NCBI GenBank assembly: GCA_033853925.1
Contig: JAWOLC010000016.1
Location: forward strand, 16,670 to 80,669
Source of the DNA: Candidatus Eiseniibacteriota bacterium
Lineage (GTDB): Bacteria > Eisenbacteria > RBG-16-71-46
DNA length: 64,000 nt
Reading direction: 5' to 3'
The first letter of the stretch is position 1, and every line of letters starts with the position of its first letter. The position numbers were made by a program, and so were the translations under genes. This document shows, piece by piece, positions 1 to 64,000 of this stretch. The notes under the pieces are model-generated. The model saw nothing but the letters and a program-made list of their open reading frames with translations, made no database searches and was not told the DNA's origin.

Positions 1-1
1 G

Positions 2-787
2 GCACTGGCGGGCATCGACGCGCAGGCGGTCGCCGAGCGGCTCGACGAAGGTGACGCTCTCGACCACAGCCGCCTCGCCGGCTTCGTCGTGGCGCTCGGG
101 GCGCCGGCGGTCGGCTTCTGCGTGGACATCATGTCGCGGGCCGACAAGGCGCGGGCGCGGGCGGCCACCGTGACGGCGCTCTGCTACCTGTGCCCCGAGC
201 AACCCGAGATGCTGGCCCCCTGGCTCGCCGACCCCCGCTGGCAGGTCGTGCGCAACGTGATCTTCGTGCTCGGCCTCATCGGCGGACCGGCCGTGGTCCC
301 GCTCCTGCGCACCGTCTCCCGCCACCCCGAGCCGCGCGTCCGCCGCCAGCTCGTGCAGACGCTCGGCGCCGTGCCGCCGGAGGAGCGCACGCCCCTGCTG
401 ATCGAGCAGCTCGACTCCCGCGACTCGCAGCATCTCGCGTCCACGCTCAACATGCTGACCCGCGACAAGGCGCCGGAGGTGGCGCGCGCCATCCTGGACT
501 GCATCGAGTCGCCCGACTTCGAGTCCCGCGACGAGGCCAGCCAGCGCGCCCTCTTCGCGGCCCTGGGGGATGTGGCGGGCGACCGGGAAGTGCCCGCCCT
601 GGAGACGCTCCTCCACAAGGGGAACTGGTTCGCGCGCCGCACCTTCCAGCGGGTGGCGACGGCTCGCGCCCTGCGCCGCATCGGCACCCCTTCCGCCATG
701 GCCGTGCTCGAGGCCGGCGTGCGGGCGCGCAGCGAGGCGGTCCGCTCGGCCTGCCTCGAGGCCCTGGCCCTCCGGAACAAGCCATGA
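2..787 (+). CDS. HEAT-repeat protein (5' partial, runs off window start)
   Basis: Frame is open from position 2. HEAT/armadillo-like helical repeats (WQVVRNVIFVLG, EPRVRRQLVQTLG, RVATARALRRIG). ATGA overlap with next gene. Confidence 0.8.
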   Translation, partial: ALAGIDAQAVAERLDEGDALDHSRLAGFVVALGAPAVGFCVDIMSRADKARARAATVTALCYLCPEQPEMLAPWLADPRWQVVRNVIFVLGLIGGPAVVPLLRTVSRHPEPRVRRQLVQTLGAVPPEERTPLLIEQLDSRDSQHLASTLNMLTRDKAPEVARAILDCIESPDFESRDEASQRALFAALGDVAGDREVPALETLLHKGNWFARRTFQRVATARALRRIGTPSAMAVLEAGVRARSEAVRSACLEALALRNKP

Positions 788-2349
788 GCGAGGCCCCGCG
801 CCCCTCGGTCCGGCCCGGCGACGAGCGCCTGCGCGAGCACGGCCTGCAGATCATCATGCGTTTCCTGGCGCTCATCCGCGTCGGGCGCTCCTACCAGGTG
901 GACAACCAGGTGTTCCGCCAGCAGCTCCTCGCGTTCATCGAGGCCATGCGGCCGGTGTTCATGGAGGTGCCCGAAGCGATCCTGGTCTCGTTGGACAACG
1001 ACCTCTACCTGAACGGCGTCCGGCTCCCGGTCAAGGTGACGAACCTGCGCTTCCATCAGGCGCTCATGGAGGAGTTCGGGCGGCGGCGGGTGGCCGGCGT
1101 GCGCATGCTGGACGGCATCACGCCCGCGGAGCTGGAGCGCTTCTTCCGCTACTTCCTCCAGCCCGATGTCTACCATGGGCCCGCCCTCCTCGAGGCCTGC
1201 GTCGCCGAAGGAACCACCCGGATCCTGCCGGCGGTGAACGCCTCGACCGAGGAGGGCGACTCGGCCAATCCGTTCGATCCGCGCAGCTACGACTCCTGGA
1301 CGGAGGAGGCCCCGACGGCGGGCTTCGGCGAGCCCGAGGGAGGCGGCAGCGCCCCCGCCGACGCCCCGGCGCCCTACGGGGTGGCCAGCATCCGGCCCGC
1401 CGCGCGCAAGAGCTACTCCCTGGCCATGCTGGGCGCCTGCTCGCTGATCACCACGACCGCCCTGCAGGAGGGCGTCGAGATGCGGCGCGCCAAGCGGGTC
1501 GTCCAGCCCCTGATCGACGGCGCCTTCGCGAACGAGCCGGTCGTGGTGGGGCTGTCGAGCCTCAGCCACCACGACGAGTACACCTATGCCCATTCGGTCA
1601 ACGTCTGCATCGTGGCCGTGACCATGGGCCACATCCTGGGCCTCGACCGGCGGGCGCTCGCCGATCTGGGCGTCGCCGCCCTGCTCCACGACGTGGGCAA
1701 GGCCGCGGTCTACGACCGCATCCGTCATCCCCTCGAGGAGTTCGACCCCGAGGAGCGACGGCTGGCGGAGAGCCACCCGCTCGAGGGCGCCAAGCTCCTC
1801 GCCCGCTCGACCACCCTGAATCCCTCCACCCTGCGGTGCATGCACGTGGCCCTCGAGCACCACGCGGGGTTCCGCCCGCCGGCGGCGCCCGTGACCCGGG
1901 CGGCCGGCGAGAGCGCGGGCTATCCCGACCTGCCCGCGGGCTGGCCTCTGAGCCGGCTCTCCGAGATCGTCGCCGCGGCCGACTGCTACGTGAGCCTGCA
2001 GATGCACCGCAGCGAGCGGGGCAAGTCCGTCACGCCCTACCAGGCGCTGGGCGCGATGCTCGGGCCCTACGCCAGCCGCTTCGACCCCGCCATCCTCTGG
2101 TCCCTGGTCCACTCCGTGGGCTTCTACCCGCCCGGCCAGCTCGTGGAGCTGAGCAGCGGCGTGACCGCCGTGGTGCTGGCGCCCAACAAGGAGGACCTGT
2201 CCCGGCCGCACGTCCGCGTCATCATGGACGAGTGCGGGGTGCCCTTCTCGCCCGTCGAGGCCAAGGAGCTGCGACCCATCCCGCCGACGCTGAGCGTGCG
2301 GCGGCCGCTCGAGGCGCACGAGTACCCGGCGGTGCCGCTGGCGGGATGA
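784..2349 (+). CDS. HD-GYP domain protein (possible c-di-GMP phosphodiesterase/binder)
   Basis: DEYTYAHSVNV, ALLHDVGK, ALEHH, AGYP and IVAAADCY motifs. ATG at 784 overlaps the upstream TGA. Confidence 0.85.
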   Translation: MSEAPRPSVRPGDERLREHGLQIIMRFLALIRVGRSYQVDNQVFRQQLLAFIEAMRPVFMEVPEAILVSLDNDLYLNGVRLPVKVTNLRFHQALMEEFGRRRVAGVRMLDGITPAELERFFRYFLQPDVYHGPALLEACVAEGTTRILPAVNASTEEGDSANPFDPRSYDSWTEEAPTAGFGEPEGGGSAPADAPAPYGVASIRPAARKSYSLAMLGACSLITTTALQEGVEMRRAKRVVQPLIDGAFANEPVVVGLSSLSHHDEYTYAHSVNVCIVAVTMGHILGLDRRALADLGVAALLHDVGKAAVYDRIRHPLEEFDPEERRLAESHPLEGAKLLARSTTLNPSTLRCMHVALEHHAGFRPPAAPVTRAAGESAGYPDLPAGWPLSRLSEIVAAADCYVSLQMHRSERGKSVTPYQALGAMLGPYASRFDPAILWSLVHSVGFYPPGQLVELSSGVTAVVLAPNKEDLSRPHVRVIMDECGVPFSPVEAKELRPIPPTLSVRRPLEAHEYPAVPLAG

Positions 2350-2356
2350 AGGGTGC

Positions 2357-3928
2357 TCAGGCCGCCCGGGACTGGGCCTGAGGCTGCTCCGCAGCGTCCG
2401 CGGCCTGCACGGGCAGGCGCACCCAGAAGGTGCTCCCCTCGCCCATGCGGCTGTCCACGCCGACGCGGCCGCCGTGAAGCTCGGTGAGGCGCTTGACCAG
2501 GTGGAGCCCGATGCCGAGGCCGCGCCGCTCGCCCCGCTCGCGTACGCCCTGGCCGAACAGCTCGAAGATGTGCGGCGCGTCCTCCGGCGCCACCCCGGGA
2601 CCCTGATCGGTCACGCGGACGCGGAGGAAGTCCCCATCGCGCTCGGTCGCCACCAGCACCCGGCCGCCCAGGGGGCTGAACTTGATGGCGTTGGTGAGCA
2701 GGTTGACCAGCACCTGGCGCATCTTCACCTCGTCCAGCTCGACGGGCGGCAGGCTGGCGGCCAGGCACTCGACCAGCTCGATGCCCTGCTTGGCCGCCAG
2801 GGCGCGCGTGGTCTCGACGGCCGCGTGCGCCACCTCGCTCAGCGACAGCGAGACGCAGCGCAGGGTGAGCTTGCCGCTCTCGATCCGGCTCAGGTCGAGA
2901 ATGTCCTCGATCAGGCCCAGCAGGCGCTCCGCCTCGGCCCGCAACCGTCCCAGGAACTCGCGGCGCTGCTCGCCCGAGAGGCGGTCGTCGTTGTCGCAGA
3001 GCAGCTCGCCATAGCCGATGACCGAGGTGAGCGGGGTCTTGAGCTCGTGGCTGGCCGTGGACAGGAACACGTCCTTCAGGCGGTTCACCTCGTTCAGCTT
3101 CAGGTTCACCGCCTCCAGCTCCCGGGCGCGGGCGCCCAGCCGGTCCATCACCTCGGCCCGCTCCACCACCGCCGCCACGTGCTCCGCGAAGAGCTGGAGC
3201 ATGTCGCAGTGATGGTCCTGGAAGACCTCGGGGTGGTTGATGCGGTTGACGTTGAGCACGCCGACGCAGCGCGAGCCCACCTTGAGCGGCAGGGACAGGG
3301 CCGAAGTGATGTTGCGGTCGCGCTTGAGGTGGGCGTAGAAGGCGCCGGAGGAGGAGTCCAGGAGGACCGCCTCGCCGCGCTCGGCCACCCAGCCGGCGAT
3401 CCCCTCGCCCAGCCGCTGGCTGGCATTCCGGGCGAATTCGGACTCGAGGCCGTAGGAGGCGCGTGTCTGCAGCAGGTTGACCTCGGGGTTGTACAGCATG
3501 ATCGAGGCCTGCTGGGCCTTCAGCGTGGCGACCACCCGGCGCACGATGATCTCGAGGATGTCGTCGAGGCGGAGCTGCAGGTTCAGCGTGGCCGAGAGCT
3601 GGAACAGCGACGACAGCTCCGAGAGCCGGGTGCGCACGTCCTCCTTCTCCCGCTCCTCCTGCTCGAGCCGCTGGCGCATGCGATTCAGCTCCCGCTGCTT
3701 CAGCGTCGTGTGGAGGCAGAAGACGAGGACGAGGCCGCAGAGCCCCACCAGTGCGACATACTCCCGCTGCGAGACGGGGCTCCCGTCGTCGTTGGAGAAG
3801 CGCATCAGCGGCAGGTAGAGAAGGGGAACGGCGGCGGCCAGCGCGATGACCAGGGTCAGGGTCAGCGCCCAGAGGAGCCAGGTGCGGCGGTTGAGCTTCT
3901 CCCGCATGGATGGGGCTTCCGGCTTCAT
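2357..3928 (-). CDS. Membrane sensor histidine kinase with GAF domain
   Basis: Two N-terminal TM segments, GAF region, H-box SHELKTPLTSVIG, N-box NLLTNAIKF, G-boxes DQGPGV and GLGIGL. GGAG precedes ATG 3928. Confidence 0.92.
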   Translation of the reverse strand: MKPEAPSMREKLNRRTWLLWALTLTLVIALAAAVPLLYLPLMRFSNDDGSPVSQREYVALVGLCGLVLVFCLHTTLKQRELNRMRQRLEQEEREKEDVRTRLSELSSLFQLSATLNLQLRLDDILEIIVRRVVATLKAQQASIMLYNPEVNLLQTRASYGLESEFARNASQRLGEGIAGWVAERGEAVLLDSSSGAFYAHLKRDRNITSALSLPLKVGSRCVGVLNVNRINHPEVFQDHHCDMLQLFAEHVAAVVERAEVMDRLGARARELEAVNLKLNEVNRLKDVFLSTASHELKTPLTSVIGYGELLCDNDDRLSGEQRREFLGRLRAEAERLLGLIEDILDLSRIESGKLTLRCVSLSLSEVAHAAVETTRALAAKQGIELVECLAASLPPVELDEVKMRQVLVNLLTNAIKFSPLGGRVLVATERDGDFLRVRVTDQGPGVAPEDAPHIFELFGQGVRERGERRGLGIGLHLVKRLTELHGGRVGVDSRMGEGSTFWVRLPVQAADAAEQPQAQSRAA

Positions 3929-4128
3929 GGACTGCACTCCCTGCCGAGGGGCGCGGCCGGGGCGGACTCGTTCCGACTGATTATCGGCAGGCCCGGCGCG
4001 AGAATGAATTGGGATCGCGACCGGCCCCCGCTATCTTGGCGACCGGTCCGGCGGCTCCCGGTGGGCGGATGCCCCGCCCCCGGAGCGCCGGTTCGGGCCC
4101 GGGCAACCCGTCTCGAGGAGGAAGCGCC

Positions 4129-5133
4129 ATGGCATCGGGCAGGGTGGTGACGGAGCGAGTGACGAGCGCCGCGCTCGAGGGCAACGCGGCCCGAGATCCG
4201 AGCGTCAGGCGGGTGCCCGTGTACCTGCCGCCCTCCTACGACGAGTCTCCGGGGTCGCGCTATCCCGTGGTCTTCGTGCTGGCGGGGTTCACGGGGCGGG
4301 GGCGCATGCTCCTGAACGACGGCCCCTGGTCGCCGGGCCTGGACGAGCGGATGGACGCCCTCGTCGCCTCCGGCTGCGGGGAGATGATCCTCGTGCTGCC
4401 CGACTGCTTCACCCGCTTCGGCGGCTCGCAGTACCTGGACTCCAGCGCCACGGGCCGCTACGAGACCCACTTGATCGAGGAGCTGGTCCCCTGGGTCGAC
4501 GAGCGCTTCCGCACCTTCGCCGATCGCGACCATCGAAGCGTGGCGGGGAAGTCCTCCGGCGGCTACGGCGCGCTCACTCTGGGGATGAAGCATCCGGACG
4601 TCTTCGCCGCCGTGGCCTGCCACAGCGGCGACCTGTACTTCGACTACTGCTACCGCGGCGACGTGCCCAAGTTCTGCACCCAGATCCAGCTCGCCGGCGG
4701 CGTCGAGGCCTGGCTCGAGCGCTTCGCGGCCAAGAAGCAGAAGAGCCACGACGACCTGCTGACCCTCAACATCCTGGGCATGGCCGCCGCGTATTCGCCG
4801 AACCCCGCCTCGCCGCCGTTCGGCATCGACCTGCCCTGCGACCTCGTGACCGGCGGGTTCCGCGAGGATGTCTGGCGGCGCTGGCTCGAGCAGGACCCGC
4901 TCACGATGCTGGAGTCGCGCGCCGAGGCGCTGCGCTCCCTGCGGCTCCTCTACCTCGACTGCGGCACCCGGGACGAGTTCAACCTCCACCACGGCGCGAG
5001 GCTCTTCAGCCGGCGGCTCGCGGAGCTGGGCATCCGCCACGAGTACGAGGAGTTCGACGACGGGCACATGAACGTCTCCTACCGCTACGACACGAGCCTG
5101 CCCAAGCTGGCGAAGGCACTGGCCTCCGCGTAG
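4129..5133 (+). CDS. Putative esterase, alpha/beta hydrolase (Fes/enterochelin-esterase-like)
   Basis: VYLPPSY, nucleophile elbow GKSSGG, LDCGTRDE, C-terminal DDGH. GAGGAGG RBS. Confidence 0.85.
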   Translation: MASGRVVTERVTSAALEGNAARDPSVRRVPVYLPPSYDESPGSRYPVVFVLAGFTGRGRMLLNDGPWSPGLDERMDALVASGCGEMILVLPDCFTRFGGSQYLDSSATGRYETHLIEELVPWVDERFRTFADRDHRSVAGKSSGGYGALTLGMKHPDVFAAVACHSGDLYFDYCYRGDVPKFCTQIQLAGGVEAWLERFAAKKQKSHDDLLTLNILGMAAAYSPNPASPPFGIDLPCDLVTGGFREDVWRRWLEQDPLTMLESRAEALRSLRLLYLDCGTRDEFNLHHGARLFSRRLAELGIRHEYEEFDDGHMNVSYRYDTSLPKLAKALASA

Positions 5134-5192
5134 TCGCGGCGGACCGCGCCGGACGAGGCGCGGCCGTTTGCGCCGCGGCCGCCTCCGGAGCC

Positions 5193-6581
5193 ATGCTCCC
5201 GCGCTCCATGACCCCAGCCGTCTTCGCGCCCGCTCGCCACGCCGATCCCGCCCCGTCCGCCGCCGAGCGCCGCCGCAGCTTCCACCTCGGTGTCTGGAAC
5301 GGAGCCCTGTACCAATGGGGCGAGGGCTTCGTGGACGCGAACACTGTCCTCCCCGTGTTCCTGGCGAAGCTCACGACCTCGAACGCCCTGATCGGCTTCG
5401 GCGCGGCCCTGCTGGACATCGGCTGGTTCCTTCCCCAGTTCGCCACGGTCCCGTTCCTCTCCCGCTGGCCGCGCTCGCTCCCGCTCTATCGCTTCGCCGC
5501 GGTGCTCCGCGGCCTGGCCTTCGCCCTGCTGGCCGCGCTCATCGTGCCGCTCGCGCCGTACCCCGTCGCCCTGCTCGCCACCTTCCTCGCCTGCTACGGC
5601 ACGTACGCCTTCAGCGGCGGGCTGGCCGCCGTTTCGTTCATGGAGGTGGTGGGGAAGACCGTGCCCCCCGAGCGGCTCGGGGCCTACTGGTCGCTGCGGC
5701 TCTTCTGGGGCGGGCTGCTCGTCGCCGGGGCGGGGCTGTTCGTGCGCCAGCTCCTGCACGGCGGCGCCACGCCGCCTCGCTTCGCCCTGCTCTTCGGCCT
5801 GGCCTGCGTGATGGTCTCACTGGGCTACGGCCTGTTCTCCCTGATCCGCGAGCCCGCCAGCCTGCCGCGGCCCGAGGCGGCGGGCCCCCTGGGGATGCTC
5901 CGCCAGGGCGCGGGGATGCTCGCACACGACGCCCATTTCCGGCGCCTGCTCATCGCGCGCGGCACGCTCTCGGTGTGGTTCGCCTCGGCACCGTTCATCG
6001 TGCTCTTCGCCGTGCGCGACCTCCACGGCGGGGCACGCGCCGCCGGCACCTTCCTCCTGGCGCGCATGGCCGGCTTCGTGCTCTCGAACCTGCTCTGGCA
6101 CCGGGTCTCCAGCCGCCACGGCGACCGCGTGCTCATGCGGATCGGCGCGGCGGCGTGCAGCGCCCTGCCCCTGGCTGCGGCGGGGATCGCCCTCGCCTCG
6201 CCCTGGAAGCTGGGCTGGCTCCCGGCGGGCGCGGCGGTGAGCGCTCTGGAAGCCGTGGTCTGCCTGGGCGGGGCGGGACAGAGCGCCATGACCGTGGGCT
6301 ACTCGAGCCTGATGCTCCTGCTCGCCCCGCCCGGCCGGCGCCAGGCGTTCATCGGGCTCATCAACACCTTCCTCGGGCCCATCATGATGCTCCCCATGTT
6401 GGGCGGAGCGCTCGTGGACTGGCTGAACGCGCCCGTGCTCTTCCTGCTCTGCGCCGCGGTGGGGCTGGTGGGCGTGCGGGCGGCGGTGAAGCTGCGGGAC
6501 TCGCGCGGCCTGCCGCCCGCGGCGCGCGCGCCGAGCGAGGCGGCCTGGCCCGACGTGGATCAGCCGGGGGGTCACGGCTGA
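5193..6581 (+). CDS. MFS transporter
   Basis: About 12 hydrophobic segments in a 462-aa ORF with MFS-like spacing. Start could be 5208. Confidence 0.8.
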   Translation: MLPRSMTPAVFAPARHADPAPSAAERRRSFHLGVWNGALYQWGEGFVDANTVLPVFLAKLTTSNALIGFGAALLDIGWFLPQFATVPFLSRWPRSLPLYRFAAVLRGLAFALLAALIVPLAPYPVALLATFLACYGTYAFSGGLAAVSFMEVVGKTVPPERLGAYWSLRLFWGGLLVAGAGLFVRQLLHGGATPPRFALLFGLACVMVSLGYGLFSLIREPASLPRPEAAGPLGMLRQGAGMLAHDAHFRRLLIARGTLSVWFASAPFIVLFAVRDLHGGARAAGTFLLARMAGFVLSNLLWHRVSSRHGDRVLMRIGAAACSALPLAAAGIALASPWKLGWLPAGAAVSALEAVVCLGGAGQSAMTVGYSSLMLLLAPPGRRQAFIGLINTFLGPIMMLPMLGGALVDWLNAPVLFLLCAAVGLVGVRAAVKLRDSRGLPPAARAPSEAAWPDVDQPGGHG

Positions 6582-6689
6582 TCGGCGGGCCTCCGCGTCT
6601 CCGCTCCGGGTGCTCGCCACCGAGCGGCCAGATCACTTGTCGAGATCGAACGGCCATTTCACCTGCTGACGACACTGGACCCGCGCGGC

Positions 6690-6719
6690 TTCACAGCAGG
6701 AGCGGGCGGCCGCTATACT
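6690..6719 (+). promoter_or_regulatory. Sigma70-type promoter
   Basis: TTCACA (6690-6695), 18-nt spacer, TATACT (6714-6719), 45 nt upstream of ATG 6764. Confidence 0.55.
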
Positions 6720-6763
6720 CCCGCCTCCGCACGGACCCGGATCCCACCACGAGCGCGACGACC

Positions 6764-6946
6764 ATGATCCGAGAGATCTCCCAGGACACGCTGGCCGCCA
6801 CCGGCAAGACGGAGCGCACGCGCATCTCCTGCCCCGGCTGCGGCCGAAACGACTACGTCCAGTGGCCGGCTTCCGAGGAGACGTTCCACTGGAAGTGCTT
6901 CAACTGCCACGGAGAATTCGACCTCCATCGCCAGGCGGCTCACTGA
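6764..6946 (+). CDS. 60-aa zinc-ribbon microprotein
   Basis: MIREISQDTLAATGKTERTRISCPGCGRNDYVQWPASEETFHWKCFNCHGEFDLHRQAAH. Two CxxC pairs, host-like codon usage, own promoter. It is the tail of the 5168..6946 shadow ORF. Confidence 0.7.
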   Translation: MIREISQDTLAATGKTERTRISCPGCGRNDYVQWPASEETFHWKCFNCHGEFDLHRQAAH

Positions 6947-7037
6947 GCCAGGCGCCGCCCGGCTCGGGAGCGCCTTCCCCCGCCGGGGCCCGGGCGCCCG
7001 ACGCGGTCCGCCACCCGCTGCGGCAGAGCGTCGGGGC

Positions 7038-7733
7038 ATGAACCTCATGGACCGCGACTCCCCCGCCACGCCCGCCTCCCTCAGGGTCAGCGAGGTCTTT
7101 CTCTCCCTCCAGGGAGAAGGTCCCTCCGCCGGCGTGCCCGCCCACTTCGTCCGGGTGCAGGGCTGCAGCGTGGGCTGCGGCTGGTGCGACACGAAGTACT
7201 CGTGGGAGGCGCGCGGGGGGCGCGACAGCGGCATCGAGGCCCTGCTCGAGGAGGCGAGGGCGCTGGGGGAGGCGCCGTTGCTGGTCGTGACCGGGGGCGA
7301 GCCGCTCGAGGCCCCGGCGCTTCCGGAGCTGCTCGAGCGGGCGCTGGCGCGCTGGGAGCGGGTCGAGGTCGAGACGAGCGGGGTGCAGCCGCCCCCGCTC
7401 TCGCGCGAGCGCTTGTTCTGGAACGTGTCGCCCAAGCTGCCGCGGGCCACGCCGCGCTGGGCCGAGACCTGGCGCCATGTGGCCGCGTGGCGGGCCGAGC
7501 CCCGCGCCACCTTCAAGATCGTGGTCGGGGCGCCCCCCGACGAGGCGGACGCCCTCCGGCTGATCGCGGCCCACGACCTGCCTCCCGCGCGCGTGATGCT
7601 GATGCCCGAGGGCGTGACCGACTCCGCCGTGCGCGAGCGCGCGCGCTCTCTCGCCGAGGTCTGCAAGCGCCATGGCTTCCGTCTCTCGCCGCGTCTCCAC
7701 GTCTGGCTGTGGGGCGCGAGGCGCGGCGTCTGA
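7038..7733 (+). CDS. queE: 7-carboxy-7-deazaguanine synthase (radical SAM)
   Basis: [11 protein letters not shown], CxxxCxxC ([10 protein letters not shown]), VTGGEP, VETSG, SPRLH. Adjacent to queC/queD. Confidence 0.95.
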
Positions 7734-8476
7734 TGGCTGCGGCCCCGCAGGCTCCCGCGGGCCGGCGCGCCGTGGTGCTGCTCTCGGGCGGCCTGGATTC
7801 GACCACCTGCCTCGCCTGGGCGCAGGCCCGGGGCTTCGTGTGCTGGACGCTCGCCGTGGACTACGGCCAGCGCCATCGCCTGGAGCTGGAGGCGGCGCGG
7901 CGCGTGGCCCACGCCCTGCAGGCCGCGGATCACCGCGAGGTCCGCATGGACCTGCGGGCCATCGGCGGCTCGGCGCTCACGGCCGCGATCCCCGTGCCCC
8001 GCGATCGCGACCCCCAGGCGATGGGCGCGGACATCCCCGTCACCTACGTACCGGCGCGCAACCTGGTGCTCTTGGGGCTCGGGCTCGGTCTGGCCGAGAC
8101 GATCGGCGCCCAGGATCTCGTGGCGGGGATGAACGCGCTCGACTACTCGGGCTACCCCGACTGCCGCCCCGAGTTCGTGAGGGCCTTCGAACGGCTGGCG
8201 AGGCTGGGCACGCGCGCCGGGCAGGAGGGGGCCGCCTTCACCGTGCACACGCCCCTCATGAGCCTCGACAAGGCGGGCATCATCCGCCTCGGCCTCTCGC
8301 TCGGCGTGGACTACTCGCTCACGCATTCGTGCTACGATCCCGCGCCCGACGGAGCGGCTTGCGGGCGCTGCGATGCCTGCGGGCTGCGCCTCAAGGGGTT
8401 CCGCGAGGCCGGCGTGCCCGATCCGGTGCGCTACGCGGCCGGCGCCCCCGATGTCACGGGCCGGGCTCGGAGCTGA
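7733..8476 (+). CDS. queC: 7-cyano-7-deazaguanine synthase
   Basis: [31 protein letters not shown]...CGRCDAC zinc site. Confidence 0.97.
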
Positions 8477-8478
8477 CG

Positions 8479-8841
8479 ATGCGCGTGGAGCTGACCAAGG
8501 AATTCCACTTCGAGGCGGCCCATCGCCTCCCGCTCGTTCCGTCCGAGCACCCCTGCCACCGCCTGCACGGCCACTCGTTCCGCATCGAGATCACCGTGGC
8601 GGGCGAGGTGGACGAGAGCACCGGCTGGCTCGTGGACTACGCCGAGGTGAGCGCCGCCGTCGGTCCCCTCGTGCGCGAGCTGGATCACCGCACCCTGAAC
8701 GACGTTGCGGGACTGGAGAACGCCACCTCCGAGGTCCTCTGCGGCTGGCTCTGGCGCCGGCTGTCGCCACGGCTGCCCGGGCTCGCGGCCATCACCGTGC
8801 ACGAGACCTGCACGGCTCGCTGCACGTACCGAGGCGCGTAA
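8479..8841 (+). CDS. queD: 6-carboxy-5,6,7,8-tetrahydropterin synthase
   Basis: FEAAHRL, CHRLHGHS, LDHRTLN, ENATSE, ETCT. Confidence 0.97.
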   Translation: MRVELTKEFHFEAAHRLPLVPSEHPCHRLHGHSFRIEITVAGEVDESTGWLVDYAEVSAAVGPLVRELDHRTLNDVAGLENATSEVLCGWLWRRLSPRLPGLAAITVHETCTARCTYRGA

Positions 8842-9028
8842 GCTCCCACTGGCCCGCGCGCAGCCCCCGGCGGAGCGGCCTCGAGCGTCCGCCCTTGTCC
8901 AGCGCTGGGCACCCGCGGCTCCAGCGTCCTCATCGAATTCGAAGGCCGTCGTGCGCGGCGGCGAAGCCCCAGCGCCCGCGCGATCCATCGGCCGGGCCGG
9001 CGATTCCCCGGGCAGAGGAGGAGACGAC

Positions 9029-9991
9029 ATGCGGGTCAGGGTCTTCGTCATAGGAGCGAACGGGTATCTGGGCAGCGCGATCGCCAGGCGGCTCGCGAAG
9101 ACCGGGAACGTGGTCGCGGGCCTGGTGCGCGATCCGGCGCGCGCTGAGGCGCTCGGCGCCGCGGGCGTCAACCTGGTCCGCGGGGACATCGCCGATCCCG
9201 ATAGCTACGCCCCGGCGCTGCACTCGGCGGACGTCGTCGTCCAGGTCGCGACCGGGAGCGACGCGGAGAAGCTCGACCGGCAGGTGCTGGAGGCGCTCGA
9301 CGCGGTCGCCCGCGCCCCCTCCGAGGGCAAGGCGGGCCATCTGCGGCGCGTCCTCTACACGAGCGGCGTGTGGAACTACGGGGACACCGGCGAGAAGGTG
9401 ATCGACGAGCACTCCTCGCAGAATCCGCTGGCGATCTGCAAGTGGCGCCCCGAGCACGAGGTCATGGCCCTGGACCTCGTCCGTCATCGAGTCGAGGTGG
9501 TGGTCTTCCAGCCGGGGGACGTCTACGGCGAGTCCCGCGGCATCCTGGGCTCGTTCTTCGCCATGGCCCGCGACCGGCACGAGGTGCGCTGGCCGGGCGA
9601 CGGCAGGCAGCACTGGCCGCTGGTCCACCGCGACGACGCGGCCGAGGCCTACCGGCTGGCCGCGGAGCGACCGCTGCCGCGGACGAGCGGGCGGCCCGGG
9701 CAGCGCGAGGCGCGCGGCCACCGCTACGTGCTCACGGACGGGAGCGATCTCACCGCCCGGCAGATCATCGAGGCCATCGCCAAGGCCACGGGCGTGCCGG
9801 CCCGGGAGTGGCCGCGGGACCAGGTGCTGGCCGAGCTGGGCGAGTACGGGGCCGCGCTCATGGCCGGGCAGCGCTGCGTGGCGACGCGGGCCCGGCGCGA
9901 GCTGGGCTGGACGCCGAAGCGCACCTCGTTCGTCGCGGAGGTGGAAGCCATCCATCACGAGTGGCTGAGCGGGCAGGGCGTGGGGGTCTAG
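9029..9991 (+). CDS. NAD-dependent epimerase/dehydratase (extended SDR)
   Basis: VIGANGYLG Rossmann motif, YTSGVWNYG, PGDVYG, VHRDDAAEAY. GAGGAGGAG RBS. Confidence 0.88.
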   Translation: MRVRVFVIGANGYLGSAIARRLAKTGNVVAGLVRDPARAEALGAAGVNLVRGDIADPDSYAPALHSADVVVQVATGSDAEKLDRQVLEALDAVARAPSEGKAGHLRRVLYTSGVWNYGDTGEKVIDEHSSQNPLAICKWRPEHEVMALDLVRHRVEVVVFQPGDVYGESRGILGSFFAMARDRHEVRWPGDGRQHWPLVHRDDAAEAYRLAAERPLPRTSGRPGQREARGHRYVLTDGSDLTARQIIEAIAKATGVPAREWPRDQVLAELGEYGAALMAGQRCVATRARRELGWTPKRTSFVAEVEAIHHEWLSGQGVGV

Positions 9992-10093
9992 CGGGGGCGC
10001 CGGCGAGGTGAGCCGCGGCGGGCGCGGCCGGAAGCGGCGAGGCGAGGCCCGGCGCTGGATCGCGGGGCGCACGAGCAGGTAGAGTCACGCGCC

Positions 10094-11920
10094 ATGCGCG
10101 CGCGCCGCCTCCGCATCGGGCTGCTGCTAGCGGCTGTCGTCCTCCTGGCCTTCTTCGCCGGCCGGCTGCTCGCGCCGGCCGCGGTCTCCTCGCGGCTGCA
10201 TCACGCGGCGCAGTCTCGGGGCCTCGAGGCGCAGTGGCAGCGCCTCAGCCTCCGCCTTCCCGCGGTGGCCGAGCTGCGGGGTCTCGTCGTCGTGGACCGA
10301 GCGCGCGGCGTGACCCTGGCCGCGGCGGACTCGGTCTCGGTCACGCTCGACCCCGGATCGCTGCTCCTCCTGCGGCCGCGGATCGCGGCGGCCGCGATCG
10401 CTCACGCGTACCTGCGCCTGGCGCCGCGCCGGGTGAGCCTGCCGGACACGCTGGCCCCGGAGGAGGAGCCCGAGGACCGCGTTTCCCCGCGGGCCGAGCG
10501 CATCCGGCGCGAGGCCGAGTCCCTCGCGGGCCTGCTGCTCGCCCCCGCGCGGCGCCTGCCCCGGCTCGAGCTGCGCGACGTGGAGCTGGCCGTGCCCGCC
10601 CCCGAGGAGGCGGTCGTGCAAGGCGGACGGCTCGCCTGGCTCTCGCTCCAGCACGTCCCCGGCGGCGTGCGCCTCGAGGCGTCCGGAGCCCTGTTCCTGG
10701 AGCACGAGGTCCCCTTCCGGGTGGCCCTGGCGTGGGGACGGGACGACCGGCTGCGGGGCGGGGCCGCCCTGGGCATCCCCGATTCCTCGGGCGCGGTGAG
10801 CGAGAGCCTGCGCGTCTCGGTGGACGGCGCCCTCACCCAGGACCGCCGCGCGGGCGCGCTGCGCCTCGCCGATTCCACCCACGTCGTGCTGGGACGCATG
10901 CCCCTCGAGCTGGGCGGCGTGCTCGAGCGGCACGGGCCGCACCTCTCCTTCCGCCTGGCCGCCGACGGCATCGACGAGAGCGAGATCCAGGCCAGCGTGC
11001 CGCGCGCCGCTCTCGGTCCGCTCCTGGGGCTCGCGGTGCGCGGCTCCTTCGACTACCGGCTGGCGCTCGACCTGGATCTCGCCCGCCCCGACAGCGCCCG
11101 CTTCGAAGCCGACGTGATCCCGCACGGTCTCGCGCTGGATCCGGCGCGCAGCCGCCTGGATCTCTTCCGCCTCGACCAGCCGTTCCTGGCCGCCATCCAC
11201 CTGCCGCGGGGGCGCATCGTCTACCGGGAGATGTCCTCCCTCAATCCCTTCTACCGTCCCCTCGACGGTCTCGACTCGCTCCTCGTCCACGCGGTGCTCA
11301 CGAACGAGGACGGCGGCTTCTTCCGCCATCGCGGCTTCAACACGGAGGCCATCAAGCTGGCCATCGCCGCCAACGTGAGAGCGGGGGCCTGGCGCCGGGG
11401 CGCCGGCACCATCACCATGCAGCTCGCCCGCAATCTCTGGCTGGGCCACGCGCGGACGCTCTCCCGCAAGACGCAGGAGGTCGTGCTGGCCTGGGTGCTG
11501 GAGCACCTCACCGGCCTGCCCAAGCGGCGGATCCTGGAACTGTATCTCAACGTGATCGAATGGGGTCCGGACGTGCAGGGCGCGGCCGAGGCGACGCGCT
11601 ACTACTTCGACGAGGATCCGGCGCGCGTCACCGTGCCGGAGGCCCTGTTCCTCGCCACCGTCCTGCCCGCGCCCACGAAGTGGCGCTATCGCGTCGCTCC
11701 CGACGGCTCCCTGCGCACCTTCGAGCGGGCCCAGATGCACTTCATCGGCCGGGCCATGATCGCCAAGGGCTGGCTCGACCCCGCCATGCTTCCGCCCCGG
11801 GACTCGCTCCGCGTCGAGCTGCGCGGCCCGGCCCGCCAGGTGCTGTTCCCGCCCGACACCACGCGAACGGGCCCGCCGGCGGCGGACAGCAGCGTGGCGG
11901 GTCTCGCGGCCGGACGATGA
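10094..11920 (+). CDS. GT51 peptidoglycan transglycosylase-domain protein without transpeptidase domain
   Basis: GT51 motifs NEDGGFFRHRG, GAGTITMQLARN, RKTQE, ELYLN, EWGP. N-terminal TM and long beta-rich (AsmA-like) region. Confidence 0.88.
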   Translation: MRARRLRIGLLLAAVVLLAFFAGRLLAPAAVSSRLHHAAQSRGLEAQWQRLSLRLPAVAELRGLVVVDRARGVTLAAADSVSVTLDPGSLLLLRPRIAAAAIAHAYLRLAPRRVSLPDTLAPEEEPEDRVSPRAERIRREAESLAGLLLAPARRLPRLELRDVELAVPAPEEAVVQGGRLAWLSLQHVPGGVRLEASGALFLEHEVPFRVALAWGRDDRLRGGAALGIPDSSGAVSESLRVSVDGALTQDRRAGALRLADSTHVVLGRMPLELGGVLERHGPHLSFRLAADGIDESEIQASVPRAALGPLLGLAVRGSFDYRLALDLDLARPDSARFEADVIPHGLALDPARSRLDLFRLDQPFLAAIHLPRGRIVYREMSSLNPFYRPLDGLDSLLVHAVLTNEDGGFFRHRGFNTEAIKLAIAANVRAGAWRRGAGTITMQLARNLWLGHARTLSRKTQEVVLAWVLEHLTGLPKRRILELYLNVIEWGPDVQGAAEATRYYFDEDPARVTVPEALFLATVLPAPTKWRYRVAPDGSLRTFERAQMHFIGRAMIAKGWLDPAMLPPRDSLRVELRGPARQVLFPPDTTRTGPPAADSSVAGLAAGR

Positions 11921-13776
11921 CCGGCCGCGGGGATCGCCGCCGGCGCGGCGCGGCCCGCCGACCGCCCCGGGAGGCCGCCCGCGAGGCCGCTTCGCCCTCC
12001 CCGCCCCCTCGCGCCGGGCGCCTCTGGGCGTTCCTCGGGGCCCTGGCCATCGTGCCGCTCCTCTGGGCGAGCCGCAGTCCGACCCTGGGAGTGCCCGTGG
12101 CGGACGACTACCTCTTCCTCTCGACCCTGGCGCGGGGACGGCCGGACTTCTTCGGCCCCATGGGCGCCGCCTACTACTGGCGGCCGCTGAGCCGCCAGCT
12201 CTACTACCTGCTCGTCGGGCCGTGGCTGATCCGCGCGCCCTGGCTCGGCACCCTGGTGGCCGCGCTGCTCCTCCTCGCGCTCTACCTCGCGCTTTACCGG
12301 ATCGCCCGCCGCGGCCTGAGCCCCCCGCTCGCCGCGGCGGTCGCCGCGTTCCCCCTCCTGAGCGAGCCGGCCCGGGTCTTCCTCGCCTGGCCGAGCGCCG
12401 CGCAGCACCTGCTGGCGGCCGTCTTCGCCGCCTTCGCCGTGGAGCGAGCGCTCGCCGGGAGGATCGTGGCCGCGAGCGCGGCGGCGCTGCTGGCGCTGCT
12501 CAGCAACGAGGCCGCCTTCCTCGTGCTGCCGGCCTTGCCCGCGGCGGCCTGGCTTCGCACCCGCTCCCGAGCGGAGCTGGCGCGCGCGACGGGCGCGGCG
12601 CTGGCGGTGGCCGCGATCTGGGTGGCGGGCTACACCGTGGCCCGCGCGCACGGGGCGGCCCTCCCGAGGGGAGAGGCGGGCTCGCTCTGGCTGCCGTACC
12701 TCGCCGTGCTCGTGCAGGCGACCGTCTCGCAGATGGGGTACGAGGGGCTTGCGGCCGGGGGGGCGAAGGTCCTTCTCGCCGGCGTCGGGCTGCTCCTCGC
12801 CGCCGGCCTCGCGCTCTCCATCCGCCGCGCCTCTCGCCGGCGGATCGCGCGGGCAGCCCCCGCCCTGCTCGGGGGCCTCGCCTGGTTCGTCCTGGGGGTC
12901 GCGCCCCTCGTCTTCGTGCTCCCCGACTGGAACGCCTGGCGCGCGACGGTCGCGGCGCTCGGCCTCGGCCTGGCGCTGACCGGCTGGCTCGGCCTGGCGG
13001 AGCCGGCGCTGGCGGCTCTGCTCGTCGGCGTGCGCCTCGTGACGCTGCTGCTCGGCCACGGCGCTCCGCCGGCCGTGACCGATTCCCTGCCGGGCACCGC
13101 GTCCAGCTTCTCGTTCGCGCGCCTCGTGCGCTTGCAGCGCATCGTGGAGTCCACGCGCCGCACCTTGAACGCGGGGGCGCCTTCGCTGCCGAGCGGCGGG
13201 ATCGTGCGTTACTGGCAGCTCCCGCGGCTGGCCGAGGTGGGCTTCAGCGGCGACAACGCGCTGCGCGTCTGGTACCGCGACACCACGCTCAGCCTGCGCT
13301 TCTTCCGCGAGGCCGCCGGCATCCACGAGCCCCTCGACGCGCTGGTCGAGTTCGAGGCGAATCAGCCCTGGCCGGCGGCGCTCATCCAGCCCCGGGCCCT
13401 GCACGACTTCCAGGCCGCCTTCGCGGCCAGCCAGGAAGGCCGCCTCCGGACCGCGGACTCGCTCATGAGCGAAGCGAGCCGCGCCCAACCGGGCCAGGCG
13501 CGCCGCTTCCTCGGCAACCTGGCGGAGAACCGGGCGAAGCTGGCCTGGCGGCTGGGCGCGTACGAGCGGGCCGACTCCCTGAACCGCGTGAGCTACGAGC
13601 TGCAGGGCGAGACCCCTGCCTTCTGGGCGATGACCGCGCACCAGGCCCTGCGCCGCCAGGACATGGCCGCCGCCCGGAGCGCCGTGCGGCGCTGCCTCGA
13701 GCTGGATCCGAGCGACGAGGACGGGATCGTCCTGGCCCGACTGCTGGATCTGCGCCCCACCACCCCCGGACCGTGA
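11917..13776 (+). CDS. Polytopic membrane protein, possible GT-C-fold glycosyltransferase with C-terminal TPR-like helices
   Basis: VADDYLFL and YYWRPLS in the first loop, multiple TM segments, helical C-terminus. ATGA overlap with upstream gene. Confidence 0.6.
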   Translation: MTGRGDRRRRGAARRPPREAAREAASPSPPPRAGRLWAFLGALAIVPLLWASRSPTLGVPVADDYLFLSTLARGRPDFFGPMGAAYYWRPLSRQLYYLLVGPWLIRAPWLGTLVAALLLLALYLALYRIARRGLSPPLAAAVAAFPLLSEPARVFLAWPSAAQHLLAAVFAAFAVERALAGRIVAASAAALLALLSNEAAFLVLPALPAAAWLRTRSRAELARATGAALAVAAIWVAGYTVARAHGAALPRGEAGSLWLPYLAVLVQATVSQMGYEGLAAGGAKVLLAGVGLLLAAGLALSIRRASRRRIARAAPALLGGLAWFVLGVAPLVFVLPDWNAWRATVAALGLGLALTGWLGLAEPALAALLVGVRLVTLLLGHGAPPAVTDSLPGTASSFSFARLVRLQRIVESTRRTLNAGAPSLPSGGIVRYWQLPRLAEVGFSGDNALRVWYRDTTLSLRFFREAAGIHEPLDALVEFEANQPWPAALIQPRALHDFQAAFAASQEGRLRTADSLMSEASRAQPGQARRFLGNLAENRAKLAWRLGAYERADSLNRVSYELQGETPAFWAMTAHQALRRQDMAAARSAVRRCLELDPSDEDGIVLARLLDLRPTTPGP

Positions 13777-13879
13777 GTCGCAGAGGCGGCCTCGACAGTG
13801 GACGGGCCCCGATCGTCCGACTATCCTCGGCCGACGCTGCGGCCGCCGCTCGCGAATCCGCCTGACCGTGGGAGGAACC

Positions 13880-14404
13880 GTGCTCGCCTACCTGTGGAGA
13901 TTCCTCCACCTCCTGTTCGCCTTCAGCTTCGTGGGCGCCTTGACCATCGCCGAGTGGAACGGCCGCGCCGCGCGGACCGCGAAGGACTGGAACCGGCGGG
14001 CGGCGCTGTGGGGCGTGGTGAGGGTGACCACGCAGGTGCTGGGCATCGGGGCGCTCGTCCTCGTCGGCATCCTCGGCAATCTGCTGGCGGTGGCCCTGGG
14101 GCTGCCCATGGGCGGCCTGTGGATGCGTGTCGTGAACGGGCTCTGGCTGGCCGGCCTTCTGGTCTACCTGTTGGCGGCTCTGCCCACGGCCGGCCGCTTG
14201 GTCGCCTTGTGCGAGACCGCGGCTCGGGAGGAGCGGGCGCCCGCCTCGCCGCCCTCCGGACCCCTTTCCCCCTCCTTCGCGGGCCCCGGAGCGGAGGCCA
14301 CGTACTCGGCGACGCTGGCGCGCTGGCGCCTGGCCAACGTGCTGCTCAGCATCTTCTTCGTGCTCATGCTGACCCTGATGGTCCTCCACCCCCGGCTCCC
14401 CTGA
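13880..14404 (+). CDS. DUF2269-like membrane protein
   Basis: FLHLLFA in TM1, four TM helices, C-terminal LMVLHP. GGAGG before GTG 13880 (13868 also possible). Confidence 0.65.
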   Translation: MLAYLWRFLHLLFAFSFVGALTIAEWNGRAARTAKDWNRRAALWGVVRVTTQVLGIGALVLVGILGNLLAVALGLPMGGLWMRVVNGLWLAGLLVYLLAALPTAGRLVALCETAAREERAPASPPSGPLSPSFAGPGAEATYSATLARWRLANVLLSIFFVLMLTLMVLHPRLP

Positions 14405-14631
14405 CGGCGACCCGGGGCCGCGAGGGCGCGTCCCGCTCGCGGCCGGCGGGTTCGCTCGCCGCGGCGGATGCAGCCCTTCTCGTTGGACTCCCGGCGCCTC
14501 GGATGCGAAACTCTGGCCGTGCCGCGGGAGACTCGCATCCCCGTGGGTCAGTGGTGGGTTCCCGATCTGTCGGGCCCAGGCCGGCTCCCCCGGCCCGGCC
14601 CTCGCCACCCTTCTCGATAGGGACGCGTACC

Positions 14632-17319
14632 ATGCCCAGCCATCGCCCCGCAGTCCTGCATGCGGCGCTCGTCCTCGCCCTGGCGACTTCGAGCGTACCC
14701 TTCGCGCGCGCAATCGGCGCCGCGGCCGCCGCCGCACCCACGCCCGCGACTCCGGCGCGGATCGGCTCGGCCGGAACCGTGCTTTCGCCGTTCGCGGGGG
14801 AGTTCAAGCGGCTGCAACGTCAGGCTCTCCTCGAGGGCGCCCAGCGCCGCATCGCGCGGGCTCGCGTCTTCGCCCAGCTCAGGCGCAACCATCCCGAGCT
14901 GGCGAAGGTCAGGCTCCGGGCCCGGCTCCCCAAGGACTGGAGCGAAGCCGGCGGGCCGCAGGGCGTCGGCGCGAATCGGAGCCCGATCCTGCGCGCCCCG
15001 GCTTCCACCCGCGCCAAGGCCGCCCTGGGACCCAACGTGATCGTGAACGACCGAAGCGAGGACGGCGGCCGCACGAACGTGGGGCAGGCGGAGCAGATGG
15101 TCGGGGTCTACGGCCCCAACGTGCTCATCGCCTTCAACGACGGGCTGGGCTTCGAGCTGGGCAGCGGCGTCTCGAGCACCCAGGGATACAGCTACTCCAC
15201 CGACGGAGGCCAGACCTACACGGACGGCGGGGTTCCTCCTCTGCTGTCCGGATGGGAGTGGACCAGCGACCCGGTCGTGACGGTGGACCCGAAGACCGGC
15301 GAATTCTGGTACTGCGCCCTGGTGGACATCCCCAACAACAACCAGAACGGGGTCGGCGTCGTGAAGGCCACCTTCGGCGGCACTCCGACGACCATCCAGT
15401 GGGGCACGCCCACGCTGGCCTGGGTCTTCCCCAACTCCTCGATCGCCGACAAGCCCTGGATGGTCGTGGACTCGCTGAGCGGTCGGCTCTACCTCAGCTA
15501 CACGGTCTTCAGCGGCTCGGGCTCCAGCGCGACCGACAACATCTACTTCCAGCGCTCCGCGCCCGGAGGCACGAGCTGGGAGGCGCCACAGACCATCTCC
15601 CAGGCCAGCGAGGCCGGCGCCGTGCAGGGCTCGCGCCCGGCGGTGGGGCCGGCGGGTGAGGTCTACGTGGTCTGGAACTCCATCGGCACGTCCGACGTGG
15701 ACTTCATGCGGATCACCCGCTCCCCGGCGGGCAGCCAGGGCCAGGCCGGCAGCTTCAGCACGCCCGTGAACGTGGCCGCGGAGGTCTCCAACTTCGGCAA
15801 CGGCGCGCCGGGCTTCAATCGCGGGATGGGCATCACCTTCCCCGGCATCGCCGTGGACCGCTCGAGCGGCTCGCATCGCGGCCGGGTCTACGTCTCGTGG
15901 AACGAATGCGTCGACTTCTTCACCGACAGCCTGGGCACCCTGGACACCCTCACCGAGGCCGAGCCCAACAACAACTTCGCCAGCGCCAACAGCATGACGA
16001 TCGGGCAGACGGTCCAGGGAGCCATCTCGGTCTCGAACGACATCGACCTGTACAAGTTCACCGGCACGGCGGGCGAGACGGTGATCCTCTACGCCGGATC
16101 GGTGGCCTCGACCTTGGACATGGGCCTGCGCCTGTTCTGCTCCGACACCACGACGCGCCTCGCGTATTCGGCCCTGGGCATGGGCTCGCCGGACATCGTC
16201 GTCTTCACCCTGCCCAGCGACGGCACCTACTACATGCGCTGCGACGGCTTTGCCGGGGGCACCGGGGGCACCACCGGGAGCTACACGGTCTTCACGGGCT
16301 TCCATCACACGCCGAACCCGGTGGACCGCTCGCGCGACCATCGCGACGCGTTCGTGGCCTGGTCCGACAACCCCACCAGCGCCGCGAGCTGGTCCGTGGC
16401 CCGCTCCAGCGACAGTCCGGCCGGCTTCGACGACTGGCTCCCCGAGGTGGCGGTGGCCGGGGACAACGCCAACCCGCTGGTGGGGAGCGGCAAGCCGTAC
16501 AGCCTCTGGTACGACTGGCGCGACTCGCCGCCCAGCGCCTGCGGCGGCGTCTCGAACGTGTACCTCGCGCGCTCGGACAACGGTGGGGGCAGCTGGACCA
16601 CCGTGGGCACGATCACGAACACGCAGACGTTCTGGAGCAGCGTCGCGAGCGACATCGCGCCCAATCAAGGCGACTACCTGTCCCTCTTCACGGACACGAC
16701 CGACCTCTACGCCTCGTGGGCGGACGGCCGGAACGGCGACCCCGACGTCTTCGCCAGCTACATGACCCTCGAGTCGACGGCGGCGACGCTGGCCCTCTAC
16801 AGCGTGAGCGCCACGGCCACGCAGGTGACCCTGACCTGGTACGCCAGCCCGGATGCCGGGGTGACCACGGCCACCGTCCAGAGGAGCAGCGACGGCGTGC
16901 TCTTCGACAACCTCGCCGACGTCGTCCCCGACGGGAGCGGCTACATCGTCTACATGGACACCACGGTGACGTCGGGCGGGCGCTACTACTACCGGCTCTC
17001 GGCGCTCGGCGGCACCCTGCTCACGCCGCCCGAGCTGGTGATCGTGCCGGAGAAGTCACTGGTCCTGCGCGGCGCGCAGCCCAATCCCGTGGACGAGAAC
17101 CGGCCTTGGTTCGTCTCGTTCGAGCTGCCCAACACCGCGGTGGCCAAGCTGGAGCTCTTCGACGTGGCGGGGCGGCGGGTCGCCGAGAGGGACGTCAGCG
17201 GGGTCGGCCCGCAGTCGGTCCAGCTGTCCGAGGGCGTGAAGCTCAAGCCCGGTCTCTACCTCATCCGTCTCACCCAGAACGGCGTCAGCCTCACCACCCG
17301 CGTGAGCGTGGTGCGGTGA
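14632..17319 (+). CDS. Secreted BNR/sialidase-like beta-propeller with inserted PPC-like domain, Ig/FN3-like domain and FlgD/T9SS-like CTD
   Basis: Signal peptide; Asp-box-like motifs (YSTDGGQTY, ARSDNGGGSW); EAEPNNN + DIDLYKF PPC-like module; CTD QPNP...FELP...LELFDVAGRRV...PGLYLIRL. Confidence 0.75.
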   Translation: MPSHRPAVLHAALVLALATSSVPFARAIGAAAAAAPTPATPARIGSAGTVLSPFAGEFKRLQRQALLEGAQRRIARARVFAQLRRNHPELAKVRLRARLPKDWSEAGGPQGVGANRSPILRAPASTRAKAALGPNVIVNDRSEDGGRTNVGQAEQMVGVYGPNVLIAFNDGLGFELGSGVSSTQGYSYSTDGGQTYTDGGVPPLLSGWEWTSDPVVTVDPKTGEFWYCALVDIPNNNQNGVGVVKATFGGTPTTIQWGTPTLAWVFPNSSIADKPWMVVDSLSGRLYLSYTVFSGSGSSATDNIYFQRSAPGGTSWEAPQTISQASEAGAVQGSRPAVGPAGEVYVVWNSIGTSDVDFMRITRSPAGSQGQAGSFSTPVNVAAEVSNFGNGAPGFNRGMGITFPGIAVDRSSGSHRGRVYVSWNECVDFFTDSLGTLDTLTEAEPNNNFASANSMTIGQTVQGAISVSNDIDLYKFTGTAGETVILYAGSVASTLDMGLRLFCSDTTTRLAYSALGMGSPDIVVFTLPSDGTYYMRCDGFAGGTGGTTGSYTVFTGFHHTPNPVDRSRDHRDAFVAWSDNPTSAASWSVARSSDSPAGFDDWLPEVAVAGDNANPLVGSGKPYSLWYDWRDSPPSACGGVSNVYLARSDNGGGSWTTVGTITNTQTFWSSVASDIAPNQGDYLSLFTDTTDLYASWADGRNGDPDVFASYMTLESTAATLALYSVSATATQVTLTWYASPDAGVTTATVQRSSDGVLFDNLADVVPDGSGYIVYMDTTVTSGGRYYYRLSALGGTLLTPPELVIVPEKSLVLRGAQPNPVDENRPWFVSFELPNTAVAKLELFDVAGRRVAERDVSGVGPQSVQLSEGVKLKPGLYLIRLTQNGVSLTTRVSVVR

Positions 17320-17394
17320 CATGGAGCGACCCCAGGTCGAGGCACTTGTTCTGGCCTTCTCGCGGCCACCCTTCGGGGTGGCCGCGGGACGTTG
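17315..17394 (-). repeat. IS1111-type right-end copy A (80 bp; inverted repeat of 18878-18957)
   Basis: 71 of 80 nt identical to the reverse complement of 18878-18957. Contains IR ATGGAGCGAC (17321-17330) and hairpin GCGGCCACCC-TTCG-GGGTGGCCGC-type stem. Confidence 0.9.
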
Positions 17395-17590
17395 GAGTGG
17401 ACGAGGAGGGCTCGACTCAGAGGGCAGCTTCGTGCTCGACTGTGGGCGTTCCTCCGGGGCTCCTCCCTGACGGACCTGGATTGGCTTCGACACCACCCAA
17501 CCTCCATCAGCAGGGCCCCGGTTGAACAGGCCCCTCAGTGAACAACGTGGTGAGACATCACACGTAGATTGGCGTCGTTCCATACTAGAC
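17315..17590 (-). mobile_element. Possible internally deleted (MITE-like) IS1111 derivative
   Basis: On the minus strand: IR variant ATGGAACGAC (17583-17574), a long stem-loop and GAGGAGCC as in the 24.0-kb left end, then right-end copy A. No ORF. Confidence 0.45.
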
Positions 17591-17602
17591 AGTAGGGAGC
17601 TC

Positions 17603-18652
17603 TTCCCGGGGCAGCCAGATCCGGTGGAGTGGCCGGAGGCCACGACGGTTGAGGCCATCCGGCGTCTGGCCCGCAAGCTCCAACGGGACGCGTCCGGGCC
17701 AGTCCGGTGCTGCTACGAGGCGGGTCCGACCGGCTACACCCTGCAGCGCCAGCTCCGGCTGGCGGGGATCTCCTGCACCGTGATCGCGCCCTCGCTCACG
17801 CCGGTGAAGCCGGGCAGCCGGATCAAGACCGACCGGCGCGATGCCCGCAAGCTGGCGGAGCTGTTTCGCGCCGGCCTGCTGACCGAGGTCCATCCGCCGA
17901 GTGAGCGGGACGAGGCCCTGCGGGACCTGTGTCGTTGCCGCGACGATGTGCGGGTGGACCTGCTGCGGGCGGGGCACCGGCTGAGCAGGTTCCTGCTCCG
18001 GCGTCACTACCTCTACCGGAACACGAAGCACCACTGGGGTACGCGCCGCTGGGCCTGGCTCGAGCAGTTGCGCTTCGACGACGCGCTGAGCCAGGCCACG
18101 TTCGACAGTTACCTGCTCGCGGTGCAGCAGCTTGAGGAACGGCAGCAGCAGCTCGACGCGCAGCTCGCCACCTTCGGCGCCGAGGAGCCGTACCGTGAAC
18201 CGGTCGCGTGGCTGCGCTGCTTCAAAGGCATCGACACCGTGACCGCGGTGTGCCTGGTGGCCGAGCTGCACGACTTCCGGCGCTTCCACTCGGCGCGCCA
18301 GCTGATGGCCTACGTCGGCCTGGTGCCGAGCGAGTGCTCGAGCGGCGAGCGCGAACGGCGGGGCTCGATCACCAAAGCGGGCAATCGACATGTGCGCCGG
18401 CTGCTGGTCGAGGCGGCGTGGCACCACCGCTTCCGCCCCGCGCTGAGCCTGCCGCTGCGGCGTCGGCGTGAAGGCCAGCCGGCGCGGGTACTGGCGATCG
18501 CCGATCGGGCGCAGGAACGGCTGTGCGCGCGCTACCGGCGCATGACCCTGCGCGGCACCAGCACCCCCAAGACCATCGTCGCCATGGCACGCGAGCTGAC
18601 TGGCTACCTCTGGGCGGTGCTGCATCCCGACGCCACCCTCACGCGAGCCTGA
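17603..18652 (+). pseudogene. IS110-family transposase, 5'-truncated
   Basis: CYEAGPTG, KTDRRDA, KGIDTVTA, YVGLVPSECSSG, ITKAGN, IVAMAREL. Lacks the N-terminal GLDxHK motif (first catalytic Asp). Homology to the 23.6-kb copy starts at FPGQ. Confidence 0.9.
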
Positions 18653-18954
18653 GCAGGAGGACCCGACCACTGGGCGAACAGGTGAAGGCCGGCACGATCT
18701 GGAGGACGCGCGACTCCGGTATGCGGTACGGCGGCTTGCCGCCCGAACCCGCGCTCCTAGAGAGCGGACCCTCCCGACGGATCACAGTCATGCGGCTCGG
18801 CCCGGGACGCCGGTGCAACCCGCGAATATCAGCGTGACTCGTCGTCGAAGCGCCCGGCCTTCCCTGTCGCCCTGTCACAACGCCGAGCGGCCACCCCGAA
18901 GGGTGGCCGCCAGGAGGTCAGAACAAGTGCCTTGACCTAGGGTCGCTCCATATC
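18653..18954 (+). ncRNA. Long non-coding IS1111-type right end, predicted bridge/seek RNA region
   Basis: About 300 nt non-coding after the transposase stop, with several stem-loops and the segment CAGTCATGCGG...CAACCCGCGAATATCAG. Ends in IR GTCGCTCCAT (18942-18951) with a TTGACC -35 box at 18932-18937. RNA status is inferred from IS1111 biology. Confidence 0.6.
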
Positions 18955-18957
18955 ACC
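18878..18957 (+). repeat. IS1111-type right-end copy B
   Basis: See copy A. Abuts the TGA of the convergent gene ending at 18953. Confidence 0.9.
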
Positions 18958-21460
18958 TAAGAACCACGAACTTCTGAGTCGCTGCCACGCCTCCAGCCTC
19001 AAGTCGGCAGAAGTAGAACCCCTCCCGCCACCCGCCAGCGCGGAGCCCGATGTTGTGAACCCCCGCGGTCAGCACGGAGTGATTGAGAAGCGATGCCACG
19101 CGACGCCCTTGAACATCATAGACTGCGAGGTTCACAGGCCCCGCCGCGGGGAGCGCGAACCGAATCGTGCCTTCCGAGTGAAGCGGATTGGGCGCGATGG
19201 GGGCCAGGGCAAGCCAAGTCGGAACCGGCTCCGGCCCGGGTGGCGTGCCGAACGTGATCGCGGCCAGCGTCGCGGCAGGGATGTCGCCGATCCGCTGGAA
19301 TCCTCCCCCAATGTACAGCGTGTTGCCGACCGGAAGGATCACCGAAGCTCCGGCGTGCGCGAAGCCCCACTCCAGATTGCTCAAGCCAGCATCCCAGGGG
19401 AGAATGGTCCCGGTCCTCAGATCGAGCGCGGCCAGGCCCTCCCGAGGCTCCCCGCCGATGACCCAGAAACCACCTCCGACGAACATGGTGTCTCCGACAA
19501 TCGCGATGGTGGACACGTTCGTGCCCAAGTTCGTGTCCGCGCTCCAATCCAGTGCCCCGCCGGTCGCTGCATCAAGTGCAGCGAGGTTCTGCCGCGGCTG
19601 GCCGCCAATCGTATTGAAACGACCTCCCACGAAGACCGTGTCGCCAGCAAGGGCCACGGTCGTGCACCAGTCGTCCGATTGCGGATTCCAGTCCAGGATC
19701 GCCCCACTCTTCCCGTCAACGGCCGCGATCCCCTTCCGCGTAAGTCCCCCGATGGTCCAGAAGAAGCCCGCCACATAGACCACGTCGCCCCTCACCGCCA
19801 AGCCGTACACGTCGCTCGCTGCGTTGGGGTTCCAACTGGTCAGCTCTCCCGTGTTCAAGTCGAAGGAGGCGAGGCGGCCCCGAGGCTGGTCGCTCATGGT
19901 GGTGAAATATCCGCCAACGTAGAGCGTGTCCCCGGTGACCGCGAGCGAGCCGACCACGCTGTTCGCCGTTGGATTCCATTCTGTCGCCCCGCCCGTAAGC
20001 GTATCGAGTGCGGCGAGGCCGTAGCGGGTCTGGCCCCCGATGAAGCTGAAGTAGCCCCCCACGTACACACGCCCGTGAGTCACGGCCAGCGCCCACGTCC
20101 CCAGCCCATCGGGGTGCGGGTCCCAGTCCTTCACCGCGCCCGTCGTCACATCGAGGGCCGCGAGCCCTTTCCGCTCCCGCCACTGATCGCCGATGCTGAA
20201 GAAATACCCACCCACGAAGACGGCGGCCCCAGCCACGCCCAGGGCAAAGACTGCGTCGGTTGACCGTGGATTCCACCGCGTGGCTAGACCGGTCGCGAGG
20301 CTCACCTCGGCACAGTATGGACGATCCTGGCCGCCCATCGCTGCGAACCATCCACCAAGAAAAGCGGTCGAATCATGCAGCGTCAGACACGTGACGGGCG
20401 AATCGCCAAGACTCGATGCGGGCGGGGCCGGGTTCCACAGCAGCACTTGGCCGGTTGCGAGATCGACTTGAGCCACGCCGGAACGGGCCTGCGCGCCGAT
20501 GGACGTGAAGTGCCCGACGACGTATACTGTGTTGCCCCTCAGGCTCATCGCCGCGACGTAGGGGTCGCCGTAGATCGTGTTGTCCAGTCCCGAGATTCCG
20601 GGGTTCCATGCGGTCGGGACTCCCGTCGCGATGCTCACGGCCGCAAGTCCACCACGCGATTGTGTCCCGACCTGCGTGAAGTCACCGCCGAGGTACATGG
20701 TGTCGCCGAGAGCCGCCAACGCCCGGACCGATCCGCGGCTTCCAGCGATGGAAACATCCGGATTCCAAGCTGCGGGCTGCCCAGTTGCGCTGTCCAGTTG
20801 AGCCACTCCGTAGCGTGTAATTGTTCCTACGGCGGTGAAGTCTCCCCCGATGTAGACGTTCCCTCGGTAGGGCAGTAGGGCGCGGACCTGGAGGTTCGGC
20901 TCGGGGTCCCAGCCCGTGGCTTGGCCGGTTCCAACGTCGAGCGCGGCGACGTAGCTGCGGGGTTGTCCGCCGATGTGGGTGAAGAACCCTCCCGCGTAGA
21001 GAGTCTCTCCACTCCGCGCCAGGACGAGAATCTCGCCGTCAGCGTCCGGGCTCCAGTCGGCTACGCGTCCACTCGCCAGGATGTGGGCGATGTTCGCTCG
21101 GGGGACGCCTCCGACGGCGACGAACGTCCCGCCAATGAACCAGCCTCCAGCGCCGTCCGGTACGACCGTCCTCACGACGCCGGTGACGCGAGGGAACGAC
21201 GGGAGCGGCTCGCCCGTCACTCGGTCCACGGGCACTCCGCCTCCGCTGTTCGGCCCGACGGCGTTGAAGTCGCCACCGACGTAGAGCGTGTTGCCCGAAC
21301 GCGCGATGGTGAAGACACTCCCGTCCGTCCCCCACAGGTTCTCGTCCACTCGCTGCGGCACGGCTTCGTTGGCACAGAGCAGGAGCGCGGCCACAGCCCA
21401 GGCACACCACGTCCGAGGTGCTCGGGCAATGCCCTCACGCCTCGTGGTGCGTGCCCGCAC
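18953..21460 (-). CDS. Secreted repeat protein (14 blades, probable double 7-bladed beta-propeller) with FlgD/T9SS-like CTD
   Basis: 14 repeats of consensus WxP...V.ALA..G..LYVGGxF..IGG..R..LAALD..TG. CTD APNP...FALP...VNLAVYDVQGRRVA...GFYFCRL. Start uncertain (GTG 21460; ORF open to 21517). Confidence 0.8.
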   Translation of the reverse strand: MRARTTRREGIARAPRTWCAWAVAALLLCANEAVPQRVDENLWGTDGSVFTIARSGNTLYVGGDFNAVGPNSGGGVPVDRVTGEPLPSFPRVTGVVRTVVPDGAGGWFIGGTFVAVGGVPRANIAHILASGRVADWSPDADGEILVLARSGETLYAGGFFTHIGGQPRSYVAALDVGTGQATGWDPEPNLQVRALLPYRGNVYIGGDFTAVGTITRYGVAQLDSATGQPAAWNPDVSIAGSRGSVRALAALGDTMYLGGDFTQVGTQSRGGLAAVSIATGVPTAWNPGISGLDNTIYGDPYVAAMSLRGNTVYVVGHFTSIGAQARSGVAQVDLATGQVLLWNPAPPASSLGDSPVTCLTLHDSTAFLGGWFAAMGGQDRPYCAEVSLATGLATRWNPRSTDAVFALGVAGAAVFVGGYFFSIGDQWRERKGLAALDVTTGAVKDWDPHPDGLGTWALAVTHGRVYVGGYFSFIGGQTRYGLAALDTLTGGATEWNPTANSVVGSLAVTGDTLYVGGYFTTMSDQPRGRLASFDLNTGELTSWNPNAASDVYGLAVRGDVVYVAGFFWTIGGLTRKGIAAVDGKSGAILDWNPQSDDWCTTVALAGDTVFVGGRFNTIGGQPRQNLAALDAATGGALDWSADTNLGTNVSTIAIVGDTMFVGGGFWVIGGEPREGLAALDLRTGTILPWDAGLSNLEWGFAHAGASVILPVGNTLYIGGGFQRIGDIPAATLAAITFGTPPGPEPVPTWLALAPIAPNPLHSEGTIRFALPAAGPVNLAVYDVQGRRVASLLNHSVLTAGVHNIGLRAGGWREGFYFCRLEAGGVAATQKFVVLR

Positions 21461-21476
21461 AACTGCTGGGACGTGT

Positions 21477-23584
21477 TCAGCGGACAAGCAGAACCCGGAG
21501 CGAACGTCGACCCTCAACCGTCGTCAGGCTCGTAAAGTAGAGGCCGCTCCTCACCGCACGGCCGAGCACGTCGTGTCCGTTCCACGCCAGATCGGAACGG
21601 CCCGACGGCAGGTCGCCATCCACGATGGTCTGCACGCGACGCCCGAGCACGTCGTACACCGCAAGGTGAACCCTCATGCGTCTCGGCAGTTCGATCCGGA
21701 GCGCAACGGTCGACCGCGCTGGACTGGCTCCCGCCAGCAACAGCTCCGGGCGCATCACGCTCACCGCCGTCGCGTCCACACCCGCCGCGCTGGGGCAGTC
21801 CATGCTGAACAAGTATGGTGACGTCGCCGGCCGCATCTGCGTGTAGCCGATGCCCGCGATGTCGTCGGTGTATGCGGCCAGGAACTCGATGTCGTTGGTG
21901 ATCTGGAGGTACTCGCTCGCGTGCCAATAGTAGAACCAGCCGGCCTGCACTGGCGGCACGAGGGTCCACAGCTTCTGCGTCCGGGCCCATCGCGCCCCCG
22001 ACGAGACGGTGTCCGTAGGGCTGTACGGATTCGACTCTGCCCAGATCGAGTCGTTGTTGACGGTGTTGAACAACCACCAGTTCCCGTTGCGATAGAAGGC
22101 GTGGGGCGACTCGACGACATACGCTGTGCCGTAGATCGGGTTGATCCAGGAATGATGCGTGTTCCAGAGCGGGAAGCTGTTGCCCCACGAGGTGAAGTCG
22201 CCATGCGATCTCGCCACACCCACGACCATCTCAGGCGTGTATTCCTGCGGGACCGTGGCGAAGTACACGAGCCAATCACCAGGTACATCCGGATCGGGCA
22301 TGACGAACGGATCGCGTAGCTGCACCTGCCCGCCATACGGACCGGCAGGGGTTGGATCAGCCCACGGAATGTTGCGCGTGCTGGGTGCCGTCGTAGCTTC
22401 GAGCACGCTGTCGCCCTGCGTCCAGTTGACGAGGTCGGTTGAAGTGGCGAGGCCGATCCGTTGGTTGTGGTTCTTGTCTACCCCCGTGTACAGCATGTAG
22501 TACGTGAGGCCCTTGAGGACGACGGTGGGCGCCCAAACGTGAAGGCTGTCGAATCGGCCCCCGCGGGTTCGGATCGCCATCGTGTCCTGCGCCTGGCTCC
22601 GGGGCCAGTCCCAGCCGATCAAGTCGTTCGAGACCTTGTGGCCGATGTTCTTCTCGGTCAACTCGGTGGTGATGCGCTGATTGTGGCGGATGTAGAACAG
22701 GTGGAACGTCCAGGAGCCCGCCGGTGTCCAGCCGCCCTCCACGAAGGCGAAGTCCTTCGGCTGGATCATGTAAGGGTCATTCGGATCGAGAATCTCCTCG
22801 AACCTGCGCTCGCAGCCGCCGGTGTCGGCGACCGCGAGATCAGGAGGCGGCGGATCAGCCTCCACGTCGGCGGTCGTGACCAGGTCGTTCGCGCCCTGAA
22901 CTTGAAGAACGGAAGCCGGCACGTGAGCGGCGAGCAAGGCGCTGGCCGAGATGGCCAAGTCGCTGACCGCCCCAATCGTGAGCGGCTGATTCCAGGAGCC
23001 GTCCGACGCGGCCAGAGTGACGGAGCGCGTTCCAGCAAGCCCGGAGCCTACCGCAGTGAGGAGATACTGAGTCGAGTGGTGGACCGTGGAGGTCCGCAGG
23101 ATGACCGGCTAGTAGTCGCCTTCCACCCCTTCATTGTATGTCACCTCGTTCGACTCGATCACCTGCGTGGTGTCGGCCGGGTTGAAGGCAACCACCTTGA
23201 GCTTGCCCCTGCTGCCGCCGACCAAGTCGAGCAGGTAGTAGGCGGTTGCGGCGGAGCCGCTTCCGGCCGAGCAGAAGTGGGCCCTGATCGCGTTGGCAGC
23301 ACTGTCGGCCCGGGTCAAGGGACCCCAGATCGAGTCCACCTTGGCGGTATCGGCGAGGCAGGCGAGAACCGAGTCGAGGGCGACGAACTGAATGCCGGAC
23401 GAATCAGCGGTCCAGCTCAGGACCCACGAGGACGGCAACGTCGCGGTGGAATCCGCCTGAACGAGAAGCGAGGCACGGATGTGAAGCTCAGAGCTGTCGA
23501 GCGATCGCTCCAATGCAGCTGGATGGCGGACGACCCTGTGGGAACGAGCAGCATGAGGGCGAGGAACCAATGAACGCGGCGCAT
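21477..23584 (-). pseudogene. Disrupted secreted GH32/GH43-like five-bladed beta-propeller protein with CTD
   Basis: ATG 23584 with GGAG RBS and signal peptide MRRVHWFLALMLLVPTGSSA. Frameshift near 23470-23490. In-frame TAG at 23109-23111. Frame then continues into 21477..22958 (PKDF, FHLFY, VWAP, YMLYTG, LRDP; CTD VYDVLGRRV). Confidence 0.75.
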
Positions 23585-23638
23585 CGAACATCTCCATGAC
23601 GAACGGATTCGACGGCGACCAGGATGGTACGCGGTCTG

Positions 23639-24104
23639 CTCCGCCAGCTTGCAGGCATCCCGGCGATCGGTCTTGATCCGGCTCCCAGGCTTCACCGGGG
23701 TCAGGGAGGGTGCGATCACGCTGCAGGAGACGCCAGCCAGTCGTAACTGGCGCTGCAGCGCATAGCCGGTCAGTCCGGCTTCGTAGCCGCACTGGACCGG
23801 CCCCACCGCCCCCCGCTGGAGCTTGCGGGCCAAGCGGCGGATGGCCTCGAGCGTCGGCACCTCCCGCCACTCCACGAGCTGGGCCTGCCCCGGGAAGAAC
23901 GCTGCCACCTTGATCGAGCTCTTGTGGGCATCCAGCCCCACCCAGGCGCTAGAGTGCTGACTCACGACCGGCTCCTCTCGTCTGCGGCTCTGGCGCCGCG
24001 AGGTGCTAACCCGCGATCGCGTGGCGGCCCGTCCGCCGACTGTCGGCCACTCTCGTGAGTGGCTCGACGCTACGACCGCGAGCCCGTCGCTCCATGTTGT
24101 CTAG
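23639..24104 (-). mobile_element. IS110/IS1111 left end plus 5' fragment of transposase
   Basis: IR GTCGCTCCATGT at 24086-24097; GAGGAG RBS; GTG 23965; VGLDAHK, GYEAG, KTDRRDA. Homology ends after KLAE at 23639. Confidence 0.88.
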
Positions 24105-24168
24105 CCCGGGGAGACGGGAGGCCGTCCGCCTCGGGGTTCGGGCCGGCAGACTCCGGTCGTCGAGATCT

Positions 24169-27100
24169 TCAGCGCAACAGTACGACCCGGCGGCTGATCG
24201 TCGCCCTCGGCGTCGAGAGGCGCACGAAATAGACCCCGGATCTCGCGCCCGAGCAGTCCCAGGCGATCTGGTTCGTCCCGGCGAGGAGGGACCCGCCCCC
24301 CAGGTCCGCGAGCCTCCGCCCGCTCAGGTCGTACACCCCGAGCTTCACGTCCGCCACGTCCGCCAGGCTCACGGTCAGCGGCACCGGCTGGCCGCGCGCG
24401 CTCACGATCGTGGGCACGCGCAGGTCGTCGGCGCCGGGCGGTGGCGCCGGCTGCGCGTGGCACGAGTCGAGATTGCAGATGCCCACCAGGGTGCACACCG
24501 GCTCGGAGACGAGGCCGCTCGCGTCGCGCACCGTGAGGCACACGTAGAACGCTGAGGTCTGGCGCGCCCCCGAGCCGGCGAGGAACCTGCCGGAGTAGGT
24601 CGGCCCGCAGGCTCCGCCGGGAACCCTCTCGCACCAGGAGAATTGATAGGGCGGCTTGCCTCCGGAGGCGGCGGCCCAGAACGTGTCGGGCGTGCTGGCG
24701 CAGCAGAGCAGCTCGGGCCCGCTGATGAAGGCTCGCGGTGTCTGCGCTCGACAGGAGTCCGGCGAGAAGATGCTCACGGCCTGGCAGACGGTGTCGGAGA
24801 CGAAGCCGTGGGCGTCCCGCAGGGAGAGGCAGACGAGGAACGTGGAGTCCCACCGCGCGGCGGAGCCGGTGAGGGTGCCGCCCGAGGAGGTCCAGCGGCA
24901 GCTTCCGCCCACCGGCTTCTCGCACCAGGAGAACTGGTACGGGGCCTTGCCTCCCCTGGCGCCCGCGTAGAACGTGTCCCGCTTGCTCGAGGTGCAGAGC
25001 TGGCTGGGCCCCATGATGAAGGGATGGGGCATCTGCGAATGGCAGGAGTCGCGGTTGCAGAACATCACCAGGCTGCTCAGGGTATCGGAGAGCACTCCAT
25101 CGGCGTCGCGCGCGGCGACGCAGAGGAAGAAGGAGGAATCCCGCCGGATCGCCGGTCCCGTGAGGAAGCTCCCGCCGGGCGCCAGCGTGTAGCTCCCGCC
25201 CACCGCCTGCTGGCCCCAGAAGAACTGGTAGGGCGGCTTCCCCACGGACCCCGAGGCCCAGAACGTGTCGGCGGCAGTCGTGCAGCAGAGCGATCCGGGG
25301 CCGCGGAGGCTCACCCGGGTCCTCCCATATGGGACCAGCACGGGCACGCGGATGGATTCGGTCTGCCTCATCCGGTCCATGACCTGGACGATGAGCGTGT
25401 GCGCGACGGTGTTGTGGCACTCCTCCTGCCACGGGAACTGGCCCAGCATCCCGGAGACCGACGACGACCACAGGTACGTATAGGGCGGCAAGCCCCCGGA
25501 GGGCGTGACCGTGTCGCGCACGCACCCGCCCCAGGCGGAGGTGAGGCTCGCCTGGGCGATGGACAGGACCATGGGCGGCACGTCCAGGGAGACCCACAGG
25601 CTGTCCCTGCCGAAGCGGCCGTGGCTGTCCGTGACCGTGCAGGCCACGAGGAATCGCGCGCTGTTCGAGCAGGCAGCCTGGATCGTGTTGGTGTCCCCCG
25701 GAATCGCGTACCAATCGCCCTGGTCTCCATAGGTCCACACGAGCTGCGACCAGGCGAAGTGGACCGCTCCCGTGGCGTGCGCCACGCTCGCCTGATACGT
25801 GCCCGGCTGGCCCAGGCCGAGCTTCACGGGACCCGTGATCGCGACTTGCAGCGAGAGTCCCACGATGGCGATTCCCCGGTGGGCGAAGACGCTGTCGATC
25901 TGGGAGAGGTGGGCGCCGGCCTGATGGTCGTAGTCGGCCTGCCAGATCGCGTCGCTGCCCATGGCGTAGCACGGGGTCGCCGGCAGATAGTAGAGGCTCT
26001 CGACGACCAGTCGATCCGCGACCTCGGGCAGGGTCTGGCGCAGATCCCAGAGCGCGCCGGACCAGATCATGCCCTTGCAGTACTGCCCGGCTCCCGACAC
26101 GCACTCCGCGTCGATCACGTCGTAGTTCGCGTAGTTGTACTGAGTCGGGTCCGTGTTCACGCAGCGGTAGATGCCGAGGACGGGCGCGTGCCCCTTGAAC
26201 ACGAAGTCGCCGATGCAGGGGTGGTTCGTCGAGGCGGCGCCGAAGAAGTCGGCGTAGCCCTCGTGCATGGCCAGCGGCTCCAGGGCCTTGCCGGCCAGGC
26301 CGCTCCCGTCGATGCCCAGCGAGACCAGGACGTAGTGGCCGCTCTCGTGACCGATGATGTCGGCGTCCTCCGCGCAGCAGCCCAGGCCGATCGCCTGCGT
26401 GAAGTAGGTGCCCGCCTCGGTCGTGAAGGCCAGGCCCATGCTCGTCGCCGGTTCGTGCACGTGCGCGGTCATGGGGGCGACGGGCAGCGTGTACCCCAGA
26501 GGCGCGAGGAAGGTCTCGACGAACTCGTTGGTGTGCCAGTAGGCGCTCACCTCGTCGAACGGGTTGGGATACGGGTTGATCGTGGTGCTGCACGGCTCGA
26601 AGTAGTACTGACCGTCGGGGCTGGAGACGCCCGGCGTCGTCTGGCTCACGACCCGGACGGAGCGCCCCTCGAGCCGCGAGACGTCGTCGCGCAAGTGGAC
26701 GAGGGTGGTGTCCAGCAGCCCGTGATCCGGATTCGGATTCGCCACCCAGCCGCGGCCGACGCCCGTGTACCCCTCGCCCAGCGCGAGGTTCGCCGTCTCG
26801 AGCACCGCCCCGCTGCGGGCATCCACCGTCACCCGCCACCAGTACGGTCGCGCGCTCGCCAGCAGAGTGACCACGTAGACGAGCGCCCCCCGACCTTCGC
26901 GCACGCGCACCGCCAGCTCCGTGGCCGCCCGCGCGCGCTCCGCCGTCGCCGGCGCCGCGGCGCGGGCCAGCTCCTCCGCGTGCGCGGCGGGAAACGCGGG
27001 TGTGGTCTCCGTCTCGGGCACGCGCACCGCGCCTCCGGCCAGCATGCGTAGGCGGCCCTGCCGGTCCACGCTCGCCATGTATTCGCCGTCCAGCACCGGG

Positions 27101-27465
27101 AGGCCGCGATAGAGCTGGCGCATGCGCAGGTGGTGCACGCCGCGACGCTCGCGCTCCTGCACCATCGCGAAGTCGTCCAGCCCGGCGCGCAGCCCGAACA
27201 AGCCGGCGTTGCGCGTGAAGAGGTCCTGCACTGCCCGGGCGTGCCCCGTCGTCCAGCCGGGCAGCGGCGCGCTCCCGCGACCGTGGATGACCTGCGGTGC
27301 GTCCGCGGGATCGTCCCAGCGCACGCGCCACTCGCCGGCCTCTCTCTGGGTGAAGGAGAGCCACTCGCGCGGGGATCGCGAGGGAAGCTCGGCGCTGCGG
27401 CCCACGCCGGCCCAAGCTGCCAGGACGTACAGCAGGAGCGCGGTCACGATCTGGGGCGGCCTCAT
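24169..27465 (-). CDS. Secreted thermolysin-like (M4/M36-type) zinc metalloprotease with Cys-rich Ig-like repeats and CTD
   Basis: Signal peptide; FTP/PepSY-like propeptide (LRMRQLYRGLPVLDG, VTVDARSGAVL); HESGH and HEGYADFF zinc motifs; GGxPPYxxxW repeats; CTD VYDLSGRRL. GGAGG RBS. Confidence 0.85.
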   Translation of the reverse strand: MRPPQIVTALLLYVLAAWAGVGRSAELPSRSPREWLSFTQREAGEWRVRWDDPADAPQVIHGRGSAPLPGWTTGHARAVQDLFTRNAGLFGLRAGLDDFAMVQERERRGVHHLRMRQLYRGLPVLDGEYMASVDRQGRLRMLAGGAVRVPETETTPAFPAAHAEELARAAAPATAERARAATELAVRVREGRGALVYVVTLLASARPYWWRVTVDARSGAVLETANLALGEGYTGVGRGWVANPNPDHGLLDTTLVHLRDDVSRLEGRSVRVVSQTTPGVSSPDGQYYFEPCSTTINPYPNPFDEVSAYWHTNEFVETFLAPLGYTLPVAPMTAHVHEPATSMGLAFTTEAGTYFTQAIGLGCCAEDADIIGHESGHYVLVSLGIDGSGLAGKALEPLAMHEGYADFFGAASTNHPCIGDFVFKGHAPVLGIYRCVNTDPTQYNYANYDVIDAECVSGAGQYCKGMIWSGALWDLRQTLPEVADRLVVESLYYLPATPCYAMGSDAIWQADYDHQAGAHLSQIDSVFAHRGIAIVGLSLQVAITGPVKLGLGQPGTYQASVAHATGAVHFAWSQLVWTYGDQGDWYAIPGDTNTIQAACSNSARFLVACTVTDSHGRFGRDSLWVSLDVPPMVLSIAQASLTSAWGGCVRDTVTPSGGLPPYTYLWSSSVSGMLGQFPWQEECHNTVAHTLIVQVMDRMRQTESIRVPVLVPYGRTRVSLRGPGSLCCTTAADTFWASGSVGKPPYQFFWGQQAVGGSYTLAPGGSFLTGPAIRRDSSFFLCVAARDADGVLSDTLSSLVMFCNRDSCHSQMPHPFIMGPSQLCTSSKRDTFYAGARGGKAPYQFSWCEKPVGGSCRWTSSGGTLTGSAARWDSTFLVCLSLRDAHGFVSDTVCQAVSIFSPDSCRAQTPRAFISGPELLCCASTPDTFWAAASGGKPPYQFSWCERVPGGACGPTYSGRFLAGSGARQTSAFYVCLTVRDASGLVSEPVCTLVGICNLDSCHAQPAPPPGADDLRVPTIVSARGQPVPLTVSLADVADVKLGVYDLSGRRLADLGGGSLLAGTNQIAWDCSGARSGVYFVRLSTPRATISRRVVLLR
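24430..25302 (-). repeat. Three tandem 291-bp (97-aa) coding repeats
   Basis: Units start GPGSLCC (25302), GPSQLC (25011) and GPELLCC (24720). Shared DTF.A...GK.PYQF.W and C...RD..G..S motifs. Confidence 0.85.
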
Positions 27466-27848
27466 TACGGTGCACCTCCGCAGTCGCGCCCGGCAACTGG
27501 AACGCCATTCTTCCACCAATCCGGACCCAGGGGAACGGGATATTTCGCGCGCCGCGGGCCGTCCGGCGGCCGCCGGGGGAGCCGCGGCGGGGAGGCAACC
27601 CCTGTGTCCAGCCGCTCGGGAAGGGCGGACCCCCCTGGGCCCGAGGGGACTCGAGGGGCGAAGGGCGACCAGCCGGGTCCCCAGTGCAGGATGCACGGCC
27701 ACCCCGATCCCGCGCGGGGCGGGGGAGGGGAATCCGGCGGCGAAGGTTCCGTCGAGGACTGGCTCCTCCCTTGCGAAGTTGGAGTAGAATTGGCAGTGGA
27801 CCGATCGTGCTGCTCTGCCAACCCATCCCCTCCCTGGAGGCAACTCTC

Positions 27849-30539
27849 ATGTCCCCGATCCGCCCGGCGCCATCCTGCCCGGCGCGACGCGTGCTGCTCG
27901 TCGCGACCCTTGCCCTGCTCACGGCCCTTCCGGCCTGGGCTCAGGAGGGCGGGACCGGACCGGGGAGCGGCTTGAGCCCCGCCGAGCGCGAGACCCAGCG
28001 CCGCACCCTCAAGCAGCTCCAGCGGGATCTGCTCATGCAGGGCGCGCGTGGGCGCATGGCCGCCGCGCGGGCGCGGCAGCGCGAGCTGAGGAAGCACGGG
28101 GCCACGCGCGGGCAGGGCCTGCACGCGCGCAAGGCGGAGGTTTCGGACGAGGGCGGGAAGCCCCTGGACTTCGACCGGCGGGTGGTGATGGCCTCGGCCG
28201 AGAAGGCGGTGGTCGCGCCGACCAACGTGCGCGTCAACAACCCGACGGGCGACGCCAGCTCCGCGGGCCAGGCCGAGGAGAGCGTGGCCGCCCTGGGCAA
28301 CTACGTGCTCATCGCCTGGAACGACGGGCAGGGATTCACCTTCAATCCCTACCACGACCTCCAGACGGCCGGTTACTCGGTGGACGGCGGCGCGTCCTTC
28401 ACCCAGGTCACGATTCCGCACCCGTCCGCCTACCCGAACTGGTGGTGGTCGAGCGATCCGATCGTGACCGTGGACGAGAAGCGGGGCAAGTTCTACTACT
28501 GCGGCATGGGCCAGGACGTGCCCGGGCCGACCGCCCCCTCGGTCAGCGCCCTCGCGGTGGTGCCCGCCACCTTCTCGGGCTCCACCTTCACCTGGGGCAC
28601 GCCCTCCATCGTGGCCACCGTCCCCGCCGCGACGAGCTTCCTCGACAAGCCCTGGTGCGTCGCCGACTCCGTCACGGGGAACGTCTACGTCACGACCACC
28701 ACCTTCGACGCCTCGGACCACATCACCTTCTATCGCTCGACGAACCAGGCCGTCACCTGGTCGCCGGGCGTGCAGATCTCCTCGGTCGCGGAGAACGGCA
28801 CGGTCCAGGGGTCGCGCCCGGTCGTCGGCCCCGGGGGCGAGATCTACGTCGTGTGGTCGGCCATCGGCCCCTTCGACGCCGATTATCTGAATCTGCGCAA
28901 GGCGCCGAACCCCGGCTCCGGCTCGCCGTCCTGGGGCACGGAGGTCACGGTGGACAGCCTCTACGCGCAGTTCGGCACGGGCGCCCCCGGCTTCAACCGC
29001 GAGCGCGGCATCACCTTCCCCTCGATCGCCGTGGACCGCACCAAGGGCGCGAATCGCGGCCGCGTCTACGTCGCCTGGAACGAGACCTGGGACATCATCT
29101 CGGCCCCGGTGCCGCTCAACTCCGGCAAGGCCGAGGTCGAGCCGAACGGGGATCCCACCACCGCCACGCCCTTCACGCCGGGGCAGACCCTGCGCGGCTC
29201 CAGCTCCTCGACCTCGGACCTCGACTACTGGAGCTTCGCCTTGAGCGCCGGCCAGAGCATCATCGTCTGGGCGGACTCGCTGCCCCCCAGCGCCACCTAC
29301 ACCCTGCGCCTCTTCGCCCCCAGCCCCGACGCGGGGCAGCGCCTGTGCTACGGGGGCGACATCACCGCCGGGTCCAGCGTCACCCAGACCTATTACATGT
29401 TCACGGCCCCGGCCGCGGGGACCTATTACCTCCGGTACGCTCCCGTCTTCGGAAACTCGCCGATCGGCTCGTACCGGGTGAGGACCGCGTACGGCGGCGG
29501 ACCCGGCGGCTACCGGGCGCGCGACCAGCGCGACGCGTTCGTCAAGTACTCGGACAACGGCACGAGCTGGAACGGACCCCTTCGGCTGAACGACGACGGG
29601 ATCGGCTTCGACGACTTCCTGCCCGAGGTGATCGTTGGCGCGGACGGCTGCCCCTACGCCACCTGGTTCGACTTCCGCGACGACACCTACGGCTCGCGCG
29701 CGAACCAGTACGCCTCCCGTTCCCAGGATGGCGGCGCGACCTGGCAGGCGAACGCGCGCTTCACCAGCGCCACGAGCAACTTCACCACCTCGCTGAGCAA
29801 CATCGCGCCCAACCAGGGGGACTACAGCCACCTCTACGGCGACCCGCGCTACGTCCGGCCCACCTGGGCCGACGGTCGCGGGGCGAACGTGGACGTCTGG
29901 GCCACCGCCGTCGACACCTGGTTCGCCCTGGCGAGCTGCCCGCCCGCGCAGAGCGCGAACCCGAGGGACGTCCTCAACCTCACCTGGACGGTGAACAATC
30001 AGAACCCGCTCTTCCCGAGCGACTACGGCTACACGCTCACCAGCGCCCGCGCCTGGCCCCTGCCCCCGCCCGGAACGCTCCCGGGCGTGGCGGCCGCCGG
30101 CTCCGGCGACCTGAACCTCGCGGTGAGCGTGCCCGACTCCGTGGCCCTGGGCACGAACACTCTGACCTTGACGGTGACGAACGCCAGGGGCACGCGGGTC
30201 CAGCAGTGCGACGTGACGGTGAACCTGGTCACGACCCTGCTCGCGGTGGAGCCCACGGGGTACGGGCTCTCCTTCTCGCCCGCGCGTCCCAACCCGGCCT
30301 CGCGCGAGGCGCGCCTCGACTTCACCCTGCCGGGCCCGGGCCGGGTGCGCCTGGCGATCTTCGGGGTGCAGGGCGAGATCGTGCGCACGCTGGTGGACGG
30401 CGAGCGGCCGGCCGGCTCGAACAGCGTGGCCTGGGACGGACGCGACGACTCGGGCCGCGCCGTGGCGACCGGCGCCTACTTCGCCCGCCTCGAGGCCGCC
30501 GGCCGCACTCTCACCCGGCGCATCGTCTGGATGAGGTGA
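27849..30539 (+). CDS. Secreted BNR/sialidase-like beta-propeller with PPC-like insert and FlgD-like CTD (paralog of 14632..17319)
   Basis: Shared blocks GQAE, AWNDG, SDP.VTVD, DKPW, VQGSRP.VGP, APGFNR, ITFP.IAVD, RGRVYV.WNE, E.EPN, RD.RDAFV, LPEV, NQGDY, WADGR. CTD RPNP...FGVQGEIVR...WDGRD. Confidence 0.78.
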   Translation: MSPIRPAPSCPARRVLLVATLALLTALPAWAQEGGTGPGSGLSPAERETQRRTLKQLQRDLLMQGARGRMAAARARQRELRKHGATRGQGLHARKAEVSDEGGKPLDFDRRVVMASAEKAVVAPTNVRVNNPTGDASSAGQAEESVAALGNYVLIAWNDGQGFTFNPYHDLQTAGYSVDGGASFTQVTIPHPSAYPNWWWSSDPIVTVDEKRGKFYYCGMGQDVPGPTAPSVSALAVVPATFSGSTFTWGTPSIVATVPAATSFLDKPWCVADSVTGNVYVTTTTFDASDHITFYRSTNQAVTWSPGVQISSVAENGTVQGSRPVVGPGGEIYVVWSAIGPFDADYLNLRKAPNPGSGSPSWGTEVTVDSLYAQFGTGAPGFNRERGITFPSIAVDRTKGANRGRVYVAWNETWDIISAPVPLNSGKAEVEPNGDPTTATPFTPGQTLRGSSSSTSDLDYWSFALSAGQSIIVWADSLPPSATYTLRLFAPSPDAGQRLCYGGDITAGSSVTQTYYMFTAPAAGTYYLRYAPVFGNSPIGSYRVRTAYGGGPGGYRARDQRDAFVKYSDNGTSWNGPLRLNDDGIGFDDFLPEVIVGADGCPYATWFDFRDDTYGSRANQYASRSQDGGATWQANARFTSATSNFTTSLSNIAPNQGDYSHLYGDPRYVRPTWADGRGANVDVWATAVDTWFALASCPPAQSANPRDVLNLTWTVNNQNPLFPSDYGYTLTSARAWPLPPPGTLPGVAAAGSGDLNLAVSVPDSVALGTNTLTLTVTNARGTRVQQCDVTVNLVTTLLAVEPTGYGLSFSPARPNPASREARLDFTLPGPGRVRLAIFGVQGEIVRTLVDGERPAGSNSVAWDGRDDSGRAVATGAYFARLEAAGRTLTRRIVWMR

Positions 30540-30557
30540 CGGCCTCCGAGCCGCATC

Positions 30558-30596
30558 GTCGGGGCGGCGCCGCGGGCCACGTGGCGCCGCCCCGAC
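30558..30596. terminator. 14-bp perfect GC hairpin between convergent genes
   Basis: GTCGGGGCGGCGCC / GGCGCCGCCCCGAC. Confidence 0.6.
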
Positions 30597-30631
30597 TCGT
30601 GCCGGCCCGGGGCGCCGTGGCCGGGTGGCCT

Positions 30632-32350
30632 TCAGAACCTCCAGCTCACCCGGCTGTAGAGCAGCGTGCTCGGCGTGATCCCGCCGTGGTCGCGCTCGAC
30701 CGAGAGGTCCAGGTAGGCACGGCGCACGAGGGTCAGGTCCAGGTTGCCGCTCTCCCAGAGGGTGCGATCCTGGACCCCGGCGAGGGGATCACGGGTCGTG
30801 CGCACGCCGCCCGCGAGCTCCAGGCGCGCGCCCGGCAGCGGGTCGAGACCGCCGCCGAAGCTCGCCAGCCCCGTCTCGATGCCGGCGCCGCTGGCGTGGC
30901 TCAGCCGGCCGCGCAGCGCCCCGTTCAGGGGCCCGAGCTGATGGACCTCGGCCGCGCCCGACCAGCCGTTCAGCCGGTCCCCGTTGGCGATGGCGCTCGT
31001 GCGCGCGTCCCCGCTCAGGCGCACGCGCGGGGCCAGCTCCAGCGAGAGCCCGCCCCAGGCGCCCTCGCGGTAGCGGTCGTCGAATTCCGTCTCCGGCGTG
31101 ACCCGGTCGCGGTAGAGCCGCACGTTGCGCCGGTTGTCGTAGCCGCCGTTCAGCCACAGCGAAGGCGTCAGCTTCAGGCTCGCGGTCATGAACGTGCTCG
31201 TGGCCGAGAGCGTGGGCTCCCCGAGCGCCCGCTTCCAGCCGCGGTTCAGGTCCAGCTCCTGCGCCCCGAATACGGAGAGACGCGGGTCGAGGTAGAAGAG
31301 CTGGGCGAAGGCGAAGTCGCGGTTGGTGGTGCCGGCCTGCACCGAGGACACCGCGCCGCCGGCCAGCGACCAGCGTCGCGCCGAGCCGGCCGGCTGGTGC
31401 CACTCCAGGTACCCGCCGCCCTCGACGATGCTGCTCGACAGCCCGAGGCGCAGCGGATCGGGCTGGGCGCCGCTGAAGAGCCCGGTGTTCCAGCGCGCCC
31501 CCCGGGACTCGACCAGGGCGCCGTCGAAGAGGCTGACGGGTGACAGCGAGGGTGAGCTCTGCCGGCCGACGGTGACCAGGTAGCGCCCCGACGGATCGTG
31601 CGCCGAGAGGCTGAAGCGGTAGACACGCGTGAGATCCTCGGTCACCGTTCCGCCCGCCGCCCGCTGGAAGCTCGTCCACCGCCCGCGCAGATCGAAGGAG
31701 ACCGTGAGCGGCGAGCCGGCCAGAGGCGATCCGTCCAGGGTCAGGTCCAGGGCGGGCTGGCTCAGACGTCCGCCGCCCTGCGTGTCGAGGCTGAGGAGTC
31801 CCACGCCCACGCGGCCGTGGAGGCGTCCGCTCGGCGAAGCTCGCCGCGGCGTGGCCGGGGCGATGGGGGGAGCGGGAGCGCCAGCCGTCCGCGAGGTGTC
31901 GGGGGCGGGCACGACGGCGGCCGCGGCAGGGACCGGCGCGACGGGGGGCGCCTCCCGAGCGCTGAAGCGAACCGTGTCACCCACCTGCACGGCCGCGAAG
32001 GTGCGCAGCGTGTCGCACGCCGCCCGATGCGAGGAGAGGAACGCCGCGCGGAGCCAGGCGATCGTCCGCCCCTCGCGCACCACCAGCAACGAATCGCCTT
32101 CGCCCAGGCCCTCGAGCCTGCCGGCCTCCACGTAGACCGAGCCGCCGGCGAGGTAGCTGACGCGGGTCGTGGCCGCGCCCGCTCGGGCAGTGAGCGCCAG
32201 CGCCCCCGCGAGCGCCACCGCGACCCCGAGGCCCGACGCCGACGCGCGCCACCTGCCCGTGCCGCCTGCGCGCGCGGCGGCGCCTCCGCCGGCCCTGCGC
32301 CCTCGGGCCTCCCACGCGCTTCCCGCGGGGGCCGTCGCAGTCCTGATCAT
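30632..32350 (-). CDS. Outer-membrane beta-barrel (putative porin of a porin-cytochrome complex) with N-terminal soluble domain
   Basis: Signal peptide; N-terminal VSYLAGGSVYVEAG...GDSL domain; Pro-rich linker; alternating beta-strand pattern; C-terminal SRVSWRF. GGAGG RBS. Confidence 0.75.
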   Translation of the reverse strand: MIRTATAPAGSAWEARGRRAGGGAAARAGGTGRWRASASGLGVAVALAGALALTARAGAATTRVSYLAGGSVYVEAGRLEGLGEGDSLLVVREGRTIAWLRAAFLSSHRAACDTLRTFAAVQVGDTVRFSAREAPPVAPVPAAAAVVPAPDTSRTAGAPAPPIAPATPRRASPSGRLHGRVGVGLLSLDTQGGGRLSQPALDLTLDGSPLAGSPLTVSFDLRGRWTSFQRAAGGTVTEDLTRVYRFSLSAHDPSGRYLVTVGRQSSPSLSPVSLFDGALVESRGARWNTGLFSGAQPDPLRLGLSSSIVEGGGYLEWHQPAGSARRWSLAGGAVSSVQAGTTNRDFAFAQLFYLDPRLSVFGAQELDLNRGWKRALGEPTLSATSTFMTASLKLTPSLWLNGGYDNRRNVRLYRDRVTPETEFDDRYREGAWGGLSLELAPRVRLSGDARTSAIANGDRLNGWSGAAEVHQLGPLNGALRGRLSHASGAGIETGLASFGGGLDPLPGARLELAGGVRTTRDPLAGVQDRTLWESGNLDLTLVRRAYLDLSVERDHGGITPSTLLYSRVSWRF

Positions 32351-32387
32351 GGCTCCTCCCGGAGAGGCCTTCCCGCCCACATCGTGA

Positions 32388-33749
32388 TCATCCCCCGACC
32401 GAGCCGGTCGGATGGCACCGGTAGCAGGCGTTGCTGTCGTAGGTGTAGCCCGCGACGCTGCTGTGGTTCTGATCCGTCGTGGCCTGGGGGTGGCAGCCTC
32501 CGGGCAGGCAGCTGAACGCCGCGAAGTTGGTCGAGACCGTGTGACAGGTCGAGCAGGTGAGGCCTGAATGCGCCCCCGAGGTGATGGGGAACCAGGTGTG
32601 GTCGAAGGTGGCTCCGGCCCAGCTCGTGGTGTTGTGGCAGGTGGCGCAGGTCGTGGGGAAGCCGGCGGCGGCGTGGTTGGGATCGGCGGTCGCGTTGTAC
32701 TGGGCCTGGTGGCACGAGTAGCAGTCGGTGGCGAGCGTCATCTGCCACGGCGTGCCGTGGCACGTCACGCAGGCCACCGAGAGGTGCGCCCCCGTGAGGG
32801 GGAAGGGCGTCGTCGAGTGATCGAAGCTGCCGCTGCCCCAGGTGCCGGTCGAGTGGCAGGTGGCGCACGTCGTCGGGATCCCCGCGGCCGCGTGCGGGGG
32901 GCTCGTCGTGGCGTTGTACTGCGCCAGGTGGCAGGAGTAGCAGTCGCTGGCCGGCCTCGTCTGCCAGGGCGTTCCATGGCAGGACGAGCAGGCGACCGAG
33001 AGGTGGGCTCCGGTGAGCGGGAAGCCGGTGGCCGAGTGGTCGAAGCGGGCCGGCCCCCAGGCGATGGCGTTGTGGCACTGCGTGCAGTCCGTGGAGATGC
33101 CGGCCGCCGCATGGGCCGGAGTCGTCGTCGCGGCGAAGTCGGCGCGGTGACAGCCGTAGCAGTCGGCGATCGTGGCCACGAACTGCATGTGCCCCTGCGC
33201 CGCCGGCTGGTGGCAGGCTTCGCAGTCGAGCCCCGCGTGCGCCCCCGCGAGCGGGAAGCGCGTGGTCTGGTGCAGGCGCACCATCATGTCCCGGTCCAGG
33301 AACGAGCGGGCCGTGTGGCAGCGCCCGCAATCCGCGCCGAACTCGCCGCGGTGCGGGTCCTCGTGGCACGAGCTGCACATCGGCTTCTGCAGGGTGAAGT
33401 CGAGCGTCGCGTGACAGGCCGTGCAGGGCACCGAGGCGTGCGCCCCGGTCAAGGCGAAGCGGGACCTCGTCGCCTTGGCGTGGTCGAAGCGCGGGCCGAT
33501 CTGCGCCGGCTTCCAGCCCTGATCGCCATGGCACATGGAGCAGTCGCCCTGGTAGTTCCCGTGCGGGTAGGGCGGCTCCTCGGCAGCGACCGCCACGAGG
33601 GCCAGCGTCACGGGCAGGAGCGCCGCGAGCAGAACGGCCGGAAACGCGCTTCCCGGCTCGCCCTGCGGGCCGACGCCACGCGGGAGCCCCGGCAGCCACG
33701 GCGGGGACGCTCCGAGCTTCGGGGTCGGATGGAATGCGGATCGCTTCAT
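32388..33749 (-). CDS. Periplasmic multiheme c-type cytochrome (15 CxxCH + 1 CX4CH)
   Basis: Motifs counted by eye in the C-terminal 453 aa of ORF 32388..35717. Hydrophobic leader. Repeating FDH...FPLTGAH unit. Confidence 0.9.
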   Translation of the reverse strand: MKRSAFHPTPKLGASPPWLPGLPRGVGPQGEPGSAFPAVLLAALLPVTLALVAVAAEEPPYPHGNYQGDCSMCHGDQGWKPAQIGPRFDHAKATRSRFALTGAHASVPCTACHATLDFTLQKPMCSSCHEDPHRGEFGADCGRCHTARSFLDRDMMVRLHQTTRFPLAGAHAGLDCEACHQPAAQGHMQFVATIADCYGCHRADFAATTTPAHAAAGISTDCTQCHNAIAWGPARFDHSATGFPLTGAHLSVACSSCHGTPWQTRPASDCYSCHLAQYNATTSPPHAAAGIPTTCATCHSTGTWGSGSFDHSTTPFPLTGAHLSVACVTCHGTPWQMTLATDCYSCHQAQYNATADPNHAAAGFPTTCATCHNTTSWAGATFDHTWFPITSGAHSGLTCSTCHTVSTNFAAFSCLPGGCHPQATTDQNHSSVAGYTYDSNACYRCHPTGSVGG

Positions 33750-33766
33750 GGCGGGCCTCCGGGCGA

Positions 33767-36004
33767 TCAGGAGCTCTTGGGGCTCGGGCGAGTGGTGACG
33801 GCCGGACCCTTGGGCGTCTGCCGCACCGCGTGGCAGTCCTCGCAGCGCTCCGGGGTCGGCCGGTAGAGGGCGTAAGCGCGCCCCGCGGCGTCGCGGGCGG
33901 TCGGATGGCAGGCGCCACAGGCCACGCGGGCGTGGGCGCCGCGCAGGTGGAAGGCGGCGTCCCGCTCGTGATCGAAGCGGCCCGCGGGGGCGAACGCCTG
34001 CAGGTCGTGGCAAGCCTCGCAGGCGTCGCCGGGCAGGCCGGCACGCGTGGCCGGGCGACCCGCGAACTGCGCGCCGTGGGGGCTCGCGTGGCAGTCGGCG
34101 CAGCCGGTCGGCAGCGCGGTCACGAACAGGGCGGGCACGGCGGCGTCCCTGAGGCTCGAGGCGGCCCGCGGCGCGGCGAGGTCCTTGTGGCAGGCCAGGC
34201 AGGGCACGGCGCGGTGGGCGCCCTCGAGCGCGAAGCCGTAACCCGAGTGGTCGCTCACCCCGATCGTGGCCGGCGAGAAGGCGGCCAGCGAGTGGCAGGC
34301 GCGGCAGCCTTCGGCCTGCGGCCGCGCGCCGCCGGGGGAGTAGCGGCCCCGATGCGGGTCCGCGTGGCAGTCCGTGCAGCCCGCCGGCGTCTCGGCCACG
34401 AACAGGGCGGGCTCCGCCGCGCCCTTGAGGCTCGAGGCGGGGCGGGGCGAGTCCAGGTCGGAGTGACAGGAGCGGCAGGCGGCGGCGAGGTGCGCGCCCT
34501 CCAGGGCGAAGCCGAGCCGGGCGTGGCTGGCGGCGGTGACGGTGGAGGGCACGAACCGGTCCAGCGTGTGGCAGGCGCGGCACCCTCCGGCCTGCGCCCG
34601 GGCGCCGCCCGCCGCGTACCGGCCCCGATGCGGATCGGCGTGGCAGTCGGCACACTGCGCGTGCGGCGGCCGCAGCAGGACGCGCGAGGTCCCGAGCCCG
34701 GCCTCGGCGCTCCGGAGGTGGCAGCTCGCGCAGGCCGCGCTCGCGTGCCGGCCTTCGAGCGGGTAGGCAGTCGTCTGGTGCGCGGCGGCCGTGAAGGTCG
34801 AGGGCGTCCAGCCGCGCTCGTCGTGGCAGGCGGCGCAGTCGGCGGCTCGCCCGGCCAGCGTGGCTTGCCCGGCGTGCGCGTCGGGATGGCAGGCCGCGCA
34901 GCGCTCGAAGGGCGGCTTCTCGCCCCAGGCGGTCTTGGGGTCGTGGCAGCGGGCGCACGCCAGGGTGGCGTGCTTGCCGCGCAGGGCGAAGCGCGTGCGG
35001 TCGTGGTCGAAGTCGCGCTGGTTCACGTCGTGGAAGCCGGTCGTGACGTGGCAGCGGGCGCACGCCCCGGTGAACCGACCGGCGTGCGGGTCGCGATGGC
35101 AGGAGGCGCAGTCGGCGTGGGCCACGGGGGCGAAGCGCAACGAGCCGTACGCGGCGACGGACGCGGCGCCCCGGCCCACCGCGGCGGCGAGCTTCGCGGC
35201 CGGATGGCACGCCGAGCAGGCCAGAGAGACGTGCTTGCCCGTGAGCGGGTAGCGGGTCCTGGCGTGATCGAACCCCGGCGCGGGCTTCCACTTCTCCTGG
35301 TCGTGGCAGCGCCGGCAGTCGGCGCCTTCCTCGCCCCCATGCGGATCCTCGTGGCACGAGCCGCAGGGGGTCTCCAGGCCGAGCCACGAGCGCGCGTGAT
35401 CTTCCTGCCGGATGAGAGGAGCGGCGCCCGACTTCTGGAAGCGCGGCGCATGGCACTGCCGGCAGGCGAGGGAGGCATGCCGGCCCTCGAGCGAGAAGCC
35501 CGCCCGCCGGTGGTCGAAGCGCTGGGGGGAGCCTTCGTCCCAGCGCACGAGCTGGAAGCCGCGCCCGGCGTGCTCGGGGTGGCACTTCGCGCAGGCGGTG
35601 GTCCCGACGCGCGCGTGGAGGCCGCGCCCGCGCACGCGCAGCCAGCCGATCTCGGTGTGACAGGCGAGACACTTGGCGTCCACCACTCCGGCCCCACTGG
35701 CGTGGCACTGGAAGCACTGCGTGGCCCCGTCGAGGGCGCGATGCGCCTCGGCCAACGGCCCCGGCGAGAGCTGGGCGCGCGCCGGCGCGGCGGCGAGGAC
35801 GGCCGTGAGCGACAGGACCGCGAGCGCGGCGCTGCCGCGGGGGCCGATGGCCAGAGGGCGATGCCTGCGCAGCGGCGGAGCCAGGGATGGTGGAGCCGTG
35901 CTGGCGCAGCCCGAGCGAGACGTGCGGCAGGGACTGCCGCAGTCGAGCGTGCGCCCGGAGGCCATCGGCTCCGCGGTCCCGCGCTCGCGGCCCGGGATCG
36001 TCAT
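33767..36004 (-). CDS. Large periplasmic multiheme c-type cytochrome (23 CxxCH)
   Basis: 23 CxxCH counted by eye. Leader ending ARA-QLSPGPL. ATG 36004 overlaps the upstream TGA (alternative start 35965). Confidence 0.92.
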   Translation of the reverse strand: MTIPGRERGTAEPMASGRTLDCGSPCRTSRSGCASTAPPSLAPPLRRHRPLAIGPRGSAALAVLSLTAVLAAAPARAQLSPGPLAEAHRALDGATQCFQCHASGAGVVDAKCLACHTEIGWLRVRGRGLHARVGTTACAKCHPEHAGRGFQLVRWDEGSPQRFDHRRAGFSLEGRHASLACRQCHAPRFQKSGAAPLIRQEDHARSWLGLETPCGSCHEDPHGGEEGADCRRCHDQEKWKPAPGFDHARTRYPLTGKHVSLACSACHPAAKLAAAVGRGAASVAAYGSLRFAPVAHADCASCHRDPHAGRFTGACARCHVTTGFHDVNQRDFDHDRTRFALRGKHATLACARCHDPKTAWGEKPPFERCAACHPDAHAGQATLAGRAADCAACHDERGWTPSTFTAAAHQTTAYPLEGRHASAACASCHLRSAEAGLGTSRVLLRPPHAQCADCHADPHRGRYAAGGARAQAGGCRACHTLDRFVPSTVTAASHARLGFALEGAHLAAACRSCHSDLDSPRPASSLKGAAEPALFVAETPAGCTDCHADPHRGRYSPGGARPQAEGCRACHSLAAFSPATIGVSDHSGYGFALEGAHRAVPCLACHKDLAAPRAASSLRDAAVPALFVTALPTGCADCHASPHGAQFAGRPATRAGLPGDACEACHDLQAFAPAGRFDHERDAAFHLRGAHARVACGACHPTARDAAGRAYALYRPTPERCEDCHAVRQTPKGPAVTTRPSPKSS

Positions 36005-37470
36005 CCGGCGCTCCGCTGGGCGCCCGTCTCGATGGCGATCTCCTTGGTCACCATGCGCACGCCGCAGCGCTCGAGGAAGGGGTAGGGCGGCTCGCCGCCG
36101 ATGCGGATCACCACGTAGTCGTTGGGCAGGAGCCGCGGCTCGCCGGCGCAGTCCAGGGCCACGACCCCCGGCCGGATCTCGAGCACCCGGCTCTCCAGCA
36201 GCACTTCCACGCGCCCCGCCGCCCGCGCCGCCTCCAGCTTCTCGCGGTTGCGCTCCTTGACCCGCCCGAATTCCTGCCCGCGGTAGGACAGGACCACCGT
36301 CGTGTCGGGCTGGCTCGCCAGTCCCACCGCCGACTCGATCGCGCTGTCGCCCCCGCCTACGACCAGCATGCGGCAGCCCACGAAGGCCTCCATCTCGACG
36401 ATGTCGTAGAGGGCCTTCTCCAGCTCCTCGCCCGGCACCCCCAGCCGGCGCGGCGTGCCCCGACGCCCCATCGCCAGCACCACCTTGCGCGCCTGGTACT
36501 CGGTCCCGGGCGTGCGCAGGCGGAAGAGCACTCCGTCACGCGCCAGCGCCTCGACGCGCTCGCCGGTGTGCACGTTCAGCTGGGCCCGCGCAATCACCGC
36601 CTCCCACACCCGCAGCAGCTCCTCCTTCGAGGCGTCCGCGACCCAGAGGTTGCCGTAGAGCTGCACCCGCGTCGGTTCCGCGAGGAGGAGCTTGCGGCGC
36701 GGGTACTTGCGGATCGTGTCGGAGATCGAGCCCTGCTCGAGCACCACGCAGCGCAGGCCGAGCCGTCTCGCCTCCAGCGCCGCCGACAGCCCGGCGGGCC
36801 CCGAGCCCACCACGACCAGCTCGTAGGGGCCGGGCTCTTCCCGCTCGAGGGACGGAGGGAGCGGCGGGCCCGGCGGTCGCCCGCGCTCGGCGGCGAGGGT
36901 CTGCGCCACGTGCTCGACGGCGATCCGGCCCTCGTTGATCGCGTTCTTGATGAGCCCTCGCCCGCCCAGCTCGCCGACGATGTAGAGCCCGGGCACGTTC
37001 GTCTGGAAGTTGGCGTCCACCTCGGGCACCTCGAGGCGCTGGACCGCGGCGCCCGTGGCCATCACGATCGCCCCGACGGGGCAGGCGGGTGCGCACAGCC
37101 CGTGGCGCTGGCAGACGTCCAGGTTCACGAGCGCCCGATGGTCCACGAGGCGGAGCGCGCCGGGCTCGGGGCAGGCCGCGACGCAGGTGCCGCAGCCCAC
37201 GCACACGTCCGCCCGCACGATGGGGTGGGGCCTCGCTCCCGAATCCGGGACCGCCGTCGGGTCCACGACCGGCGCGGTGACCAGCTCGAAGGCCTGGAGG
37301 GGAACGCCGCAGGCCGGGCAGAATTCCGCGCCCGCCGCGATCGCGGCCGAGCAGCGCGGACAGGTCCGCGCCACGGGCGGGTCCTGACCCGAGCGCGAGC
37401 GGCGCACGTGCCACCAGGCCAGGAGCACGGTGAGGGCCAGGAAGGCCAGGGTCGTGACGAGCATGCCCAT
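36001..37470 (-). CDS. Membrane-anchored Zn-ribbon + 2x[4Fe-4S] + FAD/NAD(P)H-binding thioredoxin-reductase-like oxidoreductase
   Basis: N-terminal TM; CPRC/CPAC; CVGCGTCVAACP and CQRHGLCAPACP; VVGSGPAGL; VVGGGDSA followed by SYRG. No catalytic CxxC in the reductase domain. Confidence 0.88.
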   Translation of the reverse strand: MGMLVTTLAFLALTVLLAWWHVRRSRSGQDPPVARTCPRCSAAIAAGAEFCPACGVPLQAFELVTAPVVDPTAVPDSGARPHPIVRADVCVGCGTCVAACPEPGALRLVDHRALVNLDVCQRHGLCAPACPVGAIVMATGAAVQRLEVPEVDANFQTNVPGLYIVGELGGRGLIKNAINEGRIAVEHVAQTLAAERGRPPGPPLPPSLEREEPGPYELVVVGSGPAGLSAALEARRLGLRCVVLEQGSISDTIRKYPRRKLLLAEPTRVQLYGNLWVADASKEELLRVWEAVIARAQLNVHTGERVEALARDGVLFRLRTPGTEYQARKVVLAMGRRGTPRRLGVPGEELEKALYDIVEMEAFVGCRMLVVGGGDSAIESAVGLASQPDTTVVLSYRGQEFGRVKERNREKLEAARAAGRVEVLLESRVLEIRPGVVALDCAGEPRLLPNDYVVIRIGGEPPYPFLERCGVRMVTKEIAIETGAQRSAG

Positions 37471-37473
37471 GGC

Positions 37474-38502
37474 TCAACGCACCAGCACGCCGCCGACCAG
37501 GACCGCGATCGTGACGTGGACGAGGATGGCGAGGAGCGCGGTGATGGCCACGGGCAGGTGGGCCACGTGCCACCAGCCGAACACGCGGTGCGTGGCGTCC
37601 AGCATGCGCACCTGCTGGTCCAGCGCGAGCTGCCGGCGGGCGAGCGCGAGAGCCGCGGCCACCGCCCGGCGATCCGGCGCCGGCTCTCCGGGCCGCGGGC
37701 GCGACCAGCGCTTCTGCAGGGCGCGCAGCGCCCGGCGCCGCGCCAGGTCGTCGGCCACGAGGTGCGCGAAGGTGCCCAGGAGGCCGTGCCCCGCCCCGCG
37801 GGCGGGGCCCAGGGTCAGGGACTGCTCGACCTCGCCGGGGTCGAGCCCGGTCTCGGCCGCGATGCGCGTGAGCAGCGCCCGGCGCTCGTTGACCACCTCG
37901 TCGCGCGAGAGCTCGAGGCCGTTCCGCCGGCGGGGGATGTGCGCGTAGAGGTAGCGGCCCACGATCCCGCTCAGGATGACCAGCATCATGGCCGCGTAGC
38001 CCAGGCCGATGAGGCCCGTGAAGCGCCAGCCCGCGTGGACGGCCACGACGAAGGGCAGCGTCAGCCCCGCCAGGATGTGGACGCGAAGCCAGACGCCCAG
38101 GTTCCCGCGGCGGCGCAATGCGCCCAGGTGCTTCCGCAGGGGATAGAGCCACATGAAGAGGAAGAGGGACAGACCCGCGATGCCGAACCCGAGCCCGAGC
38201 GCGCCGGCGGGATCGAGCAGAGGCCGGAGCGGATCGCGGGCGCGGCCGGCCGGGCCGAGCAGATAGAAGGGCAGGTAACGGAGCGTGACGCCCAGCGGAA
38301 TCGCCAGCAGGCAGGCGATGGCCACGCGATCCACGACGATCGCCGGACTCTTCTCCCCTTGCCGCGCACGCTCGGGGCTCTCAGGGCGCAAGGCGAGGCT
38401 CTCCGCGTCAGGGACTCTGGTGCTGCGAGGCTCGGAACCCGGAGCGGCGCGCGGCGTCGATTCCGCCTGCCGCCGGGTCACGAGGGCGCTCAGCGAGTTC
38501 AC
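37474..38502 (-). CDS. Ferric-reductase-like di-heme b membrane protein
   Basis: Two His-x13-His pairs in TM helices (HILAGLTLPFVVAVH; HLPVAITALLAILVH). GGAAGG RBS before GTG 38502 (start uncertain). Confidence 0.75.
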   Translation of the reverse strand: MNSLSALVTRRQAESTPRAAPGSEPRSTRVPDAESLALRPESPERARQGEKSPAIVVDRVAIACLLAIPLGVTLRYLPFYLLGPAGRARDPLRPLLDPAGALGLGFGIAGLSLFLFMWLYPLRKHLGALRRRGNLGVWLRVHILAGLTLPFVVAVHAGWRFTGLIGLGYAAMMLVILSGIVGRYLYAHIPRRRNGLELSRDEVVNERRALLTRIAAETGLDPGEVEQSLTLGPARGAGHGLLGTFAHLVADDLARRRALRALQKRWSRPRPGEPAPDRRAVAAALALARRQLALDQQVRMLDATHRVFGWWHVAHLPVAITALLAILVHVTIAVLVGGVLVR

Positions 38503-38642
38503 GGCTACCGCCTTCCACCCGCATGGGTTGGTCGGGATCAGGCGTTTCCGATGTATAGGCGGACGTAACGGCGCATATACGCAAGTACCATTACGGGGGA
38601 CGCGCTCCGGACTCATCAAGGCTAAGGCCCGCATGCCTTCGC

Positions 38643-38659
38643 TTGTCAGGGAAGTGTCA
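38643..38659. promoter_or_regulatory. OmpR/PhoB-like tandem box (11-bp period)
   Basis: TTGTCA-gggaa-GTGTCA in the relatively AT-rich intergenic region upstream of the cytochrome operon. Confidence 0.3.
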
Positions 38660-38951
38660 CTGCCTTGGCCGCGCCCCGCCTCGGGCTCCGCCCCTTGAGC
38701 GCCGCCGTGGCCCGCGGGCAACCCGACCTCGGCGAGTCTCTCGTCCGGCGTCGCGCCCCGCTCGGAGAAGGTGCCGCCCGCGGACCTCTCGGCCGCTCTC
38801 CCACGAAGAAGAGCAGCTTCGAGCGCCCGCGGGCGGCTGTGGGCCCTCTCGCTGGATGGACGACGATGGCGAAACCCCGCTCGTCCTCCTCAGGATGCCG
38901 GCCTGGTGACGCTGCCGTGGTGGGCAGGAAGCGCGCCGCCCGGCGGCAGGA

Positions 38952-39110
38952 TCACGGGTGGAGCATCGTCGCCCAGGCCAGGGCGGGCTTGGCGAACCAT
39001 AGAATCGCCAGGATCAGGATCCCCAACATCGCCATGATGACGATCTCGGCGACCGCCTGCCCGGGAGAGACTTGGGCTCGGGGATCACGAGGAGGACGAT
39101 GATAGGCCAC
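38952..39110 (-). CDS. 52-aa membrane microprotein with class III (prepilin-like) signal
   Basis: GGAGG 6 nt before GTG. MAYHRPPRDPRAQVSPG|QAVAEIVIMAMLGILILAILWFAKPALAWATMLHP. Confidence 0.6.
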   Translation of the reverse strand: MAYHRPPRDPRAQVSPGQAVAEIVIMAMLGILILAILWFAKPALAWATMLHP

Positions 39111-39719
39111 GGTGCACCTCCGATGGCTCGGACTCCGGTCTTGTTCGCCCCGCACGGGCCAGGTCCGGGCCCGGCCTCGCCTTCTGTCTGCGGCCCGCGC
39201 AGGTGCTGAATCGGCGAACGAACACGGCCTCGAATGCCGCGAGGGTGAGGATCGAGACGGCCGGCGACCTCCTCTCCATTTCGCGCAGGCTCGGGCGGGG
39301 GCGGCCGGCACGGCCTCTGACTGCTCGTCGTCCTCGCGGCGGCGCAGGGGGCGCGCCGCGCTTCGGTGCCGTCCAGGCACCTCGCTCTTCATGCTGAGCC
39401 CTCGGGCCTTTCCCGTGTCCCGTGCCTGTGGGGAGCGAGCAAGGAGTGCGCAAAATCGCCGCGATCAGGGCGGCCCGCCCACCATCCCTGCGCGCGGGCT
39501 CGCCCCGCGCTGGCCCGCCCGCCTGCCTCGCTCGTCCGCTTCTGCTCCCCGTGAGGCCCCGCCGGCGGGCGGCCGGTGATAGCCTCCCCGCCCGCGGAGC
39601 CATTCTCCCTCGAGTTCCCTGACGAGTCCTGGCCCCGCGGCAGTCCCGCGCAGGGCGGGGCGCGCAAGTCCAGCCGCCCCGGCCCGGTGCCCACTCACCC
39701 TCGAGGAGGAACCTCCGGC

Positions 39720-41684
39720 ATGTACCGACCGCACCGCTGGTCTCGAATCGCCGCTCCACTCCTGCTCGCGACTCTGGCCCTCGGTCCGCTCGCCGGCGCC
39801 GCCCGCGCCGCGCTGCCGCCGCTCGCCCCGCGCGACGTGTTCTTCGGCAATCCGGTCAAGGCGAACCCGCAGCTCTCGCCCGACGGCAAGCTGCTCGGCT
39901 ACCTCGCGCCCTCCGACAAGGGCGTGCTGAACGTCTGGGTCAAGACCATCGGCCAGAACGACGACCGCATGGTCACCCGCGACGAGAAGCGCGGCATCCG
40001 GCAGTACTACTTCGCCGAGGACGGCAAGACCCTGCTCTACCTGCAGGACGTGGCGGGGAACGAGAACTTCCATCTCTACGCCGTGCCCCTGGCGGGGGGC
40101 GAGACCCGCGACCTCACGCCGCACGAGGGCGCGCGCGCCATCGGCGTGGACATGGACAAGAACCACCCCGACGAGCTAGTCGTGGGCCTGAACCTGCGCG
40201 ACAAGCGGCTCTTCGACAGCTATCGCGTCGTCATCAGCACCGGCGAGGAGAAGCTGGAGGCGGAGAACCCCGGCGACGTGCAGGGCTGGGGCACGGACGC
40301 CGCCTTCGTGGTGCGCGCGGCCTTGGCCATGGACCCCAAGGACGGCAGCCAGATCCTGCGCGTCCGCGACGACGCCGCGGCGCCCTGGCGGGATCTGCTC
40401 GTGCTCCCGCCCGAGGAGAACGGCTCGTTCCTGGGCTTCACCGCCGACGGCAAGGCGGCCTACGTCACCACCTCGGTCGGCTCCGACGTCACCCGCCTGG
40501 TGAAGGTCGACCTGGCCACGGGCAAGGAGCTGGAGAGCCTGGCCGTGGATCCGCGCTGCGACGTGGGCGGGGTGCTGATCCACCCGGACACCCGCATCGT
40601 CCAGGCCGTGGGCTTCGACTACCTGCGCAACGAGTGGAAGGTGCTGGATCCGGCGATCGCCGCGGACTTCGCCGCGCTGCGCAAGCTGAATCCCGGCGAC
40701 TTCGCCGTCACCAGCCGGGACCGCGCCGACCAGCAGTGGGTCGTGGCCTACACGAACAGCGACAGCCAGGTGAAGTGGTACCTGTACGACCGCAAGACGA
40801 AGAAGGCCGCGTTCCTCTTCGGCAACCAGCCGGCGCTCGAGCAGGTGAAGCTGGCCAAGATGGAGGGCGTGGTCATCAAGGCCCGCGACGGGCTGGACAT
40901 TCCCTGCTACCTGACGCTGCCCGTGGGCGTGCCGGCCAAGAACCTGCCCACGGTCCTCTACATTCACGGCGGCCCCTGGGCCCGCGACTCCTGGGGCTAC
41001 AGCCCGACCGACCAGTGGCTGGCCAATCGCGGCTACGCGGTCGTCAACGTGAACTACCGCGCCTCGACCGGCTTCGGCAAGAAGTTCCTGCACGCCGGCG
41101 ACCTGCAGTGGGGCGCCAAGATGCAGGACGACCTGACCGACGCCGCGAAGTGGGCGATCGCCAAGGGCTACGCCGATCCCAAGCGGGTGGCCATCATGGG
41201 CGGCTCGTACGGCGGCTACGCCACCCTGGCGGGCCTCACCTTCACGCCCGACCTCTACGCGTGCGGCGTGGACATCGTCGGGCCGTCGAACCTCAAGACC
41301 CTGCTGGAGTCGGTGCCGCCCTACTGGGCGACCATGCGCAAGCTCTGGGACCTGCGCATGGGCCCCGTGGACCGGGACTCGGTCTTCAATCAGCGCGTCT
41401 CGCCGCTCTTCCACGTGGACGCGATCAAGGTGCCGCTCATGATCGGCCAGGGCCAGAACGACCCCCGGGTGAACGTGCGCGAGTCCGACCAGATCGTGGC
41501 CGCCATGCGCGCGAAGAACCTGCCGGTCGAGTACGTGGTCTACACGGACGAGGGGCACGGGTTCGCGCGACCGCAGAATCGGCTCGATTTCTACGGGCGC
41601 GCCGAGAACTTCCTGGCCAAGCACCTGGGCGGACGCGCCGAGCCCTTCTCGGAGGTGACGGGCAGCTCGGCCGTGGTGAAGTAG
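39720..41684 (+). CDS. Secreted S9 family serine peptidase (dipeptidyl aminopeptidase/acylaminoacyl peptidase-like)
   Basis: Signal peptide, IHGGPW, GGSYGG (Ser), NDPRV (Asp), DEGHG (His). Confidence 0.93.
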   Translation: MYRPHRWSRIAAPLLLATLALGPLAGAARAALPPLAPRDVFFGNPVKANPQLSPDGKLLGYLAPSDKGVLNVWVKTIGQNDDRMVTRDEKRGIRQYYFAEDGKTLLYLQDVAGNENFHLYAVPLAGGETRDLTPHEGARAIGVDMDKNHPDELVVGLNLRDKRLFDSYRVVISTGEEKLEAENPGDVQGWGTDAAFVVRAALAMDPKDGSQILRVRDDAAAPWRDLLVLPPEENGSFLGFTADGKAAYVTTSVGSDVTRLVKVDLATGKELESLAVDPRCDVGGVLIHPDTRIVQAVGFDYLRNEWKVLDPAIAADFAALRKLNPGDFAVTSRDRADQQWVVAYTNSDSQVKWYLYDRKTKKAAFLFGNQPALEQVKLAKMEGVVIKARDGLDIPCYLTLPVGVPAKNLPTVLYIHGGPWARDSWGYSPTDQWLANRGYAVVNVNYRASTGFGKKFLHAGDLQWGAKMQDDLTDAAKWAIAKGYADPKRVAIMGGSYGGYATLAGLTFTPDLYACGVDIVGPSNLKTLLESVPPYWATMRKLWDLRMGPVDRDSVFNQRVSPLFHVDAIKVPLMIGQGQNDPRVNVRESDQIVAAMRAKNLPVEYVVYTDEGHGFARPQNRLDFYGRAENFLAKHLGGRAEPFSEVTGSSAVVK

Positions 41685-41696
41685 CGACTCGCCGCG

Positions 41697-41730
41697 AAGG
41701 CCCCGGTCCCGAGAGCGGCCGGGGCCTTTC
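41697..41730 (+). terminator. Intrinsic terminator
   Basis: AAGGCCCCGG / CCGGGGCCTT stem followed by T residues, 13 nt after the stop. Confidence 0.65.
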
Positions 41731-41799
41731 GCGTGCCCGCGGCGCGCCTCCGCGCCTCGCCGCCCCCGGGCGAGGAAGCCGCCGCGGCTCACTTCGTCC

Positions 41800-41854
41800 T
41801 TGACAGCGGACCGGGCTCCGTGATGTTATGCACAATGTCGCATAACTATTCATG
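41800..41854 (+). promoter_or_regulatory. arg operon promoter with tandem ARG boxes
   Basis: TTGACA 41800-41805; TGTTAT -10 candidate at 41824; CGCATAACTATTCA (41839-41852) matches TGMATAWWWATKCA at 12 of 14; second half-site ATGCA at 41828-41832. Confidence 0.75.
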
Positions 41855-41870
41855 CTGACGGAGGTCGCCC

Positions 41871-42341
41871 ATGCAGCGCTCGCGCCGTCTCGCCGTCCTG
41901 GCCCACCTGCTCGCCGATCGTCGCTTCACGAGCCAGCAGGCGCTGGTCAAGGCCCTGGCCCACTCGGGGGTGGAGGCCACCCAGGCCACGCTTTCCCGCG
42001 ACCTGCGCAGCCTGGGCGTGCTGAAGCGCCCCGGGGCGCAGGGACGCATGGTCTACGAGCTGCCGGGCCCGGAGAGCGAGACCCTGGACCGCCAGCGGCA
42101 ATCGCTCGACCTCAAGGTCTTCGTGAACGAGGTCCGCGTCGCCCAGAACCTGGCCCTGGTCCGCACGCCGCCCGGCCACGCCAACGCCGTGGCCCGGGCC
42201 ATCGACCTGGAGCGGTTCGCGGGCGTCGTGGGCTCCGTGGCCGGCGACGACACCGTGCTGGTCGTGACCGAGGACGCCTCCGCCGCGCGACGATTCAAGC
42301 GCCTGCTCGATTCGCTCCACGGCTCCGGTACCCGGCAGTGA
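41871..42341 (+). CDS. argR: Arginine repressor
   Basis: SQQALV, TQATLSRDL, GSVAGDDT. Confidence 0.96.
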   Translation: MQRSRRLAVLAHLLADRRFTSQQALVKALAHSGVEATQATLSRDLRSLGVLKRPGAQGRMVYELPGPESETLDRQRQSLDLKVFVNEVRVAQNLALVRTPPGHANAVARAIDLERFAGVVGSVAGDDTVLVVTEDASAARRFKRLLDSLHGSGTRQ

Positions 42342-43504
42342 GCGCCCTGCGCGCAGAGCCGGCCGGGCTCGAGTCCCGGGCCGGCGGCGGAGGCGTAGCG
42401 CCCGCGCCGCGGAACCGGCCACCGCGAGTCCAGGCCGCGGGGGAGCGCCCCGAGGAGCGCCGGCTCGGGCGCGTGGCCCTGCTCGGCGCCAGCGGCTATT
42501 CCGGTCAGGAGTTCGCCCGCCTGGCCCTCTCCCATCCAGGCCTCGAGCTGGGCGTGCTGTGCTCGCGCGAGCACGCGGGTCGGCCGGCGGTCGAGCTGCT
42601 CGCCGGGCTCGACCCGCGCGCCGCGGCGCTGCCCGAGGTCGTGGATCCCGCGAGCCTCGAGGAGCGCCTGGCGGACGGCGCCTTCGACACCCTCGTCTCC
42701 TGTCTGCCGCACGGCGCCTGGAAGGCCCTCGCCGCGGAGCGCCCGGCCCTGGCCCGGGGCCCGGCGCGGGTCGTGGATCTCTCCGCCGACTTCCGCGACG
42801 GCGGCAGCCCCTCGACCGGCCCCGGCGCGGAGAACGGGGACGAGGGCTACGCCTACGGTCTCCCCGAGGCCTTCCGCGCCGAGATCGTGGGCGCCGCGCG
42901 CGTGGCGAACCCGGGCTGCTATCCCACCGCCGCCACCCTGGCGCTGCTGCCCGCGGCCGCGCGGCTCGCGGGGCCCGTGATGGTGAGCGCCCTCTCGGGG
43001 CTGAGCGGCGCCGGCCGCTCGCCGCAGCTCGGCACCTCGTTCGTCGAGCGGGACGGCGGTGCCGCCCTCTACCGCGCCGGAGCCGTGCACGCGCACGTGC
43101 CCGAGATGGAGCGGAACCTCGCGCGCCTCGGCGGAGTCGCGATCCCCGTCGGCTTCGCGCCCCAGCTCGTGCCCATGGCGCGGGGCATCCTGCTCGTGGC
43201 GAGCGCCCCGCTCGCCGAGCCGGTCTCCCCCGAGGAGATCCGGGCCCTCTACGCCGCGCGCTTCGCCGGCGAGCGGTTCGTCCGCCTCCTCGAGCCGGGC
43301 GAGTGGCCCGAGACGCGCACCGTGCGGGGCTCGAACCGCTGCGACCTCGCCGTCACGACCCTGCACGGCGGGCGCACGCTGCTGGCCACCGCGGCGCTGG
43401 ACAACCTCGTCAAGGGCGCAGCCGGCCAGGCGCTGCAGAACCTCAACCTGATGCTGGGCTGGCCCGAGGACACGGGCCTCGCCGTGCACGGCCTCCCATG
43501 GTGA
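42338..43504 (+). CDS. argC: N-acetyl-gamma-glutamyl-phosphate reductase
   Basis: GASGYSG, DLSADFR, ANPGCYPT, SGLSGAGR, DNLVKGAAGQA. GTG start overlaps the argR stop. Confidence 0.95.
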   Translation: MSALRAEPAGLESRAGGGGVAPAPRNRPPRVQAAGERPEERRLGRVALLGASGYSGQEFARLALSHPGLELGVLCSREHAGRPAVELLAGLDPRAAALPEVVDPASLEERLADGAFDTLVSCLPHGAWKALAAERPALARGPARVVDLSADFRDGGSPSTGPGAENGDEGYAYGLPEAFRAEIVGAARVANPGCYPTAATLALLPAAARLAGPVMVSALSGLSGAGRSPQLGTSFVERDGGAALYRAGAVHAHVPEMERNLARLGGVAIPVGFAPQLVPMARGILLVASAPLAEPVSPEEIRALYAARFAGERFVRLLEPGEWPETRTVRGSNRCDLAVTTLHGGRTLLATAALDNLVKGAAGQALQNLNLMLGWPEDTGLAVHGLPW

Positions 43505-44400
43505 GGCCCGCGCGGAGCGCTCGCCCCGGGCCCGCCGTCGCCGCGGGAACGGGAGCCGCCCGCGCTCCCTTCGCCCCTCCGGGGAGCCCGGTGGTCCTCA
43601 AGCTGGGCGGCCGGGCGCTCGAGGCGCCAGGGGCCGGAGCCGAGCTGGCCGACGAGATCCTGCCCCTGGCCGGCCGGATCGTGCTCGTCCACGGCGGCGG
43701 CGCGGAGGTGAGCGCCTGGTGCCAGCGGCTCGGCCTCGTCCCGCGCTTCGTGGACGGGCTCCGCGTCACGGACGGACCCACGCTCGAGGTGGCCATCGCG
43801 GTCCTGGCCGGCCTGGCGAATCGGCGCCTGGTCGCCGCCCTGCGCGGGCACGGAGTCGACGCGGTGGGGCTCTCGGCGCTGGACGGCGGCCTCGCCGAGG
43901 TCGCTCCCCACCCGGACGCGGCCCGGCTCGGCGCGGTGGGTCGCGTGCGCGCCATCGACCCGAGCCTCCTCCATGGCCTCCTCTCCGGGGGTCGGGTGCC
44001 GGTGCTGGCCAGCATCGGGGCGAGCGCCGGAGCGCTCTTCAACCTGAACGCGGACGATCTCGCGGCGGCCGTCGCGGGCGCGCTGGCGGCCGGCGCGCTC
44101 GTGCTGCTCAGCGACACGCCGGGGCTCGTCCTCGAAGGGGCGCGCGTGCCCCGCCTGGGGGCCGATTCGGTGGCCTCGCTGCTCGAGCATCCGCACGTCA
44201 CCGGCGGCATGCGGCCCAAGCTGCGGGCGGCGCGGGCGGCGATCCGCGGAGGCGCGCGCCGGGTGCACATCGCCGCCTGGCAGGGCCCGGGCACGCTCGG
44301 GGCGCTCCTCGCCGGCTCGGCCGAGGCCACGACGGTGGAGGCGGGGGGCGGCGAAGGGGCGCGCCTCGCGAGCGCGACCGGCCGAGGGACCACGCCATGA
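43498..44400 (+). CDS. argB: Acetylglutamate kinase
   Basis: VLKLGG, VHGGG, DGLRVTD, NLNAD, GGMRPKL. Confidence 0.95.
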   Translation: MVRPARSARPGPAVAAGTGAARAPFAPPGSPVVLKLGGRALEAPGAGAELADEILPLAGRIVLVHGGGAEVSAWCQRLGLVPRFVDGLRVTDGPTLEVAIAVLAGLANRRLVAALRGHGVDAVGLSALDGGLAEVAPHPDAARLGAVGRVRAIDPSLLHGLLSGGRVPVLASIGASAGALFNLNADDLAAAVAGALAAGALVLLSDTPGLVLEGARVPRLGADSVASLLEHPHVTGGMRPKLRAARAAIRGGARRVHIAAWQGPGTLGALLAGSAEATTVEAGGGEGARLASATGRGTTP

Positions 44401-45632
44401 CGGACACGTTGCCCGCGGCCGGCGCCGCGGCCGTCGAGGAGCGCGAGCGGTTCGCGCCGGTCTATCCCCTGCCCCGGCTCGAGCTGGCGTCGGGACGCGG
44501 CGCATGGGTCGTGGACGCCGCGGGGCGCCAGTACCTCGACTTCGTGAGCGGCATCGCCGTGAACGCGTTCGGGCACGCGCCGCCCGGGCTCGCCCGCGCC
44601 ATCGCCCGCCAGACGCGGGTGCTGGTCCACGCCTCGAACCTCTTCACGCACGGGCCGGGCGAGGCCCTCGCCGCCGGGCTCACGGAGGCCACGGGCTACG
44701 ACCGGGTGTTCTTCTGCAACAGCGGCAGCGAGGGCGTCGAGGCCGCCCTCAAGTTCGCCCGCGCGCGGGCGAGGGCCCGGGGACGCGCCGGGCGCGGGGT
44801 TCTCGCCTTCCGCGGAGGCTTTCACGGACGCACCGCGCTGTCGCTCTCGGTGACGTGGACGCCCGCGTACCGCGAGCCCTTCGAGCCCCTGGTGCCGGGC
44901 GTCCGCTTCGCGGACTTCGACCGGGCGGAAGCCTTGGACGAGGCGCTCGACGCGGAGATCTGCGCGGCGATCGTCGAGCCCGTGCAGGGCGAGAGCGGCG
45001 TGATCCCCGCCAGCCGAGAGTTCCTCGAGAAGCTGCGGGCGCGCTGCACCGAGCGCGGTGCCCTGCTGATCTTCGACGAAGTGCAGTGCGGCCTGGGCCG
45101 TTGCGGCCGACTCCTCGCCGCGGAGCACTACGGGGTCCGCGCCGACCTCGTGGTCCTGAGCAAGGCTCTCGGCGGGGGGCTGCCCCTGGGCGCCGTGCTC
45201 ATGACGGCCGAAGTCGCCGACGCCCTCGCCCCCGGCATGCACGGCTGCACCTTCGGCGGCGGTCCCGTGTCGACCACGGCGGGGGCCTGGGTCCTCGCCC
45301 GCGTGCGCCGGCCGGCCTTCCTCGCCCGCGTGCGCCGCCGCGGGCGGGAGCTGGGGGCGGGACTCGAGGCGCTGGCGGCGCGGCGGCCCTCGCTCGCCCA
45401 GGCCCGCGGCCTCGGCCTGATGCGCGCGGTCGAGATCGCCCCCGCCGCCCCGTACGACCCACCCATGCTCGTCGCCGCGGCTCGCGAGCAGGGCCTCCTG
45501 CTCGTGCGCGGCGGCCCCCGAGCCGTGCGCTTCCTTCCCCCGCTCAACGTGACCCACGGCGAGATCGCGCTGGCCCTCGAGCGCTTCGAGGCCGCGGTCG
45601 CCACCCTCGAGAAGAAAGGCGAGACGAGATGA
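44397..45632 (+). CDS. argD: Acetylornithine aminotransferase
   Basis: DFVSGIAVNAFGH, NSGSEG, FHGRT, EPVQGE, FDEVQCG, SKALGGG. Confidence 0.95.
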   Translation: MTDTLPAAGAAAVEERERFAPVYPLPRLELASGRGAWVVDAAGRQYLDFVSGIAVNAFGHAPPGLARAIARQTRVLVHASNLFTHGPGEALAAGLTEATGYDRVFFCNSGSEGVEAALKFARARARARGRAGRGVLAFRGGFHGRTALSLSVTWTPAYREPFEPLVPGVRFADFDRAEALDEALDAEICAAIVEPVQGESGVIPASREFLEKLRARCTERGALLIFDEVQCGLGRCGRLLAAEHYGVRADLVVLSKALGGGLPLGAVLMTAEVADALAPGMHGCTFGGGPVSTTAGAWVLARVRRPAFLARVRRRGRELGAGLEALAARRPSLAQARGLGLMRAVEIAPAAPYDPPMLVAAAREQGLLLVRGGPRAVRFLPPLNVTHGEIALALERFEAAVATLEKKGETR

Positions 45633-47026
45633 AGAACGGACACGAGATCGAGAAGGCAGTGCTCGCGTACTCCGGCGGACTCGACACCAGCATCATCGTG
45701 CCCTGGCTGAAGGAGCAATACGGGTGCGAGGTCGTCTGCTACTGCGCGGACGTCGGGCAGGGCGCCGAGCTGGAGGGGCTCGAGGCCAAGGCGCTCGCCA
45801 GCGGCGCGAGCGAGGTCGTGGTCGAGGACCTGCGCGAGCCCTTCCTCACCGATTTCGCCTTTCCCGCGCTCCGGGCCGCCGCCGTCTACGAGGGACGCTA
45901 CCTGCTCGGCACCTCGCTCGCCCGCCCGCTGATCGCCGCCCGGCAGGTGCACTGGGCGCTGCGGCTGGGAGCGGACGCCGTGGCCCACGGCTGCACCGGC
46001 AAGGGAAACGATCAGGTGCGCTTCGAGCTGGCCTACCAGGCCCTGGCGCCCCGGCTCGCCGTGATCGCGCCGTGGCGGGAGTGGGACCTCACGTCCCGCG
46101 AGGACGCGCTCGCCTACGCGGCGCGCCATGGCATCCCGGTCGCGCAGACGTCGCGAGATCTCTTCTCGCGGGACGGGAACCTGTGGCACCTCTCGCACGA
46201 GGGCGGGCCGCTCGAGGATCCCGCGACCGTGGCCCCCGAGAGCCTCTATCGCCTGACCCGCGCTCCGGAGCGGCAGCCCGCCGCGCCGGAGCGCGTGACC
46301 CTCGGCTTCACCGGCGGGCGGCCCGTGAGCCTGGACGGGGAGAGCCTCGAGCCCGTGGCCCTGGTCACGGCGCTGAACGAGCGTGCCGGCCGGCACGGGG
46401 TGGGACGCGTGGACATCGTCGAGAGCCGCCTCGTGGGGATGAAGTCGCGCGGGGTCTACGAGACGCCGGCCGGGACGGTGCTGCGGGAGGCGCTGGAGGA
46501 TCTGTGCGCGCTGGTGCTGCCGCACGACCTGCTGCGCACGCGCGCGGAGCTGGCGCCGCGCTTCGCGGACCTCGTCTACAACGGGCAGTGGTTCTCGCCC
46601 CTGCGCGCGGCCCTGCAGGCCTTCGCCGACACGGCGCTCGAGCCGGCGAGCGGGGAGGTGACGGTGGAGCTTCACCGCGGGCAGGTCCGGGCCGTGGCGC
46701 GCACGAGCCCCTGGTCGCTCTATCGCCCGGGGCTGGCCTCCTTCGACATGACCGGCTACGACGCCACGCACGCCGAGGGCTTCATCCGGCTCTTCGGCCT
46801 GCCCCTGGCGACCGCGGCCTGGCGCGACGCCGAGGCGAGGACGAGCGGCGACGCCCCCGCGGCCGCACGAAGCCGCCCGGAGCCTGTGGGCGCGTGGAGC
46901 CCGGTGAGGATCGGCGAGGCGAGCCCGGCCGGGGAGCCGAGCGCACCCGAGGAGCCCCCGAGGCACCGGTGCTCCACCTCCCCGGCGCCCGAAGCGGCGC
47001 GACCCGGGACCCGCCATGCCGACTGA
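45629..47026 (+). CDS. argG: Argininosuccinate synthase
   Basis: LAYSGGLDTS, HGCTGKGNDQVRF, GMKSRGVYETP. About 55-aa low-complexity C-terminal tail. Confidence 0.97.
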   Translation: MKNGHEIEKAVLAYSGGLDTSIIVPWLKEQYGCEVVCYCADVGQGAELEGLEAKALASGASEVVVEDLREPFLTDFAFPALRAAAVYEGRYLLGTSLARPLIAARQVHWALRLGADAVAHGCTGKGNDQVRFELAYQALAPRLAVIAPWREWDLTSREDALAYAARHGIPVAQTSRDLFSRDGNLWHLSHEGGPLEDPATVAPESLYRLTRAPERQPAAPERVTLGFTGGRPVSLDGESLEPVALVTALNERAGRHGVGRVDIVESRLVGMKSRGVYETPAGTVLREALEDLCALVLPHDLLRTRAELAPRFADLVYNGQWFSPLRAALQAFADTALEPASGEVTVELHRGQVRAVARTSPWSLYRPGLASFDMTGYDATHAEGFIRLFGLPLATAAWRDAEARTSGDAPAAARSRPEPVGAWSPVRIGEASPAGEPSAPEEPPRHRCSTSPAPEAARPGTRHAD

Positions 47027-48968
47027 TCCCGTGTGGCGGGCGCGGACCGGGGGCGACCTGGATCCCCGCGCGCGCGCGCTCAACGATTCCCTCCCCGTGG
47101 ACCGGCGGCTGTGGCCCGAGGAGATCGAGCTGTCGCGCGCCTATGCCCAGGCGATCGCCGAGGCCGGGGTGCTCGCGCCCGCGGAGCTGATCGCCCTCCT
47201 GGCCGCCCTCGACGGTCTGGAGGAGGATCTCGCCGCGGACCGCACGACCCTCGAGGGCGAGGACGTCCATTCGGCCATCGAGGCCGCGCTGGCCGCACGC
47301 TGCGGGGCGCCGGCCCGGCGTCTGCACACGGGTCGTAGCCGCAACGACCAGGTGGCGACGCTGCTCCGCCTGCGCGTGGGGACGCTGTGCCGCGAGGCGG
47401 TCGAGGGCGTGCGCGCCCTGGAGCGCGCCCTCGTCGCCCAGGCGCGCGCGGCCGGCGATCGGGTGGTGGCCGCCCAGACTCACCTGCAGCCCGCCCAGGC
47501 GGTGCGGCTCGCCCACTGGTGGCTCGCTCCCGTCGCCGCGCTCGAGCGCGACGAGGTGCGGCTGCTGGCGGCGCGGGAGGCGGCGGACCTGATGCCGCTC
47601 GGAGCGGGCGCGCTGGCCGGCACGCCGCTCCGCTACGACCGCCTCGCGCTGGCCGAGCGTCTCGGCTTCACGCGCCTGGCGAGCAACAGCCTGGATGCCG
47701 TGGGGGACCGCGACTTCGCTCAGGAGTATCTGAGCGCCGCGGCGCTGCTCGGCGTCCACCTCTCGCGCCTCGCCGAGGACCTCGTGCTGGCTTGCTCCCC
47801 GGGCTTCGGGTGGTTCCGGCCCCCCGCCGCCTTCTCGACCGGCTCGAGCCTGCTTCCGCAGAAGCGCAATCCCGACGTGTTCGAGCTGGCCCGCGGCAAG
47901 GCCGGGCGGCTGATCGCCAACGCCCAGCGCCTGGCCGTCGTGCTCAAGGGCCTGCCGTCCGCGTACCAGAAGGACCTGCAGGAGGACAAGGAAGCGGTCT
48001 TCGACACCGCCGACACGCTCGCTCTCCTCCTCGCCGCGCTGCCGCCGGCCATCGCCGCGCTCGAGTGCGAGGACGCGAGGCTCCGAGAGGGTCTGACGCC
48101 GGACCTGCTCGCCGTCGAGCTGGCGGATTCGCTGGTCGCGGCGGGGACGCCCTTCCGGGATGCCCATGCCGCGGTCGGCCGGCTGTGGGCGGAGGCCGAG
48201 CGAGCGCGGGTGGAGCCCGGCGCGCTTCCCGAGTCCGCGCGGCTGGCCATCTCCCCGCACTTCACCGACGCCCGGCTCGCGTCGCTCTCGTTCGAGGCCG
48301 CGCTCGCGCGGCGCGATCACCCGCCCGGCACGGGCGCAGCCTCGGTGGCGGACCAGATCGCCCGGCACGAAGCCCGCCTGGGCCTGAACGACGGCGACCC
48401 CGAGGACGCGGCGCTCCCCGTGCCGCGGCCGGCCGGCCGCCGGGCGCCCGGGCTCCTGCCTGCGGGGCAGCCTCTCCGGGAGCCGCGGCCCGCCCCGCCG
48501 TCGGGACTGGCTCTGCGGCGCGCGGCCCCGGCCGACGTCCACGGCATCGGCCGGCTGATGAGCGCCTACGTGATCGAGGGCACTCTGCTTCCGCGCCCCA
48601 TGAGCGAGCTGTTCCGCTCCTTCCGCGAGTTCCACGTGGCGACGCAGGACGGCGAGGTCGTGGGCTGCGCGGCGCTGCGCCTCCTCTGGGACGACCTCGG
48701 CGAGGTGCGCACCCTCGCCGTGCGGCCCGACCACCACGGCAACGGACTGGGCGCGGGGCTCGTGGAGCGCGTGGTGGACGATGCGCGCGCCCTGGGTCTG
48801 GCGCGCGTGATCGCGCTCACGCGCGAGGTGCCCTTCTTCGAGCGCTGCGGCTTCACCGTGGCGGATCGCGACTCCCTGCCGCGCAAGGTCTGGGCGGACT
48901 GCATCCGCTGCCCGCGGCGTCACGCGTGCGACGAGGTCGCCGTCGTGCGGGAGCTGGAGCCCCGATGA
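47016..48968 (+). CDS. argH: Argininosuccinate lyase fused to a C-terminal GNAT (ArgA-like N-acetylglutamate synthase) domain
   Basis: LHTGRSRNDQ, STGSSLLPQKRNPD, YQKDLQEDK; Pro-rich linker; GNAT LLPR...CAAL...GEVRTLAV...HGNGLG...PRKVWADC..CP...CDE. Confidence 0.93.
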   Translation: MPTDPVWRARTGGDLDPRARALNDSLPVDRRLWPEEIELSRAYAQAIAEAGVLAPAELIALLAALDGLEEDLAADRTTLEGEDVHSAIEAALAARCGAPARRLHTGRSRNDQVATLLRLRVGTLCREAVEGVRALERALVAQARAAGDRVVAAQTHLQPAQAVRLAHWWLAPVAALERDEVRLLAAREAADLMPLGAGALAGTPLRYDRLALAERLGFTRLASNSLDAVGDRDFAQEYLSAAALLGVHLSRLAEDLVLACSPGFGWFRPPAAFSTGSSLLPQKRNPDVFELARGKAGRLIANAQRLAVVLKGLPSAYQKDLQEDKEAVFDTADTLALLLAALPPAIAALECEDARLREGLTPDLLAVELADSLVAAGTPFRDAHAAVGRLWAEAERARVEPGALPESARLAISPHFTDARLASLSFEAALARRDHPPGTGAASVADQIARHEARLGLNDGDPEDAALPVPRPAGRRAPGLLPAGQPLREPRPAPPSGLALRRAAPADVHGIGRLMSAYVIEGTLLPRPMSELFRSFREFHVATQDGEVVGCAALRLLWDDLGEVRTLAVRPDHHGNGLGAGLVERVVDDARALGLARVIALTREVPFFERCGFTVADRDSLPRKVWADCIRCPRRHACDEVAVVRELEPR

Positions 48969-50197
48969 GGCCCGAGCACCCGACCTGCCCGGCGGACCCG
49001 CTCTCGGGCTTCCGGCTCGCGCCGGGCTTCCGCGCCGGGGCGGCGGCCTGCGGACTCAAGGCGAGCGGGGCCCTCGACATCGCCCTCGTGGCTTCTCAGA
49101 GCCCCGCCTCCGCCGCCGCCGTGTTCACCACGAATCGCTTCCCCGCGGCGCCCGTCCTCTACGACCGGGCGGTCCTCGCCCGCGATCCCGCCGGGCTCCG
49201 CGCCCTCGTCGCGAACGCGGGGTGCGCGAACGCCTGCACGGGTCCGGGCGGCCTCGTGGACGCGCGGCGCATGGCCTCCCTGGCCGCGGAGTCCGTGGGC
49301 TGTCCCGAGGAGGGCGTGCTCGTGCTCTCGACGGGCGTCATCGGCGTGCCGCTGGACATGGGGAAGGTGGCGCGCGGAGTTCGCGCGGCCGCGGCCCGGC
49401 TCGGCGAGGACGCGGCGGAGGCGGCCCGGGCGGTGCTGACCACGGACACGCGACCCAAGGTCGCGGCTGGCGAGGTCGCGCTCGCGGGCGGGCCCGTCGT
49501 GGTGCGCGGCTTCGCCAAGGGCGCGGGCATGATCCACCCCCACATGGCCACCATGCTCGCCGTGCTCACCACGGACGCGGCGGCGGCGCCCGGGCGGTTG
49601 CGGCGCGCCCTTCGCGCGGCCGTCGCGGCCAGCTTCAACCGCATCAGCGTGGACGGCGACATGAGCACCAACGACACCGTGCTGCTCCTGGCCTCGGGAG
49701 CTTCGGGCGTCGAGGTGCAGGCCGGCGACGAGCCCGCCTTCGTCGCGGCGCTCACCGCCACCTGCGCCTCGCTCGCGCGGCAGATCGCCAGGGACGGCGA
49801 AGGCGCCACGCGGCTGGTCGAGATCACCGTGAGAGGAGCCGCCGACGCCCGGCAGGCCCACGCCGTGGCCGACGCCGTCGCCCGCTCCAGCCTGGTGAAG
49901 ACCGCGGTGCACGGCGGCGATCCCAACTGGGGACGCATCCTCGCGGCCGCCGGCCGGAGCGGCGCGGCCCTGGAGCCGCAGCGGGTCGGGCTCAGCTTCG
50001 GCCCCCCGGAGCGCGAGGTGCCGGTGGTCGCCCGCGGCCAGCGCGCGGACTACGACGAGCGGGAGGCCGCCGCGCTCCTGCGCCTGGATCCCGTGCACAT
50101 CACCCTCGACCTGGGCCTCGGCGAAGGGCGCTCCACGGTGTGGACCTGCGACCTGAGCGCGGAGTACGTGGCCATCAACGCGCACTACACCACGTAG
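48965..50197 (+). CDS. argJ: Ornithine acetyltransferase
   Basis: AVFTTN, NAGCANACTG, STGVIG, TTDT, KGAGMIHPHMATML, STNDT, DGEGAT, GDPNWGR, TCDLS. Confidence 0.97.
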   Translation: MRPEHPTCPADPLSGFRLAPGFRAGAAACGLKASGALDIALVASQSPASAAAVFTTNRFPAAPVLYDRAVLARDPAGLRALVANAGCANACTGPGGLVDARRMASLAAESVGCPEEGVLVLSTGVIGVPLDMGKVARGVRAAAARLGEDAAEAARAVLTTDTRPKVAAGEVALAGGPVVVRGFAKGAGMIHPHMATMLAVLTTDAAAAPGRLRRALRAAVAASFNRISVDGDMSTNDTVLLLASGASGVEVQAGDEPAFVAALTATCASLARQIARDGEGATRLVEITVRGAADARQAHAVADAVARSSLVKTAVHGGDPNWGRILAAAGRSGAALEPQRVGLSFGPPEREVPVVARGQRADYDEREAAALLRLDPVHITLDLGLGEGRSTVWTCDLSAEYVAINAHYTT

Positions 50198-50261
50198 TCC
50201 GGCGCCGGCGCGCCCGATCGCGCCGGCCCGGCGCCGCGAGACGCTCCCCCGCTTCCCCTCC

Positions 50262-50293
50262 GCCACTCACCGGCGCGCCGCCGCCATTCGCCG
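50262..50293 (+). promoter_or_regulatory. Candidate LytTR-binding direct repeats
   Basis: GCCACTCACCG (50262) and GCCATTCGCCG (50283): 9 of 11 identical, 21-bp period, upstream of an operon encoding a LytTR regulator. Confidence 0.45.
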
Positions 50294-50370
50294 AAAAGTG
50301 CGCGCCCGGGCGGCGCTCCTTCCGTAGGTTCCTCGTGGAGGCCGACGAAAGGGCCGGAAGGAGGACGGCG

Positions 50371-50754
50371 ATGGAATCGAGCGGGCGAACCGAGATCGTG
50401 AAGAGGGCCGTGCACAGGGAGCGGCTCGTCTGGGGACTCTTCCTGATCGCTCTGGGAGCCCTGCTGCTCCTGGATCGCTTCGGGCCCTGGAGCCTGCCCG
50501 GCCTCGGACAGCTCTGGCCCGTCCTGTTCTTCGCCTTCGCCCTGGCCCGCTTGCTGGACGGCCGGCCCGGAGGCGCCCTGACCCTGGCGGGTCTGGGGAC
50601 GTGGTTCCTGGCGGTCGAGTTCCACTGGTACGGCCTCACCTGGGGGAACTCGTGGCCCCTGTCGCTGGTCGCGGTGGGGCTGGGTATCGTCGTGCGTGCG
50701 CTCACGGGCGAGGATCGCCGGCGGCTGCGCCGGCTGGGGGTGAAGCTTGACTGA
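50371..50754 (+). CDS. LiaI/LiaF-like membrane protein (DUF5668-like)
   Basis: GLFLIALGALLLL...LWPV..., WGNSWPLSLVAVG. AAGGAGG RBS. Confidence 0.7.
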   Translation: MESSGRTEIVKRAVHRERLVWGLFLIALGALLLLDRFGPWSLPGLGQLWPVLFFAFALARLLDGRPGGALTLAGLGTWFLAVEFHWYGLTWGNSWPLSLVAVGLGIVVRALTGEDRRRLRRLGVKLD

Positions 50755-51037
50755 GCCGATCGGAATGCGCGAGCGTCAGGCGTGGATCGTGGTCACCGCG
50801 GTGCTGTCGACCGCGCTGGCCTGGCTGGCCGCCCTGAGCCTGGCCCTGGTGTGGAGCGCGTACGTGGAGCGGGCCCCGGAACTGGTGGTGGTCATGCGCG
50901 CCCTGGGGCACGCCTTGCTGCAGGTGGGCCGGATCGGCGCGCCGGCGGCGGGAGCCGCGGGCGTCGCGTCCGCCCTCCTGCTGGCGGCCGCGCTGCCGCA
51001 CCGGGCCGGCGTCGCGAGGAGTGAGCGTCATGGCTGA
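50747..51037 (+). CDS. Small membrane protein
   Basis: Two hydrophobic segments; coupled between neighbouring genes. Start TTG 50747 or ATG 50765. Confidence 0.6.
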   Translation: MTEPIGMRERQAWIVVTAVLSTALAWLAALSLALVWSAYVERAPELVVVMRALGHALLQVGRIGAPAAGAAGVASALLLAAALPHRAGVARSERHG

Positions 51038-51809
51038 AGATTCTCCGCTCGACAGCGCCCGGCAGGAAGCGGGGCGCACCGTGTGTGGGGCCCAGTGCCG
51101 CCCGCGCTCGCTGCCCCCGGTCGGACGGGTCGTGGTCGGCCTCCTCATCGTCACGCTCGGCGTCCTCTTCACCCTCGACAACCTGGGAGTCGTGAGCGCC
51201 GGCGAGATCCTGCGCTGGTGGCCGGCGGTGCTGCTGCTCTACGGGCTCGCGAAGCTGACCGGCACCTGCTGCCGACGGGGACTGGTCGCCGGGACCATCT
51301 TCACGACCGCGGGCGCCGTGCTCCTGGCCCACGAGGCGGGATGGATCTCGGCCGACCCCTGGGACTTCTGGCCCGTGATCCTCGTCGTCATCGGCGGCTC
51401 CATGGTGGCCCGGTCGTGGCGGTCCGGCCGACAGCAGCAGACGGGCCCGCCGCCGGCGCCGGGGTCCGGCGAGCCCTCGTCCGCCATCCACACCTTCGCC
51501 CTCTTGTCGGGGGTCGAGCGGAAGGTCCTCTCGCAGGACTTCCGGGGCGGCGAGGTGACGGCCATCATGGGCGGACAGGATCTGGATCTGCGCGGCGCCC
51601 GGCTCGCCGACGGCGCCGCGTCCATCGATCTGTTCGTGCTCTGGGGCGGCGTGGACCTGCACGTGCCCGAGGGCTGGAAGGTGACGGTCGAGGCGACCAC
51701 GCTGCTGGGCGGCTTCGAGGACGCGACGCGCTCTCCGGTCGGCGAGGAGCGCGGACATCTGATCCTCAAGGGCCTGGTCCTGATGGGTGGGGTCGAGGTC
51801 AAGAACTGA
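51030..51809 (+). CDS. LiaF-like cell-wall stress membrane protein (TM region + C-terminal beta-helix domain)
   Basis: WWP/FWP TM repeats; FRGGEVTAIMGG, LDLRGA, LWGGVDLHVP, LMGGVEVKN. Confidence 0.82.
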   Translation: MAEDSPLDSARQEAGRTVCGAQCRPRSLPPVGRVVVGLLIVTLGVLFTLDNLGVVSAGEILRWWPAVLLLYGLAKLTGTCCRRGLVAGTIFTTAGAVLLAHEAGWISADPWDFWPVILVVIGGSMVARSWRSGRQQQTGPPPAPGSGEPSSAIHTFALLSGVERKVLSQDFRGGEVTAIMGGQDLDLRGARLADGAASIDLFVLWGGVDLHVPEGWKVTVEATTLLGGFEDATRSPVGEERGHLILKGLVLMGGVEVKN

Positions 51810-52891
51810 TGCATCCCTTCTTCCGCAGCCGCCAGCGGCTCGGGCTCTATCTGTTGAGCTGGCTCGCCGTCGTCGCCGTCCTGGCAGCCTTCGTCGGCGG
51901 GCTGCAGAGGCGCTCGGCCGAGTCCACCCTGGCCTTCGTCGTTCCTCTCGCGCTCGTCTACGCCTTCATCTGCCTCTCGGCCTGGTGGGTCTGCCGGGCG
52001 AACCCGCTCGAGCGCACGCCGCGGCTGCGGCTGTTCGGCGCCCTGGGCGCGGCCTCGATCCAGGCGAGCCTCTCGTGGGTCGCGATCGGCGCCGTCTGGG
52101 ACCTGTTCCTCACCAAGCGCCTCCATCTCGACCCCGGGCGCGAAGGCCTCCCCGCGGACCTCGTCTTCCTCTGGGTGGCGGGCAACCTGCTCTATGCCCA
52201 GTCGCTGGTGATCCACTACTTCATGCTCGCGCAGGAGAACGCGCGCGAAGCGGAGCGCCGGCTGCTGGCGACCCAGGTCACCGCGCGCGAGGCGGAGCTG
52301 CGGGCGCTGCGGGCCCAGCTCCATCCCCACTTCCTCTTCAACAGCCTCAACTCGATCAGCGCCCTGGTGGGGCAGGACCCCGAGGCCGCGCGGCGCATGT
52401 GCGGCCTGCTGGGCGACTTCCTGCGCACCAGCCTGGCCCTGGGCGGGCGGGAGCGTGTGGCCCTGGAGGAAGAGCTGGCCCTGGCCGATCGCTACCTCGC
52501 CATCGAGCAGGTGCGCTTCGGCGGGCGGCTGGCGGTGGAGCGGGCGGTCGAGCCCGCGGCGCTCCCCTGCCTCGTGCCTCCGCTCCTCATCCAGCCGCTC
52601 GTCGAGAACGCCGTGAAGCACGGAGTCGCGGACCGCACGGAGGGCGGGACGATCCGCATCGAGGCCCGCCGCCACGGCGCGACGCTGGAGATCGCGGTCG
52701 AGAACCCGCGCGACCCCGAGGCGCCGCCGCGGCGCGGCAGCGGGCTGGGGCTGGAGAACGTGCGCCAGCGGCTGGCCGCGCTCGATCCGCGGCGCGCCGG
52801 GCTGGACGTGGCCCAGGAGCCGGGGCGCTTCCGCGTGCGTCTGAGCCTGCCCGCCCTCGACGGCGCCCGTGCCCCCGCGAGGTCCGCATGA
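51809..52891 (+). CDS. LytS/YehU-type sensor histidine kinase
   Basis: LRAQLHPHFLFNSLN, IEQVRFG, QPLVENAVKHG, GLGLENV. Confidence 0.95.
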   Translation: MHPFFRSRQRLGLYLLSWLAVVAVLAAFVGGLQRRSAESTLAFVVPLALVYAFICLSAWWVCRANPLERTPRLRLFGALGAASIQASLSWVAIGAVWDLFLTKRLHLDPGREGLPADLVFLWVAGNLLYAQSLVIHYFMLAQENAREAERRLLATQVTAREAELRALRAQLHPHFLFNSLNSISALVGQDPEAARRMCGLLGDFLRTSLALGGRERVALEEELALADRYLAIEQVRFGGRLAVERAVEPAALPCLVPPLLIQPLVENAVKHGVADRTEGGTIRIEARRHGATLEIAVENPRDPEAPPRRGSGLGLENVRQRLAALDPRRAGLDVAQEPGRFRVRLSLPALDGARAPARSA

Positions 52892-53646
52892 GCGCCGCGG
52901 GCCGCACCCTGCGGGCCGTGATCGTGGACGACGAGGCCCCCGCCCGCTCCTTGCTCCGCGAGTACCTCGCCGCCCACTCGGAGGTCGAGATCCTGGCCGA
53001 GTGCGTGAACGGCTTCGAGGCGGTCAAGGTCATCTCCGAGCAGACACCGGACCTCGTCTTCCTCGACGTGCAGATGCCCAAGCTCGACGGCTTCGAGGTG
53101 CTCGAGCTGCTGGAGAAGCCGCCGGCCGTGGTGTTCGTCACCGCCTACGACGAGTACGCGCTCCGCGCCTTCGAGGTGCATGCCGTGGACTACGTGCTCA
53201 AGCCCGTGGCGCGCGAGCGGCTGGACGAGGCCCTGGCCCAGGTGCGCGCCCGCCTCGGCGGCGAGGCGCGGCCCGCGCCCTCCCCCGCCGCGCTGGCCGC
53301 GGCGGCGCGGCCGCCCGGGCAGTTCCTCGAGCGCCTGCTCGTCCGCGACGGCGCGAAGGTGCACGTCATCCCGGTGGAGCGCGTGGATTGGATCGAGGCG
53401 CAGGACGACTACGTGGCGATCCACGCGGCGGGCCGGTCCCATCTCAAGCCGCAGACCCTCGCCGAGCTGGCCGCCGGTCTCGATCCTGCGCGCTTCGTGC
53501 GCATCCACCGTTCCTACCTGCTCAATGTGGAGCGTCTGGCGCGGCTCGAGCGCTACGCGAAGGACAGCCACGTCGCGATCCTGACCGACGGCAAGCAGCT
53601 CCCCGTGAGCCGCGCGGGCTTCGCGCGGCTCAAGGAGTTGTCATGA
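52888..53646 (+). CDS. LytTR-family response regulator
   Basis: IVDDE, FLDVQMP, FVTAY, DYVLKP; LytTR FVRIHRSYLLN, PVSR. Confidence 0.96.
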   Translation: MSAAGRTLRAVIVDDEAPARSLLREYLAAHSEVEILAECVNGFEAVKVISEQTPDLVFLDVQMPKLDGFEVLELLEKPPAVVFVTAYDEYALRAFEVHAVDYVLKPVARERLDEALAQVRARLGGEARPAPSPAALAAAARPPGQFLERLLVRDGAKVHVIPVERVDWIEAQDDYVAIHAAGRSHLKPQTLAELAAGLDPARFVRIHRSYLLNVERLARLERYAKDSHVAILTDGKQLPVSRAGFARLKELS

Positions 53647-53752
53647 TTGCGCCGTCGTTCTCCCGCTCCTGATCGGTCGGTGGTAGGTTCGCTCTCGCGG
53701 TCGTGCCGGCCTGGACTCCCCGCGGGCCGCGCGCTCCCCGACGAGGCGGACG

Positions 53753-54229
53753 GTGCGGCGGATCCCGATCGCGGCGGGCGCTCCCGCGCCCGATTTCGAG
53801 CTGGAGAGCCAGACGGGCGAGCTCCTGCGCCTGGCTGCCGGGCGCGGGTCCGGCAGCCTGGTGCTCTACTTCATGCGGGCGTTCACCTGAGCGGTGTGCA
53901 TGCTCCACGCTGTCCAGTTGGGACAGGCAGCCAGTCGATTCGGTGAGCGCGGCGTGCGGTTCCTCGTCCTCGGCCCGGGCGGGCCGGCGCGGGCGCGGTG
54001 GCTCGCCCGCCTCGTGCGCGCCCCGTTCCCCGTGCTCGCCGACCCGGAGCGCGAGGCGTTCCTCGCCTACGGGTACGCGCGGCGGATCGTCTCCCCGATC
54101 CAGCAGAGCGGCACCGTGCTCGTGGATCCGGGGGGCGTGGTGCGCTACGTGCGCCGGGCCACGAACCCGCTCGGCGCTCTCGACCTGCCCGAGCTGGAGC
54201 GGGCGATCGCGGCCCTGCCGAAGGACTGA
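53753..54229 (+). CDS. AhpC/TSA-type redoxin selenoprotein (UxxC), UGA at 53888-53890 recoded
   Basis: GAGG + GTG 53753. GAPAPDFELESQTG...LVLYFMRAFT-UGA-AVC, then ORF 53894..54229 in the same frame (PFPVLADPE, GTVLVDPGGVVRY). The UGA sits at the first redox position of the thioredoxin fold. Confidence 0.82.
53888..53927 (+). promoter_or_regulatory. Putative bacterial SECIS element
   Basis: Perfect stem CTGTCC/GGACAG (53910-53926) with apical loop AGTTG starting 25 nt after the UGA. Confidence 0.6.
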
Positions 54230-54290
54230 GCGGAGCCGGGCCGAGGCGGACGATGGCCAGGCGCCGGAGGGAGGGGAGCGGTCGTGGGGC

Positions 54291-54385
54291 CCCGCGATCC
54301 TGGTGAACCGCGCGCCCGTGCTCGCGCTCTGGGCCGCCGTGGTGGCCGAGCGCCTGGGACACGAGCGCGAGGCGGCGCTCACGCT
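54291..54385 (+). pseudogene. Fragment of a conserved hypothetical protein
   Basis: ILVNRAPVLALWAAVVAERLGHEREAALTL is protein-like and recalls a family I remember starting INRAPVLTLWAAVVAERLG. No in-frame start, and the sequence degenerates afterwards. Confidence 0.35.
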
Positions 54386-54621
54386 GGTCCGCGCCCGCGA
54401 CGAAGCGCAGATCGTGCAGAGCGAACGCCGGCCCCGGCCCGAGCCCGATCGCCGTGACTTCGCCCGCCGACGAGAACTGGCGCGCGAAGAGCCCGAAGCG
54501 CTGGCAGCCCGGACCTGCCGGCGCCGCTGTCTCGATCCCCGGGGCAGGTGCTGGCCGAATGGGGTAAGGTGGCGTCGCTGTGCGACCTGGCCCGGCCGCC
54601 CCCTTTCGCTCCGAGGTGAGC

Positions 54622-55224
54622 ATGCGATTCCCACTGGTTGCGATCACTCTGGCCTCGCTCCTGTGCTGCGCGAGCCGGGCGACGGCCCTGGGCCGCGGAG
54701 AGCTGCTGCTCCAAGTCGACGGCGGTGCGGGCTTCGGCGTGGTGAACCAGCGCTACGCCCAGATGCAGCACACCTCGGGCACGCTCGGCGTCGGAGCGAG
54801 CCTGCGGATCAAGCCCGGCCTGCGCGCCCGACTGGAGGCGAACTACTTCTACTTCTGGCGCTCCCAGCCGGATGTCGCCACGGCGGAGCACGTCCGCTGG
54901 GATCCTTCGCACGTGAGCATGGCGCTGGCGGGCATCGAGCTGGTGTCGCCCGCCCCCAGCCAGGCGGCGCCCTTCACCGCCGTGGAGGTCGGAGTCGCGC
55001 AGGTGGCGATCGGCGATGCCCACGGCACCGCGCTGAACGGCCTCCCTTTCACGACTCCGGGTGACCGTCTGACCCGCCCGGCCATCTCGGTTCTCGCGGG
55101 CGTGCGCACGCGCCCCGTGGGCAAGCGCGGTCCGAGCCTCCTCGTGCAGCTCGGGTACGTGTTCATCGCCGTGCCCGGCAATCACGCGGCGATCGTGCCC
55201 CTCACGCTGGGAGCGGCGTTCTAG
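54622..55224 (+). CDS. Small outer-membrane beta-barrel protein
   Basis: Signal peptide, about 8 amphipathic strands, terminal Phe (LTLGAAF). Confidence 0.7.
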   Translation: MRFPLVAITLASLLCCASRATALGRGELLLQVDGGAGFGVVNQRYAQMQHTSGTLGVGASLRIKPGLRARLEANYFYFWRSQPDVATAEHVRWDPSHVSMALAGIELVSPAPSQAAPFTAVEVGVAQVAIGDAHGTALNGLPFTTPGDRLTRPAISVLAGVRTRPVGKRGPSLLVQLGYVFIAVPGNHAAIVPLTLGAAF

Positions 55225-55322
55225 CGGAGCCGGGAGCGGCGAGCCGCGCACGCTCGCCGCCGGGAAGAGCGCGCTCGGGCTCGTGCGCCGGTGCCGGCGG
55301 GCCGCTGTGCTATCCTCCGTTC

Positions 55323-57209
55323 ATGCTGTGGATGCTGGCCGTCCTCGTCCTGGCCTCCGGCGTGCTCGCGCCGCCCGCCGGGGCGACACCACCGCCGGGC
55401 GTGACGGCTCCTCCCCCGCCGGCCTCGGCCGACTCCCTGCGCGCCCCGCTGGGCATGGCTCCGCTCGCCGAGGTGCCCGCCTTCTGGTTCACCCGCGCCG
55501 AGCGCACGGGCTACCGCCAGACTCCGACCTACGACGAGACGATGGAGTACGTGCGCCGCCTCGCGGCCGCCTCCAAGCTCGTCAGCGTTCAGAGCTACGG
55601 CATGAGCCCCCAGGGGCGCCCCCTGATCCTCGTCGTAGCCTCGAAGGACCGGGCGTTCACGCCCGAGGCGGCGCGGGCGACGGGCAAGCCCGTCGTCCTC
55701 GTGCAGTGCGGCATCCACTCGGGCGAGATCGAGGGCAAGGACGCCATGCTCGCCCTGCTGCGCGACATGGTGATCACCGGCCGGCAGAGGGCGCTGCTCG
55801 AGAACTGCATCGTGCTCGTCGTGCCCATCTTCTCGGCGGACGCGCACGAGCGGCGCAGCCGCTACAACCGGATCAACCAGAACGGCCCCGAGGAGATGGG
55901 CTGGCGCACCACGCCCACGGGGCTCAATCTGAATCGCGACTACCTGAAGGCCGAGGCCCCCGAGATGCAGGCCTTCCTCTCGGGCGTCTTCACCCGCTGG
56001 TGGCCGGACCTGCTCGTGGACACCCACACCACGGACGGAGCCGACTACCAGTACGACGTGACCTGGTCGTACAACCACGGGCCCGAGGACCCCGCTCCCA
56101 TCGAGCGCTGGCTCGAGGACGCCTTCGAAGGTCGGGTCCTGCCCGTGCTCGCGCGCCTGGGGCACCTGGCGGGCCCGTACATGTCGTTCCGCCGCGACGA
56201 CGATCCGCTCTCGGGGATCGGGCTGGGCGACTCCCCCCCGCGCTTCTCGCACGGCTACCCGCCGCTGCAGTGCCGAGCCGCGATCCTGGTCGAGACCCAC
56301 ATGCTGAAGCCCTACGAGGTGCGCGTGCGGGCCACCTACGACCTGGTGGCGGCCGTCCTCGCCGAGGTGAACGCCCGTCCCCGGGCGCTCGAGCAGGCGG
56401 TGCGCGACGCGGAGGCCGAGGTCGTGGCGCGCGGGCGCGAGCACGATCCCGCGAAGCGCGAGGTGGTGCTGGGTTGGCGCCCGGCGCTCGACAGCACGCT
56501 CATCGCCTTCCACGGCGTGCGCACGACCTGGGAGCCGAGCGAGATCACGGGCAGCCTCGTGCCGCACTACTCGAGCACGCCCCTGGACACCGTGGTGCCG
56601 CTGATCCGCGACCTCGTGCCGGCGCTCACCGTCCGGCAGCCCGTGGGCTACCTCGTGCCGCGGGAGTGGACGGCGGTCGTGCAGCGTCTCGACGTCCACG
56701 GGATCCGCTATCGGCGGTTCGCGCGCGCCTGGAGTGACTCGGTGGAGCAGGAGCGCATCGCCGAGTGGCAGGCGGCCACGGAGCCACACGAGGGACACTT
56801 CCCCCTCGACGTGAGCCGGATCGAGATGGTCCGGCGGCTGCGAACGTTCCAGCCCGGCGACCTGTGGGTGCCGCTCGACCAGCCCTCGGCGCTCGTGGCG
56901 GTCCACCTGCTCGAGGCTCAGGCGCCCGACGGCCTCGCGCACTGGAACGTCTTCGACACGGTGCTGGAGAGGAAGGAGTACGCCGAGCCGTACGTGATCG
57001 AGCCGCTCGCTCGCCGGATGCTGCGCGACGATCCGGCGCTCGCCCGGGAGTTCCGGCAGCGCCTCGCCTCGGACCCCGCCTTCGCGGCGGATCCCTTCCG
57101 GCGCGCCGACTTCTTCTATCGCCGCTCGCCCTGGGCCGATCCGGAGCAGAACCTGCTGCCGGTCGCGCGGGCGCTGCAGGCGCCCCCCGAGGCCGCGCTG
57201 GCCCCGTAG
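55323..57209 (+). CDS. Secreted M14 zinc carboxypeptidase-family protein
   Basis: GIHSGEIEG (HxxE), NLNRD, VDTHTTDG, ETH. Confidence 0.9.
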   Translation: MLWMLAVLVLASGVLAPPAGATPPPGVTAPPPPASADSLRAPLGMAPLAEVPAFWFTRAERTGYRQTPTYDETMEYVRRLAAASKLVSVQSYGMSPQGRPLILVVASKDRAFTPEAARATGKPVVLVQCGIHSGEIEGKDAMLALLRDMVITGRQRALLENCIVLVVPIFSADAHERRSRYNRINQNGPEEMGWRTTPTGLNLNRDYLKAEAPEMQAFLSGVFTRWWPDLLVDTHTTDGADYQYDVTWSYNHGPEDPAPIERWLEDAFEGRVLPVLARLGHLAGPYMSFRRDDDPLSGIGLGDSPPRFSHGYPPLQCRAAILVETHMLKPYEVRVRATYDLVAAVLAEVNARPRALEQAVRDAEAEVVARGREHDPAKREVVLGWRPALDSTLIAFHGVRTTWEPSEITGSLVPHYSSTPLDTVVPLIRDLVPALTVRQPVGYLVPREWTAVVQRLDVHGIRYRRFARAWSDSVEQERIAEWQAATEPHEGHFPLDVSRIEMVRRLRTFQPGDLWVPLDQPSALVAVHLLEAQAPDGLAHWNVFDTVLERKEYAEPYVIEPLARRMLRDDPALAREFRQRLASDPAFAADPFRRADFFYRRSPWADPEQNLLPVARALQAPPEAALAP

Positions 57210-57396
57210 CGTCCTCGCCGCGCCGCCAGGGCTGCGGGAGCGGCAGGCCGAGGCCGCCGGCGAAGGCCGCGCTCGCCTCACGCGCCCTTCACCACGATCT
57301 GCCGCGCCCGCCACATCCCAGCGATCCGAGCGGCCATCCAATTCCTCCGGAGTCGGAGTCAGGAGCCGATCTCATGGAGGAAAGGGAGGGAGTGCG

Positions 57397-57972
57397 ATGA
57401 ACGGCAAGTGGAACGTCGCCCGCCTTTGGCGCCTTGCTTCGGGGCGGGTCTTGTTTGCAGGGTCGATCACCGCTCTGGCGCTGCTCGTCGGCGGGGGAAC
57501 CGCAGCGGCCGTGACCAACGAGCTGATGCCGGAGGTCGGCATGACCCGCGCGGTCCACGGCGACCGGGCGGTCACCGGTGACGTCAGACTCGGCTTGCGC
57601 ACCGCCTGGACGCGTTTCGTCAAGACCGAGGTGGACGCGGCGTACCGGGAGGACCAGTTCGACGGCGGCACGGTGAAGATGAAGTCGTGGCCGATCACCG
57701 GCTCCGTGTGGATCGCTCCGTACCTGGGACTGTACGCGGGCGGCGGCATCGGCTGGTACAACGAGACGACCCGTTTCGGCGCCAACGCGCCGTTCACGAA
57801 CCTCACCACGCAGAAGTTCGGCGAGCACGTGGGCGGCGGGTACGAGGCGCCGCTCGTCGGGCCGGTGAGCCTCGACTTGAACCTGCGTTACGTCTGGCTG
57901 GAGAAGAGCGGCTTCGACGAGGTCAATCGCAACCACTGGAACACGGCGATCGGCGCCGGCATCCGCTTCTGA
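57397..57972 (+). CDS. OmpA-TM-like 8-stranded outer-membrane beta-barrel
   Basis: Signal peptide, PYLGLYAGGGIGWY, HVGGG, LNLRY, terminal GAGIRF. Confidence 0.82.
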   Translation: MNGKWNVARLWRLASGRVLFAGSITALALLVGGGTAAAVTNELMPEVGMTRAVHGDRAVTGDVRLGLRTAWTRFVKTEVDAAYREDQFDGGTVKMKSWPITGSVWIAPYLGLYAGGGIGWYNETTRFGANAPFTNLTTQKFGEHVGGGYEAPLVGPVSLDLNLRYVWLEKSGFDEVNRNHWNTAIGAGIRF

Positions 57973-57998
57973 GGCGCCGCGGGCCCGCACGCGGGCCG

Positions 57999-58028
57999 GG
58001 GCCACGGCGCCCAAGGGCGCCGTGGCCC
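57999..58028. terminator. 13-bp GC hairpin between convergent genes
   Basis: GGGCCACGGCGCC-CAAG-GGCGCCGTGGCCC. Confidence 0.6.
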
Positions 58029-58068
58029 GCTTCGTCCCCCGCGGAGCGGCGCACCGCCTCGCCGCCGC

Positions 58069-58503
58069 TCAGCGCCCGAGAAGCTGCTCCATCTCCAGGA
58101 CGGAGTTCATCTCGTCCCTCAGGATGTGGAAGATCGTGTGGTAGTGGACGGGGTGGTCCTTCACCAGCGCGACGATCTTCCTGTAGGCCGCGGCCGCCCC
58201 CTGCTCGGTCTTCAGCGCCTCCTCCAGCATCACCCGGGTGTCCGTGGTGTGCAGGATCGGGGTCGCGTCGCGCGTGGTGACCGCCTCGCCGCCCAGGGTC
58301 TGGATGATCTCCCGCACCGCCTTCGCGTGCCCGAACGACTCGGTCGCTTCCTCCTGGAAGTGCGATTCCAGCGTCAGCGTCTCGAGCCCCCGCACGTAGG
58401 CGGCATAGTGGGCGTAGAGGGCCTGCGCCCGGAGCTCCCAACCCAGGGCGCCGTTCAGCTGCGTGATGAGCTTCGCGTTCTTGGGCTGCTTCTTCGCCGG
58501 CAT
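58069..58503 (-). CDS. Ferritin-like (bacterioferritin-related) four-helix bundle protein
   Basis: LNGALGWELRA..Y.HY, ESFGHA, LGGE, EEALKTE, RDEM. GAGGGAG RBS. Confidence 0.8.
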   Translation of the reverse strand: MPAKKQPKNAKLITQLNGALGWELRAQALYAHYAAYVRGLETLTLESHFQEEATESFGHAKAVREIIQTLGGEAVTTRDATPILHTTDTRVMLEEALKTEQGAAAAYRKIVALVKDHPVHYHTIFHILRDEMNSVLEMEQLLGR

Positions 58504-58837
58504 CGCTCTCCCTCCTTTGACCGTGCGGCCCCATTCCCAGCGGCGGCAGAGTACCGCGAGCCCCGGCTTCGCGCACGCCGGGACCAGGGAGCGAACGACG
58601 TGAGAGCCAACGAGGTGCGCGCGTGGCCGCTCGGCGCCGCGAGCGCGCGCGACCTTGCGGAGGCGGGTACGGCGGGCCGCGGCGGGCGTGGGCCAAAGGG
58701 CCCACCGTTGCTCGTGCAGACTTTGCAGGACGTGGGCAAGTGGCGCGCGTGAGCGGAGTACGTTCCCCGTGTCTTCCAAGTCGGCGCACGGCCGCGCCGC
58801 ACGCATCTCCCCATCCCCCATCTTCGAGGTGTTTCAC

Positions 58838-59650
58838 ATGCGCCCGCTTCTTGCCGTTCTGTCCATCGTCGGACTCCTGGCCCTGGCCGGGTGTTCGGCG
58901 CAGCGCACGCTTCCCACGACACCCGGCGGTCACGGCACGGCGGGCGCCGCCTGGAACGTGCGCATCCAGATCACCGACTCGCCCGCCGCCTTCGACGCGG
59001 TGAACCTGGTGGTGAACGAGGTGGCGATTCATCGCGACAGCCCCGATTCGCTCGCCGGCTGGGAGATCCTGAGCAGCACGCCCGGGACCTTCGATCTGAT
59101 GCAGCTCCGCAACGGCGTGTTCGCCACGCTGGGCCAGGCCATGGTGGCCCCGGGAACCTACACGCAGATCCGGCTCAAGCTGGGCGCGGGCTCGAACATC
59201 GTCGTGGACGGCGTCATGCACCCGCTGGTGGTGCCGAGCGGCATGCAGAGCGGCTACAAGCTGATCGGCACGTTCGTCGTGCCTCCCGATCAGATGCTCG
59301 ACCTGGCGCTCGACTTCGACGCCGCGCGCTCGATCGTCGTCACCGGGCACGGCAGGTACATGCTCAAGCCCGTGGTCAGCGTGATGCCCTTCTCGACCGC
59401 GGGCGCGATCGCCGGACGCGTCCTGCCCGACACGGCGGAGGCCGAGGTCTTCGCCCTGATGGGCGCGGACACCGTGGCGCACGCCACGCCGGCCGCGGAC
59501 GGCAGCTTCATGATCAATCCCATCGCGGCGGGCACCTACGACATCGCCGTCCATCCGGACACGCTCTTCCGCGACACGACGATCACCGGCGTGGTGGTGG
59601 CTCCCCAGAAGACCACGCAGCTCGGCGACATCGTGCTCATGCCGAAGTGA
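58838..59650 (+). CDS. DUF4382-domain lipoprotein with C-terminal carboxypeptidase-regulatory-like domain
   Basis: Lipobox LAGC; ITDSP, FDLMQLRNG, YTQIRL, VPSGMQSGYKL, LDFDAARS. Confidence 0.85.
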   Translation: MRPLLAVLSIVGLLALAGCSAQRTLPTTPGGHGTAGAAWNVRIQITDSPAAFDAVNLVVNEVAIHRDSPDSLAGWEILSSTPGTFDLMQLRNGVFATLGQAMVAPGTYTQIRLKLGAGSNIVVDGVMHPLVVPSGMQSGYKLIGTFVVPPDQMLDLALDFDAARSIVVTGHGRYMLKPVVSVMPFSTAGAIAGRVLPDTAEAEVFALMGADTVAHATPAADGSFMINPIAAGTYDIAVHPDTLFRDTTITGVVVAPQKTTQLGDIVLMPK

Positions 59651-59695
59651 GCCGCGCGGGCCCGCGGCGCTCGCGGCGGGCCTGACGCGAGAGGG

Positions 59696-59727
59696 CGAGG
59701 CCTCGGGGCGAAGGCTCCGGGGCCTCG
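59696..59727. terminator. 14-bp GC hairpin between convergent genes
   Basis: CGAGGCCTCGGGGC-GAAG-GCTCCGGGGCCTCG, with two G-U pairs. Confidence 0.55.
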
Positions 59728-59760
59728 TGGCTTCGGCGCCCGGCGACCGGGGGCGCCGCG

Positions 59761-60933
59761 TCACCGGCCGGCGAAGAACGCCCCGATGTCGCGCGCCAGC
59801 AGCTCCGGCTCCTCGGCGGCCGCGAAGTGACCGCCGCGCGGCATCCGGGTCCAGCGGCGCACGTCGTAGAGCCGCTCGGCCCACTCGCGGGGCGGCTCGC
59901 CTTCGTCGACGAGCTGGTGGGGGAAGACGGCGACCGCGGTCGGCACGTGGACGAAGTCTCGGGGGCCGACGGCGACGCTCGTCGCGCGGTTGTCCACGTA
60001 GTCGCGCATGGACGAGGTGATCGTCTGCGTGACCCAGAAGAGCGTCAGGTTGGTGAGCAGGAAGTCGCGCGAGAAGCGGCTCTCGAGCTCACCTCCGCAA
60101 TCGCTCCACGAGCGCCATTTCTCCAGGATCCACGCGGCCAGGCCGGCGGGCGAGTCGTTCAACCCGTACCCCAGCGTCTGGGGCTTCGTGGACTGGAGGG
60201 TCTTGTACCCCGCCTCCGCCCGCCAGAACGCCTCGCTGCGCTCCACGTAGGCCTTCTCGGCCGCCGACAGCGGGCGCGCTCCGGCGCCCGTGTAGGGCGG
60301 GAGATCCAGGTTGCTCAAGTGGACGCCCAGCATCGCTCCTGGATCGTCCAGGGCCATGAAGGTCGCGACCGTCGCCCCGAAGTCTCCTCCCTGCGCGCCG
60401 TAGCGATCGTAGCCCAGCCCGCGCATGAGCCGGTGCCAGAGGGCGGCGACGTGGCGGCAGCTCGCGCCGGTGCGCGCTGCCCGTTCCGAGAATCCGTATC
60501 CGGGCAGGGAGGGGACGACGACGTCGAAGGCGGGGCCTTCGTTGCCGTGCGCCCGGGGATCGGTCAGGAGCGGCACCAGCGGGAGAAGCTCGACGAACGT
60601 GCTCGGCCAGCCGTGGGTCAGGATCAGCGGAATGCCCCGCCCCGAGCGCGCGCGCTCGTGCACGAAGTGGAGGCGCCGGCCGTCGAGCGTGGCGCGGAAG
60701 TGGCGGAAGCCGTTCAGCTCGCGCTCCCGCTCCCGCCAGGCGAAGCCATCGGCCCAGTAGGCGAGGAGGTCCCTCAGGTAGGCGAGGTCGGTGCCCTGCT
60801 CCCAGGCCGCGCCGGGCGCGGCCTCGGGCCAGCGCGTGCGGCGGATGCGCTCGCGCAGGTCGGCGAGCGCTTCGTCCGCGACGTGGATCGTGTACGGCGC
60901 GGCGTCCAACGGCGAATCGAGCCGGCTCGTCAC
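59761..60933 (-). CDS. Epoxide hydrolase (microsomal-type, EHN domain + alpha/beta hydrolase)
   Basis: LRERIRRTRWP, LTHGWP, VVPSLPGYGFS, QGGDFG, DSPAGLAAWI.EK, GGHFAA.E. Start uncertain. Confidence 0.92.
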   Translation of the reverse strand: MTSRLDSPLDAAPYTIHVADEALADLRERIRRTRWPEAAPGAAWEQGTDLAYLRDLLAYWADGFAWRERERELNGFRHFRATLDGRRLHFVHERARSGRGIPLILTHGWPSTFVELLPLVPLLTDPRAHGNEGPAFDVVVPSLPGYGFSERAARTGASCRHVAALWHRLMRGLGYDRYGAQGGDFGATVATFMALDDPGAMLGVHLSNLDLPPYTGAGARPLSAAEKAYVERSEAFWRAEAGYKTLQSTKPQTLGYGLNDSPAGLAAWILEKWRSWSDCGGELESRFSRDFLLTNLTLFWVTQTITSSMRDYVDNRATSVAVGPRDFVHVPTAVAVFPHQLVDEGEPPREWAERLYDVRRWTRMPRGGHFAAAEEPELLARDIGAFFAGR

Positions 60934-61172
60934 GGACCTCGGCTCTCTCGATTCGCCGGCTTCCGGAGCGCGCCCGCGCGGGCGCCGAAGCCGACCAGCA
61001 TCCTGCCGTCCAGCCGGAAGGCGGGGATGCCACAGCGGATGCACTCCTCGGCCTTCGGCGCGGTCGCCTGAATCAGCCGGCGCAACCGCTCGAGTGCCCG
61101 GCGCTGGCCGGCGCCCAGGCGGGCGAGGTAGCCGGCGATCGTCTCGGGTCTGGCGGCGGCCCGCGGGCTCAT
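60930..61172 (-). pseudogene. 3'-truncated DUF1801 (YdhG-like) protein
   Basis: TIAGYL...QRRALERLRRLI...APKAEE.I..GIPAFRLDGRMLVGFGA, then abrupt loss of similarity; only 80 aa. Confidence 0.65.
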
Positions 61173-61654
61173 CTCCTGGCCCCCGAGCTCACCGCGACGA
61201 GGGGCCGATTCAGCTCGGTCCGCCACGTCGTCGAATCGGGACTCGTCTCGGGGCCCGTCAGGTAGCACTCCCAGAGATCGGGAGCCGGCGTGTGCCCCTC
61301 GGCGGCGATCCAGCCCATGAGCTCGGCCCAGGCCGACGGCAGCCCTTCGTAGGATCCGTGGTAGATCGTCCGCGCCACGGTCACGGCGGGCAGCTCGCTC
61401 GGCTGCACGCGACCGACGGGCGAGACCGGCGCCCTCACCGGCACGCCGATCTCGAAGTCGAAGGTGCCGGGATCCATCTTCAGGTGGTGCGCGACCACGG
61501 GACCCGCGGGACCGATGCGCTGGGCGGCGACGACGGCGAGCACCTCGGCGATGCCCGGACCCATGACCTTCTGGATGTCCGCCCGCGGAACGGTGAGTCG
61601 GATGACGGCGGTGAGCCGAGGCTCGGCCCGAACGATCCGAGGCGTTTCGATCAT
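61169..61654 (-). CDS. GyrI-like small-molecule-binding protein
   Basis: FDFEIGVPV, HGSYEGLPSAWAEL..WI, WECYLTGP, WRTEL..P. Confidence 0.88.
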   Translation of the reverse strand: MIETPRIVRAEPRLTAVIRLTVPRADIQKVMGPGIAEVLAVVAAQRIGPAGPVVAHHLKMDPGTFDFEIGVPVRAPVSPVGRVQPSELPAVTVARTIYHGSYEGLPSAWAELMGWIAAEGHTPAPDLWECYLTGPETSPDSTTWRTELNRPLVAVSSGARR

Positions 61655-61844
61655 GAGCCACTCCTCTCGTGAGTCCGACAGTGCCATTCGGCATGGCCCG
61701 CGCTCGGCGGGCAGGACCGGCTTCGGGCCGACCGTGGCGGATCGCAGGGAATCGCGTGCCACGGCCGTGCAAATCCGCGCGTGCGAGCGACGGGGGGCGG
61801 GTTCCTCGGCCGTCGCGGAGAGCGAGGCGCCCACGAGAGTGGCG

Positions 61845-62516
61845 CTACGGCGCGCCCGCGGCGGAGGAGGTCGGGGCCTCGGGAGTCCTGCTCAGCATCC
61901 GCGGAGCGAGGGCGTAGAGCAGGAGGGCGGCCGCCGCCAGGAAGAGAGCGAGGTCGGGAACGACGCCCAGAAGCAGGGCGGCCGACCCCCCTACGACCGC
62001 CCACAGGAACGGAATCACGGCCAGCCCCCACAGCCGTCTCGGCTCGAGAGCGAGGAGGAGGCTCACGGTGAAGAGCGTCGTGGGACATGGCACGCCGAAG
62101 GCCGGCATCCGCGGCCAGCTCAGGCCACTGCCGAGCGCGAGCAGAGGATAGGCGAGGGCATCGAGACCGAAGGCCACGGAGAGCGCTTGGCGGGGCGCCC
62201 GGCCCCAGGAGAACGCCGGACCTCGGCCGACGAACCCGAGCCAGAGGAAGAGCACGCCTTGGAGCACGAAGAGCGCGCCGAACAGGCGGGCGGCGGGGTT
62301 CACCGAGGCGAAGTAGCCCCAGTGGTAGACGATTCCCGACCAGAGCCAGTGCAGGGCCAGCAGCAGGAACAGCGTCCGCGAGCCGATGCGGCCGAAGGCC
62401 AGCCCGGCGAGCCCCAGGGCCGAGAGCAGCCAGAGGACGACTTCCATGGGCCAGCAGACGGCATTGAAGCTCGAGAAGACGCCCAGGAACGCGTCGTGCG
62501 TGAAGGGAAGTCGCAG
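61845..62516 (-). CDS. DUF6064-like membrane protein, probable CTG start
   Basis: Frame open upstream of ATG 62447 as (L)RLPFTHDAFLGVFSSFNAVCWP; GAGGG RBS before CTG 62516; WLWSGIVYH, FGVPCPTTLFT. Confidence 0.75.
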   Translation of the reverse strand: MRLPFTHDAFLGVFSSFNAVCWPMEVVLWLLSALGLAGLAFGRIGSRTLFLLLALHWLWSGIVYHWGYFASVNPAARLFGALFVLQGVLFLWLGFVGRGPAFSWGRAPRQALSVAFGLDALAYPLLALGSGLSWPRMPAFGVPCPTTLFTVSLLLALEPRRLWGLAVIPFLWAVVGGSAALLLGVVPDLALFLAAAALLLYALAPRMLSRTPEAPTSSAAGAP

Positions 62517-62571
62517 GTCGCCCTCGCTCGTCGTCGTCCGTGGAGCCCCGTCGGCCCGTGCGAGTCCGTCT

Positions 62572-63999
62572 CTAGTCCAGCGCTGGCGCGTACACCAGAG
62601 CGTTCAACAGCACGCGCTCGGTCGAGCGCCAGAAGAGCCGGTAGTCGGGCGCGCCCGCCAGCATGAGCACGTGCCCGCCGCCCGTGGGCTCGTCGATCGC
62701 CCAGGCGCAGCCCAGGAGCCGCCGTTCGGTCTCGGGCCACGTCCAGCCGGCGAGCGCCAACGGCGCGCGGTCGAACACCAGGGGGTTCGCGCCTTCCTTC
62801 GAGGCCTTCAGGAAGCTCTGGCCCTCGATCATCACGGGCACGCGCGCCTCACCCAGCCCGTAGCAGAGGAAGTGGCGAGGATCGGGCGTGGCCATGAACA
62901 CCGATCCGGGCACGTACTGGGGTCGCCGGTCGGCCTCGGCATCGGAGGAGTCGCGCGGTCCGGGACGGGCGCCGGCCGACCCGCCGCCCGCTCCCGCGGC
63001 GCCGTAGCCGCCGGGAGCGACGGAGCCGCCCATCGGGCCGCCCGCGTACGGGCCGGGCGGCGTCGGCCCCGCCGGCTTCACCCCCACCACCCGCGCCGTG
63101 GACAAGCCCACCTTCTCGAGCGTCGGGAACTCGGCCGCGTCCTCCATGCACAGCAGCACCCCGCCGCGCTGCACCCAGCTCCTGAGCCGTGCGATGCCCC
63201 CGTCCCCCAGCGCCTCGGCGAGCGCGCTCGCGTCGCCGTCCGGCACGATCACGGTGTTGTAGCGCTCGAGATCCGCGCGCGCGAGAGCGCTCGCCCGCAG
63301 CGCGGTGAAGCGCAGGCCCAGCCGGCGCTCGAACAGGAACCACAGGTAGCCGTACGACGTCGGCGAGACGGGGCGATCCACGAGCACGGCCACCCGCGGG
63401 CGCTTGAGGCTGCGCACCGCTTCGGAGCCGATGCCGGTGTCGCCGCGATCGGTCCAGGCGCTGTTCACGGCCACGACCGTGACCCCCGAGCCGCGGGCCA
63501 GCGCGGCGACGCGCGCGTGCAGGCTCTCGGGGTTGCGCTCGACCCGCGCCACGAACGAGCCGCGGGGGAAGTCCCGGCTCCCGGCCCGCAGTGGGCGAGT
63601 GCTGGTCGCCACCTTGAAGTCCTCCTGCAGGAGCCGGAGCGCGAGCCGCGCCGCGCCATCGTCCGCGCACGACCAGACGTAGGCGGTGGTGGCCGTGCCG
63701 CCCTGGACCCGGCCGTGCAGGTCGAGCACGGCCTCTCCGGCGGGATCGCGCAGGGCGAGCGGCGCCCAGCGCGCCAGCCGCGCCGGGAGCGGCACGCCCA
63801 CGGCGAGCGAGTCGGGCAGCCGCTCGGTCGATCCCGCGGCGCCGTCGTCCGCCGCCGCGGGATCGGGGGCCGCGAGCAGCGCGCCCCCGGCCGGCAGGGC
63901 GCGCACCGCGAAGGCCGGCACGCCGTAGGCCACGGGCAGCGACCAGGCGGTGATGTCGTAGAAGTCGTAGCGCTCCTTGGGCGCGTTCTTCCCGCGCGT
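62572..63999 (-). CDS. C-terminal part of a large M14-family peptidase-like protein with GATase-like domain (5' end beyond window)
   Basis: Frame open to the window end; FYDITAWSLP, LWFLFE, W...GGVL, PDYRLFW...R.LLNAL. Confidence 0.75.
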   Translation of the reverse strand, partial: TRGKNAPKERYDFYDITAWSLPVAYGVPAFAVRALPAGGALLAAPDPAAADDGAAGSTERLPDSLAVGVPLPARLARWAPLALRDPAGEAVLDLHGRVQGGTATTAYVWSCADDGAARLALRLLQEDFKVATSTRPLRAGSRDFPRGSFVARVERNPESLHARVAALARGSGVTVVAVNSAWTDRGDTGIGSEAVRSLKRPRVAVLVDRPVSPTSYGYLWFLFERRLGLRFTALRASALARADLERYNTVIVPDGDASALAEALGDGGIARLRSWVQRGGVLLCMEDAAEFPTLEKVGLSTARVVGVKPAGPTPPGPYAGGPMGGSVAPGGYGAAGAGGGSAGARPGPRDSSDAEADRRPQYVPGSVFMATPDPRHFLCYGLGEARVPVMIEGQSFLKASKEGANPLVFDRAPLALAGWTWPETERRLLGCAWAIDEPTGGGHVLMLAGAPDYRLFWRSTERVLLNALVYAPALD

Positions 64000-64000
64000 G

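What the first reader, a model, noticed from the sequence alone, without database searches (positions are those of the whole stretch)
17315..18957. Two IS1111-type right ends, inverted, each docked exactly on the TGA stop of a convergent CTD-protein gene
Seen: 80-bp copies (71 of 80 identical) at 17315-17394 and 18878-18957. Read from the genes they give GTGCGG-TGA-cATGGAGCGAC and CTTAGG-TGA-tATGGAGCGAC, so both ends sit at the same register on GGTGA at the end of V-x-R-stop CTD tails. Differences in the AGGTCA/TGACCT stem keep pairing through G-U. Established: IS110/IS1111 recombinases insert site-specifically via RNA guides, often at harmless repeated sites. Inference: this element targets the stop codons of the large CTD gene family as a multi-copy safe harbour and supplies a terminator-like hairpin. 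The gene ending at 30539 also ends AGGTGA and would be a predicted empty target.
Basis: partly seen in the sequence, partly recalled or inferred. Interest (0 to 1): 0.72.

Follow-up and report, generated by a model that had tools for sequence, protein, structure and literature searches.

The report
Insertion sequence that targets stop codons
The two 80-base copies are right ends of an RNA-guided IS1111-type insertion sequence that, in Candidatus Eisenbacteria, lands inside the stop codon of secreted-protein genes carrying a T9SS-type sorting tail and rebuilds the stop; I found no published description of this target choice.

Summary
In detail: 17315-17394 and 18878-18957 are inverted copies, 71 of 80 identical, each abutting the TGA of a converging gene with a T9SS type-A C-terminal domain (CTD). 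They are not the two ends of one element. Both are right ends (RE) of an IS1111-family insertion sequence: a conserved hairpin, TTGAC, a 12-bp subterminal repeat GGTCGYTCCATR and a 2-nt tail. The right copy ends a transposase gene that lacks its first 22 codons. The left copy is a solo relic. Between them lie an IS481-family end fragment and the tip of a still older RE.

In relatives and in GTDB genomes, 43 of 43 distinct Eisenbacteria-type REs sit on the stop codon of an ORF, and 42 of those ORFs have a full CTD tail. Orthologues of gene 1 lack the arm. The crossover is at the T of the stop codon. The element's tail (AG or GA in gene sense) remakes TAG or TGA.

Three segments of the downstream non-coding RNA covary with the RE tail, with the left-flank dinucleotide and with the last two codons of the target. 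This fits seekRNA/bridge-RNA guidance.

One point is unexplained. The roughly 8-nt guide match alone predicts at most about 30% CTD sites. No intact copy exists in this genome.

The parts
13798..17319 (+). Gene 1: secreted protein (PPC domain) with a T9SS type-A CTD. Its stop TGA is at 17317-17319. The T at 17317 is the crossover base and GA at 17318-17319 is IS-borne.
   Evidence: orthologues without the arm
17318..17400 (-). Solo right end ('arm L') of an IS1111-type element: tail TC (read on the minus strand), subterminal repeat 17320-17331, hairpin 17362-17385. The inner boundary is ragged at about 17395-17408.
17409..17562 (-). Fragment of an IS481-family element: terminal repeat tip at 17562, the 5' UTR and the first ~14 codons, with the start codon lost. 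It is multi-copy in relatives.
17574..17587 (+). Tip of an older right end of the CT-tail type (GTCGTTCCATA-CT-A). It forms the left flank of the present IS.
17588..17600 (+). Remnant of the left end of IS copy A (GACAG + TAGGGAGC, a degraded left subterminal repeat). The rest of the left end and codons 1-22 are deleted.
17600..18652 (+). IS110/IS1111-family transposase gene lacking its 5' end. It corresponds to residues 23-372 of the intact G010 protein (85% aa identity). The first catalytic Asp motif is missing.
18681..18858 (+). Downstream non-coding region, the predicted seekRNA/bridge RNA: two hairpins with internal loops. Guide-like segments: TCCGGT(A) 18715-18721 (antisense of the core plus right target flank); CTCCT-A-GAGAG 18754-18764 (sense of the left flank, core and left-end start); CACAGTCA 18783-18790; AATATCAGCG 18825-18834 (sense of the RE tip plus tail).
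18878..18954 (+). Right end of IS copy A ('arm R'): hairpin 18887-18910, TTGACC 18932-18937, subterminal repeat GGTCGCTCCATA 18941-18952, tail TC 18953-18954. The A at 18955 is the crossover base, i.e. the T of gene 2's stop.
18953..21517 (-). Gene 2: beta-propeller protein with a T9SS type-A CTD. Its stop TGA is at 18955-18953.
23638..24102 (-). Second IS copy (B): intact left end (core A at 24102, GACAA, left repeat CATGGAGCGAC at 24096-24086) and the first ~115 codons of the transposase gene, then truncated. Its left repeat matches arm L exactly, so B and arm L may be the two ends of one 6.8-kb insertion in gene 1's stop codon.
27684..30539 (+). CTD gene ending AGG TGA with no arm. It is an unoccupied site, one of about 74 in the genome.

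Best explanation
The two 80-bp copies are right ends of an IS1111-family insertion sequence of Candidatus Eisenbacteria. Each was left by a separate insertion into the stop codon of a converging T9SS-type CTD gene.

The element has:
- a left end (A)GACAG + TATGGAACGACC;
- a 372-aa DEDD transposase gene;
- a ~180-nt downstream RNA region;
- a conserved hairpin, TTGAC, the right repeat GGTCGTTCCATA and a 2-nt tail.

It integrates in one orientation, with the right end against the gene and no target duplication. The crossover is at the T of T^GA or T^AG. Its tail (AG or GA in gene sense) rebuilds a stop codon, so the protein keeps its exact C-terminus, and the hairpin is placed just downstream of the gene.

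Target choice is RNA-guided, which I infer from covariation. One loop of the downstream RNA carries a 6-7-nt segment antisense to the crossover base plus the last two codons, typically ..TG CGC T (Leu/Val-Arg-stop). It also carries a segment that specifies the two remaining stop-codon bases. A second loop matches the element's own ends.

In this window the right copy belongs to a transposase gene without its 5' end. That copy inserted next to the tip of an older, CT-tailed right end. The left copy is a solo relic, possibly the partner of the left end at 24102. An IS481 fragment lies between them. Nothing here is still mobile.
For: Shown:
- Full-length relatives match window 17601-18952 and have a different left end whose 12-bp repeat pairs with the arm tip.
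- The transposase matches NF033542 at 215 bits from profile position 31 and is 85% identical to residues 23-372 of the intact G010 protein. The motif GLVPSECSSG fits the IS1111 GL-P----S(t)G motif of PMC11187229.
- 19 of 19 arms and about 32 of 33 Eisenbacteria-type ends from a flank-blind pattern scan abut TCA or CTA, which closes a WDGRD..GVYF.RL....R.V.L[RK]* ORF. These are 43 distinct sites, while CTD genes make up about 2.8% of gene ends in this genome.
- Gene 1 orthologues in four species of the genus lack the arm.
- Identical right ends sit next to unrelated CTD tails in G022 and G010, which indicates transposition rather than gene duplication.
- Covariation:
  - the RNA motif AUA-NN-A equals the RE tail in 12 of 12 copies over three states (CT, TC, GC);
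  - the left-flank dinucleotide equals the guide in 9 of 9 over three states (TC, CT, TT);
  - the antisense hexamer matches the right flank 6/6 (G002, L087, G028, and 6/7 in G033 and Nannocystales), 5/6 (G020, G011, L082) and 3-4/6 in the others.
- Relatives with other hexamers sit at other targets: AGCTAG sites in Nannocystales and delta-proteobacterial MAGs, and an IS3-like terminal repeat in G033.
- RNAalifold on 13 copies gives two hairpins with internal loops, with 12 of 44 pairs compensatory. PMC11187229 describes the same layout for IS1111 long seekRNAs.
Against: - The guide match does not explain the restriction to CTD genes. In this genome TGCGCTGA ends 17 genes and only 5 of them are CTD genes. 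With one mismatch allowed the figures are 169 and 19.
- Several real sites match the right-flank guide only 3-4/6.
- I found no extra complementarity between the RNA region and the CTD coding sequence.
- No RNA, circle junction or transposition has been observed. All genomes are MAGs, and most copies are frameshifted.
- The hairpin has no U tract and the terminator scan does not call it.
Confidence: 0.85

Rival explanations
1. The 1643-bp stretch is one insertion sequence with unusually long (80-bp) terminal inverted repeats.
For: An IS110-family ORF lies between two 89% complementary arms.
Against: - Four full-length relatives have a left end unrelated to the arm.
- The left arm is followed by an IS481 fragment and an older right-end tip, not by a left end.
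- The transposase gene lacks its first 22 codons.
Confidence: 0.02
2. The arm is a native REP-like or terminator element of CTD genes, and the insertion sequence merely inserts beside it.
For: - Solo arms without a transposase are common.
- GCGGCC-type hairpins also follow CTD genes that have no arm.
Against: - The arm tip is the inverted partner of the left-end repeat, and the arm is contiguous with the conserved RNA region in every full copy.
- The 2-nt tail next to the gene covaries with an internal RNA motif.
- Gene 1 orthologues lack the arm.
- Arms are 75-90% alike while the adjacent CTD coding DNA is barely alignable.
- The inner ends of solo arms are ragged.
Confidence: 0.04
3. Solo arms are an independently mobile module, moved in trans like the ssr9 module of ISPpu9, rather than decay products.
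For: - ISPpu9 forms circles of its downstream RNA module alone and has solo copies (PMC12288879).
- Several solo arms begin within about 10-25 nt of the hairpin.
Against: - No left-end-like box lies at the inner boundary of solo arms.
- The boundaries differ between copies, and some retain 50-170 nt more of the element, or internally deleted transposase sequence (G010:C139, G005:C178).
Confidence: 0.08
4. On architecture: arm L and the left end at 24102 are the two ends of one 6.8-kb insertion into gene 1's TAG. This would be either an IS that later acquired internal DNA or an IS-end-bounded cargo element carrying three secreted-protein genes and the nested copy A. Arm L would then not be an unrelated solo relic. 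This reading is compatible with the main explanation.
For: - Arm L and left end B share the exact repeat variant ACATGGAGCGAC, whereas arm R has TATGGAGCGAC.
- Joining gene 1's end to the flank of left end B gives CGG TAG CCCGGGG.. followed by a hairpin and the converging CTD gene's TGA at 24169. This resembles the orthologous ends TAG CCCGG (G005) and TGA CCCGGGG (G004).
- GC is 62-68% between 18.6 and 24.0 kb, against 69-77% outside.
Against: - The match to orthologous flanks is only 7-8 nt.
- The interior shows at least two unrelated breakpoints (17395-17408 and 23638), so it was not a clean unit when last rearranged.
- No second copy of the 6.8-kb unit exists anywhere I searched.
Confidence: 0.5

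Closest known systems
IS1111 family with seekRNA (ISEc11, ISPa11, ISKpn4, IS4321/IS5075; Siddiquee et al. 2024, PMC11187229; Partridge & Hall 2003, from my own knowledge)
   Same: - DEDD transposase with the GL-P----SG motif.
- 12-bp subterminal inverted repeats with a few extra bases outside them.
- A long non-coding region downstream of the gene that folds into two hairpins with internal loops.
- Orientation-specific insertion without a target duplication.
- Top-strand match placed 5' of the bottom-strand match.
- Natural retargeting by changes in the guide segments.
   Different: - Known targets are repeated non-coding or mobile-element sequences (REP, attC, Tn21 terminal repeats). Here the target is the stop codon plus the last codons of a paralogous protein-coding family.
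- The element's tail rebuilds the stop.
- The transposase is somewhat longer: 372 aa against 330-350.
IS110-type bridge RNA elements (IS621; Durrant et al. 2024 and Hiraizumi et al. 2024, from my own knowledge; PMC13626964)
   Same: - Two-loop guide RNA that reads both target and donor.
- A short shared core at the crossover.
- Sequences like handshake guides, which span product junctions.
   Different: - The RNA lies downstream, not upstream.
- Subterminal repeats are present.
- The shared core appears to be a single base, A (T in gene sense), rather than the CT dinucleotide.
IS900/IS901/IS902 group of the IS110 family (from my own knowledge, not checked here)
   Same: Insertion at a translation signal of a host gene, in one orientation.
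   Different: Those elements sit between the ribosome-binding site and the start codon of unrelated genes. This one sits in the stop codon of one gene family.
Tn7 at attTn7 (TnsD reads the 3' coding end of glmS), and integrative elements that rebuild the 3' end of a tRNA gene (from my own knowledge)
   Same: A conserved gene end serves as a harmless landing site and the gene product is left intact.
   Different: - Tn7 uses a protein reader, a single-copy site and inserts downstream of the stop.
- Here recognition is RNA-guided, the site family has many copies and the crossover lies inside the stop codon.
ISPpu9 of Pseudomonas putida (PMC12288879)
   Same: An IS110-family element whose downstream RNA module is also found as solo copies.
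   Different: The ISPpu9 modules are bounded by repeated boxes and form their own circles. The solo arms here have ragged inner ends and look like deletion relics.

Membership tests
IS1111 family (within IS110) | DEDD transposase with PF01548 + PF02371 / NF033542 | tested here: met
   Window copy: PF01548 (from profile position 30) and PF02371; NF033542 at 215 bits against a cut-off of 140. Intact G010 copy: 237 bits over profile positions 1-339.
IS1111 family (within IS110) | C-terminal GL-P----S(t)G motif | tested here: met
   GLVPSECSSG in the window ORF; motif as given in PMC11187229.
IS1111 family (within IS110) | Subterminal inverted repeats with a few bases outside them | tested here: met
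   Left end (A)GACAG-TATGGAACGACC and right end GGTCGTTCCATA-CT(A) in four full copies. Further left ends.
IS1111 family (within IS110) | Long non-coding region downstream of the transposase gene | tested here: met
   About 300 nt between the transposase stop (18652) and the element's end (18954), against about 130 nt upstream in full copies.
IS1111 family (within IS110) | Site- and orientation-specific insertion without a target duplication | tested here: met
   43 sites, always with the right end against the stop codon and no direct repeat at the ends.
IS1111 family (within IS110) | RNA from the non-coding region carries matches to both strands of the target and is needed for transposition | tested here: inconclusive
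   Guide-like segments covary with flanks and ends, and the fold has 12 compensatory pairs. Expression, binding and requirement cannot be tested here. Rfam has no matching family.
IS1111 family (within IS110) | Circular intermediate whose junction forms a promoter | not testable with these tools
   A conserved TTGAC lies 8 nt before the right repeat. The junction-like sequence at 17574-17600 joins a different variant's tip to this copy's left end, so it is not a circle junction.
T9SS type-A C-terminal sorting domain (target genes) | Match to TIGR04183 / PF18962 at the extreme C-terminus | tested here: met
   Gene 1 scores 32.2 bits and gene 2 scores 36.9 bits against a cut-off of 23. 76 such ORFs in the genome by an iterated HMM. 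FlgD_ig also hits neighbouring genes.
T9SS type-A C-terminal sorting domain (target genes) | A T9SS machinery that uses the domain as an export signal in this organism | not tested
   I made no search for PorV, SprA or PorU homologues. The role of the domain in Eisenbacteria is assumed from the family name.
IS481 family (intervening fragment) | Homology to an IS481-family element's end and transposase start | tested here: met
   Window 17401-17567 is 76-80% identical to multi-copy sequences in relatives. The G004 copy continues into an ORF that scores 285.7 bits on NF033577 against a cut-off of 224.

The most novel reading that the evidence does not exclude
An RNA-guided IS1111 lineage has specialised on the stop codons of one protein-sorting-domain gene family.
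- It crosses over inside the stop codon and carries the two bases that rebuild it. Only the two stop-forming tails TC and CT are seen at 43 CTD sites, while relatives with other targets carry other tails.
- Each insertion regenerates a stop codon (in five of seven copies with both flanks known, of the other kind), which sister variants can re-target. The window shows a CU-A-guided, TC-tailed copy sitting against a CT-tailed older tip.
- Its hairpin-bearing end is retained as the gene's new 3' end after the rest decays.
- The restriction to CTD genes exceeds what the ~8-nt guide match predicts. This implies either an unrecognised extra determinant of target choice or unusually strong filtering by selection.
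Probability: 0.35. Interest if true: 0.8.

Novelty: new variant of a known kind. Interest (0 to 1): 0.68.

Why it matters
Natural targets of IS110/IS1111 bridge or seek RNA recombinases are the main guide to how these programmable systems choose sites and avoid harm. Known targets are repeats and other mobile elements.

Here a lineage uses the end of a paralogous coding family as its landing pad. It crosses over within the stop codon and repairs it with its own terminal bases. That is a compact, sequence-level answer to the safe-harbour problem.

The lineage also offers many natural guide/target pairs (at least eight different hexamers) with graded mismatches, which could calibrate the tolerance of IS1111-type guides. 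The gap between guide specificity and observed CTD exclusivity is a concrete, testable question.

For genome annotation, the solo arms explain a recurrent 75-90-nt conserved 3' element behind CTD genes in Eisenbacteria.

Tried and rejected
1. Genome-wide BLAST of the 80-mer in the window's own assembly found only the two known copies. A relaxed search found at most one or two degenerate relics, for example after the CTD gene at C45:20229.
2. Rfam, with E-value up to 1, has no family matching the region.
3. I searched for extra complementarity between the non-coding region and 100-120 nt of each copy's own CTD flank. Only scattered 9-10-mers turned up, at inconsistent positions.
4. The minimum free energy of the RNA region is not better than shuffles (z = +1.75), so the structure rests on covariation.
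5. The sigma-70 and terminator consensus scans call neither arm.
6. I considered reading 17574-17600 as a circle or tandem junction of the same element and rejected it. The upstream tip is a different variant (GTTCC with a CT tail, against GCTCC with a TC tail), and no such junction exists in 102 genomes of the order.
7. I considered that the TTG-started ORF at 17522 has a diverged but complete N-terminus and rejected it. Homology to the intact protein starts at residue 23 and the upstream DNA is IS481-derived.
9. Loci from other genomes were not available to scripts except through alignment files, so whole-genome statistics were made only on the window's own genome.

Full report
**Observation**

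The window holds inverted copies at 17315-17394 and 18878-18957. They are 80 nt long and 89% complementary, 71 of 80 identical by my count, with E=1e-23 for one arm against the other. Read from the genes, the junctions are GTGCGG-TGA-CATGGAGCGAC and CTTAGG-TGA-TATGGAGCGAC.

Both converging ORFs (13798-17319 + and 18953-21517 -) end in a T9SS type-A sorting domain. TIGR04183 scores 32.2 and 36.9 bits against a cut-off of 23, and PF18962 matches profile positions 3-75 of 75 for gene 2.

The 80-mer occurs nowhere else in the 3.79-Mb, 195-contig assembly (GC 72.5%). Record titles of matching genomes show that the organism is a Candidatus Eisenbacteria MAG.

**What lies between the arms**

The ORF 17522-18652 is an IS110-family transposase: PF02371, and PF01548 only from profile position 30; NF033542 at 215 bits from position 31. 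Against the intact 372-aa protein of relative G010 it is 85% identical over residues 23-372. The first 22 residues, which hold the WVGLDxHK Asp motif, are absent.

Upstream DNA is not this element's left end:
- 17409-17562 (minus strand) is the terminal ~155 nt of an IS481-family element. It is 76-80% identical to multi-copy sequences in relatives. In G004 that sequence continues into an ORF scoring 285.7 bits on NF033577.
- 17574-17600 reads GTCGTTCCATA-CT-A-GACAG-TAGGGAGC. This is the tip of another right end joined to a degraded left end.
- Homology to the transposase begins directly after that, at 17600.

**Anatomy of the element, from relatives**

Four full-length copies (G004, G002, G010, G020) match the window from 17601 to 18952 at 71-82% identity.
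- Left ends align from (TC)AGACAG-TATGGAACGACC.
- Right ends run through a conserved ~180-nt non-coding region, a hairpin GCGGCCACCCCGAAGGGTGGCCGC, TTGAC and GGGTCGTTCCATA-CTA.
- The arm is therefore the right end (RE). Its tip is the inverted partner of the left repeat, and a few bases lie outside each repeat.
- This is the IS1111 architecture, with the long non-coding region downstream of the gene (PMC11187229). The protein carries the IS1111 motif GL-P----SG (GLVPSECSSG).
- Only the G010 copy has an intact gene. The G004, G002 and G020 copies are frameshifted.
- The window's own genome holds only two transposase fragments.

**Where the right ends sit**

- In 19 arms from 13 related genomes, the base after the repeat tip is always followed by TCA or CTA. 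The flank carries the CTD signature at a fixed distance.
- A flank-blind scan of GTDB representative genomes for TTGACNNNGGGTCGTTCCATA gave 55 loci. Of the 33 Eisenbacteria-type ends, which include one Gemmatimonadales MAG, all close an open frame. 32 of those frames end in WDGRD..G..V..GVYF.RL.......R.V.L[RKEDH]*.
- The exception is G010:C52, which closes a gene with only the first half of a CTD. Its left flank shows that this gene already ended in TGA at that point.
- Pooled and de-duplicated, these are 43 distinct sites.
- In the window's genome, 76 of about 2,700 gene ends carry the domain. Chance association is therefore excluded, at roughly 1e-63 by a binomial estimate of my own.
- Identical right ends lie beside unrelated CTD tails within G022 and within G010, and arms are far more alike than the adjacent coding DNA. 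The pattern therefore reflects insertion, not duplication of gene ends.
- Orthologues of gene 1 in G004, G003, G001 and G005 end ..CGG TAG ACC....CGC TAG ATC....CGA TGA CCC.. and ..CCC TAG CCC.., with no arm. These are empty sites.

**The crossover and the rebuilt stop**

- In the seven full copies with both flanks known, the left flank ends TC or CT directly before A-GACAG. The right end finishes CT-A or TC-A before the last sense codon.
- The simplest reading is a target ..TC|A|xxx or ..CT|A|xxx, that is T^GA or T^AG in gene sense, with a one-base shared core.
- The two bases that complete the new stop come from the element. They covary with an internal RNA motif, AUA-NN-A, in 12 of 12 copies across three states: CT, TC, and GC in the G033 copy, which sits at an IS3-like terminal repeat rather than at a gene end.
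- The combinations seen are old TGA to new TAG (G004, G002, G010, G020), old TAG to new TGA (L053, L087) and old TGA to new TGA (L082).
- In the window, T17317 and A18955 are the crossover bases. GA at 17318-17319 and TC at 18953-18954 are IS-borne. The shared GG belongs to the Arg codons.
- At CTD sites only stop-forming tails occur. Wider relatives carry TTG, CTC, TCG, ACA, CGA, CCA, GCA and CCG after the repeat.
- From my own knowledge, the extreme C-terminal residues of T9SS CTDs are needed for export. A tail that did not stop translation would add about 30 residues.

**Guide RNA (inference from covariation)**

RNAalifold on 13 copies gives two hairpins with internal loops inside an outer stem, with 12 of 44 pairs compensatory. 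PMC11187229 describes the same layout for long seekRNAs.

In the first loop the 5' strand carries a hexamer between CGCGAC and RUGCG that is antisense to the core A plus the right flank:

| Copy | Reverse complement of hexamer | Actual flank | Match |
|---|---|---|---|
| G002 | AGCGCA | AGCGCA | 6/6 |
| L087 | ACTTCA | ACTTCA | 6/6 |
| G028 | AGCGAT | AGCGAT | 6/6 |
| G033 | AGTGTAC | AGTGTAG | 6/7 |
| Nannocystales | AGCTAGC | AGCTAGA/G | 6/7 |
| G020, G011, L082 | – | – | 5/6 |
| window copy A, L053, L089 | – | – | 4/6 |
| G004, G010:C52 | – | – | 3/6 |

- The next base predicts the base left of the core in 9 of 10 copies.
- The 3' strand of the first loop reads NNN-YY-A-GAGAG/GACAG, which is the left flank dinucleotide, the core and the left-end start. 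The dinucleotide agrees in 9 of 9 over three states.
- The second loop carries CACAGUC/CACGGUC and AAUA-NN-A-G, which correspond to the element's own left and right ends.
- In gene sense the commonest target is ..TG CGC T|GA, that is Leu/Val-Arg-stop, the consensus CTD ending. In this genome the last residue is Arg in 51 of 76 CTD genes, with CGC the commonest codon.
- Other copies carry hexamers for -Leu-Lys, -Leu-Asp, -Leu-His and -x-Arg(CGG) endings. The lineage has therefore diversified its guides while staying on CTD tails.

**What is not explained**

- The specified target is about 8 nt. In this genome TGCGCTGA occurs 48 times and ends 17 putative genes, of which only 5 are CTD genes. 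With one mismatch allowed the figures are 169 genes and 19 CTD genes.
- Several real sites match only 3-4 of 6. The flank logo shows little beyond the stop codon and the second-position T of hydrophobic codons.
- At best about 30% CTD sites would be expected, against 42-43 of 43 observed.
- I found no additional complementarity to the CTD coding region.
- Two possibilities remain. Selection may remove almost all other insertions, through polar effects on operons or harm to genes that are not redundant. Or there may be a further determinant.

**History of this locus (inference)**

1. Gene 2's stop once carried a CT-tailed element. Only its tip survives (17574-17587), cut by an IS481 insertion near its CTAG.
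2. A TC-tailed copy (A) then inserted at the rebuilt T^AG. Its guide reads CUCCU-A and so expects ..CT|A. This converted the stop to TGA. No such stack is seen in 102 other genomes of the order, so it is a single example.
3. Deletions later removed A's left end and first 22 codons, and most of the IS481 element.
4. Arm L is a solo right end at gene 1's stop. Its repeat variant (C)ATGGAGCGAC equals that of a second, intact left end at 24102-24086 on the minus strand, which is followed by about 115 codons of transposase gene.
5. Joining gene 1's end to the outer flank of that left end gives CGG TAG CCCGGGG.. plus a hairpin and the converging CTD gene's stop at 24169. This resembles the orthologous ends in G005 and G004.
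6. Arm L and the left end at 24102 may therefore bound one 6.8-kb insertion whose interior (GC 62-68%) was rearranged, or carried as cargo. I put this at about 50%.

- The proposed AGGTCA/TGACCT stem is paired in 49% of cells across 19 arms, so it is not a conserved feature. The main hairpin is 96% paired, with compensatory variants in more distant copies (G010, L049, L052).
- The hairpin lacks a U tract and is not called by the terminator scan. 'Terminator-like' therefore remains an inference.
- Solo arms are frequent and have ragged inner ends. This fits deletion relics in which the part that now forms the gene's stop and 3' end is kept.

**Comparison and novelty**

By every feature I could test, the element is a member of the IS1111 family. 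It works like the seekRNA/bridge-RNA elements.

Three things differ from described members:
- the target class, which is the stop codon plus terminal codons of a paralogous secreted-protein family;
- the crossover inside the stop codon;
- the stop-rebuilding tail.

Full-text searches found no description of such a target, and nothing on insertion sequences in Eisenbacteria. I class it as a new variant of a known kind.

**Limits**

All genomes are MAGs. No RNA or transposition data exist.

Noticed in passing
window 23638-24102 (minus strand): A second copy of the same IS lineage, with an intact left end and the first ~115 codons including the catalytic WVGLDAHK motif, truncated at 23638. It is 82% identical to copy A over 263 nt. 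Its outer flank ends ..GGGCT|A, 66 nt from the TGA of the CTD gene 24169-27843.
   Followed up: partly
window 18600-24000: A block of lower GC (62-68% against 69-77% around it). It holds gene 2, a GH43-like CTD gene (21477-22958), a 158-aa signal-peptide ORF with no family match (23109-23585) and the IS fragments. It may be cargo or foreign DNA.
   Followed up: partly
window 17409-17562; L013 (G004:430.1 kb) and many contig ends in G022, G009, G017, G021, G034: An IS481-family element is multi-copy across the family and often sits at contig ends. In the window it appears to have inserted at a CTAG inside an older IS1111-type right end.
   Followed up: partly
G000 contig C45 around 20229; contig C110 around 33317: CTD genes followed by degraded arm-like sequence (TGA CCGGGGACGCCC..GCGGCCAC, and a GTGGCCACCCCGTCGGGTGGCC hairpin). 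These are probably older relics that BLAST missed.
   Followed up: no
L008/L070 (G033:C317): A 69%-identical relative with tail GC and hexamer GUACACU sits against TGTAGAGGGCGAGG.., the end of an IS3-like element (orfA-like RRRFPAAEKLRILR downstream). This is a natural retargeting to another mobile element's terminal repeat.
   Followed up: partly
L050, L073, L077, L059, L062, L066, L074, L079 (Nannocystales, delta-proteobacterial, Thermoanaerobaculia MAGs): Relatives with the same right-end tip in other phyla sit at ..TCA|GCTAG.. sites that are mostly not gene ends. Their hexamer is GCUAGC or CUAACA. The 21-nt right-end tip is conserved across at least eight phylum-level groups, including one Thermoplasmatota MAG.
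   Followed up: partly
L087 (Gemmatimonadales MAG DASSUE01): A full copy with a 6/6 guide match sits on the stop of a CTD-tailed gene (..KKLILLK*) in a different phylum. This is either horizontal spread of the CTD-targeting lineage or a binning error.
   Followed up: no
window 13798-30539: Five CTD-tailed genes of unrelated catalytic types are clustered: PPC-domain protein, beta-propeller, GH43-like, M36 fungalysin-like with SprB repeat, and another PPC-domain protein. The genome has about 76 such genes. Their stops are TGA 46, TAG 25, TAA 5, and the last residue is Arg in 51.
   Followed up: partly
It lies outside the covarying loops and is probably coincidental.
   Followed up: yes

What the first reader, a model, noticed from the sequence alone, without database searches (positions are those of the whole stretch)
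30632..38502. Candidate complete cytoplasm-to-surface electron conduit: NAD(P)H flavoprotein, di-heme b, 38-39 c-hemes, porin
Seen: five co-oriented, tightly spaced genes. They encode a TM protein with two His-x13-His pairs, a membrane-anchored 2x[4Fe-4S]/FAD/NAD(P)H reductase, cytochromes with 23 and 15(+1) heme motifs, and a beta-barrel ending in Phe. Established: His-x13-His pairs bind two b hemes in the ferric-reductase/NOX superfamily, and porin-cytochrome pairs (MtrAB, Pcc) carry electrons across the outer membrane. Inference: the operon could couple cytoplasmic NAD(P)H directly to extracellular acceptors or donors, bypassing the quinone/CymA step. I do not recognise this architecture as a characterised system.
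Basis: partly seen in the sequence, partly recalled or inferred. Interest (0 to 1): 0.88.

Follow-up and report, generated by a model that had tools for sequence, protein, structure and literature searches.

The report
PCC3 heme conduit with flavoprotein partner
This five-gene operon is a copy of the predicted but untested "PCC3" porin-multiheme-cytochrome wire, and its inner-membrane two-heme protein is almost always encoded beside a membrane-anchored NAD(P)H-type iron-sulfur flavoprotein, which suggests that the wire is fed directly from the cytoplasm rather than from quinones.

Summary
Five tightly packed minus-strand genes (30632-38502) encode:
- a 5-TM protein with invariant His pairs on TM3 and TM5;
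- a one-helix-anchored ferredoxin/FAD/NAD(P)H protein;
- cytochromes with 23 and 15(+1) heme motifs;
- a 22-strand outer-membrane barrel.

The set is strongly co-conserved. Relatives of the membrane protein occur in 350 species genomes (Eisenbacteria, Gemmatimonadota, Acidobacteriota and others). The flavoprotein gene lies next to it in 83 of 85 testable loci, even at 30% identity. A cultured Bacteroidota strain, Emticicia oligotrophica, carries the set on a plasmid.

The architecture is not unrecognised. It matches the "PCC3" cluster defined computationally by He et al. 2017, which also noted the HX13H/ferric-reductase resemblance but modelled a quinone link. PCC3 has never been tested functionally. 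The flavoprotein is absent from the published model; only a 2026 metagenome paper mentions a nearby ferredoxin-NADP reductase gene.

Best reading (about 0.5): a quinone-independent route NAD(P)H -> FAD -> 2 FeS -> 2 heme b -> about 38 heme c -> cell surface. Everything beyond gene content is inference. I rate it a new variant of a known kind, of moderate to high interest.

The parts
37474..38502 (-). Gene A: PCC3-type inner-membrane protein (IMP), a putative di-heme b transmembrane cytochrome. It has 5 TM helices and a 123-aa helical loop between TM4 and TM5, predicted to lie in the cytoplasm.
   Evidence: Five hydrophobic segments. K+R counts are 36 on the predicted inside loops and 5 on the outside loops. 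AF2 mean pLDDT is 80 with 5 TM helices. W138-x3-H142-x13-H156 (TM3), S178-G-x-x-G182 (TM4) and W311-x3-H315-x13-H329 (TM5) are invariant in 31 homologs. This is the IMP signature given by He et al. 2017. There is no Pfam, NCBIfam, PDB-sequence or Foldseek match.
36001..37470 (-). Gene B: membrane-anchored cytoplasmic iron-sulfur flavoprotein. Domain order: N-terminal TM helix, non-conserved Zn ribbon, 2x[4Fe-4S]-type ferredoxin domain (second motif CxxHxxCxxxCP), then a TrxR/YpdA-like FAD + NAD(P)H domain.
   Evidence: Pfam Pyr_redox_3 2.8e-39, Fer4_10 and DZR. TIGR04018 YpdA scores 161.7 bits, below its cut-off of 339.9. The nearest solved structures are YpdA/Bdr 7a76 and 7a7b and the TrxR-type FNRs 2zbw and 3ab1. 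The FeS Cys/His residues, GxGPxG, GGGDSA and the YR of the NADPH-type motif are at least 95% conserved in 83 sequences. There is a single TM at residues 1-19, followed by RRSR.
33767..36004 (-). Gene C: 23-heme c-type cytochrome with a Sec signal peptide. It corresponds to the 'periplasmic MHC' of PCC3.
   Evidence: 23 CxxCH and 52 His, with a three-heme period of about 85-92 aa and 32 aa per heme. Pfam Cytochrome_C7 5.8e-29; there is a partial DmsE/MtrA-family match below cut-off. The orthologous first cytochrome has 20 or 23 hemes in nearly every one of the 80 related loci where the contig does not cut it off. More divergent clusters have 16-30 hemes at this position.
32388..33749 (-). Gene D: cytochrome with 15 CxxCH + 1 CxxxxCH and a Sec signal peptide. 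It corresponds to the variable 'extracellular MHC' of PCC3.
   Evidence: Regular 73-aa three-heme repeats, 11% Thr, 30 aa per heme. Pfam Cytochrome_C7 and Cytochrom_c3_2. The orthologous second cytochrome varies from 13 to 85 hemes and is missing in three loci.
30632..32380 (-). Gene E: outer-membrane protein. Order of parts: signal peptide, small N-terminal beta domain (about residues 59-130 of the 572-aa form), Pro/Ala-rich disordered linker, 22-strand beta-barrel, C-terminal Phe.
   Evidence: AF2 on 32 homologs gives barrel pLDDT about 90 and 22 strands. Foldseek gives probability 1.0 to the PapC/FimD usher pores, TonB-dependent receptors and Occ porins. No Pfam hit. It is syntenic in relatives.

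Best explanation
The operon encodes a PCC3-type electron conduit that spans the whole cell envelope. Its inner-membrane end is a two-protein module.

Protein B sits on the cytoplasmic face, held there by one helix. It takes a hydride from NAD(P)H onto FAD and passes single electrons through two iron-sulfur clusters. One cluster has a conserved His ligand, which is typical of an exit cluster.

Protein A carries two b hemes, each held between TM3 and TM5. H142/H315 would bind the heme near the cytoplasm and H156/H329 the heme near the periplasm. Together they take the electrons across the membrane.

The 23-heme cytochrome C then bridges the periplasm and enters the 22-strand barrel E. The variable 15-16-heme cytochrome D presents the electrons at the cell surface to an insoluble or extracellular acceptor, such as Fe(III)/Mn(IV) minerals, humics or O2.

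This route has no quinone step and no proton-coupling site. Outward flow would not conserve energy; it would be helped by the membrane potential and would dissipate it. That suits disposal of excess reductant or reductive mobilisation of mineral-bound nutrients better than respiration.

Shown: the gene content, motifs, predicted folds, topology and co-inheritance. Inferred: cofactor binding, the A-B contact, NAD(P)H as donor, the direction of flow and the acceptor.
For: - Gene set, motif counts and tight spacing.
- A carries the exact PCC3 IMP signature, which is invariant in 31 homologs. Its topology places one His pair at each membrane face.
- B resembles NADPH-dependent YpdA and TrxR-type ferredoxin-NADP reductases, and has a fused two-cluster ferredoxin domain. 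Its cofactor motifs are at least 95% conserved.
- B lies within 1.5 kb of A in 83 of 85 testable loci: 65 between A and C, 18 just upstream.
- This holds for A relatives of only about 30% identity within the phylum.
- It also holds for a 35%-GC Bacteroidota plasmid.
- Flanking genes differ between genomes.
- One metagenomic ORF (P0389, 863 aa) joins A-like and B-like parts.
- In PCC4, the analogous IMP sits beside an Fe-S protein gene, and one annotation has the two as a single gene (He et al.).
- The first cytochrome has an almost fixed heme number (20 or 23) while the second varies from 13 to 85. This fits a periplasm-spanning part and a surface part (Hoover et al. 2023).
- E is a large barrel.
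- The genome has cytochrome c maturation genes.
- S. lithotrophicus ES-1 down-regulates PCC3 on Fe(II), which argues against the Fe(II)-oxidase model.
Against: - There is no experimental datum for any PCC3 component.
- A has no detectable sequence or fold relative with a known cofactor, so heme b binding rests on motif and topology alone.
- Gene linkage does not prove that B donates electrons to A.
- Two loci lack B nearby (L077, L092).
- I could not check the proteobacterial reference PCC3 clusters for a B homolog.
- Outward electron flow from NAD(P)H without proton coupling costs membrane potential, so the benefit to the cell is unclear.
- No complex model (A+B, C+E+D) could be computed.
- A quinone site in A cannot be excluded.
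Confidence: 0.5

Rival explanations
1. This is the published PCC3 model (He et al. 2017). The conduit takes electrons up from extracellular Fe(II) or minerals. A is a quinone-reactive cytochrome b that hands them to the quinone pool. B is an accessory enzyme with no part in the main electron path.
For: PCC3 was found in Fe(II)-oxidising Gallionellaceae and Leptothrix, and a quinone link was proposed for the IMP. The PCC3 IMP of Sideroxydans sp. CL21 copy 2 went up when cells could oxidise iron. Many di-heme membrane cytochromes b do react with quinones (established knowledge).
Against: Both ES-1 PCC3 clusters were down-regulated on Fe(II). Most carriers found here are heterotroph-type lineages, and this genome has a heme-copper oxidase. 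The near-universal linkage of A with B, kept at 30% identity and across phyla, is hard to explain if B is irrelevant. No quinone-site motif or relation to a quinol-oxidising family was detected.
Confidence: 0.2
2. A and B form a dedicated reductant-delivery system for making or maintaining the giant cytochromes. They would keep heme iron or CxxCH thiols reduced in the periplasm, by analogy with CcdA/DsbD plus thioredoxin reductase. They would not be the entry point of the wire.
For: B belongs to the thioredoxin-reductase-like flavoprotein group. The Emticicia cluster starts directly after a ccsA cytochrome c biogenesis gene. About 38-100 hemes per cluster is a heavy maturation load.
Against: B lacks a redox-active dithiol, and electrons should leave through Fe-S clusters. 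A has no conserved Cys pair. In most loci no maturation gene is adjacent. The genome has separate maturation genes elsewhere. First position in the operon and 1:1 linkage with the wire components fit a structural subunit better.
Confidence: 0.1
3. The module runs inward. Low-potential extracellular electrons (cathodic minerals, Fe(0), a syntrophic partner) travel through D, C and A to B, which reduces NAD(P)+ like a ferredoxin-NADP reductase and so supplies reducing power directly.
For: TrxR-type FNRs are reversible enzymes (established knowledge; nearest structures). Multiheme conduits such as Mtr/Mto can run in both directions (discussed).
Against: Electrons entering the cytoplasm move against the membrane potential and must also reach about -320 mV. 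Fe(II) or most minerals could not drive this without a coupling site, and none is encoded (inference from thermodynamics). No carbon-fixation context is seen in the window.
Confidence: 0.07

Closest known systems
PCC3 porin-cytochrome c gene cluster (He et al. 2017, Front Microbiol 8:1584, PMC5566968; Hoover et al. 2023, PMC10734462). Examples: Sideroxydans lithotrophicus ES-1 Slit_0867-0870 and Slit_1446-1449, and Leptothrix cholodnii SP-6.
   Same: - Same four components in the same order: IMP, periplasmic MHC, extracellular MHC, porin (one search gives Slit_1446-1449 in that order).
- IMP of about 300 aa with 5 TM helices, W-x3-H-x13-H on TM3 and TM5, and SGxxG on TM4.
[quoted passage not shown]
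- Repetitive, Thr/Ser/Ala/Gly-rich extracellular MHC of variable heme number.
- About 26-32 aa per heme.
- A 22-strand porin in L. cholodnii.
   Different: - The published cluster has four genes and no flavoprotein. Here a ferredoxin-flavoprotein gene sits inside the operon between the IMP and the periplasmic MHC.
- The published model links the IMP to quinones and to Fe(II) oxidation.
- The carriers here are Eisenbacteria, Gemmatimonadota, Acidobacteriota and Bacteroidota, not Proteobacteria.
- I could not test direct sequence homology to the proteobacterial reference proteins.
NADPH oxidase / ferric reductase (NOX, FRE/FRO, bacterial NOX) with the ferric-reductase transmembrane domain (Pfam PF01794)
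   Same: - Logic of the path: cytoplasmic NAD(P)H, then flavin, then two stacked b hemes, then an acceptor on the other side, with no quinone.
- His pairs 13 residues apart on TM3 and TM5.
- N-terminus inside.
- Basic cytoplasmic TM2-TM3 loop (He et al.).
   Different: - No PF01794 match, even in a six-frame scan of the genome.
- Five TM helices, not six.
- A 123-aa helical insert between TM4 and TM5.
- The dehydrogenase is a separate, TrxR/YpdA-like protein with two Fe-S clusters, not a fused plant-type FNR domain.
- The acceptor is a multiheme wire, not O2 or an Fe(III) chelate.
MtrCAB (Shewanella), MtoAB/PioAB and Geobacter Pcc (OmbB-OmaB-OmcB) porin-cytochrome complexes
   Same: A periplasmic multiheme cytochrome inserted in a large outer-membrane barrel with an extracellular multiheme partner. 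Part of C shows DmsE/MtrA-family likeness.
   Different: - Those complexes are fed from quinol dehydrogenases (CymA, ImcH, CbcL) through soluble periplasmic carriers.
- They have 8-12 hemes per protein, against 23 and 15-16 here.
- MtrB has 26 strands.
- E has no MtrB/PioB family match.
- C's DmsE score is far below the cut-off (49.9 against 192.2 bits).
Transmembrane redox complexes of sulfate reducers (Hmc, Tmc, DsrMKJOP)
   Same: They join a periplasmic multiheme cytochrome, a membrane cytochrome b and a cytoplasmic iron-sulfur protein, so electrons cross the inner membrane between cytochrome c and cytoplasmic Fe-S centres (own knowledge).
   Different: - They use NarI/HdrE-type or NrfD-type membrane subunits and HdrD-like CCG proteins.
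- They have no NAD(P)H flavoprotein and no outer-membrane barrel.
- The electrons serve cytoplasmic sulfite or sulfate reduction.
- I did not test sequence relation beyond the negative family scans.

Membership tests
PCC3 porin-cytochrome c cluster (He et al. 2017) | Conserved inner-membrane protein of about 300 aa with five TM helices, W-x3-H-x13-H on TM3 and on TM5, and SGxxG on TM4 | tested here: met
   The residues are W138/H142/H156, S178-G179-x-x-G182 and W311/H315/H329. All are invariant in 31 homologs. Five TM segments are seen. The definition was read.
PCC3 porin-cytochrome c cluster (He et al. 2017) | Adjacent periplasmic multiheme cytochrome with about 21-27 hemes, a low aa/heme ratio and internal three-heme repeats | tested here: met
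   C has 23 CxxCH, 32 aa per heme and a period of 85-92 aa per three hemes. Orthologs have 20 or 23 hemes.
PCC3 porin-cytochrome c cluster (He et al. 2017) | Second, extracellular multiheme cytochrome of variable heme number that is repetitive and rich in small residues | tested here: met
   D has 15+1 motifs, 73-aa repeats and 42% T+S+A+G. Orthologs have 13-85 hemes. Its extracellular location is itself not testable here.
PCC3 porin-cytochrome c cluster (He et al. 2017) | Outer-membrane beta-barrel gene in the same cluster | tested here: met
   E is predicted as a 22-strand barrel and matches OM barrels in Foldseek. The L. cholodnii PCC3 porin was predicted with 22 strands.
PCC3 porin-cytochrome c cluster (He et al. 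2017) | Sequence homology to the reference proteins of Sideroxydans ES-1 or Leptothrix SP-6 | not testable with these tools
   Those genomes could not be reached. The one genome-contig scan returned only the 80 best loci, none proteobacterial. The paper's supplements hold no sequences.
Ferric-reductase / NOX transmembrane domain (Pfam PF01794) | Match to the family profile | tested here: not met
   No Pfam hit for A even at E<=10. A six-frame PF01794 scan of the own genome does not hit the A locus. No NOX or STEAP structure appears among the Foldseek or PDB-profile hits.
Ferric-reductase / NOX transmembrane domain (Pfam PF01794) | Two bis-His heme sites formed by His pairs on TM3 and TM5 about 13 residues apart | tested here: met
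   H142-x13-H156 and H315-x13-H329 are invariant. Heme binding itself is untested.
Ferric-reductase / NOX transmembrane domain (Pfam PF01794) | Six TM helices with a fused or directly following FNR-type FAD/NADPH domain | tested here: not met
   A has five TM helices. The flavoprotein is a separate gene product of the TrxR/YpdA fold class.
YpdA / bacillithiol disulfide reductase (TIGR04018) | Score above the curated equivalog cut-off | tested here: not met
   161.7 bits against a cut-off of 339.9. It is the closest family, with 7a76 and 7a7b as the best PDB hits, but B adds a TM anchor and a ferredoxin domain.
MtrAB/MtoAB/PioAB porin-cytochrome | MtrB/PioB-family barrel and DmsE/MtrA-family decaheme above cut-off | tested here: not met
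   E has no family hit. C's TIGR03508 score is 49.9 against a cut-off of 192.2.

The most novel reading that the evidence does not exclude
PCC3 is not a quinone-linked Fe(II) oxidase. It is a quinone-independent NAD(P)H:extracellular-acceptor oxidoreductase. In this reading A+B form a bacterial 'split NADPH oxidase / ferric reductase': a TrxR-like Fe-S flavoprotein plus a new family of 5-TM di-heme b proteins. The pair is hard-wired to a protein wire of about 40 to more than 100 hemes that crosses both membranes. Mostly aerobic heterotrophs in several phyla would use it to export reductant for mineral dissolution, nutrient release or extracellular oxygen-radical production, not to gain energy.
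Probability: 0.4. Interest if true: 0.85.

Novelty: new variant of a known kind. Interest (0 to 1): 0.62.

Why it matters
Every characterised Gram-negative extracellular electron transfer route starts at the quinone pool (CymA, ImcH, CbcL and similar). If this route instead starts at NAD(P)H and runs as one hard-wired chain to the cell surface, three things follow.
- It would be a new way for bacteria to connect cytoplasmic redox state to minerals, humics or oxygen.
- It would change how PCC3 genes are read in metagenomes. They are now counted as iron-oxidation markers.
- It would define a large protein family as a new type of transmembrane cytochrome b. The family has 3160 clusters at 50% identity and no annotation.

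The module is abundant in soil and groundwater phyla with few cultured members. The copy on an Emticicia oligotrophica plasmid makes the question testable in a cultured, non-pathogenic strain.

Tried and rejected
- **Relatives of A:** Pfam and NCBIfam at lenient thresholds, a PDB profile search and Foldseek of the AF2 model (best E about 1) found nothing. A cannot be filed under ferric reductases, cytochrome b561, NarI or HydC families. The only trace was a sub-threshold Ni_hydr_CYTB hit in one distant relative, P0460.
- **Profile comparison with ferric-reductase domains:** only two PF01794 proteins turned up in 41 phylum genomes. High-GC shadow ORFs made them awkward to extract, so I dropped this.
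- **Proteobacterial PCC3 on plasmids:** a B query hit a Pseudoalteromonas chromid, but that gene sits among glycosyltransferases and is unrelated.
- **Names for distant family members:** The listing of cluster members returned almost none.
- **The two loci without B (L077, L092):** no alternative redox partner was visible upstream.
- **Promoter, terminator and operator search:** the scan of the operon gave nothing above chance. I saw no obvious Fur-type box in the upstream region.
- **Model geometry:** model coordinates are not exposed, so His-His distances and barrel lumen size could not be measured.
- **Rejected reading:** a periplasm-facing flavoprotein. B has no Tat motif and its anchor is followed by a basic stretch.

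Full report
**What is in the sequence.** The window has about 73% G+C. Five minus-strand reading frames fill 30632-38502.
- A, 37474-38502, 342 aa.
- B, 36001-37470, 489 aa.
- C, 33767-36004, 745 aa, 23 CxxCH.
- D, 32388-33749, 453 aa, 15 CxxCH + 1 CxxxxCH.
- E, 30632-32380, 582 aa, ending in WRF.

The gaps between genes are 3 nt, a 4-nt overlap, 17 nt and 7 nt, so they look like one transcription unit. No promoter or terminator consensus stood out. The flanking genes are unrelated: an S9 peptidase, ArgR and arginine biosynthesis, and secreted proteins with a C-terminal sorting domain. Two small refinements apply. The start of A may lie about 37 codons further in, because most homologs are about 305 aa. 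The second Fe-S motif of B is CxxHxxCxxxCP.

**The parts.**
- A has five hydrophobic segments. K+R counts are 36 on the proposed inside loops and 5 on the outside loops, which puts the N-terminus inside.
- The AF2 model of A (pLDDT 80) shows five TM helices and a helical bundle formed by the TM4-TM5 loop.
- In 31 homologs of 49-78% identity, H142, H156, H312, H315 and H329 are invariant. So are W138, W311, the SGxxG of TM4 and the membrane-interface motifs HAGWRF and GRYLYxHIPR.
- TM3 and TM5 run in the same direction. H142/H315 should therefore hold one heme near the cytoplasm and H156/H329 one near the periplasm. This is an inference.
- A matches no Pfam or NCBIfam family, no PDB sequence and no solved fold.
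- B has one N-terminal helix followed by RRSR, a Zn ribbon, a two-cluster ferredoxin domain and a TrxR-like flavoprotein domain.
- The closest relatives of B's flavoprotein domain are NADPH-dependent YpdA/Bdr and the TrxR-type ferredoxin-NADP reductases.
- Across 83 sequences the Fe-S ligands (including the His), GxGPxG, GGGDSA and the following YR are at least 95% conserved. The Zn ribbon is not conserved.
- B has no export signal, so its cofactor domains should be cytoplasmic (inference).
- C and D have Sec signal peptides, c7/c3-type heme packing signatures, three-heme repeats and about 30 aa per heme.
- E has a signal peptide, a small beta domain, a disordered Pro/Ala linker and a confidently predicted 22-strand barrel. 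The barrel matches usher pores, TonB-dependent receptors and porins.

**Conservation.**
- Relatives of A were found in 350 of 185,579 species genomes. The 80 best are from Eisenbacteria, Gemmatimonadota, Acidobacteriota, Krumholzibacteriia and Polarisedimenticolia MAGs.
- tblastn of all five proteins against these loci shows the order A-B-C-D-E wherever the contig is long enough. In one variant B lies just upstream of A, and A then abuts C.
- B is within 1.5 kb of A in 83 of 85 testable loci. The two exceptions showed no substitute partner.
- Flanks differ between genomes.
- Within the phylum, A occurs in 72 of 201 genomes and is patchy even within the genus. It is therefore accessory.
- Divergent A relatives of about 30% identity still sit in B-A-cytochrome-cytochrome-barrel clusters. 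One has an 85-heme reading frame.
- The cultured Bacteroidota strain Emticicia oligotrophica DSM 17448 carries ccsA-IMP-flavoprotein-23 heme-40 heme-barrel on plasmid pEMTOL02. That stretch has 35% G+C and keeps every diagnostic motif.
- The A family comprises 3160 clusters at 50% identity.
- One 863-aa metagenomic ORF joins A-like and B-like parts. It comes from a single short contig and may be an error.
- The first cytochrome has 20 or 23 hemes in nearly all of the 80 related loci where it is complete, and 16-30 in the more divergent clusters. The second ranges from 13 to 85.

**What is known.**
- A pointer from earlier notes of this scan led me to He et al. 2017 (PMC5566968). That paper defined "PCC3" in Sideroxydans, Leptothrix and many other Proteobacteria.
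- PCC3 there consists of a porin, an extracellular MHC (median 34 hemes), a periplasmic MHC (median 21) and a conserved IMP.
- The IMP is about 300 aa, with five TM helices, SGxxG on TM4, and W-x3-H-x13-H on TM3 and TM5.
- A carries this signature residue for residue.
- C, D and E fit the other three components. This includes the 22-strand porin and the repeat structure reported for L. cholodnii.
- The gene order IMP-periplasmic-extracellular-porin matches that of Slit_1446-1449.
- He et al. already compared the IMP with the ferric-reductase domain, but proposed that it exchanges electrons with quinones.
- They mention no flavoprotein, FAD or ferredoxin, and none of the phyla found here.
- Hoover et al. 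2023 argued that the 21-27-heme cytochrome could span the periplasm.
- PCC3 remains functionally untested. In S. lithotrophicus ES-1 both clusters were down-regulated on Fe(II).
- A 2026 metagenome study noted a ferredoxin-NADP reductase gene near 7 of 11 similar clusters, "suggesting potential functional coupling" (PMC13264449). One of its MAGs, SAR286, is my locus L073.
- I found no paper that proposes or tests an NAD(P)H-fed PCC3.

**Mechanism.**
- The most economical reading of a 1:1, deeply conserved pairing between a cytoplasmic NAD(P)H/FAD/2FeS protein and a two-heme membrane protein is that B feeds A. The pair sits at the head of a multiheme wire.
- The path would be NAD(P)H -> FAD -> two Fe-S clusters -> inner heme b -> outer heme b -> C (periplasm, entering E) -> D (surface).
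- The conserved His ligand on one cluster recalls the exit clusters of hydrogenases (own knowledge).
- Thermodynamically the outward direction is downhill and is helped by the membrane potential. It moves charge without protons, so it would dissipate rather than build proton-motive force.
- The inward direction to NAD(P)+ would need donors below about -450 mV.
- I therefore favour reductant export over respiration: redox balancing, reductive mineral dissolution (as done by fungal and plant NADPH ferric reductases) or oxygen reduction at the surface. This part is inference.
- The genome has cytochrome c maturation genes and a heme-copper oxidase, so the organism is probably an aerobe or facultative aerobe.

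**Rivals.**
- The published quinone-linked Fe(II)-uptake model (0.2).
- A/B as a reductant supply for cytochrome maturation (0.1).
- Inward flow to NAD(P)+ (0.07).

**Verdict.**
The system is a member of the known, uncharacterised PCC3 class in new phyla.
- The flavoprotein subunit and the NAD(P)H-entry idea are a real and testable addition to the published model.
- Limits: there is no experimental evidence. I made no direct comparison with proteobacterial reference clusters.

Noticed in passing
L098 (NC_018749.1, Emticicia oligotrophica DSM 17448 plasmid pEMTOL02) 8683-20481: A cultured Bacteroidota strain carries the whole module on a 100-kb plasmid, directly after a fused ccsA cytochrome c biogenesis gene. 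The order is IMP (281 aa), flavoprotein (440 aa), 23-heme cytochrome, 40-heme cytochrome, then a 538-aa putative barrel. The stretch has 35% G+C. This suggests horizontal mobility and offers an experimental host.
   Followed up: partly
L092 (G051:C2) 11762-17974: A single open frame of 2071 aa carries 85 CxxCH motifs. It lies downstream of a divergent IMP and a 20-heme cytochrome. No B homolog occurs within 9 kb on either side.
   Followed up: partly
window 36900-37030 (B residues about 147-195): The conserved stretch TNVPGLYIVGELGGxxLIKNA precedes the GxGxxG of B. It aligns with the late 'GD'-type FAD motif of lipoamide dehydrogenase (TIGR01350 positions 287-332). B's match to YpdA stops about 55 residues before YpdA's C-terminus. 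The flavoprotein domain may therefore be circularly permuted relative to TrxR/YpdA.
   Followed up: no
P0389 (863 aa) and P0460 (742 aa), metagenomic proteins: P0389 joins an A-like part to Fer4 + Pyr_redox domains in one ORF. This is either a real A-B fusion or a sequencing error. P0460 has an unknown 480-aa N-terminal extension, and its A-like part gives a sub-threshold Ni_hydr_CYTB (cytochrome b561) hit.
   Followed up: partly
own genome: C120:10385-13336, C73:2-1600, C21:13044-18324, C47:8889-9917, C32:2517-4397, C101:1613-3892: Other multiheme cytochrome frames (18, 13, 10+10, 10, 9 and 8 CxxCH) lie elsewhere in the genome, so this organism has further candidate electron-transfer loci. 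The A-E operon is single-copy.
   Followed up: no
window 38530-38640 (minus strand): A locally AT-richer stretch lies just upstream of gene A. It contains the inverted repeat CGTAA...TTACG and TATAC-type words, and could be a promoter or operator. No sigma-70 consensus was found.
   Followed up: no
window 24172-30536: An M36-type metallopeptidase with SprB repeats lies on the minus strand. A 951-aa secreted protein with PPC and FlgD-Ig C-terminal domains lies on the plus strand and is convergent with gene E. Neither is part of the conduit.
   Followed up: no

What the first reader, a model, noticed from the sequence alone, without database searches (positions are those of the whole stretch)
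36001..37470. TrxR-like flavoprotein lacking the redox CxxC, fused to a TM anchor, Zn ribbon and ferredoxin with a His-substituted cluster
Seen: domain order TM - CPRC/CPAC - CxxCxxCxxxCP - CxxHxxCxxxCP - FAD (GSGPAG) - NADP-type (GGGDSA...YRG). The reductase part has no dithiol pair. Inference: electrons leave FAD through Fe-S clusters rather than a disulfide, so the protein may act like the dehydrogenase half of a split NOX/ferric reductase. The Cys-to-His change could give a 3Fe-4S or His-ligated cluster.
Basis: partly seen in the sequence, partly recalled or inferred. Interest (0 to 1): 0.55.

Follow-up and report, generated by a model that had tools for sequence, protein, structure and literature searches.

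The report
Iron-sulfur flavoprotein feeding a cytochrome wire
This gene encodes a membrane-anchored NAD(P)H-type iron-sulfur flavoprotein with a rearranged thioredoxin-reductase fold. It is always encoded beside the two-haem membrane protein of a "PCC3" multihaem cytochrome conduit, so that untested electron wire is probably connected to cytoplasmic NAD(P)H, not only to quinones.

Summary
No Cys is conserved after residue 130. The His in CxxHxxCxxxCP is kept in 114 of 117 homologues.

The FAD "GD" element, C-terminal in YpdA and thioredoxin reductase, lies before the GxGxxG motif.

The gene is the second of five tightly spaced genes:
- a five-helix membrane protein (IMP) with two WxxxHx13H motifs
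- this flavoprotein
- a 23-haem cytochrome
- a 15-haem cytochrome
- a barrel-like outer-membrane protein

In 80 species the IMP lies directly upstream (80/80) and the cytochrome directly downstream (78/78). The IMP matches the published signature of the "PCC3/PCC4" inner-membrane protein. The papers I read describe PCC3 as four genes, with no flavoprotein. Natural single-chain fusions exist: flavoprotein-IMP, flavoprotein-cytochrome and flavoprotein-IMP-cytochrome.

Most likely it oxidises NAD(P)H and passes electrons through FAD and two Fe-S clusters to the IMP haems and outwards, like a split NOX. None of this has been tested biochemically. Earlier reports of this scan reached the same reading on other genomes.

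The parts
37474..38502 (-). Inner-membrane protein (IMP), 342 aa. It has five predicted TM helices, WxxxHx13H on TM3 (H142, H156) and on TM5 (H315, H329), and SGxxG on TM4. It is the putative dihaem b partner.
   Evidence: There is no Pfam or NCBIfam hit. The four His are invariant in 89 diverged representatives. The signature equals that of the PCC3/PCC4 IMP in PMC5566968. The best fold matches are dihaem helical bundles, but at Z values that are not decisive: CybB 5oc0 Z 10.1 and SpNOX Z 9.1.
36001..37470 (-). The finding: a membrane-anchored Zn-ribbon / 2x Fe-S ferredoxin / permuted YpdA-like FAD-NAD(P)H flavoprotein, 489 aa.
   Evidence: The start codon lies 3 nt after the IMP stop. The stop overlaps the ATG of the next gene (ATGA), as read from the coordinates.
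37405..37470 (-). N-terminal TM anchor (residues 1-22), followed by RRSRS. The predicted topology is N-out with the body in the cytoplasm.
   Evidence: Sequence; hydropathy; helix 2-27 in the model. The topology is inferred from the positive-inside rule.
37297..37368 (-). Four-Cys zinc ribbon (C37, C40, C51, C54).
   Evidence: Pfam DZR, Zn_Ribbon_1. The Cys are invariant in the close family. The ribbon is absent from the distant clade of the family.
37060..37224 (-). Two-cluster ferredoxin domain: CxxCxxCxxxCP plus CxxHxxCxxxCP.
   Evidence: Fer4_10, Fer4_7 and Fer4_21. His is present in 114/117 homologues and is also kept in most distant members.
36883..37044 (-). Permuted FAD-binding GD-motif element (TNVPGLYIVGELGGRG plus the following helix). 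It lies ahead of the GxGxxG motif.
   Evidence: The 61-aa segment alone matches the C-terminal end of TrxR 7jyp (298-340 of 343, E 9e-5), of dihydrolipoamide dehydrogenases (E 3.5e-4), and Pfam Pyr_redox_2 positions 254-291 of 291. An order-swap HMM test was run against canonical paralogues of the same genome.
36826..36882 (-). Pro-rich linker of variable length that joins the old C- and N-termini (residues 197-215).
   Evidence: Gapped and variable in the alignment. Mean pLDDT is 53 for residues 201-210.
36025..36825 (-). FAD Rossmann (GSGPAG), the YpdA-type YPR.K..LAEP region, and the NAD(P)H domain (GGGDSA, YRG).
   Evidence: Pyr_redox_3 E 2.8e-39. YpdA/Bdr 7a76 and 7a7b, E about 1e-28. Foldseek top hits are YpdA/Bdr, then TrxR and TrxR-like FNR.
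33767..36004 (-). Multihaem cytochrome c with 23 CxxCH motifs. It resembles the periplasmic cytochrome of PCC3.
   Evidence: It lies directly downstream of the flavoprotein in 78/78 loci.
32388..33749 (-). Multihaem cytochrome c with 15 CxxCH motifs plus one CxxxxCH. It resembles the extracellular cytochrome of PCC3.
   Evidence: Present in 48/49 loci with 9 kb of downstream sequence.
30632..32380 (-). Putative outer-membrane barrel (582 aa) with a signal-like N-terminus; it ends in ...SWRF.
   Evidence: Sequence; no Pfam hit. Present in 48/49 loci with 9 kb of downstream sequence. The barrel fold itself was not tested.

Best explanation
The protein is the cytoplasmic electron-input subunit of a PCC3-type trans-envelope cytochrome conduit.

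An N-terminal helix holds it at the inner face of the cytoplasmic membrane. NAD(P)H reduces FAD in a YpdA-like but cysteine-free and circularly permuted two-Rossmann body; the motifs suggest NADPH. Electrons then leave one at a time through two Fe-S clusters of the fused ferredoxin domain. One of those clusters has His in place of the second Cys.

From there the electrons would pass to the cytoplasmic-side haem b of the adjacent five-helix IMP, cross the membrane to its outer haem b, and enter the 23-haem and 15-haem c-type cytochromes and the outer-membrane barrel. The system would thus work like a split NADPH oxidase or ferric reductase, extended across two membranes.

Shown here: the domain and motif content, the permutation, the conserved synteny, and the natural fusions.

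Inferred: cofactor occupancy, NADPH preference, direct docking to the IMP, and the outward direction of electron flow. The outward direction is favoured because both the redox span and the membrane potential drive electrons out.
For: Architecture and conservation.

Closest solved relatives are YpdA/Bdr, then the CxxC-less TrxR-like ferredoxin-NADP reductases (2zbw E 5.5e-17, 3ab1 E 2.7e-15). These exchange electrons between NADPH and Fe-S ferredoxins.

Permutation.

Synteny in 80 species of Eisenbacteria, Gemmatimonadota, Krumholzibacteriota and Latescibacteria:
- IMP directly upstream in 80/80
- cytochrome directly downstream in 78/78
- second cytochrome in 48/49 and barrel in 48/49

A distant IMP clade (about 30% identity) still has a flavoprotein homologue in the cluster in 29 of 39 loci of at least 6 kb. 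That homologue keeps the anchor, CxxHxxC, the permutation, GPAG and YR.

Natural fusions:
- flavoprotein-IMP: P0484, hhalign 99.7%; 12 proteins of 876-984 aa carry two WxxxHx13H motifs
- flavoprotein-TM-cytochrome: P0423 and others, with a hydrophobic helix at the junction
- flavoprotein-IMP-cytochrome: P0425, hhalign 99.2%

IMP as a dihaem protein: four invariant His, and weak hits to DUF4405, Ferric_reduct and Ni_hydr_CYTB in 43, 25 and 22 of 89 relatives.

Published PCC3 clusters were down-regulated in Fe(II)-grown Sideroxydans ES-1 (PMC8788666). That fits a role other than Fe(II) oxidation.
Against: There are no biochemical data for any member.

The published model takes the IMP to be quinone-active (PMC5566968), and nothing here excludes a quinone site.

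The window's own IMP has no Pfam hit, and its fold matches (Z 8-10) are in the range that helical bundles reach by chance.

I could not read the model's coordinates, so no FAD-to-cluster or cluster-to-haem distances are known.

Ten of 39 distant loci show no flavoprotein within the sequence held. Most of those contigs end inside the cytochrome genes.

The cluster is accessory: it was found in 53 of 151 genomes sampled from the phylum.

Outward flow consumes membrane potential, so its physiological benefit is unclear.
Confidence: 0.6

Rival explanations
1. The complex is the same but works in reverse. Electrons taken up from outside, for example from Fe(II) or a cathode, would travel inwards and the flavoprotein would reduce NAD(P)+.
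For: PCC3 was first proposed as an electron-uptake and Fe(II)-oxidation system in iron oxidisers (PMC5566968). TrxR-like FNRs are reversible enzymes (established knowledge).
Against: Fe(II) donors lie several hundred mV above NAD(P)+/NAD(P)H. Inward electron movement is also opposed by an inside-negative membrane potential, and no energy-coupling component is visible in the five genes (inference). PCC3 genes were down-regulated on Fe(II) in ES-1. The hosts here are Eisenbacteria and Gemmatimonadota lineages, not known iron oxidisers.
Confidence: 0.1
2. The flavoprotein is a membrane-bound NAD(P)H:quinone reductase, functionally like NDH-2. The IMP would be a quinol oxidase, so the two communicate only through the quinone pool.
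For: The published model takes the IMP to be quinone-active. The flavoprotein is membrane-anchored and belongs to the same two-Rossmann flavoprotein superfamily as NDH-2.
Against: A two-cluster ferredoxin domain is not needed for quinone reduction by a flavoprotein. Strict adjacency (80/80) and repeated covalent fusion to the IMP and to the cytochrome argue for direct electron hand-over. No quinone-site motif was identified, though none was specifically searched for.
Confidence: 0.15
3. It is a low-molecular-weight thiol-disulfide reductase of the YpdA/Bdr or thioredoxin-reductase kind, as the automatic annotations say.
For: YpdA is the best family and the best solved-structure match. Source annotations read 'thioredoxin reductase' or 'putative YpdA family...'.
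Against: The TIGR04018 score is 161.7 against a cut-off of 339.9, and the TrxR score is 67 against 343. The YpdA Cys is Ala in 116/117 homologues. There is no CxxC and no conserved Cys in the body.
Confidence: 0.02
4. It is an accessory or maturation factor. For example, it might supply reductant for haem or iron handling while the 38 c-haems and the b-haems are assembled, without being part of the working electron path.
For: Conserved co-location is equally expected for an assembly factor.
Against: Fusions place it in the same polypeptide as the IMP and the cytochrome at 1:1 stoichiometry, which is unusual for an assembly factor. No cytochrome-maturation domains are present.
Confidence: 0.08

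Closest known systems
YpdA/Bdr bacillithiol-disulfide reductase (NCBIfam TIGR04018; PDB 7A76, 7A7B, 7APR)
   Same: It is the closest sequence and fold relative of the flavoprotein body (E about 1e-28; Foldseek top hits). The two share the FAD GxGxxG, the YP...-type region after it, and the GGxxSA / YRG NADPH-type motifs.
   Different: The score is far below the family cut-off. The conserved Cys is Ala. The C-terminal GD element has moved to the front (circular permutation). The protein also carries a fused TM anchor, Zn ribbon and two-cluster ferredoxin.
TrxR-like ferredoxin-NADP+ oxidoreductases (B. subtilis YumC 3LZW, Chlorobaculum 3AB1, Thermus 2ZBW)
   Same: They have the same fold family, lack the CxxC, and link NADPH/FAD to Fe-S ferredoxins (hits at E 5.5e-17 to 5e-7). 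This is the best functional analogue for the first electron-transfer steps.
   Different: Those enzymes are soluble, collinear and use a separate ferredoxin. Here the ferredoxin is fused and has a His-substituted motif, the fold is permuted, and the protein is tethered to the membrane.
PCC3 and PCC4 porin-cytochrome c gene clusters and their 'conserved inner membrane protein' (He et al. 2017, PMC5566968; Hoover et al. 2023, PMC9900912)
   Same: The same gene set is present: a barrel, a cytochrome of about 21-27 haems, a second large cytochrome, and an IMP of about 300 aa. The IMP has five TM helices, WxxxHx13H on TM3 and TM5, and SGxxG on TM4.
   Different: The published clusters are described as four genes, with the IMP assumed to talk to quinones. 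No flavoprotein is mentioned in the papers read. Here a flavoprotein gene sits between the IMP and the cytochrome. Direct sequence comparison with the Sideroxydans genes was not possible.
NADPH oxidase / ferric reductase (NOX, FRE, SpNOX 8QQ7) and MsrQ with the flavin reductase Fre
   Same: The logic is the same: a cytoplasmic NAD(P)H flavoenzyme feeds two stacked b haems, held by two Hx13H-type His pairs, which carry electrons across the membrane.
   Different: The dehydrogenase part of NOX is of the FNR type and fused to the membrane domain. Here it is a TrxR/YpdA-type body with two Fe-S clusters on a separate chain. The acceptor is a multihaem cytochrome chain, not O2 or Fe(III) at the membrane surface. 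Homology of the IMP to Pfam Ferric_reduct is only weakly indicated.

Membership tests
YpdA/Bdr (TIGR04018) | Whole-protein score at or above the curated cut-off | tested here: not met
   161.7 bits against a cut-off of 339.9.
YpdA/Bdr (TIGR04018) | Conserved Cys in the GGGPCG FAD motif (Cys14 of Bdr) | tested here: not met
   The motif here is GSGPAG. The position is Ala in 116 of 117 homologues (alignment; count).
YpdA/Bdr (TIGR04018) | Collinear order with the GD FAD motif at the C-terminus | tested here: not met
   The GD element lies at residues 143-196, before the GxGxxG at 222. Canonical paralogues match a native-order HMM in swapped order and a de-permuted HMM collinearly.
Low-Mr thioredoxin reductase (TIGR01292) | Redox-active CxxC in the NADPH domain | tested here: not met
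   There is no CxxC and no conserved Cys after residue 130. The score is 67.4 against a cut-off of 343.
TrxR-like ferredoxin-NADP+ reductase | TrxR fold without CxxC, with FAD and NADPH motifs | tested here: met
   PDB hits 2zbw, 3ab1, 3lzw and 5ygq. The motifs GSGPAG, GGGDSA and YRG are conserved.
TrxR-like ferredoxin-NADP+ reductase | C-terminal extension stacking on the flavin, and the homodimer | not testable with these tools
   The model coordinates could not be read. Because of the permutation, the chain ends about 10 residues after the position that aligns to YpdA residue 270.
2x[4Fe-4S] bacterial-type ferredoxin domain (Pfam Fer4_10 / Fer4_7) | Pfam gathering score | tested here: met
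   Fer4_10 scores 33.9 against 25.5; Fer4_7 scores 30.4 against 27.
2x[4Fe-4S] bacterial-type ferredoxin domain (Pfam Fer4_10 / Fer4_7) | Two complete CxxCxxCxxxCP motifs (eight Cys) | tested here: not met
   The second motif is CxxHxxCxxxCP, with His in 114/117 homologues. The cluster type is undetermined.
PCC3 porin-cytochrome cluster (He et al. 2017) | The gene set: barrel, two large multihaem cytochromes, and an IMP with five TM helices, two WxxxHx13H motifs and SGxxG | tested here: met
   set against the description read.
PCC3 porin-cytochrome cluster (He et al. 2017) | Sequence homology to the reference genes (Slit_0867-0870) | not tested
NOX / ferric reductase | Ferric_reduct (PF01794) transmembrane domain in the partner | tested here: inconclusive
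   The window's IMP gives no Pfam hit. Of 89 relatives, 25 give sub-threshold PF01794 hits. SpNOX gives Z 9.1 and STEAP1 Z 7.6, within the noise for helical bundles.
NOX / ferric reductase | FNR-type FAD/NAD dehydrogenase domain (PF08022/PF08030) | tested here: not met
   The dehydrogenase here is Pyr_redox_3, of the YpdA type.

The most novel reading that the evidence does not exclude
PCC3-type conduits are not quinone-linked. They are complete NAD(P)H:extracellular-acceptor oxidoreductases, in effect a two-membrane-spanning bacterial NOX. A circularly permuted, His-cluster ferredoxin-flavoprotein injects cytoplasmic electrons directly into a dihaem membrane protein and about 40 c-haems, bypassing the respiratory chain. 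This would give a new, widespread route for redox balancing, for reducing Fe/Mn or humic substances, or for making extracellular reactive oxygen species.
Probability: 0.45. Interest if true: 0.8.

Novelty: new variant of a known kind. Interest (0 to 1): 0.62.

Why it matters
PCC3 clusters are widespread and are used as marker genes for iron cycling. Their function is untested, and their link to metabolism has only been guessed (quinones).

A constant NAD(P)H-type Fe-S flavoprotein partner, sometimes fused, gives a concrete and testable entry point. It suggests that electrons flow outwards from the cytoplasmic pyridine-nucleotide pool. That would change how these genes are read in metagenomes: as an electron sink or reductase, not an iron oxidase.

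The protein is also a clean natural case of circular permutation in the thioredoxin-reductase fold. It carries a near-invariant His in a ferredoxin cluster motif, and both features are of interest to enzymologists.

Tried and rejected
Gene context was obtained from the search for related loci instead.

2. P0272, P0253 and P0264 at first looked like IMP-flavoprotein fusions. For P0272, BLAST showed two good blocks separated by unalignable stretches, with TM5 missing. It is therefore a frameshift or gene-call artefact and was not used as evidence. P0253 and P0264 were not examined and were not used.

3. Foldseek of the IMP model against PDB gave nothing below E 0.6. VIA-align put dihaem bundles on top, but at Z values that are not decisive.

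4. The ESM Atlas returned only unnamed 'hypothetical protein' clusters for the IMP. The listing of cluster members gave no organism names for distant IMPs.

5. hhalign of the IMP profile against P0423 found no IMP domain. That protein is a flavoprotein-cytochrome fusion only.

6. Literature searches for this flavoprotein together with multihaem clusters, or for PCC3 in Gemmatimonadota, found no description. This covers open-access text only.

7. The structure model's coordinates are not readable in the script box. No cofactor distances and no structural proof of the permutation could be computed; the permutation rests on sequence and HMM evidence.

8. Whether proteobacterial reference PCC3 clusters (Sideroxydans) have the flavoprotein could not be checked here.


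Full report
**What is there**

The window has about 73% G+C. The ORF 36001-37470 on the minus strand has the codon-position G+C pattern of a real gene, with GC3 of 0.95. It translates to 489 residues.

Pfam confirms a zinc ribbon (37-58), a two-cluster ferredoxin domain (83-137) and a Pyr_redox_3 flavoprotein body (219-474, E 2.8e-39). The best NCBIfam model is YpdA/Bdr, but at 161.7 bits against a cut-off of 339.9. Thioredoxin reductase scores 67 against 343. The protein is therefore related to these families and belongs to neither.

**Conservation**

The protein search returned full-length relatives of 58-81% identity. Their only names are 'thioredoxin reductase', 'putative YpdA family...' or 'NAD(P)-binding domain-containing protein'.

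In a 28-sequence alignment:
- the four Zn-ribbon Cys, the seven ferredoxin Cys, GxGPAG, GGGD and the YRG Arg are invariant;
- H123 is at least 90% conserved;
- no Cys after position 130 is conserved.

Over 117 full-length homologues, the second-motif residue is His in 114, Ala in 2 and Gln in 1. The position of the YpdA Cys is Ala in 116. A thiol-disulfide mechanism is therefore excluded by the sequence.

In the PDB search, residues 218-479 align to YpdA residues 5-270, while residues 154-195 align to YpdA residues 279-324.

The 61-residue segment 140-200 was then searched alone. It hits the extreme C-terminus of a thioredoxin reductase (7jyp, 298-340 of 343, E 9e-5), the GD motif of dihydrolipoamide dehydrogenases (E 3.5e-4), and Pfam Pyr_redox_2 positions 254-291 of 291.

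As a direct test, I built two HMMs from the family alignment, one in native order and one with the two blocks swapped. I searched both against all ORFs of the window's own genome.
- Several canonical flavoproteins of that genome (the ORFs on C78, C60, C142 and C17) match the native-order model in reversed block order.
- The two that passed the threshold with the swapped model (C78, C60) match it collinearly.
- The target and one paralogue (contig C44) behave the opposite way.

The old termini are joined by a Pro-rich linker of variable length (197-215) with low model confidence. The AlphaFold model (pLDDT 77) finds YpdA/Bdr, TrxR and TrxR-like FNR as its best folds.

**Gene context**

On the same strand, five genes lie in a row:
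- a 342-aa membrane protein (IMP, 37474-38502), whose stop is 3 nt before the flavoprotein start;
- the flavoprotein;
- a 23-haem cytochrome, whose ATG overlaps the flavoprotein stop;
- a cytochrome with 15 CxxCH motifs plus one CxxxxCH;
- a 582-aa protein that ends in ...SWRF.

In 80 species-representative genomes (Eisenbacteria, Gemmatimonadota, Krumholzibacteriota, Latescibacteria and some unclassified MAGs) the order is the same:
- the IMP lies directly upstream in 80/80;
- the first cytochrome lies directly downstream in 78/78 loci that have any downstream sequence;
- the second cytochrome and the barrel are each present in 48/49 loci with 9 kb of downstream sequence.

Within the window's phylum the gene is accessory: 53 of 151 sampled genomes have it.

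**The partner membrane protein**

The IMP has no Pfam or NCBIfam hit. Its family is large: 3133 clusters at 50% identity in the representative search.

Across 89 representatives, down to 20-30% identity, the invariant residues include exactly four His (H142, H156, H315, H329). They form two WxxxHx13H motifs on TM3 and TM5. The Gly of an SGxxG motif on TM4 is also invariant.

Of these 89 relatives, 43, 25 and 22 give sub-threshold hits to DUF4405, Ferric_reduct and prokaryotic cytochrome b561 respectively. Structure search puts dihaem helical bundles on top (CybB Z 10.1, a designed two-haem bundle Z 10.1, SpNOX Z 9.1). Such Z values are not decisive for helical proteins, and Foldseek found nothing.

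This signature is, word for word, that of the 'conserved inner membrane protein' of the PCC3 and PCC4 porin-cytochrome clusters of He et al. 2017 (PMC5566968). The papers I read describe PCC3 as four genes: porin, a periplasmic cytochrome of 21-27 haems, an extracellular cytochrome of 10-35 haems, and the IMP. They assume the IMP is quinone-active and mention no flavoprotein.

**Is the flavoprotein a real partner?**

Two further lines say yes.

First, a distant IMP clade (about 30% identity) was fetched from metagenomes. It has a homologue of the flavoprotein (36-46% identity) in the cluster in 29 of 39 loci of at least 6 kb. It is usually next to the IMP, and sometimes after the cytochromes. 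Most of the ten loci without one end inside the cytochrome genes. These distant flavoproteins lack the Zn ribbon. They keep the TM anchor, the CxxHxxC motif (mostly), the permuted GD element, GPAG and the Y-R NADPH-type motif.

Second, natural fusions exist.
- P0484 (958 aa, on a 130-kb contig, from three sources) has the flavoprotein followed by an IMP domain (hhalign 99.7%).
- Twelve proteins of 876-984 aa combine the flavoprotein with two WxxxHx13H motifs.
- P0423 and many others fuse the flavoprotein, through one hydrophobic helix, to 20-34 c-haems.
- P0425 has flavoprotein, IMP (hhalign 99.2%) and 20 haems in one chain.

The fusion order (flavoprotein C-terminus to IMP N-terminus) fits the predicted topology, in which both ends are cytoplasmic. 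One apparent fusion, P0272, is a frameshift artefact and was discarded.

**Mechanism**

The most economical reading is this path: NAD(P)H to FAD, then the two Fe-S clusters, then the inner haem b, the outer haem b, the 23-haem cytochrome, and finally the 15-haem cytochrome and barrel.

The nearest functional analogues of the first steps are the CxxC-less TrxR-like ferredoxin-NADP reductases. The analogue of the whole is NOX/FRE, or MsrQ with Fre.

The direction is inferred. Outward flow is downhill in redox terms and is helped by an inside-negative membrane potential. Inward flow to NAD(P)+ would be uphill on both counts, and no coupling device is visible. In Sideroxydans ES-1, PCC3 genes are down-regulated on Fe(II) (PMC8788666).

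The His-bearing motif is the one whose central Cys is missing in 3Fe ferredoxins, and His-ligated 4Fe clusters are known at the exit points of some hydrogenases (my own knowledge). Which type applies here needs EPR.

**Novelty and standing**

I found no paper that describes this flavoprotein or its permutation (open-access text only).

Earlier reports of this scan, on other genomes, reached the same PCC3-plus-flavoprotein reading and also noted the permutation. I reached the PCC3 link through the literature and saw the permutation before reading those notes. I took from them only the lead to look for true fusions, which I then tested.

It is best classed as a new variant of known kinds: a TrxR-like FNR-ferredoxin module, and a PCC3 conduit. 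It has a clear and testable consequence for how PCC3 systems are wired.

Noticed in passing
L002 (own genome, contig C44, about 1400-2526 of the locus): A second permuted YpdA-like flavoprotein lies in the same genome, with TNVPGLYLAGSL ahead of VIVGAGAAG. It has no ferredoxin domain and sits just after an ORF whose sequence looks like a multi-pass membrane transporter (my reading; no domain search was run). The permuted fold is therefore not confined to the cytochrome-linked family.
   Followed up: partly
window 27684-30539 (+): A 951-aa secreted-looking protein with a PPC domain and a C-terminal FlgD-Ig-like (T9SS-type) sorting domain. It converges on the barrel gene of the conduit.
   Followed up: no
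window 46908-48968 (+): An argininosuccinate lyase fused to a C-terminal GNAT acetyltransferase domain. An ArgR repressor lies at 41871-42341 and an S9 prolyl oligopeptidase at 39576-41684.
   Followed up: no
P0423, P0431, P0456, P0459 (proteins of other genomes; two of them named Thermoanaerobaculia and Acidobacteria by their source): Single polypeptides of 1079-1313 aa join the anchored Fe-S flavoprotein, through one hydrophobic helix, to 25-34 c-type haem motifs. A cytoplasmic flavoenzyme and a periplasmic haem wire would then sit in one chain.
   Followed up: partly
L086, L106, L112, L127 and others (metagenome loci): In a distant clade of the flavoprotein, the first ferredoxin motif also loses its central Cys (C-x2-[S/I/A/T]-x2-C-x3-CP in several members, for example L106, L112, L127, L135). 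Some of these proteins may therefore carry two non-standard clusters.
   Followed up: partly
P0465, P0467, P0469, P0473, P0483 (proteins of other genomes): Flavoprotein fusions of about 890-985 aa carry an extra Fer4_11 (PF13247) domain; four of the five also carry two WxxxHx13H motifs (not detected in P0465). PF13247 is the Fe-S family that He et al. report in a gene upstream of the IMP in PCC4 subgroup II.
   Followed up: no
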